Source: Macrostomum lignano (taxonomy: Eukaryota). Taken from it: 33,798 nucleotides of DNA. The stretch is taken from the NCBI GenBank assembly GCA_002269645.1, contig NIVC01000711.1, forward strand, positions 1 to 33,798, in the 5' to 3' direction. Positions 1-33,798 of the stretch are shown piece by piece. The notes below the pieces were generated by a model. That model had not been told where the DNA came from, did not search any database, and saw only the letters and a list, made by a program, of their open reading frames with translations. Position 1 is the first letter of the stretch. Every line of letters starts with the position of its first letter. The position numbers and the translations under genes are program-made.

Positions 1-540
1 TGGAAGATTCTCATGGGCAGTGTGGAAGATTCTCATGGAGACCGGTTGGAGATTCCCGGATTCTCATGGGGAGACTACCAGATTCTCATGCGGAGACTCC
101 CAGATTCTCATGCGGAGACTCCCAGATTCTCATACGGAGACTCCCAGATTCTCATGCGGAGACTCCCAGATTCTCATGCGGAGACTCCCAGATTCTCATG
201 CGGAGACTCCCAGATTCTCATGCGGAGACTACCAGATTCTCATGCGGAGACTCCCAGATTCTCATGCGGAGACTCCCAGATTCTCATGCGGAGACTCCCA
301 GATTCTCATGCGGAGGCTCCCAGATTCTCATGCGGAGACTCCCAGATTCTCATGCGGAGACTCCCAGATTCTCATGCGGAGGCTCCCAGATTCTCATGCG
401 GAGACTCCCAGATTCTCATGCGGAGACTCCCAGATTCTCATGGGGAGACCGGGGCAGATTCCAAGATTCTCATGGGGAGACCGGGGCAGATTCCAAGATT
501 CTCATGGGGAGACCGGAGGGAGACTCCCTGATTCTCATTG
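1..540. repeat. 22-bp tandem minisatellite (GATTCTCATGCGGAGACTCCCA)n, intronic
   Basis: The unit is directly visible in about 20 copies. All three + frames give the same 22-aa repeat, as expected for a 22-bp unit. The array ends just before the SON acceptor at 589-590. Confidence 0.95.
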
Positions 541-590
541 GAGACGTCTCCAATGCAATCCCTAAGAGCTCATCCCTGCTGCCCTTCCAG

Positions 591-1534
591 CACCAGTTCC
601 TGAATGCGCAGCCAATCACTGGCGGCATCGGGCACCACCTGATGCAGAAGATGGGCTGGCGGACGGCCAAGGCCTCGGCAAGCGGAACGAGGGGCCCACA
701 GAGCCACTGGCCATTGACTACAAGACTGACAGGAAGGGTGAGCTGTGCGCGATTCCATCCAATCAAATTCATCCGATTCCCCACCCCGTTCCCCATCCGA
801 TTCCCCACCCGATCAACATCCGATTCCTCACCCGTTCCTCATCCGATTCCCCACCACGATCCCCATCCGATTCCCCACCCCGTTCCCCATCCGATTCCCC
901 ACCACGATCCCCATCCGATTCCCCACCCCGATCCCCATCCGATTCCCCACCCCGATCCTCATCCAATTCCCCACCCCGATCCCCATCCGATTCTCCACCC
1001 CGATCCCCATCCGATTCCCCACCCCGATCCCCATCCGATTCCCCACCCGATCCTCATCCGATTCCCCACCCGATCCCCATCCGATTCCCCATCCGATTCC
1101 CCACCCGATCCCCATCCGATCCCTCATCCCGATCCTATTCAATAATCTTAGCGATCCCTGCTCCACTAAAAACCCTTATCTGGAGTCCCCAGAGCTCGCC
1201 TAGCAACAAGAACCCCACTGCCCACCCCAGGCCTGGCCGCCATCGATGACAGGCCGGTTGCTGCAAAGCACGGAGCCGGCAGCGGCCGGAAGAAGAAATC
1301 TTCAGCGCTGCCGCCCGCCTCCGTCGTTGCTGCAAATGCGGCAGCCTCGACCGCGGCCGCTGCGGCCGCTGCCGCCGTCTCCGGGACCTCGCTGGAGCAT
1401 CTGGACGGCAAGCACCCCATCAGCGCCCTGCTGGAGGCCGCCCGCCGGCGACGACTTCCGGAGCCGCAGTTCCGGTTGGTGCACCACAGCGGCCCCGCGC
1501 ACTCGCCCTGCTTCGTGTTCTGCGTAAGTCTCTG

Positions 1535-1625
<91 letters not shown>

Positions 1626-1634
1626 ATGTCTGTA

Positions 1635-1681
<47 letters not shown>

Positions 1682-1682
1682 A

Positions 1683-1727
<45 letters not shown>

Positions 1728-1963
1728 TGTCTGTCTGTCTTAGTGTCTGTCTGTCTGTCTGTTTTTCTGTCTGTCTGTCTGTCTGTCTGTCAGTCAGTCG
1801 GTCCGTGTGCCAGTCAGCCAGACCGCCCGGCCGCCCGCAGGTGCAGATCGGCAGCACGGAGTACCAGCCCACCCGGCCCTGCAGAAACAAGAAGGACGCG
1901 AAAGCCTGCGCGGCCACCTTCGCCCTGCAGCAGCTTGGCATTGTGCCAAAGCCTGATTATTAA
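591..1963 (+). CDS. SON: SON-like protein, last three exons (G-patch + dsRBD), copy A; 5' part outside the window
   Basis: Exons are 591-737, 1231-1523 and 1841-1963, with GT-AG introns and consistent phases. They translate as [24 protein letters not shown](D)[28 protein letters not shown]..., then [51 protein letters not shown]...[18 protein letters not shown]. This matches the SON C-terminus as I recall it (DQFLRAAPVTGGMG..LMRKMGWREGEGLGK...DFKTDRKGL; GKHPVSALME). One base is missing at about 660-663. Confidence 0.88.
770..1140. repeat. ~24-bp tandem repeat (CGATCCCCATCCGATTCCCCACCC)n in a SON-A intron
   Basis: The unit is visible and gives the HPDPHPIP repeat in translation. It lies inside intron 738-1230. 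Confidence 0.93.
1530..1798. repeat. (TCTG)n microsatellite in a SON-A intron
   Basis: Directly visible; it fills intron 1524-1840. Confidence 0.97.
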
Positions 1964-2480
1964 AAGCGGCAGCCTGTATATGATACAATTATATGATAAA
2001 CCTGTAAAAACTGAAAGCATTTCAGCGTGTTAAGAATATTGCATACAGAATCCAATTGCATTTTCGCGAGTTTGTCAGTCAGAGCTCAAGTTGAAATTTA
2101 TTGCCAGTTCGTTCTGCTTGACGCCATAATAATGCTGGCAGTTCCACCGACTGCCTGCTAATTGCTCTGTAATCTTTAATTGATTTTTTGTTTAGATTAA
2201 CTAGCATCAATAATACATTTGTTCTTGAGTATTTACTGTTAATCACTGCGTTACAGTGTAGCTTTTGTACTTCATTGGACTTAAAAGAACAAAATGTACT
2301 TTTCAATGCTTTTTCTTTATTTACTGGACTGGGTCACGTGACTGCAACATAAAATTAACATAAAATTATTCAATCAAGGAGCTGGAACTTTTGCGAACAA
2401 ACTTTAAGTTTAACAGGTACTCGAAAATTTTCCACAAGAAAGCTTCCGCCAAAATCCTGCAAGCAATCCTTATAGACCCA

Positions 2481-2785
2481 TTTGTCCATCAAGATTTGTC
2501 GAGTCCCGATTTGTCCACCGAGGTTTGTCCATCAAGATTTGTCCACCGAGGTTTGTCCATCATTTGTCCATCAAGATTTGTCCACCGAGGTTTGTCCATC
2601 AAGATTTGTCCACCGAGGTTTGTCCATCAAGATTTGTCCACCGAGGTTTGTCCATCAAGATTTGTCCACCGAGGTTTGTCCATCAAGATTTGTCCATCGA
2701 GGTTTGTCCATCAAGATTTCTTCACTGAAATTTGTCTAGAGATTTGTCCACCGATATTTTTTCTCAGAGATTTGCCCACAGAGAT
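2481..2785. repeat. 28-bp tandem repeat of alternating 14-bp subunits (TTTGTCCACCGAGG / TTTGTCCATCAAGA)
   Basis: Directly visible, between SON-A and SON-B. Confidence 0.92.
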
Positions 2786-3038
2786 TTTGTCCACTAAGAT
2801 TTGTCTGAATAAAACAGATGTTACGATTTTCAAGATGTAACTTCTATTTTCCACGACTTTATTCTGCAGTGTTCAATTATGGTTTTTATTCATGTATGTT
2901 CGTTAGGCTCAGGGAATTAGTCTATGTGCTGTGCTCAATAATCTGTTTGATGAAATCCACTAAAAATTTACATGTAAGAACTTGAGTAGCCCGGCCGATT
3001 CAGGCAGCAGAGTTTTTACTTTTAGTTTTTCCTATCAG

Positions 3039-5304
3039 AGAGACTGGCTGATGCAGAAGAGCGAGCAGCCTTCGTCCGAGGCAAAGCTCCAACGAGCATT
3101 CTCTTCGCTGAGCTTGGGGCAGCAGCAGCAGCAGCAGCAGCAGCGGGCCTTCAGCTCCGGCGGCCTCTGGCCCAACAGTCAACCGGAAGTCGCTATCAGA
3201 CAGTCGCAGGCTCTGGTGGCCGCGTTTCCGGTCAGCTGCGGTGAGCTTTTGTAGCCGGGCTTGGGAGGTCACGGGTTCGAGCCCCACAGGAGCAGGCATT
3301 CATGCTGACTAACCCTGACACTTATGCTGGCTCGACCTGATATTTATGCTGGCTCACCTGACATTTATGCTGGATTCGCTGACACCTACATGTACGGTAC
3401 CTCTGGTGCACCCTGTTTGTCTGGCCATGGCACCCATAATTTTGCCTTTTCGATTGCTCAGGACGGCTGCACAAACACATCAACAGCAGCGGCGGCAAGG
3501 CGCGGCCACAGAAGCATCGCGCAGAGACGTCGGAGTCGGCCAAGACGGCCGCCGGTGGCGATGAAGGCGGCGTCTCAACTACGCGGGCACCGTCTTCACT
3601 TGCTGCAGCTTCGAGTGGGCGGACCCTGAGAATGGGAATGGCACAAACCGGACAGGCTGCAGGAAAAACCGGACAGGCTGCAGTACAGACCGGACAGGCT
3701 GAAGGAAAAACCGGACAGGCTGCAGGACATGCCGGACAGGCTGCAGTACAGACCGGACAGGCTGCAGGACAAGCCGGACAGGCTGTAGTACAGACCGGAC
3801 AGGCTGAAGGAAAAACTGGACAGGCTGCAGGACACCTCGAAAGTACAAAAAGACAGGTACAAAAGGTAAAGACTAATTTCAACAAGATCCATCACTGATA
3901 AGTTGAAAAGTTCCAAATTGGCTTAAAAAATCAGCGGTCGCTGCCCCCCCCTCAGCGCGACCCGTTTGCCAACGCCCAGCCAATCACGGCCGGGCCCGGG
4001 CTGGACCTGATTCGTCGAATGGGCTGGCGGGAGGGCCAGGGCCTCGGCAGGCAGGGTGAAGGCCGCGTCGAACCCGTGGCGGTTGCTATGCGAACCGGAC
4101 GAGCGGGTGAGTGACAGATGGTGGCCCGCTAATCCGCAAGTTGTACAACCCTATACAACTATCAATTGTGCTTAAAATGACTCAGACCTTACTTACCTAT
4201 CCTTCACTTACGTGTGCTGAGCTCAAAACTGCACTTGCACCCGACTCATCACCAACAAAGGCCTGGCCAGTGACGGTGAAAAAACAGGAATCCGACCTCG
4301 GCTGCCGCAGCCCACACCTCGGCCTTGCCCGCCGCCGTCCAGGCAGCCACCAAGGAAGAAACCCGACAGGGCGAGCGCGCAGGCCCGCATGCACCGGCTC
4401 GGCCACCTGAGCCAGAAGTACACCGGCCACTCGCCGCGCTATCGGCTTATCAGAGAGGTGGGGCCGCCAGGAGCCAAGATGTACCTCTACTCGGTGAGAC
4501 CGGCTGCGGACCCGCCTGCTACACCGCTATCTGCTAACAATGCCTCTCTACCCTCACTCTACCCCCTACTCTGCCACTATATCCCCACTCTACCCACCAC
4601 TTTTCTACTCTACGCACTACTCTGCCATTCTATCCCACTCTACCCACTACTCTGCCACTATATCCCCACTCTACCCACTACTCTGTCATTCTATCCCACT
4701 CTACCCACTACTCTACCATTCTATCCCACTCTACCCACTACTCTGCCATTCTATCCCACTCTACCCACTACTCTGCCATTCTATCCCACTCTACCCACTA
4801 CTCTACCATTCTATCCCACTCTACCCACTACTCTGCCATTCTATCCCACTCTACCCACTACTCTACCATTCTATCCCACTCTACCCACTACTCTGCCATT
4901 CTATCCCACTCTACCCACTACTCTGCCATTCTATCCCACTCTACCCACTACTCTACCATTCTATCCCACTCTACCCACTACTCTGCCATTCTATCCCACT
5001 CTACCCACTACTCTGCCATTCTATCCCACTCTACCGACTACTCTGCCTCCCTACCTACTACACAAGCGGCCTACCTACCACACAGCCACACCTGTTGGCA
5101 CTCAATCAACAGCAGCAACCTCCCCCCACGCTGCCGCAGGTCACAGCGCTGCACTGCACCTATCAGGCTGGCCAATTCCGACCAAGCCGCTGGCTGGCGA
5201 AGGCGGCAGCGGCAGAGCTGGCCCTGAGGCACCTGGACCCCGGCGACGCGGCCCCCATGCCAGCTGCGCAGCCGCGGAGCAGGCGGCAAAAGCATGGACG
5301 ATGA
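3039..5304 (+). CDS. Second, divergent SON-like G-patch + dsRBD coding unit (copy B), five exons
   Basis: Exons are 3039(ATG 3051)-3240, 3462-3865 (or 3856), 3956-4106, ~4288-4493 and 5140-5304, with compatible phases (1,0,1,0). They encode SQALVAAFPVSCGRLH (cf. SON FPVSSGSQH), the G-patch RDPFANAQPITAGPGLDLIRRMGWREGQGLGRQGEGRVEPVAVAMRTGRAG, and the dsRBD RLGHLSQKYTGHSPRYRLIREVGPPGAKMYLYS-VTALHCTYQAG...AKAAAAELALRHL. The last introns fall at the same positions as in copy A. The acceptor at 4287 is the least certain. Confidence 0.75.
3645..3835 (+). repeat. 21-bp coding tandem repeat (TGQAAGK/TGQAAVQ heptads) in a SON-B exon
   Basis: ACCGGACAGGCTGCAGGAAAA-type unit, about 9 copies, in frame with the flanking splice phases. 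Confidence 0.8.
4545..5045. repeat. 30-bp tandem minisatellite (CTATCCCACTCTACCCACTACTCTGCCATT)n in a SON-B intron
   Basis: Directly visible; inside intron 4494-5139. Confidence 0.95.
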
Positions 5305-5699
5305 GAAAGTGAAAACCGATCATCCGATTATAATAATGCATGATTAGACATAACAATCTACAGCAGGATTACAGTAACACTCAAATTAAAAATGTACCAT
5401 AATTATTAATACAAAGTATTCAGATAATAATAAATCTACGTAAACAAAATAACAATCATTATCAACATCATTAAATAATCATTGAATTTTACAATCAAGT
5501 GGTAGCGTACTCTTATATTTAGTAAACAGAGACAGATTCGCAATAAAATTAATTCCTACTGTAAAATCAGCAATTATGCCCTACAGAGAGAAAGTTGTTC
5601 AATAAAACCACGTGAAAAGAAATCTCTGTGTAAAAATGAACAAGACTTGAACTTAGCACCATGAAAGAAAAACTGTTTCAACACAGATACTTTATATCT

Positions 5700-6430
5700 A
5701 GGGGTGGTTGTGTAGAAGAGAACGAGTGTACATTGGGGTGGTTGTGCTGTAGAGAAAAAGTGTACATTGGGGTGGTTGTGCGGTAGGGAATGAGTGTACA
5801 TTGGGGTGGTTGTGCGGTAGGGAATGAGTGTACATTGAGGTGGGTGTGCGGGTAGGAAATGAGTGTACATTGGAGTGGGTGTGCGGGTAGGAAATGAGTG
5901 TACATTGGAGTGGGTGTGCGGGTAGGAAATGAGTGTACATTGGGGTGGGTGTGCGGGTAGGAAATAAGTGTACATTGGGGTGGGTGTGCGAGTAGGGAAT
6001 GAGTGTACATTGGGGTGGTTGTGCGGTAGGGAATGAGTGTACATTGGGGTGGTTGTGCGGTAGGGAATGAGTGTACATTGGGGTGGTTGTGCGGTAGGGA
6101 ATGAGTGTACATTGAGGTGGGTGTGCGGGTAGGAAATGAGTGTACATTGGAGTGGGTGTGCGGGTAGGAAATGAGTGTACATTGGAGTGGGTGTGCGGGT
6201 AGGAAATGAGTGTACATTGGGGTGGGTGTGCGGGTAGGAAATAAGTGTACATTGGGGTGGGTGTGCGAGTAGGGAATGAGTGTACATTGGGGTGGTTGTG
6301 CGGTAGGGAATGAGTGTACATTGGGGTGGTTGTGCGGGTAGGAAATGAGTGTACATTGGGGTGGGTGTGCGGGTAGGAAATGAGTGTACATTGGGGTGGG
6401 TGTGCGGGTAGGAAATGAGTGTACATTGGA
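5700..6430. repeat. 34/35-bp G-rich tandem minisatellite (GAGTGTACATTGGGGTGGTTGTGCGGTAGGGAAT)n
   Basis: About 21 copies with variants in a higher-order pattern. It lies between the convergent SON-B and OXCT1 3' ends. Confidence 0.95.
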
Positions 6431-6481
6431 GTAGCAAGACGCAAGGCGGTCAAAGCGAGAGCCGATCAGTCGGCAGCGCAC

Positions 6482-9400
6482 TCAGATCTGCCCCATCATG
6501 GTCAGCTGCTCGGACACCTGGAACTGCGCCTCCGTGCACTCCACCAGGTCCTGAACTGAAATACCTTCAGCAATCTCGGTGAGCACCAGACCCTGCTCGG
6601 GGTCCACGGTGAACACGGCCTTCTCGGTGATCAGCATGTCGACGCAGGCCTTGCCGGTGAGGGGCAGGCTGCACCTGTCCAGGATCTTCGCTTTACCGTC
6701 CTGCGGGACCAGGGTAATTCATGAGGCTCCTGCACCATGCCATTGTTCCTTCATTCCAAAGAGTGCGCGTTGCCCTTTAGAATGCAACCCCACGTCCTCC
6801 ATTCTCTGAAGCTGTAAGCCCACTTCCTGCACCCTCTGAAGCTGCAACCCCACCTTCTGCACCCCCTAAAGCTGAGTTGCACTCTGAAGCAATATCCCTG
6901 AAGCGAGCAAACGGCACAACCTTACCTTGGCGCAGTGCTCCATAGTGACCACCACTTTGGTCCCTGGCACCCCCACCAGGTCCATTGCACCGCCCATGCC
7001 TTTGACCAGCTTTCCAGGAATAATCCAGTTGGCCAGGTCGCCAGTCTTTGACACCTGCATCGCACCAAGCACCGTGACGTCGATGTGGCCGCCGCGGATC
7101 ATGGCGAAGCTGGACGCCGAGTCGAAGTAGGCAGCTCCTGGAAGCGCCGTCACCGTCTCCTTGCCAGCATTGATTAGGTCCGGGTCCACCTGCTCGGCTG
7201 TGGGATACGGGCCTAGGCCGAGGAAGCCGTTCTCCGACTGCAGATGCACCTTCATGCCAGCGGGGATGAAGCTGGCGGCCAGCATCGGGATTCCGATACC
7301 CAGGTTCACGTACATGCCGTCCTTGAACTCCAGCACTAGGCGGCGAATGATGCGCTCGCGCGATGACTCGCCGACCTCTGGGAGGATTTTGGGATTTTTA
7401 AATTGCCGTGTGTGGGCCCAGTGCCATAGACATGTGAGATACCACAGTAAGTTTATTTTCCAAATCCCTAGTGCTACATAACAGTGGCGTCGCAAGCACT
7501 CCAACAGTCTCCAAGCCATCGCGCTGTCCTTGTGACCGGAAACGGCACAAAGTCGCCGAGCAAGATCCCGAGTCAAAGTACGACGCAGGCTGTCCAAAGG
7601 CAAGGCGCTTTCCATACATCAGGAATGATTGAGCTACTAGAAGAGAGCAGCAATCTCGACCACTGGATGGGTCGCTTTGATATCGCTGCGCAGTGTTAGC
7701 TGGACTGACGCCAACAAGGCACTGTAGTAATGCTCTTGAGGATCTCTCCGCAGTTGCATGACAAGCTGGCTGATCATTTGGAACCGGAAAAACCTGGCAA
7801 GAAATCCTTTGCCCAGCTAAAAGAGGCACTGGAAGAAATAATGCAGCCAAAGACATACGTATTGGCTGAATGGTTCAAATGTCAAAATATCGGACGCGAA
7901 GCAACAGAGTAAGTTGGCGCCTTTTCCGAAAGACTGCTAAAGGGAGCGGAGAAGTGCAAGTTTTCAAACAGACGAGCGGTTAAGAGATCAGTTCATATGT
8001 GGTCTGAACAGCAAAGCGATTATCGGCAAGCTGATAACCAAGAACTATAAATAATGGACGTTCAAGCAGGCTACGAGCGAAGCCTACTGGAGACACCAAT
8101 AATGAAGGCCGCACCAAGGACTGATTCGGGTACCATCCTTAAGGTCGCTACAAAGCATTCACATGATGCGGGTAGGATACAACCGCCTAAAGAGTCAATA
8201 AGGTCTTGTCCAAAGTATGGTGGTGTGTACCAGAAAGGACAACGTCCAGCGTTTGGCAAAACGTGTAAGTGTAACGCATGCGGTAAGAATAATCACTTCG
8301 CTAAAGTTTGCCGTACAGGACGACAACAGAAGAAGCAGACAGCCGCCAGAAAGCCTTCCGTACAGCATGTGAGTGAAAGTCTGAGTACAGGGATTTTTTA
8401 CAGCAGAGGCAAGTAATTGTTGCCGTCAGCAGAGACTCAGGGATCCGATTGCAATTACAGAAAAAATACTGGAAGGACAAAAGGAGCATGCAATCCGATG
8501 TGAATTAGATACCGGAGCTGGTGTTTCAATTATGTTCGAAATGTTGTGGACTCAGTTGGACAGGCCTAGACCGAAACATCCAAGCACTAAGCTGGGTGAC
8601 TTAGTGCTTGAAATTCCACACATTCAACACATTCCAAGTACTAGGACTGTACTAATCCATCGCTGAGATCGACGGCTCGCTTTATAAGAGCTACGCTTTA
8701 TTGCGAAGAGACGTACTACGAGTATGTGTGCATCTAGAGTCGGATAGCGACGTAAAGACTATAGCGGCAGCGAGTGCATCGATGAGAGCACACCTCGAAC
8801 TGAAGCGAGATGCAACGCCGAAATATCTGAATGCCAGACCACGACCGTTCGCCTAGAGGGAAGCTGTGAAAGAAGAAATCGATCGACTGCTTCGAGAGAA
8901 CATCATCGAGCCGGTGAAATGTTCTGAATGGGCATCGCCGATTGTAACTGCATCGAAGCCTAATGGTGCGATCAGACTTCGCGTAGATTATAGGTAGACT
9001 CTCAATCTTAGAGACACATTATAGACAATGGTTGCATCTACCCGAACGACGAGAAAGTCAGTGCAATCAAGCAGATAAAGCCACCAAAAACCTTGACAGA
9101 GTTAGAGTCATTTCTGGGATTAGTGACGTTCTGTTCTCGCTTCATACCTAACTTGTCAGAAAAGACACCAAACTGGTTCAACTGAAGCAGAAACAGTCAA
9201 AATTCCACTGGGGTTTTCAGACCAAATGGAAGCTTTCAACAACATCAAGAGGTCAATCTCTAAGGACGCAGAGTTGCACGCTTACGATCCGAAACTACCG
9301 GTAGAACTGGTGGTTGACGCATCGCAGAAAGCCTTGGCAGGGGTACTGAGTCGAGATGTCGCCCCGTACTCTACATCAGTAAAGCTCCTTCCAAAGCAGA

Positions 9401-12346
9401 AAAGAACTACTCACAAATTGAGCGTGAGGCACTTGCCATAGTCTGAGGAATTCGCAGATGACATCGATTTCTCTGAGAGAGGAAGTCAGCTTGGTCACGG
9501 ACCATAGACCATTGATCTACATTTTACCAGCCGACAAGGAACTGCCGCCCCGTGTGTCTGCCAGACTACAGAGATGGGCGATTTTCCTTACAGCCTACGA
9601 CTATCAAAACCAGTACCGGAACACAAAAGCTGTGACTTTTGATGCATTATCTCGACTGGTCAAGACAGGGCTAGACAAGACTACTCTGGAAATTGGAAAC
9701 GCAAATGTTTTTTGCTCGCTGGTGTCGGCTAATGAGATGGTGATGGTGTGTACTACGAATAGCTGTCAGGTCAGGACATGCGGATGCTAAAGAAAGCCGT
9801 GACAACAGGAGACTTCAGGAATCGAGCACCGAGATGAACTAACCTTTAAGACGAGTTCCAAGGGGACAGAGAATCGTTCCAAAATCGCTACGTGACAGAG
9901 TGATCAAGGCCGTTCATCAAGCACACCTCGGAATCGCCAGGTCAAATTCTTTGGCCAGAACAGAGTTCTGGTGGCCTGCTATGGACAAAGATCTCGAGAA
10001 AGCTATTGGCTCGTGTAAAGTTTGCCGCTCTGCTAAGCCACAGAACAGAAATTTTCGGACATCGAGGCCGGAGGCAAATGGTTCGTGGGATCGAGTCCAT
10101 GTGGATTTTGCTGGCCCCATCGAGAAACTGTATCTTCTACTGACAGCAGACTCGTACACACGCTACCCCGAGATCCACATCACCAAAGAAATGACCTCGC
10201 AAACGGTGGTTCAATGCCTTCGACGGACATTTTCTCAACTAGGAATACCTCGCACAATAGTATCAGACAACGGTCCAAGCTTCACGAGCAGGAAGTTCAG
10301 AGAATGGCTTGATGGAATCGATTGCAAACAGTTGAGGACTGCGCCACACCATCCCCAGAGCAATGGAGCTGCTGAAAGACTGGTACGGATAGTGAAAGAG
10401 GCAATCAGTGCAAATGGATTCAGCCAACAAACAATTAACAGGTTCTTGCTGTTCTACGAGTACAGAGCCTCGGCAGTAAACAAGGGAATATCACCAGCTG
10501 AAAGAATGCTAGGACGCACGATCCGGGTGCCGTTCACTAAGCGACGAGTGGATTTAGAAGACCAGGTTATAGAAGAATTTAAGAGATGGTGAAATTCCTG
10601 CAAAGGTAGTGCTTTCATCATGGCGCATGGCGCTCATCAAGACAGATGAGGAACAACCGAAGTACAGGAAGGTTCCCTTTGACCAGATTCAGACGTATAA
10701 ACAAGCAAGTGAAAAAGCAGACACAATGACAGACCAACCGCGGACGGACGAGCCTAGACCGGATGTTAGACCAGAGGAAGATGCAAGTGCGAATATTCCG
10801 AAGCCAAAACTGGATGGATTTGATTGGCCAAAGCGCAGTCAGGGACTAATGAAAAAACAACGAGTTGACTATAGTTGCTGATGTCGACATCAGCAGCGAA
10901 TGGAATGTTTCCAATCACTAACTTGCGTTACCCATTGTAAGAGGGAAGATGCTGTGTATGGGCTCAGTGCCATAGACATATGAGCCACCACAGTAAGTTT
11001 TTTTTGTAAAGTAGTAGCACTATGGAGCAGGACTCCATAGTGCCACATAACATAAATGATGACAAATGGGAATGCTTTATGATTACTGAAGTGGAAGATA
11101 TACGAAAAAAGCATACAGGAAGATTCTCCCCACACTCACCGCCCACGGCGGGCCCCGAGGCTTTGCGCAAAGTTCGCCGCTCGATTGGCTTCTCGTAGGC
11201 AGCGCCTCGCAGCAGCCGTTTGACGTAGATGCCGGGGATGTGCACCTGCTCAGGCGGGATCTCGCCTGTCTCCACGATCTCCTCAACCTCTGCGATGGTC
11301 ACCTGTGTTGAAATGGGGAAGGGCGTTAAATGTCAGTCCGCTATGGGGTTTCGAAATCGGAAAAGTACCCAGTGTCTGAGGTGGAGATACCCATGAGAAG
11401 AGACAGATACCCATGAGAAGAGACAGATATCCATGAGAAGAGACAGATACCCATGAGAAGAGACAGATACCCATGAGAAGAGACAGATACCCATGAGAAG
11501 AGACAGATACCCATGAGAAGAGACAGATACCCATGAGAAGAGACAGATACCCATGAGAAGAGACAGATACCCATGAGAAGAGACAGATACCCATGAGAAG
11601 AGACAGATACCCATGAGAAGAGACAGATACCCATGAGAAGAGACAGATACCCATGAGAAGAGACAGATACCCATGAGAAGAGACATATACCCATGAGAAG
11701 AGACAGATACCCATGAGAAGAGACAGATACCCATGAGAAGAGATAGATACCCATGAAAGAAGAGACAGATACCCATGAGAAGAGATAGATACCCATGAAA
11801 GAAGAGACGGATACCCATAGATATGCAAGTTTCCGATTTCGCCCGGCCGTTTCAACTTTCAACACGCAAGTCGCTATTGGACAAACCAGTTGTCACGTGA
11901 CATGTGTTGCCAGTAGAAACGGGCGGTCGATTTTAAAAGTTGCGCCTATACACGCAGATAGCCATGAGGAAGTGGGTTAGCACAAGTCAAATACCCAGTG
12001 AGTCAGGTCACAGTTGAGTCACCTTTGCCGCGGTGCACATGGGCGCATTGAAGTTGTTGGCGGTCTTCCTGAACACCAGGTTGCCCGCTTTGTCGGCGCG
12101 CCAGGCCTTCACCAACGCGAAGTCGCCTGTGATGGCCCGCTCCAGCACGTAGTTCAGGCTGTGGAATTGGCGGTCCTCGCGCTGGTCGCTGGCGATCAAC
12201 ACGGACTTGCCGGACTCGCCGTACTTGATGGGCGCGCCGCCCTCGTGGATCAGCGTGCCGTAGCCGGTGGGCGTGTAGAATGCGGGGATGCCGGCGCCTC
12301 CCGCCCGGATCCGCTCGGCCAGGGTGCCCTGCGGAGTGAGCTCCAC
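6482..12346 (-). CDS. OXCT1: Succinyl-CoA:3-ketoacid CoA transferase (SCOT), last four exons; 5' exons outside the window
   Basis: Exons are 12346-12023, 11302-11140, 7377-6926 and 6700-6482, with GT-AG introns and matching phases (0,1,0). Motifs include [70 protein letters not shown] (catalytic Glu), GMGGAMDLV and [19 protein letters not shown]. Stop TGA is at 6484-6482. Confidence 0.96.
6781..6895. repeat. Short ~30-bp imperfect tandem repeat (CTCTGAAGCTGCAACCCCACCTTCTGCACC) in the last OXCT1 intron
   Basis: About 3 degenerate copies visible. Confidence 0.7.
7404..7483 (+). repeat. 5' LTR (80 bp)
   Basis: Aligns to 10950-11052 with 6 mismatches in the first 51 bp. Shares the terminus TAGTGC(T/C)ACATAACA. 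Confidence 0.85.
7600..8416 (+). pseudogene. Gypsy gag remnant
   Basis: Fragments [25 protein letters not shown] and RDQFICGLN, plus the zinc knuckle [14 protein letters not shown]. Multiple stops and frameshifts. Confidence 0.8.
8470..9790 (+). pseudogene. Gypsy pol remnant (protease, partial RT, RNase H)
   Basis: Protease [13 protein letters not shown] at about 8500. RT N-terminus [25 protein letters not shown]...IRLRVDYR; I did not find the YxDD core, so it appears deleted. Also [20 protein letters not shown], RNase [16 protein letters not shown] and TDHRPL. Confidence 0.85.
9900..10592 (+). CDS. Gypsy integrase (probably non-functional)
   Basis: HHCC (HQAHLG...CKVC) and DDE core ([24 protein letters not shown]). 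Confidence 0.9.
   Translation: MIKAVHQAHLGIARSNSLARTEFWWPAMDKDLEKAIGSCKVCRSAKPQNRNFRTSRPEANGSWDRVHVDFAGPIEKLYLLLTADSYTRYPEIHITKEMTSQTVVQCLRRTFSQLGIPRTIVSDNGPSFTSRKFREWLDGIDCKQLRTAPHHPQSNGAAERLVRIVKEAISANGFSQQTINRFLLFYEYRASAVNKGISPAERMLGRTIRVPFTKRRVDLEDQVIEEFKRW
10950..11052 (+). repeat. 3' LTR (103 bp) with an 11-bp hairpin at 11017-11043
   Basis: Follows the PPT and is followed by the TSD TAAAT. Contains GCACTATGGAG-CAGGA-CTCCATAGTGC. Confidence 0.85.
11385..11820. repeat. 20-bp tandem minisatellite (GAGACAGATACCCATGAGAA)n in an OXCT1 intron
   Basis: About 21 near-identical copies inside intron 11303-12022. Confidence 0.96.
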
Positions 12347-12401
12347 CTGGCGGGCGGGGGAGTGAAGACTCGGCCATGTTCGAATCCCACTTTTTGGCAT
12401 A

Positions 12402-13262
12402 CGATGGGCACTACGAAATTTTAGCCAAGCCAAAGCTACTCTATGTACTACCATGATTTTTCACACTCATAGAGTCACGTGATTCAGCGCGGTCATAAAA
12501 TTTCTTGAGAAAAGCTTTTCGCGTTCAGCTGCCAGAGCCAGTTAACTCAAGCACCTCGGCAAACTTTCCAGTTGAGCTCATACAGTTGAATCGCGAGCAC
12601 TTTTTGTGCTACGAGCGTATGATCTGCTATGATTACTTCAGCGGCTTTAACGAATTGTGCCATGCCACAACGCCTGAAACAGTGGCCCGCGTCCTGCAGC
12701 TGGGTGAAGCTGACAGGCGGATAACCTACCAGGAGTCCCTGCGCATCCATTAGCAGGCCATCAATAAGATCCTGCAAAAGCTGACAAGTTGCTGGGTGCT
12801 CCACTTGCTGCAGTCTGAGCAGAAACAAGCCAGAGTTGGCTGGTGCCACCAGATACTGCAAAAAGTACAACGATGGAGCAACTAAGCACATCATTGACCT
12901 CGTGGCATGCGACGAGACTTGGGGGACGGGGTGTACTACTATGAACCAGAACGCATATGTCTGTCGCAGGTACCAGGACAACGCGAGTGCTCACACGGCA
13001 CTGGCAAAGAGGCAGTTTCTTCAAGCACAGGGTCCATGATTCGCTGTGTGGACGGCGCTTTTCAACTGCAGAAGAGGCTGCAGAGGCTTTTGATGAGGCG
13101 GTGAAGGGGGTGTCTGCTTCTGAGTGGCAGCTGCTTTGATGCTTGGTTTGAGAGAATGAGGCGCTGCATAGAAGCTGTTGGAGAGTACTTCAAGATCTAA
13201 AAATTTCACCTTCATAGTTGCTTCTGCTCGAGAGTGGCTAAAAACTTTCGTAGTGCCTCCCT
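12402..13262 (+). mobile_element. Internally deleted mariner (Tc1/mariner) transposon remnant
   Basis: Imperfect TIRs CGATGGGCACTACGAAATTTTAGCCA (12402-) and TGGCTAAAAACTTTCGTAGTGCCTCC (13235-13260), with TA at 12400-12401. Transposase fragments include RRITYQE, SEQKQARVGWC, DETW..YYYEPE, GRRFSTAEEAAEAFDEAV and WFERMRRCIEAVGEYF. The middle of the catalytic domain is missing. Confidence 0.85.
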
Positions 13263-13305
13263 CCATCCAGAGACACAGAAGCAGACAGACACACAAGCAG
13301 ACGGG

Positions 13306-13860
13306 AGTAGTAGGGGAAATGTGGACTCTGCCGCAGGAATTTCCGTGGGAAAACCACGGGCCTATAGTGTGTAAACATAGCGCCTATGTAAATGCATTGG
13401 TGGACTCTGCCGCAGGGAAAGCCACGGAATTTCCATAGGGGGGGGGGGTCGGAGAGCGAAATATACGGGCTTTTCATATTACCGATTCCAGAACCAGAGT
13501 CGGTTCGAAGCTTTTCATATTGTCTGTTCCGTTTTCATAGTCGGTTCCAAAACCGTGATCCGATTCTGGAATTCGGTTCGAGAAATTTTCTCGATCTTTT
13601 GTCGTATTTCTATAGAAACGAAAGGACGAATTTGAAATAACATTTCAAACATTTCAAAAAGAATACTAGTTTCTAGATTTTAAATGAAAATGTTTTTATC
13701 CTTTGAGAAGTAATTAATCTAATTAGACAAAAATAGAATAGAAAAATTTTGACGCTTTTCATTTTCCTACTCGATCTTCAATGAAAAAAGCCGAATAGAG
13801 CTCTATGTAAATGGATTGGTGGACTCTGCCGCAGGGGAAAGCAGCATAAGTTCCTGGGAA
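13306..13860. repeat. Putative Polinton left terminal/subterminal region with three GTGGACTCTGCCGCAGG direct repeats
   Basis: AGTAGTAG at 13306. The 17-mer occurs at 13321, 13400 and 13819; copies 2 and 3 share 34 bp with 1 mismatch. Confidence 0.65.
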
Positions 13861-15017
13861 GCTTAAAACTGACTCTCTAAAAATAGTAAAAAACTTCTCT
13901 AGCGTACATTAACCATAGTTAATTGAAAATTGGGCGAACCTGGCTTCCGATCTCCACAATATTTAAACTTAGTTGGCAGTGGGAATACATAGGCCTATGT
14001 TCATGAGTTCCTCCGTACTTTAGTACGAGTCTCGCAAACTGGACTGAATTTGTTGTGAAAGTGAGCTTGCAAAGCGCCGTCGTTTATTGCCTTGTTATTT
14101 TTTTCTTGATACTGCTGATTTGGCCGCGGGGAAGTGGGGTGCAGGTCTGGGGTGGAGGTCTTTAAAACTAACTGATGCACGGGACGGGGGGATTGTTATC
14201 AGTTTTATTATTATTATTGTTCAATAACGGTAAGAAAATAATTAGTGCATACACATTTGTAACGTGTAAACATATCTGTATGTGTACATATAGGCGATAT
14301 TGCCTGGTGATTTGAATATAAGGACTGAAAAATTCTACTGAGCCATTAAAAATAGATTTTGTTGAGATTTAAACGGACTTCGAAATTTTAAATTTTCACA
14401 AAAACCCCTTGATTAAATTTTAAACCATGAGCCATTCTCGGTGCCCATCCTACGTTCATGAGGTGTGTGTCACCTGCAATATTAGTATGCTCGGTGGACT
14501 AAAGCACCATGTAGCGAATGAAGGCTGCAGTGTCACCCGATGGCTACTATGCCATGAATGCCAGTCCGTTGAACTCTTCACTGTTAGAGGCCAAATAAAG
14601 AGGCATAAAAATCATTCGACTGTTAATTGGAGCTCTGCTGAGGACCGCGAGCAGGCACGCATTACTGCTCTGGAAGTTGCACGTCAAGAGGAACGCAACA
14701 GGGCGGCAGAACGCATTCGAGAGCCGGTGAGCAATTTGAGTCAGGTTATTACAAGCTTATGCGGCCGAGTAACGAACACTGGTGACCAGCCCAACGCCCA
14801 GCCTGCTGCTGCTTCTGCTGCTCTACTTGATGGTGATGTCGGAGCTCCCCTGCTTGATGCTGCTGATGGAGGTGGCACCCCTGACTTCGAGCTGAATGAG
14901 CTGGACACCGCTTTCTTCGAGAACCTCGATGGTGAGCCTGAAGCACAGGAGCAGCAAGAAATGCAACAGCAGCAGCAGGCTCGAGGAATTGACCCCGAGG
15001 GGACTGAAACTCGTCCC

Positions 15018-15089
15018 GGCGCGATCCGTCGGACCTCCACGAGGTGCGCCCTGGGCCCTACCACTGCCATGGTGGGGCACGAACACGAC
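15018..15089 (+). ncRNA. HDV-like self-cleaving ribozyme at the LINE 5' end
   Basis: Folded by hand. P1 GGCGC/GCGCC(CU); P3 ACC/GGU with L3 UCCACGA; P1.1 CC/GG(15053-54); 9-bp P4 GCCCUACCA/UGGUGGGGC; J4/2 ACGAA with putative catalytic C15080; P2 GUCG(G)/(CA)CGAC. Confidence 0.72.
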
Positions 15090-18000
15090 CGAATCCACAT
15101 TGCTGTTGATTGGGCTGTCAAGGAGAGAGAAAAAGCAGACGAGCTTGACCCGACGGACTCGACATGGAATAGACTCCCACGCAGCGGGGACGTCGAAGTA
15201 AATCCGGGGCCGAGCGCCGAGTGCGTCATCTGCAGAAGAGGCCTTAGGAAAAGCTGGCTCGTGTGTGCTGGCTGCCAAAGCCAGGTGTACCAAAAATGCG
15301 CTGGGATCACCAGAAGCGCAGCGGAGAAGTGCAAGCAGGACAGAGACCAGTGGCGGTGCGAAGCATGCGCGCCAAAAGCTAGGTGCGTAGAATGCCAGCG
15401 ATGCCGCGTTAAAATCAAGTTAAACACCAAGGCGGTCGAGTGCTCGGACTGCAAGCGTGCCTTCCACAAAGCGTGCACAAAGCTAACCCGGCGACAGCTG
15501 AAACTGCTAGGCGATAGTGACGTCTGGACGTGCGGCGACTGCACGGCAGAGTGGCCGGCAGAGGACAAGGTAGTCAACACCCGGTTGAGACCTGAGGACA
15601 ATGAAAAGTGCTCGAAGTGCTGTAGGAAGTTCCAACAGCGCCAGAGCCCGGAGCAGTGCCGAAAGTGCAAACGGTGGACACATGCTAAGTGTACCGGCAA
15701 GAAGCGAGGACGGCAGTACTACACCCAATGGACGTGTGAGGGGTGCCAGGCGAGTGAGTTGGAACCGGAAGTCGCCCGCTCTGATGAGACCATGGAGTCG
15801 ATGACAGCAGCGCAAGAGGAGACTGGGATAACTATCTCACCGGAGGATACCAACATACGAGACGTGCCAAGGTCACCGAGCGGGGCAAGCTCTAACGACA
15901 CCGAAGCTGAGGATAACATCGCTGACAGCTGCCGGTGCTGTGTCTGCGCCCGCACGGTCGGCAACGAATGGAGCTTGCGCTGTGCAAATACCAGCCAATG
16001 GTGCCACCTGAAGTGCGCCGGACTAGACATCAAAACCGTCAAGAGGCAGCCAAAAAGCTCATGGACACAATGGTGCTGCCCGGTGCACGCCAAAGGTGGT
16101 AATAGTAGCCTAACGCAGGTGGACGAGAAGCATGTGCAGCCGCAAAGCGGACGGTGTGGCTACAAGGAATGCAACCGCCGCCTAAAACCGGAAGCTTTCC
16201 TACAGTGCAACAGCTGCCCGATAAAGGTACACGTGAGCTGCGGCGGCACAAGTAGCCGCGCGCTCATCGACAAGTGGCGCCGCGAAAAGTCGTGGGCATG
16301 CCGCCTCTGCCAAGCGGCCGGGACAGCGCACACAGCTGAGCCCACGAGCAGGACAGAAAGTGCGGGCAACGCACCGAAAGAGACGACCGGGGGGCGCCGC
16401 ATCTGCGTCTGCCAATGGAACTGTGATGGCCTGGCACCAAAGATCCCGGAACTGCTAGCGTTCGTGGAAGCCAACGATATTGATGTGGTAGCGCTGCAAG
16501 AGACTAAGACCAGAGCCGAGGATAAGCTGCCAAAGACGCCTGGATACCGGTTAGTACGGCAAGACAGATGGCGAGCCCTGCCTAGGGGAGGAGGAGTAGC
16601 CTTCCTTATTAAAGAGGCACTAGCTTTCCGAGTCGTCAGGCGCAGTGGCGAGGCGGAGGGCATTGAGGGCGGCATGGAGGAGCTTGCCATTGAAGTGTTC
16701 TGGACCGACAGTGAACCTGTGCGGCTGTACAACTTCTACGCCCCCCCCCCCACCAAAGGGCCCGGGCACGGATACGGCTATGGCTCAACTGCAGGCGTGG
16801 CCCGAGGACGACTGGGGACTCTGGCTCGGCGATGCCAATGCGCACAGTAACAGCTGGGACAGCGACGCTCGCGGGGACGCCCGAGGCGAGATGCTGGAAG
16901 ACTGGATCAGTGAACGTGACGCCATCATATTGAACGACGGCTCCCCGACCAGGCGTGGTAGAGGCACGGAGCGACCTAGCGCACCCGACATCACGCTGTG
17001 CAGCTCTGCCATCTACCGACGTTGGAGACCGGAGTGGAAAGTGGAGCGGAGGCTGTGCTCGGACCACGCCCCCATCCTGATCAGGGGAGGGTCGCAAGAA
17101 GACCGCTCAGAGGAGGCGCGCCTTACTTGGCACTGGAAGAAGGCGGACTGGGAGGCGTACCGAAGACAGATCGAAGCAACTCTGGCGGATAGCGAGCCGG
17201 AAAAAACGGTGGCAAAGGAGGAGGAGAGATTGCGCAAGATCGTGTTAGCGGCCGCGTACAAATGCATCGGGCTGATTAAGCTGAGTAGAGAGGAAAAGTT
17301 CAGCCTGAGTGCCGAGGTCGAGGAGGCGCTGGCAGAACGCGATGCCCGGTTGTGGGGACCCGAGCAGGCGACGGACGACGCAGCGGCCGCCGGCCAAAAC
17401 GGAAGTAATGCCGACGAGGACCCGATTGCTAAGCTCAGGGATGACCTTAGAGAGAAATGGTGGAGTCGGGTCACGCAGACAAGAAGCACCGAAGATATGT
17501 GGAAGCTGATAAACGGTTGTAAAGAGAAACCGCCGAGAGTCCCTGCCGAGGTCATAGCCCAGGGAGAGAGGAGGCATGTAAAGCCGGCGGACAAAGCCAC
17601 GGCGTTCGCCAAGGCCTACGCCAGCATCAGCGACGTTAAGGTCCCGCGGGCAAACAGGCATGTCAAACGGCAGCTAAACAAAGGACTGCGGCAGGCAGGA
17701 AAGGCCGGGGACCCAGTGACCACGGAAGTCGAGGTCAAACGAGCGCTGGAGGAGATGGACGGGAGCAAAGCCCCAGGGCCGGACAAAGTGCACCCGCAGC
17801 TACTCAAGAACCTACCGCCAACCGGGGTGGCTGCCTTCACTAACCTGTTCCAAAGATCATGGCAAAGGTCCGAAGTTCCCCAAAACTGGCGATCAGGTGA
17901 AATCATCCCGCTGCTGAAGGACGGACTGGACCCGGAGATCACATCATCGTACCGCCCCATCTGCCTGACAGCCACCATCGGAAAATGGCTAGAAAGGGTG

Positions 18001-20092
18001 GCCAGCAACCGGCTATACCACGCGCTGGAGAGCAGAGGCCTACTTGCCGAAGAGCAGGCGGGCTTCAGGGCCGGCCGCACCACAGCAGACCAAGTGCTCG
18101 CGCTGTGCCAGGACATCGCAGACGGTTACCAGCTAAAGCTTAAAACGATCGTAGTACTGCTAGATTATGCGAAGGCATACGACACGGTATGGAGAGACGG
18201 CCTGTTAGAGAAGATGCGGCGGCTAGGTATCGACCCGGTGCTAATCCGGTGGGTCCAGGCATGGCTCTGCAACAGACTAGCCTGGGTCCGCCTCGGCAAC
18301 GAGCGCGGGAGTACGGTGGTCATGAAGCAGGGGATGCCCCAGGGCAGCGTGTTGTCACCGGTCCTTTTCCTGATTTACATTAACGACGTGGTGGAGCAGG
18401 TAAACCAGCCGGTCAAGATCAGGCTGTTCGCCGACGACCTGGCGCTGTGGGTTCAAGCGGAGACGGTGGAAAAAGCGGCGAGAAAATTGCAGTTAGCGGT
18501 GTCGGACGTGGCAGAGTGGAGCAGGAAGTGGCTACTCCGGCTAAACCCTCAAAAGTGCGAGGTGGGCCTGTTCAGCCTGAACAACAAGGACCGTGTGGAG
18601 AATGTTGCGCTGACCATCGAGGGAAAGCGCCTCCGCACCACGGAGGTCATCAAATACCTCGGCGTCACCATCGACCGACGACTGACGTTCGCCGAGCACA
18701 TCCGCCTCTGTGTCATCAAGGCGCGAAACCGGATCAGCCTGTTGAAGAGACTGCGCCACAGGCGCTAGCCTACCCTTGGAGCTAGCCAGAACGGCGTACG
18801 TGGCGCTGGTCCGACCTGTCATCGAGTACGCGACGGCGGCGTGGAGCCCGTGGGTGTTGGAAACGCAGTGGGCCAAGGTGGAACGATGCCAGCGGGCGGC
18901 AGCCAGAGTCGTAACCAGACTGCCTAGCTCGACACCGGTCGAAGCGCTGCTCGAAGAGGCTAGGCTCCAGGACTTGCGAAGCCGAGCTAGAGAAGCGGCT
19001 GTCAAACTGTACGATAGCTACCTCAGGCACGCTGCGGAGGACAGTCGCAAATGCTTAGCCCGTGCAGATGTCCGACAGCGCCAAAAGAGGACAAACTGGC
19101 GCCGGGAGGCCAGTAAAGAATGGGCAGCTATCTTTGACACGGACCCGCCAGCTGATGACCACACGTGGACCGCGCCGTGGGATGGTGGAGCGGCAAACCT
19201 GGTGTTCCCGCAACCCGGCAAGAGAGAGGTATGGAAGGAGGAAAACAAAAAGGTAGCGCGTGAGAAGCTGAGCGAGTGCAAGTCGGACGTGATTATTTTT
19301 ACTGACGGGTCAGTCGACAAGGAAGGAAGAGGTGGAGCCGGCTTCAGCGTGTGGGCCGAAGGCGTCGAGATCGCGACTGGCAGCCACCCTGCAGGACCCG
19401 GATGCTCATCGACGCAAGCGGAGCTTGCTGCGATCAAGGCGGCAGTCGAGTGGATTGACCAGCAGCAGACAGGGTGGAGCGCCATCACCATAGCTTGCGA
19501 TAGCTCGGCTGCACTCCAAGCGCTGAATACCCCGCCACGGCGTCGAAATAGGCTGGCTAACGCGATCCGGACCGTGCTGGATAAGTGGACCGACAGGTCG
19601 GTGCGCTTCGTATGGGTGGCCGGACACGCAGGCGTGGAAGGTAACGAACGAGCCGATGCGCTAGCGGCAAAGGGCCGCCCCCTGAACGGCCCGGAAGGAC
19701 CAGGATGGACGGCGGAAGCTGCAAAGCTGGAGATAAGGAACCGCATGCGGAGGCGAGCTGTATGGAAGCACGCCAGGTCGGAGGCGACTTACAGCGCCGG
19801 CGGACTAAACTGGCGCATCGAGGCCAGCTGGCCGGTGACGGAGAGGGCCGATTACGCTCGCTTCCGCGTTGGCCATAATACCAAGTTGGCGGCGTACGCC
19901 CACCGCATCGGCCTGGCTGCCACAGCGAACTGTCAGCACTGCGAGCAAGGAGACCAAACGGTGGAGCACGTTACCATCGAGTGCCCAGCTTTGGATAGCG
20001 TCAGACGACCACTCGGGATAACCAGCCTGAGCGCCCACTGTAAGGACCCGGAAGCCGGCCGCCGGCTGTGGAACGCGTTTCAGCGACTGTAA
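15069..20092 (+). CDS. LINE polyprotein with two frameshifts (poly-C at 16741-16751; about 18754)
   Basis: 2A motif GDVEVNPGP, then five PHD-like fingers. APE: QWNCDG, ALQETK, LGDANAHS, SDHAPI. RT: KAPGPD, YRPICL, QAGFR, LLDYAKAYDTVW, GMPQGSVLSP, LFADDL, KYLGVTID. RNase H: FTDGS, QAEL, CDS, WVAGH, NERAD. C-terminal CQHC...EHVTIEC. Confidence 0.92.
15162..15212 (+). other. 2A (StopGo) ribosome-skipping motif ...WNRLPRSGDVEVNPG/P
   Basis: Exact D(V/I)ExNPGP consensus at 15189-15212, immediately before the first PHD finger. Confidence 0.85.
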
Positions 20093-21209
20093 AGTAAGGC
20101 ACTGCACCGAGGGAAACAACCAACAGAAACAGCAATGCGAAAAACAAACAAACAGCAGCAGCAGCAGCGGCGTGCAATCCCTGTTCCCGGAAAAAATATG
20201 GAGCGTGCCAGGATGCTGGCAGAAGTCAGCCTGTCCGACGTGATTCGCGATATGGACTCAGGCCCTGCGCCTCCACCACCGCCACCACCGACTGAGGTTC
20301 AGCCTGCGGCCGCTAATGAAGTACTGCAGCAGCCAGCACCTCTCTGCATCCAGCTGGTTCTGCCCAGCAGTGTTACGGGTGAATATTGGATTGACTTGGG
20401 AGGGGCTTTCCGTATTCGCCTGAGCAATTCTCAATTCTAAACTAATAATTCTAATGTACCAGTCGTTAAATATTAATTAAGCAACATTTTGTGTTGAATT
20501 AAATTGCGAGATGTTTATCAGTATATTGCAAAAGCGAGTAATATTCATATTTCTTTTCATCATCTCATTGCTATTTTTTAAAGTTCATATTTATGCAGGC
20601 AGTGCGCGTTGATCAGGCTGTGCTTGGGTGTGAATGCAGAATGGGTTTGATTCTGGTTGGGTTTGTAATCTCCTTCTTTAACTTGTGCTTCTAATAATGT
20701 AGCGTATCATTGAATTTTTATAATATAAATTTTAAAGCGCAATGAAGCGCTGAATTTTGAAAAAGTTTGCAGCTTTGAGTTATTTTGAATTATTTTTAGA
20801 ATTCGTTTTATAGGACCTTTTTATTCGACCCTTTATTAGACCCCGAAATTTGGCACGTAACGACAAGACCCGAAGTACAACTTTCGAAAATATGTACACT
20901 TAATACGAGCGTATATCCACAAATTAGGGATTTGAATTTACTTTTGCAAGAAAAAATAATTTCACAAATATGTATTTCAGCAAATTTCCTCATCTAATTC
21001 TCATCGAAAATGCTCTAAGCAGTGTCATCAACCAAACCGAGATGCCTTCTTCAAGAGACACTTCATCATCATCAGCAAGTGATCGGCCGCTTGAGTCTAC
21101 CAATTTTGCTATCGAAATCGAACCAACTAGTGAGTCAATCCAATGTGATTAGTAAAGCCAGTAAAGTAAACTCTTCCCTCTGTAAATACAAGCAAAAGTA
21201 GTCATAAAA

Positions 21210-21408
21210 TCCGATTCACCGTTTCTCGATTCACCGATTCCCGATTTACCGATTCTCGATTCACCGATTCCCGATTTACCGATTCTCGATTCACCGATTC
21301 CCGATTTACCGATTCTCGATTCACCGATTCCCGATTCGCCGATTCCTGATTCACCGATTCCCGATTCGCCGATTCCCGATTCACTGATTCCTGATTAACC
21401 GATTCCCG
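21210..21408. repeat. 15-bp tandem repeat (GATTCACCGATTCCC / GATTTACCGATTCTC) upstream of pPolB
   Basis: About 13 copies visible; it produces the spurious RESVN ORF. Confidence 0.93.
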
Positions 21409-21440
21409 CACAATAATGAGGTGGAATCAGGAATATGATT

Positions 21441-21446
21441 TATAAA
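21441..21446 (+). promoter_or_regulatory. Candidate TATA box (TATAAA) for pPolB
   Basis: TATAAA starts 42 bp upstream of ATG 21483. Position is the only support. Confidence 0.35.
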
Positions 21447-21482
21447 TTTTAACTGTCGAGTGAAACGCGTACACCCAACAAC

Positions 21483-24400
21483 ATGCTAATTCATGCAGGC
21501 ATTCAATTCAGCTCGGCTATTCACGCTAGTGCGCATGATGACACGCTGCAGGTCAGACGCTTCACTCCAGCATCAAGAGGTCTCGAGCCATTTCATTTTT
21601 TATCATCAACGAAGTTTGCAGTGCTACAGGCTGTTGAGATGAGATTCGATTCATCCGAGAATAATTCTATTCGAGCGCAGCTCAAGTTCAACATCAGAAT
21701 GGTGAGAATCAAGGAAACTGCGGTAATCAATGCAGAAGATAAGTGGATCGCATGCGGTCTTGAGCTTCTCTCTGATCTAAGAGATTTTGAATTGTGGTGG
21801 TTGCAGCAGTATTCTGAGCTGGAACGCAAGATCGATGCCTACAATTCAAATGGGAGCGGTTGGATGGTTGAGCAAATCAACTATTTTGATCTGTGCTCTG
21901 CCCTCACTGATCGCATTCGCTACTATCGTGGACGATGCGCGAATTTTACTTTGCCCAATCAGCTGGCGGTTAAGAAGGCCATAATCAACCCACCGAGCGA
22001 TGGAAACAATTGCTTTCTGTTTGCCTGTCTCGCTTACCTGCACAACAGAGATCCTGGTGTGATGAAGTCTTGCCATCGACTAACAACTTACAGCAGATGG
22101 TTGGATGAAATCGATCTGAGCGGCACAACACTACCAGTCGCAATTTCCGATTTAGACTTTATAGAGGAAGAGAATTCCGAAATCTGTTTCACAGTTTTTA
22201 GCTGGGAAGATGATGAGGCCTATGTCATTCGCCAGCCTCTTCCTGGGATTTGTGCCTCTCGCAAGGTTATTCCTCTACTCTTGCTTCGCAACTCCAGCTC
22301 CGATGATGCTGATTATGATGATGGTGGTGATGAGAATTGTGGGACTGGACACTGGTGTGCAGTTTCGAACCTGGACCGACTCCTGAACAGCAAAAAAGGT
22401 CTGAGGAATCGCAAATGGTGTGAGAAGTACATTTCTCCGTTTCGATCCCAGGAAGAGTTGGAGCGGCATCGAGACAGCTGCAATCCTCAACTGAAACCAG
22501 CCATCATGGAGCGCCTGCCTGATTCAAGTAGCAACACAATGCAGTTCATGGCTTGGGAAAAGACAATCAGTCCCCCATTTGTTGTCTACGCAGATTTTGA
22601 AGCTCTGAACACCCCACGTGAACCAGTGGAGCCTGGAAGAGAAGTTACTGTCACCAAGTTAACTGAGCATGTACCTGTAGCTGCTGGCTACATTGTTATT
22701 CCAAGAGAGGGTATGAGCAGCAAAATTCTGAGGCCGAGTGAGGATGTTTTCTTTTGCAGCGGACCCAATCCGAATTCTGTCGTGAAACAGTTTTTGGCCT
22801 CACTCGAACGTCTTGCTCGTGAAGTTTATGGTTGGAATACCGAGTTTAGTCATCAGATTGCTGACAGAAACAGTGATGACAACAGGCGCAGCTTTCAAGA
22901 TTCCACACAGTGCTATTTATGCAATGCAGTGTTCATTTCATCTTCTGACAAGCACTGGGATCACGACCACCTCAGCGGTGAATACAAGGGTGCTGCCTGC
23001 GCTTCGTGTAACAAGCTTGCTCGGCTAAAACGGCGATTTTTGCCAATAGTTTTCCACAATCTTCGCGGATATGACCTGCATTTGATTTTCTCAACTGCGC
23101 TGGGTGACATGACTGGTTGGAGGGTGAGCGTCATCCCCCAAACTGCTGAGTCGTACCTCTCCATGAGGGTCGAGTTCCAGATTGATGAGTATGAGAAAGA
23201 TGGCGTAAAAAAGCCCCTGTTTTTCACGCTACAATTCATCGACTCACTGCAATTCCTACACAGCAGTCTTTCTCAACTTATTAAGAACTTGCCGGAGGAC
23301 AAATGTTCCATCACGAATGCGATGCGATCAAAGTATCCAAATCTTTCAAGCGATGTACTGTTTAGTAAGGGAGTTTTCCCTTATGATTATCTCTCGAATT
23401 TGAATGTGCTTGATGATCGCCAACTACCAAAAGTAGAAAGCTTTTTTAACCGACTCACCAACAGCCACTGTACCGAGGCGGAGTATCGGCATGCGCAGAA
23501 GGCCTGGACTGAATTCGAATCTACAACATTGCGCGATTACATGCTCTGCTACTTGGAGCTGGACATCAGGCAACTAGCAGATATCTTTGAGGGGTTTCAA
23601 AGGCTGAGTTTGCAGGAAGACAAGCTAGATCCGGTGCATTTTGTGTCAACTCCAGGCCTATCATTCGCTTCTGCACTAAAGTCTTCTCAAGTCAAGATCG
23701 AACTGCTAACTGACCTCGAGATGTATAAAATGTTTGAAAAAGGAATTCGGGGTGGAATGTCTTTTGTCAATGTACATCATGTCCAGAGCGAAAGTAGCGA
23801 TGATGATAATGAACCAGCAGGTAGGAGTTTACTGGCTGTTGATGCTAATAATCTTTACGGTCATGCGCTCACAATGCCCCTACCTGTTGGTGGCTTTCGC
23901 TGGCTCAGTCAAGAGGAGCTCTGCTCATGGTCCGAGTGTCGCTTTCTTTCCCTGGATGATGACGCTCCAATCGGCTACCTTGTCGAAGCGGATTTGCTCT
24001 ACCCAGCCGAAATCCACACGGCAACGGAGGATCTTCCATTCGCCCCATAGAAAAGGTGTCCGAATTTTGAAGAATTTCCGCAGTACATGCGAGAATTATG
24101 GGTACTGCTTCAACATGACAATGATCATTCTCATCATCATCAGCAGCAGCAGCCCGACGCGAACACAACTGAGAATCCTACCGTTGCGCGCTACCGTGGA
24201 GTACAAAAATTAATGCTCACATGCCACAACAAGTTTTCCTATGTACTGCACTCGTCTGCTCTCCGATTCTATCTATCGCACGGAATGAAGTTGCATGGGC
24301 TCCACAGGATGATCGAATTCAGGCAAGAACCTGTCTTCGCGGACTACATTAAGATGAATAGCGAGAAGCGCTCTATGGCGAAAAATGATTTCGAGAAGGA

Positions 24401-25241
24401 TTTCTATAAACTGAAAAATAACTCCCTGTTTGGCAAAACAATGGAGAACGTGCGCAAGCGGCGGGACATCAGAGTGTGCAGTGACAAGAAAAAAGCCAAG
24501 ACTGTTTCTTCACAACCAAATGTCGCATCATTCACAATCATTACGCCGTCACTCAGCATCTTTGAGCTTCAAAAGCGCGAATTAACTCTTGATCGGCCAA
24601 TTTTCATGGGGCAGTGTGTTCTAGATCGCTCCAAGATCATCATGTATCGACTTTACTATGACAAAATAAAACCCATGCTAGAATTCCGTGATGGAGCGAG
24701 AGTTCGAGTTTGCGGTGGCGATACAGACTCGTTGTTTTTGAGCTTAGAGAACCTTAGTTTGCAGAGAGAAGTGCTGCCAATCCTGCATGCCGAAGGCCTC
24801 TTGGACACCTACAATTTTTTCACTAATCATCCTCTCTTCTCGAATCGGCTAAAGGCCAAGCTAGGCTGCATTAAAGATGAAGCTGGTGGACTGCAACAGA
24901 TTGAGTGGGTGCTGCTAAGGCCCAAGCTCTATTCTTTCCTCGCTGAAAGCTCGGCGGCATGCAAAGCAAAAGCAAAAGGCATCCAACGAAGCGTGCTGAA
25001 GAATGAAGTCTCCCACGACGACTACGTCAAGATTTTCAAGGGGGCTTCAAAGCTGTCGCTCACTGTTCGTCGAATTGGAAGTGAGAAACATCGCGTTTTC
25101 ACCATTGAGCAACGTAAGCTCGCTCTCAGTATCTGGGAGGACAAGCGAGCGTGGACTGGCTCGAATTCAAGTCTTCCGTTCGGCCACTTTCAGCTGTTAA
25201 TCAGGGGTAGTCCGAAAAGGACAGCGGACTGCTTAGAGTGA
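21483..25241 (+). CDS. polB: Protein-primed family B DNA polymerase (pPolB), one in-frame TAG at 24048-24050
   Basis: Exo motifs YADFEA, FHNLRGYD and YLELD. An Endonuclease VII-like insert reads CYLC...DHDHLSGEYKGAACASCN. Polymerase motifs are DANNLYG, KLKNNSLFGKT and GDTDS. The two ORFs are in the same frame (FAP*KRCP). Confidence 0.96.
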
Positions 25242-25957
25242 TGCTTTGCACATCTGTGTAACCTTGGCGTTGAAATTTATTGACTTTTACTTATGTACTC
25301 CATGAATTGTTTCAGTGGTTTAATTAATCTGAATGATGATGATGATGATAATGATGGATGATGATGATAATGACAATGCTGGAACGAATAGAGCCAATTC
25401 AGTTAGTTACATATTTGTAGTCTCTAAGCAACTAACTGAGCGTAACATTTTCGAGTTGAGTTGTTCCAGATTTATTTCATTACGAACTTGTGAAAGCCAT
25501 GTTGGAATAATTTGCGGCATATTGGTCTGGCTTTCCCCTTTTTTATTATCCTTGAATTTTTGCACAATTGAATGAACTGAGTTACTGTCCTTTTTTATCT
25601 TTGCTAGCTTTGCTACTCATATTTTTGTAACCATTATCCAATGATTATCTGAAAAATATTTGCTTCCTTTTTCATTTCTGCTAGTTCTTGTTCGTTTTTA
25701 TTTGTCTTAGCAGTGCATAATCTGAGTGATGGGTGTGCTTTTTTTCTTGAGTTGGTTGTGGTCTGATTAAATTTTCTATACTCAAACTAATATTGCGATT
25801 TCAGTTATGAAAATAAAGAAAAAGTCGATCGAAGTCTGATTTTCAGGTATATTGATTAAAATGCACGCATCTTAATACGTGGTATATGCATGCAAGATTA
25901 TTATATTTTTGTTCAGCTGTCGTCTTTTTATTTAATTGTTGAAACATATGGTTATTA

Positions 25958-26521
25958 TTAGCACAGAAAACGGACAAGCAAGGAAAAGTCGGAAATTAGC
26001 ATGCTCATTGTTTTTGCACCACTGAGAACGAATGAGCCATTGTGAAAAAGCAGGCATTTGCAGAAGCTTAGTTTGCAGATTAAAGCAGAAAATGATTCTG
26101 GCTCATATTGAGCATTTGGTAAAGTGTTCACAAGATTAGCGAGGGGAAGTGCTCTGCACAAGTCAATTTTCCCATGCGCAGTAATAGTTTTAATCCGCAC
26201 ATGCACAGTTTGATGAGGCAGCAGTTGAGCAGGCACTCTGCGATGCAGCATAGCCACGAAGCGACGAGCGGCCCTGACTGAGGCCGAGTAGCTCCGGGCG
26301 CCACAGATACTCAGTTGTCCAGTCGGATAGAGCAATAGAGTCACTCTGGGACTCCGCATCCTCTTGATAAGCACTCGGGGCCAGACGGGGCGATAGATGA
26401 CATGAGCCATGCTGAGAGCCAGTTCCCGCAGAGGCAACTGGGCACCCCTGTCTCCAGCAAGTCTCAGATCCACGCCGCCGACCAGATTGGTCACTCGCAG
26501 GGCTGTCGCAGGTGTACTCAT
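25958..26521 (-). CDS. TATA-box-binding protein (TBP)-fold protein encoded by the Polinton
   Basis: Intronless, 187 aa, with two TBP repeats: VTNLVGGVDL...IYRPVWPRVLIKRMRSPRVTLLLYPTGQLSICGARSYSASVRAARRF and QYEPESFSALICKLSFCKCLLFHNGSFVLSGAK. AATAAA lies about 25 nt after the stop (25932-25927). Confidence 0.85.
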   Translation of the reverse strand: MSTPATALRVTNLVGGVDLRLAGDRGAQLPLRELALSMAHVIYRPVWPRVLIKRMRSPRVTLLLYPTGQLSICGARSYSASVRAARRFVAMLHRRVPAQLLPHQTVHVRIKTITAHGKIDLCRALPLANLVNTLPNAQYEPESFSALICKLSFCKCLLFHNGSFVLSGAKTMSMLISDFSLLVRFLC

Positions 26522-27035
26522 TTAGAGAGTCCTTTCTGTCAGTGGTGCTGTCTTTGCGAGCTTTTGAGTGGTGCGGGCACACCTCGCTTCTTAAGTTGAT
26601 ACAGAACTTCGGTTTCAGCCAGTTGTAGTACAGTAATACATTTTTCACTGCACAACCAGTATCAGATGCTTGAATCAAAGGTGATCCCAGATCCTCTAGG
26701 TTGTACACCTGTCTGCCAAGCAGCTCAGTCAGAAAGATGGACTTTTTCACCCCGCTTGTCCAGGTGGGACCGTAAGCAATGTTTAGAATGTCATTAGCCA
26801 AATGCATGTACGGTCGGGATCCATCTGTCCACTTGAAATGATGCAAATTCTTTGAGAGCTTTCTGTAATGTACTTGCATCTCAGGTGAGATTCTGTCCCA
26901 TGAGAACGGAGAGGCGTACACGTGATGAGTGATATGGTAACTGCCAGCCCGGACTTGGGCAATGGCCAGCTCCTTCACAACGAAATCTCTGCTCGATCTC
27001 TCGCGTGGGAAGCCTTGGAAGTCAATATAGTTCAT
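26190..27035 (-). CDS. Polinton accessory protein, DnaQ/DEDD-like nuclease fold (tentative); the C-terminal ~110 codons overlap the TBP gene
   Basis: N-terminal YIDFQGF...FVVKELAI, HHFKWTDG, KSIFL...NLEDLGSP and CAVKNV...WL resemble a family I recall from Polintons and other invertebrate DNA viruses. Confidence 0.55.
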   Translation of the reverse strand: MNYIDFQGFPRERSSRDFVVKELAIAQVRAGSYHITHHVYASPFSWDRISPEMQVHYRKLSKNLHHFKWTDGSRPYMHLANDILNIAYGPTWTSGVKKSIFLTELLGRQVYNLEDLGSPLIQASDTGCAVKNVLLYYNWLKPKFCINLRSEVCPHHSKARKDSTTDRKDSLNEYTCDSPASDQSGRRRGSETCWRQGCPVASAGTGSQHGSCHLSPRLAPSAYQEDAESQSDSIALSDWTTEYLWRPELLGLSQGRSSLRGYAASQSACSTAASSNCACAD

Positions 27036-27047
27036 GATCGGATGGTT

Positions 27048-27770
27048 TCAAGACGCATGATGTCGGGAAGCCGACTCAGTTCCCCTTCTTAAATAGTTTT
27101 TTTTCCTGCTCAGGTGTAGCCAGGCTCTCCCACTCCCGAATCCCTTAACTGTATGATGTGCAGGGGTGGCCTCTGGAGAAACAGCCGGTTTAGAAATTAG
27201 CTGCCTTACTGACTTTCCTATAGCCGAAGCTGGGATGTTAAGCTTTTTGTCTTGAAGCAATGAGACAAACTCACTCCAGCCTACCGGCTCGCTGGCACAT
27301 TTCGAATCCCTCACCGCACTGTGAAACAAATCCAGGATGTTTGAGGAGGGTATTGTCTTCCCAGAAATTTGCGCCTCGCCATTTTCGGACACCCGAATCA
27401 GAGAAGGATTGCCAGATAGGATGGCCCATAGACTGCGGGCTCTCGCTTTAAACTTCTGCGGCACGGATTGGGTGATCTTTTCCCCCCAGCTGCTTGGTGC
27501 AATATCTGTTTTCAGCATCTTTGCATCACTCGCAGGTACCGCACCATCCTTTCCAGTCCGCTTGCGCTTGGCCAGCAAACTCTTCATCGCATCATGGTAC
27601 ATGGCAGCTTTCACATCGTCTGGGCAATCCTCGGCAAGCAAAATATCATTGCATTTCCTCTGCGCATATCTCACAGCAGTGTCGAGTTCAGACTCAACTG
27701 GCTTCAAATTCTGTGTGAGCATGTCGTACTATGACTTGGGGATCAGAACCATCTCTGAGAACTTATTCAT
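27048..27770 (-). CDS. Conserved Polinton protein of unknown function; nonsense TAG at 27731-27729
   Basis: MNKFSEMVLIPKS*YDML... continues in frame into ORF 27048-27722. Motifs IL...DDVK...Y, GE..I.G..I..SNILDL and P.GW..F...L...NIP...IG are typical of a recurrent Polinton gene. Confidence 0.7.
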
Positions 27771-28110
27771 TTTGCTTCTTTTTCTTCACTAGCTTTATTA
27801 GAATGTAGAGAATTTTGATAAAACCCGTATTTAGCAGATCCGCAGCTCTTCTATGTGTAGAAATTTTGCGGATTATTTGCTTTTGCTTCACCAGCGCTGC
27901 CTTTTGAGTGAGTGAGAACGACAGAGTGTTTTGCAATAGGTTGTAGCAGGCCTCAATGAGAAATTCACGTACGGCTTTTGGACCCGCTCTGATCAACAGA
28001 CGTTTAAAGCTGATGGAATATTTCGGTGACGCGAGAACATCAAACAAACTTTCATGTGAGTCAAAGGTTTCCATTATCATTAGTGTTGCAGAATATAGAA
28101 CAAATGGCAA
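27763..28110 (-). CDS. Small conserved Polinton protein
   Basis: LIEACYNLLQ..LSFSLTQKAALVKQKQIIRKI resembles the small gene usually found next to the ATPase. Confidence 0.65.
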   Translation of the reverse strand: MPFVLYSATLMIMETFDSHESLFDVLASPKYSISFKRLLIRAGPKAVREFLIEACYNLLQNTLSFSLTQKAALVKQKQIIRKISTHRRAADLLNTGFIKILYILIKLVKKKKQNE

Positions 28111-28127
28111 AATCTCGGCTGTTATTC

Positions 28128-28781
28128 TTAAGTGTAAACCAGGTGGGGTCGCTGATTGGGCAGGATTCGAGCCCGGACCCGCAGCTCATCAGGGGTGGAA
28201 GGGTGAAAATCCAGGAGCAGGTAGGCTCCCCTGCCGTGCGATGTCACGTGCTTGAACACTGACAGCAGAAATCCGGGCTTCTCAGCAAAGCACTGCCTGC
28301 CCAGCGCTGCAATCTGCAGCTGGTCTCTGGGGTTCTTCATGATCACAAAGTACATCGCATTCAGACTCATTGTTCGCAACTCCTTCCCTTTAAAAAATAC
28401 ATTTTGGGTGAGCATAACCAGAAAGCAGGGCAAATGATGGGCAATTCCAGTGAAAACATTTCGCATTGCAGCAGAATTGGAAGTTTCTTCAATCAGGTCA
28501 TCAAATACAACCAGGTCATTGGGTCTCAGTGCGGTCTCGATACTGCTGGGAAATCCCTGCTGCAGGTGCACGCCGAGACTGCTGAGCTCAGAGTGTGCTG
28601 CTTGTGAAATCCCGTAGTACCACAGAACTCTCCCAGGCTTCACATCAAACAGGACATCCTTGTATTGTATCAGATGTTTCACGAAGGTTGTCTTTCCTGC
28701 ATTTGTAGGCCCGCTGACAATCATGCAGCTTCCCTGTCGCAGGCGCACATCATAACAGTTTATCCGCTCACGTGTTTCCAT
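28128..28781 (-). CDS. A32/FtsK-HerA-like DNA packaging ATPase
   Basis: Walker A GPTNAGKT, Walker B LVVFDDL, HH...LTQN.F, R.MSLNA.Y.V.MKNPRD, YLLLDFHP.TP...R.R. Confidence 0.93.
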   Translation of the reverse strand: METRERINCYDVRLRQGSCMIVSGPTNAGKTTFVKHLIQYKDVLFDVKPGRVLWYYGISQAAHSELSSLGVHLQQGFPSSIETALRPNDLVVFDDLIEETSNSAAMRNVFTGIAHHLPCFLVMLTQNVFFKGKELRTMSLNAMYFVIMKNPRDQLQIAALGRQCFAEKPGFLLSVFKHVTSHGRGAYLLLDFHPSTPDELRVRARILPNQRPHLVYT

Positions 28782-28813
28782 CGCCTGTTGAGCTAAATCC
28801 TAATTTTGAAAGT

Positions 28814-29332
28814 CTAATTAAATTTCTTTTTTCTTAAGCAACTCTCAAACCTTTGCAGCATTCTCTCATTCAAGTGGCTCTGCTGATTTGCATGGAGGTG
28901 CCGCAGAACCCACTCAAACGAGCGCTTGAAACGAAACTTTTGATAGGCAAACAAGAGACAGAACAAACCGCATTTAGCAGAGTCACAGCTCTGAATTCGA
29001 TTCACATTGCTACGTAAGTAGAATGGAGAATACCAAAAGGATTTCAGTGCTCTGTGAATGATCTCTAAAGTGCTGGAGTCCCAGCCCAGAGAGTTAAAGA
29101 GTTCTATGGAATTCTCCTTATCAGCATAACAAACCACCCAGTGACCGAAGGATGAGCTGTACTGAAGCAGAAAGAAAATAAACTTACATCGAGATAAATT
29201 TCTTTTGAGAGTTGCTCGCTGAATAAAGTTTAAAGCATAAGATGTTTTATTTATTGAATTCAAGACAATAATTAAACAGTTATTTTGTGGCAAAAAGCTT
29301 TTAGCCAGTTTAAGCAGTTGAAAAGCATCCAT
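28814..29332 (-). CDS. Adenain/Ulp1-like cysteine maturation protease
   Basis: GHWVVCY, ELFNSLG and RIQSCDSAKCGLFC motifs; lies between MCP and ATPase. Confidence 0.88.
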   Translation of the reverse strand: MDAFQLLKLAKSFLPQNNCLIIVLNSINKTSYALNFIQRATLKRNLSRCKFIFFLLQYSSSFGHWVVCYADKENSIELFNSLGWDSSTLEIIHRALKSFWYSPFYLRSNVNRIQSCDSAKCGLFCLLFAYQKFRFKRSFEWVLRHLHANQQSHLNERMLQRFESCLRKKKFN

Positions 29333-29355
29333 ATTAGCGTTGCGCCAGCGTACTC

Positions 29356-30638
29356 CTAGGATGGAAAATCTAGCAGAATCTCCCTGTGCTTGGTGACCTC
29401 AATCAGTGAGTCATACAGGCACATAACAATCAGAGATACAGGCTCCTCCAGGGCCTGTCGGAAGCGAATCTCCAGCCGCAAATTGCCCTCCTTCTGTCCG
29501 TACCACAGGGCCGCTCCCTCAGGCGTGAGATCGAATGCGAAAGCTGTGTTGCCGTTGGAGAACAACTGGTAGGGGACCCACGGAACCGAGTTGGTAGGGC
29601 TGGCTGACTGACAGCTTTTCAGGTAGTGCAAGTACTCTCTCACGAATGAATTATTCTCAGGTGCAAATGCAGCGTGGCACATGGCTTCACCACCTTTCTT
29701 TAGTGCTAGCTGGCTGAGGTTGAAGCTCTGGAACTCGAAAGGGCTGGAATGGTGATGGCCATTGAAGGCTCGGTGGTTCACGAAGACCAGCATAACGAAC
29801 TTCGGCAGTTTGCCATGGGTGAATCCTTCAATGTTTTTTGACTGAATTCCCTGGGGTAGAATAAAGTTTTGCATTTCGGTTCGCTCGATGGGGTAGAGTG
29901 CGTTCTGATTGGTCAGTCCCTGTTCATGCGCCAGGCTGATGTGAGGCGCCACTTTGACTCGGCGCAGGTTCAGAATGCAGTGGGAGATTTCCATTCGGTA
30001 GGCTGTGTTGTTATCATCTGGGGTTCGAATGGCGAATGCAGCATCACTGGGCATCAGCTTGATGTGCAGGTGTAAATTGTTCAGCAGCAGAACAGGACAC
30101 TGGAAGATGTCGCTGAGCAGCGGTCCCGCATACTCCACCCAGCGGGACTCCCTGTGTCTCTCGGCATGCCCCTCAGCAGCAGTTTCGGGTTCCAGGAATC
30201 CGGCGGGGTAGAACTTTAACTGCTGAGCATCGGATGAGCCATGAGAGCTTTTAGGTAGGCATGGTAGGGGTAGAGCTGGTCTCCGCCTGATACAATGCGC
30301 TGGTTGATGCTCACGATTACATCTGAGAATGCCGTAGACAGGACAAAGTTTTCTGGGTGCACCCCACTGTCTCTGCGCTCAGTGACAACTCCATCGGCAT
30401 TTCGAACCTCCTCCCTCATCAAAGCCCCGCCAAGCCGGACTAGGCGACAGCGAATATACAGGAATGAGCTCAGCAGATCAGTGTACTCATCAGCCGATGG
30501 ATGACAGTCGAATTCAATAGGTGAGTTAGTAGCAATAGAGTTCACGGGGTGAATATCAACATATGTGGATTTTTCAATGGCAGTCTGCAGCATGGGGGAC
30601 TTGAACAAATCGAGTCTCGGGTTGAATCCGTAAGCCAT
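29356..30638 (-). CDS. Major capsid protein (double jelly-roll), one frameshift at about 30235-30245
   Basis: LDLF...QTAIEKSTY...HP, PIEF, EYTDL, F...V.VSIN...YPY.AY, GPL.SDIFQ...LLN, G.LPK..., FNG....PFEF, YQLFSNGNTAFAFDLTP, GNLRLEIRF..AL...V. Confidence 0.9.
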
Positions 30639-30640
30639 TG

Positions 30641-31051
30641 CTATGAGAGCGAGTCCAGAACACGTTTCACAGTCTTTTTGCTCACTTTTTGCTTTCCTTT
30701 GCCTGTTTTCTTGCTTTGAGTTTTAGACCTCCCTTTCTTAGGTTTATTTCGCCCTGACTGGCTTCTTTTCGGTGATTTCTCCGTCTTACTCTTTTTCTTC
30801 TTTTTTGTCTGCTTCTTACTGCCCTGTTTGACTAGTCGCTGCTTTGGTCTGTTTCTATTGCTTCTGCTGTTGCTGCTGCTACCGCTGGCGGTGGTATGGG
30901 CTGGCTTTGATAGCGATATTGACTTTGTGGAAGCTTCTGGAGGAGGCTGGTAAGTCATGATTCCTGGAAAACTCCCACAGCCATAGAGCGCCGGCTTTTG
31001 GCTTCCTGCCAGAGTCCCTGAATACTGACGAATCAGCTGTTGGTAGTTCAT
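30641..31051 (-). CDS. Lys/Arg/Ser-rich basic protein, putative DNA-condensing core protein
   Basis: Sits between the minor and major capsid genes and has a strongly basic C-terminal half. Its ATG overlaps the upstream TGA (ATGA). Confidence 0.65.
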   Translation of the reverse strand: MNYQQLIRQYSGTLAGSQKPALYGCGSFPGIMTYQPPPEASTKSISLSKPAHTTASGSSSNSRSNRNRPKQRLVKQGSKKQTKKKKKSKTEKSPKRSQSGRNKPKKGRSKTQSKKTGKGKQKVSKKTVKRVLDSLS

Positions 31052-31874
31052 TGTATTAGCCTTTCCCGAATATGAACTGTGAGCAGAACAGGGCTGCTGC
31101 TCCGAGCAGTCAGTGAGTAGCCAAAGATGTCACGCAGTTGAAATCTAATGCCATGTAGAAAATTAGCTTTCTGAATCGGGAAGAAAATTGCTTTCTTAAA
31201 CACTTTGCTCATGTAGCTGCCCCATTCGACATCGGATGACATGCTCACAGTTCGCAGCACGGAGTTCCAGTTACAGTTTGTTCGCTCCACAATGCTGCAG
31301 TGCAAGTTGATCAGGTTGGTGGGCGGACAACCGATGCAGCAGAGTGACACTTGCCGTCCGGGTGGGATCTTCACAGGCTGGTTTCCGAATCCCAGCCACT
31401 GCAGAATTTTACTTGATGGAAGGAACAATTCTGCTCGAGCCGTGTTGTTGAGCACTACTGTTCTCAACTCTTGGATTTCAAACTTTATGCCAATATCTCT
31501 AGCGCTGCTCCGCCCCATTAAACCGGACTCATCAGCTTCCATTTCAGACTCCCTTTCGCTCATTGCATCGAAGAACAGTGACTCAGAGTTGGCCAGCAGC
31601 TCATTCAGGCGTTCACCAGTTCCTCCACTCTAGCAAAGCGTCCGGGTTGAAGAACCAGGGCCTCATGCTCTCTTCCATCTGAGACAGTGAAGCAGTAAGG
31701 CTCGTCAACATTGAACCATGCAGCAGGCAGATGGATTTCAGCCAGACCTGCCTCATAGTCCACATTTCGATCCAAGTAAATAGATGAAGGCAGGTGAAAA
31801 TGAAAGTCACTAGGAGTACCTTCAGCATTTTCGCTACAAATGATGATGCTTCTCATAGTTGGGAATGGCTGCAC
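31048..31874 (-). CDS. Minor capsid (penton-like, single jelly-roll) protein, frameshift at about 31612
   Basis: SDFHFHLPSSIYL...YEAGLAEIHLPAAWFNV at the N-terminus and INLHCSIVE...VLRTV...FFPI...I...LRD..G at the C-terminus. Adding one G restores VEELVERLNELL. Confidence 0.82.
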
Positions 31875-31886
31875 AATGTCGGTATC

Positions 31887-32953
31887 TTACACTTTTCTTA
31901 AGTCCTTCTCATCCACCCAGTCAGTGGACTTGTAGCCGGCCCACTTGACGAGATATCGGATCTTACCCTTCCGCTTCTCAGTCTTCAGAACCTTCTCGAT
32001 TACATACAGCCGCTGCGAGTCCGGAACAGCTTGCAGCTCATGCTCGTGGAAGAGGCCTCTTATGTCTTCCCCCTTCATGTCTCGAATCCTGTACATGTAG
32101 GGATAATGCTTTGGTGCCCTAGACACTATGGTGTACACCTCTTCGCTCCAGTTCGCCTTGTATCCCTTCCTGAAGAGTCTGGGTGCATTGGAAATCCGCA
32201 CTGATTGGTTTTCACAGAACTTCGGTTTTCTCAGTTTCTCAACTGTCTCAATCGCTTTCCCATCATAAAGGTTCATCCACACTTCAGTCTCGTTTGCTTT
32301 GCTGACATTCATTGGTGTAGTCTTGATGCTTCTGTGGAAAGTATTGTTATAGGACTTGACCAGTTTAGGCAGCACATCAAGCCATTGTAGAGTGCTGTTG
32401 TGAGTAAAGTAACGCCACATCTTGCTTTTTAAAGTTCGATTCCATCTTTCAATTATGGCTGCTTTGTGCACACTGCTAGTTGGAAACGCCAGAATCCCCC
32501 GGTCTATGCAGAACTGGCGAAAAATTGCGTTGACAAACTCCTTTCCCTGATCTGTGCGGACAGTGCGCGGCTGCCGCTTTGAGCTCTTCAGCATGCTCTC
32601 AAACGCAGATTTCACTTCTGCCGCGCTCTTAGACTTCAGTGCTCTGGCCATTGCAAATTTAGACAAAACATCAATGCAGGTGAGAATGTATTTATGCCCG
32701 CGATTATACTTTGCAAATGGAATCATTTCCACCAGATCCATCTCCCACTGATCATCAATGGTCTCACTATTATTGGCGCCCTTGGAAATCGTACTCTAGC
32801 TGGCTTATGCAGAGTGTGTACTGGCTGCTGACTTAGCCACTGCTCAATGCTCTTGACTCCAATATGCTCGCCTCTTTTTCGCAGTTCAGGTTGCAGTTTT
32901 GAAGAACTGCAATAGCTCGCAGGCTGATTTGGGTTGAAATAAATTTTTTCCAT
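31887..32953 (-). CDS. Retroviral-type (RVE) integrase with C-terminal chromodomain, frameshift at about 32760
   Basis: YFNP..PASY, W.MDLVEM, ILTCIDVLSK, TDQGKEF, IERWNRTLK, YN...H.SIK..P, F.KGY..NWS.E and YLVKWAGY. Adding one C restores IIVRPIDDQWEMDL. Confidence 0.93.
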
Positions 32954-33116
32954 TTTCGGAAACAAAGAAACATTTTTATTTTTAGGTTTTCTTAAGACAT
33001 TGAAAATGCATAGCGCATGTGAAAGCAAGCATATATTTTTTTTCAAAGAGATGGAAAGCAGGTCTGGATAAATAGCTCGTAGCACAGAGTTTGTCTCAAT
33101 GTCAGAGGGTCTGCAA

Positions 33117-33798
33117 TCAGTCGAAGCACGGCCTGGGCAGCTTCATGGCATCCAATCTGCGCAGAGCGAATGGCGGCTGCTTGCGTTTCCTGGCGTTCTC
33201 AGCGGCGGCTGCTTGAGCTCGGAACTGGTACCAGACTGGGTCCTCTTGCAGATCAGTGTCCTGCCGAGGAATCGCTCCAGCTGCTGGCTTGGTCAGTTGC
33301 AGAGGCGTTGAAGTGGCAAACGCTGTGTCGATTTGCAGATTGGATGGCATGCCAGCCTCGCCAGCAGCAGCAGCAGCATCGTCCTCCGCCTTCACTACCG
33401 GCTTGGTCTCTTCCGCGTTTTCGCCAGCATCGTCTTCATTTTCGATGCTGTCGGAGGAAGATCCCGACTCCAGCTCGTATGCATCGGAAATCTCACGTGG
33501 AGCCGATAGCTGCTCGTCGATCCAATCCGCGTACTGCCACAGCTTTCGCCACAGCGGCGGTGTCAGCGGCACGGTGTTCCGCTTAAGAAACTCGTCGCAG
33601 CAGTCCTCCGGCAATCGCTTTAACCAGATAATGCCGTTTTTCACTTCGATGAACTTATCGAAGCCGAGTTTGACAACCTTTGGCTGTTTGTCCAAGGCCG
33701 CCTTGACAAGTGATCGCTTCAACTCCTTGAGCTTCTCCCACTGACGGATGTTCAAATTGAAGCCGGGACTCCAGGTTTCAAACTCGCAGTGCTGCCTG
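33117..33798 (-). CDS. Hypothetical Polinton protein with an acidic low-complexity middle; frame runs off the window end
   Basis: The frame is open to position 33798. No recognisable family. Confidence 0.55.
   Translation of the reverse strand, partial: RQHCEFETWSPGFNLNIRQWEKLKELKRSLVKAALDKQPKVVKLGFDKFIEVKNGIIWLKRLPEDCCDEFLKRNTVPLTPPLWRKLWQYADWIDEQLSAPREISDAYELESGSSSDSIENEDDAGENAEETKPVVKAEDDAAAAAGEAGMPSNLQIDTAFATSTPLQLTKPAAGAIPRQDTDLQEDPVWYQFRAQAAAAENARKRKQPPFALRRLDAMKLPRPCFD

Follow-up and report, generated by a model that had tools for sequence, protein, structure and literature searches.

A divergent TATA-binding protein encoded by Polintons of Macrostomum lignano and its pairing with lineage-specific TATA-like words

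The DNA face of the TATA-binding protein (TBP) is among the most conserved surfaces in biology. Most of the Nucleocytoviricota and mirusviruses that encode a TBP also encode their own RNA polymerase. For Polintons, the timing of gene expression and the rarity of particles from intact capsid genes are, to our knowledge, open questions. A closer functional precedent comes from the herpesviruses: KSHV ORF24 is a TBP-like factor of a nuclear DNA virus without an RNA polymerase of its own, and herpesvirus structural genes share a modified TATA word, the TATTWAA late promoter, as described in PMC12529657 and PMC6541308. In PMC12529657, ORF24 is described as having none of the acidic TFIIB residues, as assembling with Pol II beforehand and as depending on five other viral proteins.

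Openly searchable full-text literature combining Polinton, Maverick or adintovirus with TBP or TATA yielded Starrett et al. 2021 as the sole relevant source. The Fig. 5 legend of that paper (PMC8502044; preprint 10.1101/697771) gives a TBP label for MELD viruses with adintovirus-like PolB. In the searched text of PMC8502044, TBP is a legend abbreviation that names no element and comes with no analysis, and the word "promoter" does not occur; the first 4 million characters of the supplement gave no match for TBP, and the paper's figures or GenBank maps may name a TBP-carrying element. Term look-ups found TBP and TATA absent from PMC8097293, PMC10748475 and 10.64898/2026.06.19.733378 and nothing relevant in PMC12220804; at the level of such look-ups, vertebrate and nematode Polinton surveys and the 2026 PLV framework mention neither TBP nor a lineage-specific promoter word. 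The original prediction, to which TBP was not known as a standard Polinton gene, agrees with this searchable literature, where TBP is not widely catalogued, and the 2021 legend label reduces the novelty. What is new is that, inside one genome, three TBP lineages pair with three words.

The element and its TBP gene

The window, that is, the whole stretch of 33,798 nucleotides analysed here, is an entire M. lignano contig (NIVC01000711.1). It carries the left end only of a Polinton, which starts with AGTAGT at 21197 and continues past the contig end. The plus strand of the element encodes the protein-primed family B polymerase (pPolB), and the minus strand carries, in order, a PC4-like gene, the integrase, a likely minor capsid gene, a basic ORF, a likely major capsid gene, the protease, the ATPase, two unknown ORFs, ORF-X and TBP. 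The features are as follows, where "word" denotes the TATA-like octamer described below:

21197..21420 (+): left element end, AGTAGT terminus and 15-bp tandem array; the terminus is shared by the terminal inverted repeats (TIRs) of sister copies
21441..21446 (+): ordinary TATAAA box, 42 nt 5' of the pPolB ORF
21483..25241 (+): pPolB with endonuclease VII domain (PF03175, PF02945), split in this copy by an in-frame stop
25958..26521 (-): TBP-like gene, 187 aa, two repeats (ORF, Pfam, PDB search, model)
26588..26595 (-): CTTAAGAA word, about 75 nt 5' of the TBP ATG, within the upstream ORF
26190..27035 (-): ORF-X, 281 aa; first ~170 aa conserved, tail overlapping the TBP gene in another frame
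27086..27093 (-): TTTAAGAA word 5' of ORF-X
27048..28080 (-): two conserved ORFs (224 and 105 aa) without Pfam match
28125..28132 (-): CTTAAGAA word 5' of the 105-aa ORF; its TAA doubles as the ATPase stop codon
28128..28781 (-): P-loop ATPase, likely packaging ATPase; weak AAA Pfam matches only
28831..28838 (-): CTTAAGAA word 5' of the ATPase
28814..29332 (-): adenovirus-type protease (PF00770, E 9.4e-5, over cut-off)
29356..30638 (-): likely major capsid gene, two frames in the window copy; by size, position and conservation, no Pfam match
30641..31051 (-): small basic ORF, likely core protein
31193..31200 (-): TTTAAGAA word, ~150 nt 5' of the basic ORF; homologous place conserved in family B
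31048..31856 (-): likely minor capsid gene, split in the window copy; 275 aa in the C211 copy
31895..31902 (-): CTTAAGAA word within the last integrase codons, 5' of the minor capsid gene
31887..32953 (-): retroviral-type integrase with chromodomain (PF00665, E 3e-14), split in the window copy
32989..32996 (-): CTTAAGAA word 5' of the integrase
33116..33798 (-): PC4-like coactivator gene, 3' part, cut by the contig end (PF02229, E 1e-7 on the C114 copy)

The combination of pPolB (PF03175), integrase (PF00665) and protease (PF00770) identifies the element as a Polinton. As candidates for an A32-like ATPase and a double-jelly-roll capsid protein, it has a P-loop ORF, from motif and position likely the packaging ATPase, and a conserved ORF of 430–460 aa, both without a specific Pfam match; genome searches with the families Pox_A32 and Peptidase_C5 gave 0 matches and were uninformative. 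Sister copies (C211, C114 and C878) are ~17 kb long with TIRs, and two of the three (C114, C878) have 6-bp target duplications. No RNA polymerase family was matched among the element ORFs scanned with Pfam. The endonuclease VII-like domain within pPolB (22890-23020, plus strand; PF02945, E 3.8e-7) is also present in the C114 copy. PC4-like coactivators, a second Pol II general cofactor per element, occur in families A and B (window 33116-33798, minus strand; L031:1873-2535; L036:292-933), and plus-strand ORFs at 33170-33744, antisense to the window's PC4-like gene, were rejected as genes. Outside the element, amid many tandem arrays, translations at 14427-20092 (+), 9981-10592 (+), and 6866-7615 and 12008-12454 (-) presumably represent non-LTR retrotransposon-like sequence (Cys-rich fingers, reverse transcriptase), an integrase fragment and CoA-transferase exon-like pieces.

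The 187-aa frame at 25958-26521 is complete from ATG to stop and requires no introns. Pfam TBP (PF00352) matches it in two stretches with E 4.5e-22. A PDB sequence search returned 35 matches at E ≤ 1, every one a TBP or a TBP fusion, with an archaeal protein at the top (E 2e-17). An AlphaFold2 model computed from a 16-row alignment (pLDDT 90.3) superposes on human, yeast, plant and archaeal TBP with TM ~0.8 and rmsd ~2–2.7 Å, and a structure search with this model returned 44 matches to solved structures at E ≤ 0.001. A predicted complex of element TBP with the host TFIIB core, computed without an alignment, scored 0.00, which speaks neither for nor against an interaction. Of the listed data sets holding the sequence, none is recorded as RNA; contigs of four runs guessed to be RNA cover most of the element, which likewise says nothing for or against expression. 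These data bear out the predicted intact, intronless two-repeat TBP fold, and the gene indeed lies last in the minus-strand virion and integrase cluster, facing pPolB. The neighbours described as broken are so in this copy (pPolB, major capsid, minor capsid and integrase are split), with longer frames in sister copies. M. lignano records are the only close relatives that carry a name, and a UniRef fragment of family-A TBP bears that of the worm's own TBP; divergent element TBPs are easily missed (family G has no Pfam match) or misfiled as host TBP.

A genome search with the TBP of family A, that of the window, gave at least 152 matches (150 of 237 candidates were scored, and these are matches rather than copy numbers), of which ~90 by manual count of the listing are near full length and stop-free, at 71–100% identity. 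The gene keeps the same position in the copies examined: all 20 short and all 20 long loci have ORF-X directly 5' of TBP, and in 18 of the long ones TBP is faced by pPolB; two other loci, L037 and L063, have no ORF-X. Family B has a different gene order, a TBP 37% identical to that of A with ~26 long stop-free matches, and again ORF-X directly 5' of TBP. Across 35 distinct intact A copies, dN/dS of TBP is 0.21 (491 deep pairs, which are not independent), indicating purifying constraint, and it is 0.19 in the C-terminal part outside the ORF-X overlap (28 pairs). Elsewhere in family A, values are 0.06–0.08 for integrase, capsid and ATPase and 0.17 for ORF-X; nine close copies of family-B TBP give 0.27–0.46. 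Host TBP (L051) and host TRF2 (L054), with three genome matches each outside any Polinton context, are 27% and 25% identical to the element TBP. Because of these identities and the dN/dS of 0.21, the gene is no one-off retrocopy; near-identity to a host TBP in a single copy is absent. The 187-aa ORF is thus a genuine, divergent, element-borne TBP, functional by selection, and a fixed, selected gene of its Polinton family.

Some copies are mosaic. In L021-L024 (G000:C219 and C130), capsid and ORF-X are 98–99% identical to the window, TBP 85–90% and pPolB 56–69%; in the C219 copy alone, the figures are 99% for capsid, 90% for TBP and 64% for pPolB. The drop in identity within the TBP gene of the C219 and C130 copies suggests recombination there.

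ORF-X has no Pfam match and a single-sequence model of pLDDT 48 (best Z 5.4); its N-terminus may be DEDD-nuclease-like. It overlaps the first 332 nt of the TBP gene (26190-26521, minus strand) in another frame, which the original prediction missed. Among the A copies, 31 of 35 have this overlapping frame open as far as nt 329–332; among the B copies, eight of nine have it open, in the same relative frame, as far as nt 386. Synonymous shuffles of the TBP gene attain an equal overlap in 0.3–2% of cases. The overlap is, judged from these patterns, likely dual coding, which may explain the lower dS in the N-terminal half of TBP.

DNA-facing surface and promoter word of families A and B

To compare residues, we aligned element TBPs (35 distinct intact A and nine B copies) with M. 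lignano's own TBP, using yeast numbering and contact assignments; base contacts and the proline swap are reportedly treated in primary papers by Patikoglou (1999), Spencer and Arndt (2002) and Nikolov (1996). Two of the four canonical intercalating phenylalanines, the C-repeat pair F190 and F207, are retained. At the F99 position, all 35 A copies have W and all nine B copies H, followed directly by a proline in 44 of 44, and the F116 position is Y in 44 of 44. Proline occurs in 0 of the A and B copies at the P191 position, and V122 and T124 are replaced by S and C. Only the first of the two canonical central asparagines is kept: Q158-N159 has become K-T (QNMV replaced by KTIT), with Thr in 33 of 35 A and eight of nine B copies, the remaining copies being unmatched by the pattern. 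The acidic stirrup EPE.F is present in 35 of 35 A and nine of nine B copies and is the best-kept surface. The alignment thereby confirms residue by residue what had been predicted, namely a retained C-repeat Phe pair and EPE stirrup, W and Y at the N-repeat Phe positions, and one altered central Asn.

The substituted DNA-face residues (YP, IKT, S/T at 122, P at 100) are invariant in the copies and in metagenomic relatives, and because of this invariance the replacements, as far as sequence comparison goes, suggest changed specificity better than decay. The changes (Phe to Trp or His, and to Tyr; an extra proline in the N-repeat and none at the C-repeat site; Ser for Val; Thr for Asn) would likely account for an altered word; loss of two Phe, one Asn and Thr124 could also mean weak or absent DNA binding. 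According to PMC12529657, proline at the P191-equivalent site favours T at the first TATA position, and A100P/P191A in TBP is treated in PMC9089689. A simple rule tying the C-repeat proline to T at word position 1 fits families A/B and D-H and serves as a lead only, as it fails in family C, where the C-repeat proline is absent, yet the word begins with T.

The regions 5' of module genes were first searched in two A copies and one B copy (25 windows of upstream sequence). The top 6-mer, TAAGAA, occurs in 16 of the 25, with 26 sense and 0 antisense sites, and WTAAGA occurs in 15 of 25; when windows were placed at random 20,000 times, the mean was 2.9 and no placement exceeded 13. One start coordinate in this set is off by a few bases. 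A comparison of 29 distinct homologous sites, picked by hand, shows C or T at position 1 throughout and A at position 8 in 28, giving the word YWTAAGAA ([CT][AT]TAAGAA). It occurs 21 times in 20.9 kb of modules and three times on both strands of 79.9 kb of host DNA. Its element sites are mostly 35–65 nt before the ATG of virion and integrase genes; words were chosen on the same elements in which they were later counted. YWTAAGAA differs from the canonical TATA box at up to three of eight positions, with G6 in every counted site. No word lies within 110 nt of the protease or of the 224-aa ORF. Ordinary TATA boxes stand 42–76 nt upstream of pPolB (window), PC4 (A and B) and a 444-aa ORF, with none at two other non-module ORFs checked.

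The word sits at homologous places in A and B despite different encoded residues and, once, a different frame, and it persists within coding sequence between families whose capsid proteins are ~43% identical. The family-A TBP gene itself stands behind the word, which means that leaky or host-driven priming would be needed; in family B, this place holds TATAAAA. Some weak reading of YWTAAGAA by host TBP is possible, since crystal structures exist of wild-type TBP on TATA boxes altered at one base, G(-26) and T(-30) among them, as given in the PDB entry titles. Of the predicted altered promoter specificity, what stands is a lineage-specific TATA-like word before virion genes, which may be taken as indirect support.

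TBP lineages, their words and their relatives

All eight capsid-bearing families sampled (A-H) encode a TBP-like protein, and a capsid-bearing family without TBP, sought as a control in the M. lignano genome, was not found. The proteins form three lineages, each with its own word: YWTAAGAA in A/B, TATAAATA in C and TATAAGC in D-H. Over 17 elements, own-word sites per element number, sense/antisense, 7–9/0–1 in A, 6–7/0 in B, 7/0 in C and 5–7/0–2 in D-H, as against 0–3 sites for the other lineages' words. When each family is represented by a single copy, 38 of the 49 own-word sites fall 20–170 nt before an ORF start (6.8 expected), as do two of eight sites of the other lineages' words. TATAAGC is common to five families whose TBPs are 31–46% identical. 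This word was picked by strand bias alone, so that its placement before ORF starts (20 of 28 sites) checks the pattern independently. TBP is unmatched at seven pPolB loci that show no capsid, ATPase or integrase match; the three of these with TIRs have 0–1 words. TBP and word pass down jointly, so that the three lineages provide at most three points, short of proof of co-evolution.

Recognition of the divergent TBPs is uneven. Profiles match the TBP-like proteins of D-H in 10 of 13 stretches, with none in E_C1390, I_C105 and G_C4948; in Pfam, F and H are over the TBP cut-off, D and E under it, and G has no match. Family C comprises ~10-kb TIR elements in which pPolB is not matched. Its very divergent TBP-like frame has weak profile matches in seven of seven stretches and 91 genome matches; Pfam gives E 1.2e-4, just below cut-off, in one of two copies, and the atlas value is 0.95, with low recognition. 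The family-C word is a textbook TATA box, which host TBP should read.

Several further observations concern these families. Family-C loci (L086:2025-L087:1575 in G000:C4, and C261, C296, C416, C522) have integrase, capsid, protease, ATPase and mini-TBP and, without a pPolB match, are likely non-autonomous. In C4 there is also a Fic-domain gene (E 8e-14), and a second word, GGGTATATAAG, stands 5' of the family-C non-structural genes. In family H (L189:1440-2846, minus strand, G000:C297; also C362), a TBP-like domain and a deoxynucleoside kinase (PF01712, E 6.7e-24) share one frame of ~470 aa, a possible TBP-dNK fusion. The TBP-like frames of D, F, G and H (L161:1145-1699, L180:2315-2929, L172, L189) have no ATG before the first strand and start just past a pyrimidine-rich ...AG resembling a splice acceptor, and that of family C, also without ATG, overlaps the upstream ORF. 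The capsid-less pPolB elements L149-L150 (C566), L155-L156 (C41) and L157-L158 (C558) are ~9.5 kb with long TIRs and have no capsid, ATPase, integrase or TBP matches.

Outside the genome, metagenomic proteins resemble family-A TBP at 70–72% (P0002-4), 52% (P0009) and 30–34% identity (P0019, P0160, P0161), P0019 being 64% identical to family-B TBP, and all of these share the diagnostic residues of element TBP. The 65-row tree set held 57 of 141 library rows with full core, and the 50-row set a subset plus D-H. In a quick tree of the 50 rows, A and B TBPs form one group (SH-aLRT 98) that joins short metagenomic TBPs (97). The latter (170–193 aa; P0027, P0029, P0030, P0034, P0035, P0066, P0097, P0125) may belong to other mobile elements. 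Free trees place A+B apart from host TBP, and an AU test does not reject their grouping with it (p 0.66). C and D-H are long branches whose placement shifts between trees; C falls with A+B in one and with D-H in another that came with a long-branch warning, and monophyly of all element TBPs is not claimed. Of the predicted "captured, divergent" TBP, divergence stands (27% identity to host TBP), and capture from the host is neither shown nor excluded, and may be ancient.

When 31 viral and 32 metagenome candidate stretches were scanned with a TBP alignment, not one was confirmed as a relative. A scan with an ATPase alignment confirmed none of 143 viral stretches and gave nine short metagenome loci without a TBP match; a scan with P0029 left all 37 viral stretches unconfirmed. 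Nothing in the phage collection matched, and none of 36 candidates was a homologue of family-F TBP at E ≤ 0.001.

Proposed role and comparison with known systems

The probable role of the element TBP is, in our view, that of a viral TBP for late genes which brings in host Pol II, in the manner of herpesvirus ORF24/BcRF1 but without belonging to that family. To the observed fold, selection, word, position and lineage pairing, this reading would add predicted binding, recruitment and timing. Host TBP would start the early genes pPolB and PC4 from their ordinary TATA boxes; element TBP, once made, is predicted to bind YWTAAGAA before the capsid, packaging and integrase genes; its retained acidic stirrup would bring host TFIIB and RNA polymerase II; and the structural genes would be switched on as a second wave. 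The earlier interpretation keeps its divergent element TBP and loses competition with host TBP and a Pol III role, which find no support here; the data point to the element's own late genes.

An unlikely alternative is that host TBP/TFIID, or ORF-X/PC4, reads the words and that element TBP is a decoy, binding TFIIB or TBP regulators to dampen host transcription or defence. The TFIIB-facing EPE.F is the surface kept best while several base-contact residues have changed, the family-C word is canonical, and ORF-X travels with TBP in A and B, all of which a decoy would accommodate. It would not predict invariance of the replaced DNA-face residues, which points to new specificity, nor the strongly basic protein (pI 10.9), nor a word that varies by TBP lineage inside one host, as a single host factor would not require that. 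Less probable again is a general substitute that fires all element promoters in cells, or states of chromatin, where host TFIID is limiting, the words being a product of drift and of homogenisation inside each lineage. The three words do all resemble a TATA box, the early genes retain ordinary ones, and copies recombine, as the C219 copy illustrates; against this, YWTAAGAA with its constant G6 is up to three positions off the canonical box, it survives inside coding sequence across the capsid divergence noted above, and TATAAGC is common to five families despite the divergence of their TBPs.

A very improbable reading, in our view, would have the word unrelated to TBP and serving the preceding gene as a signal for its 3' end or its translation, or arising as a by-product of C-termini rich in lysine or arginine. 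The genome is compact and most sites are also near the preceding gene's end; one includes the ATPase stop codon, and several encode LRK or xKK. In the C114 copy, however, the distance to the next ATG is tight (39–65 nt for five of seven sites with an assigned start; the others 110 and 149), whereas that from the preceding stop ranges from -433 to +396; moreover, the integrase-upstream site is non-coding, an ordinary AATAAA stands at the TBP stop in three A copies, and encoded amino acids and frame differ between homologous A and B sites. A recent processed copy of host TBP or TRF2, carried as a functionless passenger, can practically be dismissed: host TBP and TRF2 cores are intronless like the element gene and the AU test does not reject a clade of A+B with host TBP, but 27%/25% identity and a dN/dS of ~0.2 refute a recent or neutral copy, and the gene is present in two families and in metagenomic proteins 30–72% identical.

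Beyond the late-factor role, a private transcription code is possible, though we stop short of calling it probable: a minimal TBP and matching TATA variant per lineage would insulate late programmes from the host and from each other. If true, this would be the smallest known viral pre-initiation switch and a natural series of TBP specificity variants, and three natural TBPs with three words would reveal how TBP specificity shifts. A TBP-gated late promoter would be a concrete switch for Polinton gene timing; if late genes stay off until element TBP is made, endogenous Polintons would seldom show particles. The words also offer a practical marker of late genes and lineages in Polinton annotation.

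Compared with cellular and archaeal TBP (PF00352; PDB 1cdw, 1ytb, 1mp9, 1ais), element TBP shares the saddle, the C-repeat Phe pair, the first Asn, EPE and a basic surface. It differs in being 24–29% identical, with W/H and Y for the N-repeat Phe pair, Thr for the second Asn, and a proline that follows the first aromatic and no longer the third; unlike cellular TBP, it has no N-terminal extension and is encoded by a mobile element. TBPs of Nucleocytoviricota (ASFV B263R-type, mimiviruses, phycodnaviruses) and mirusviruses have the same fold (BFVD TM 0.6–0.74) and are 8–22% identical to it, a weaker likeness than that of cellular TBP; in contrast to Nucleocytoviricota, these elements span 10–21 kb and have no RNA polymerase family match. 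With animal Polintons/Mavericks (adintoviruses), the element shares pPolB, integrase, protease, a likely packaging ATPase, a size of ~17 kb, AGTAGT TIRs and the 6-bp duplication.

The most likely functional analogy is with the beta- and gammaherpesvirus vTBPs (KSHV ORF24, EBV BcRF1, HCMV UL87), where a viral TBP-like factor is likewise combined with a modified TATA word. The herpesvirus architecture, a multi-domain, stirrup-less protein in a six-protein complex, is not that of element TBP, a bare 187-aa core that keeps the stirrup and has PC4 as the only other recognisable transcription gene beside it; host TFIIB would apparently replace the six-protein viral complex. Structural genes behind a modified TATA word are found in both, with YWTAAGAA as the putative promoter here, and under the late-factor reading, a strategy known from herpesvirus vTBPs would also be used by a class of viruses that is far smaller and of a very different kind.
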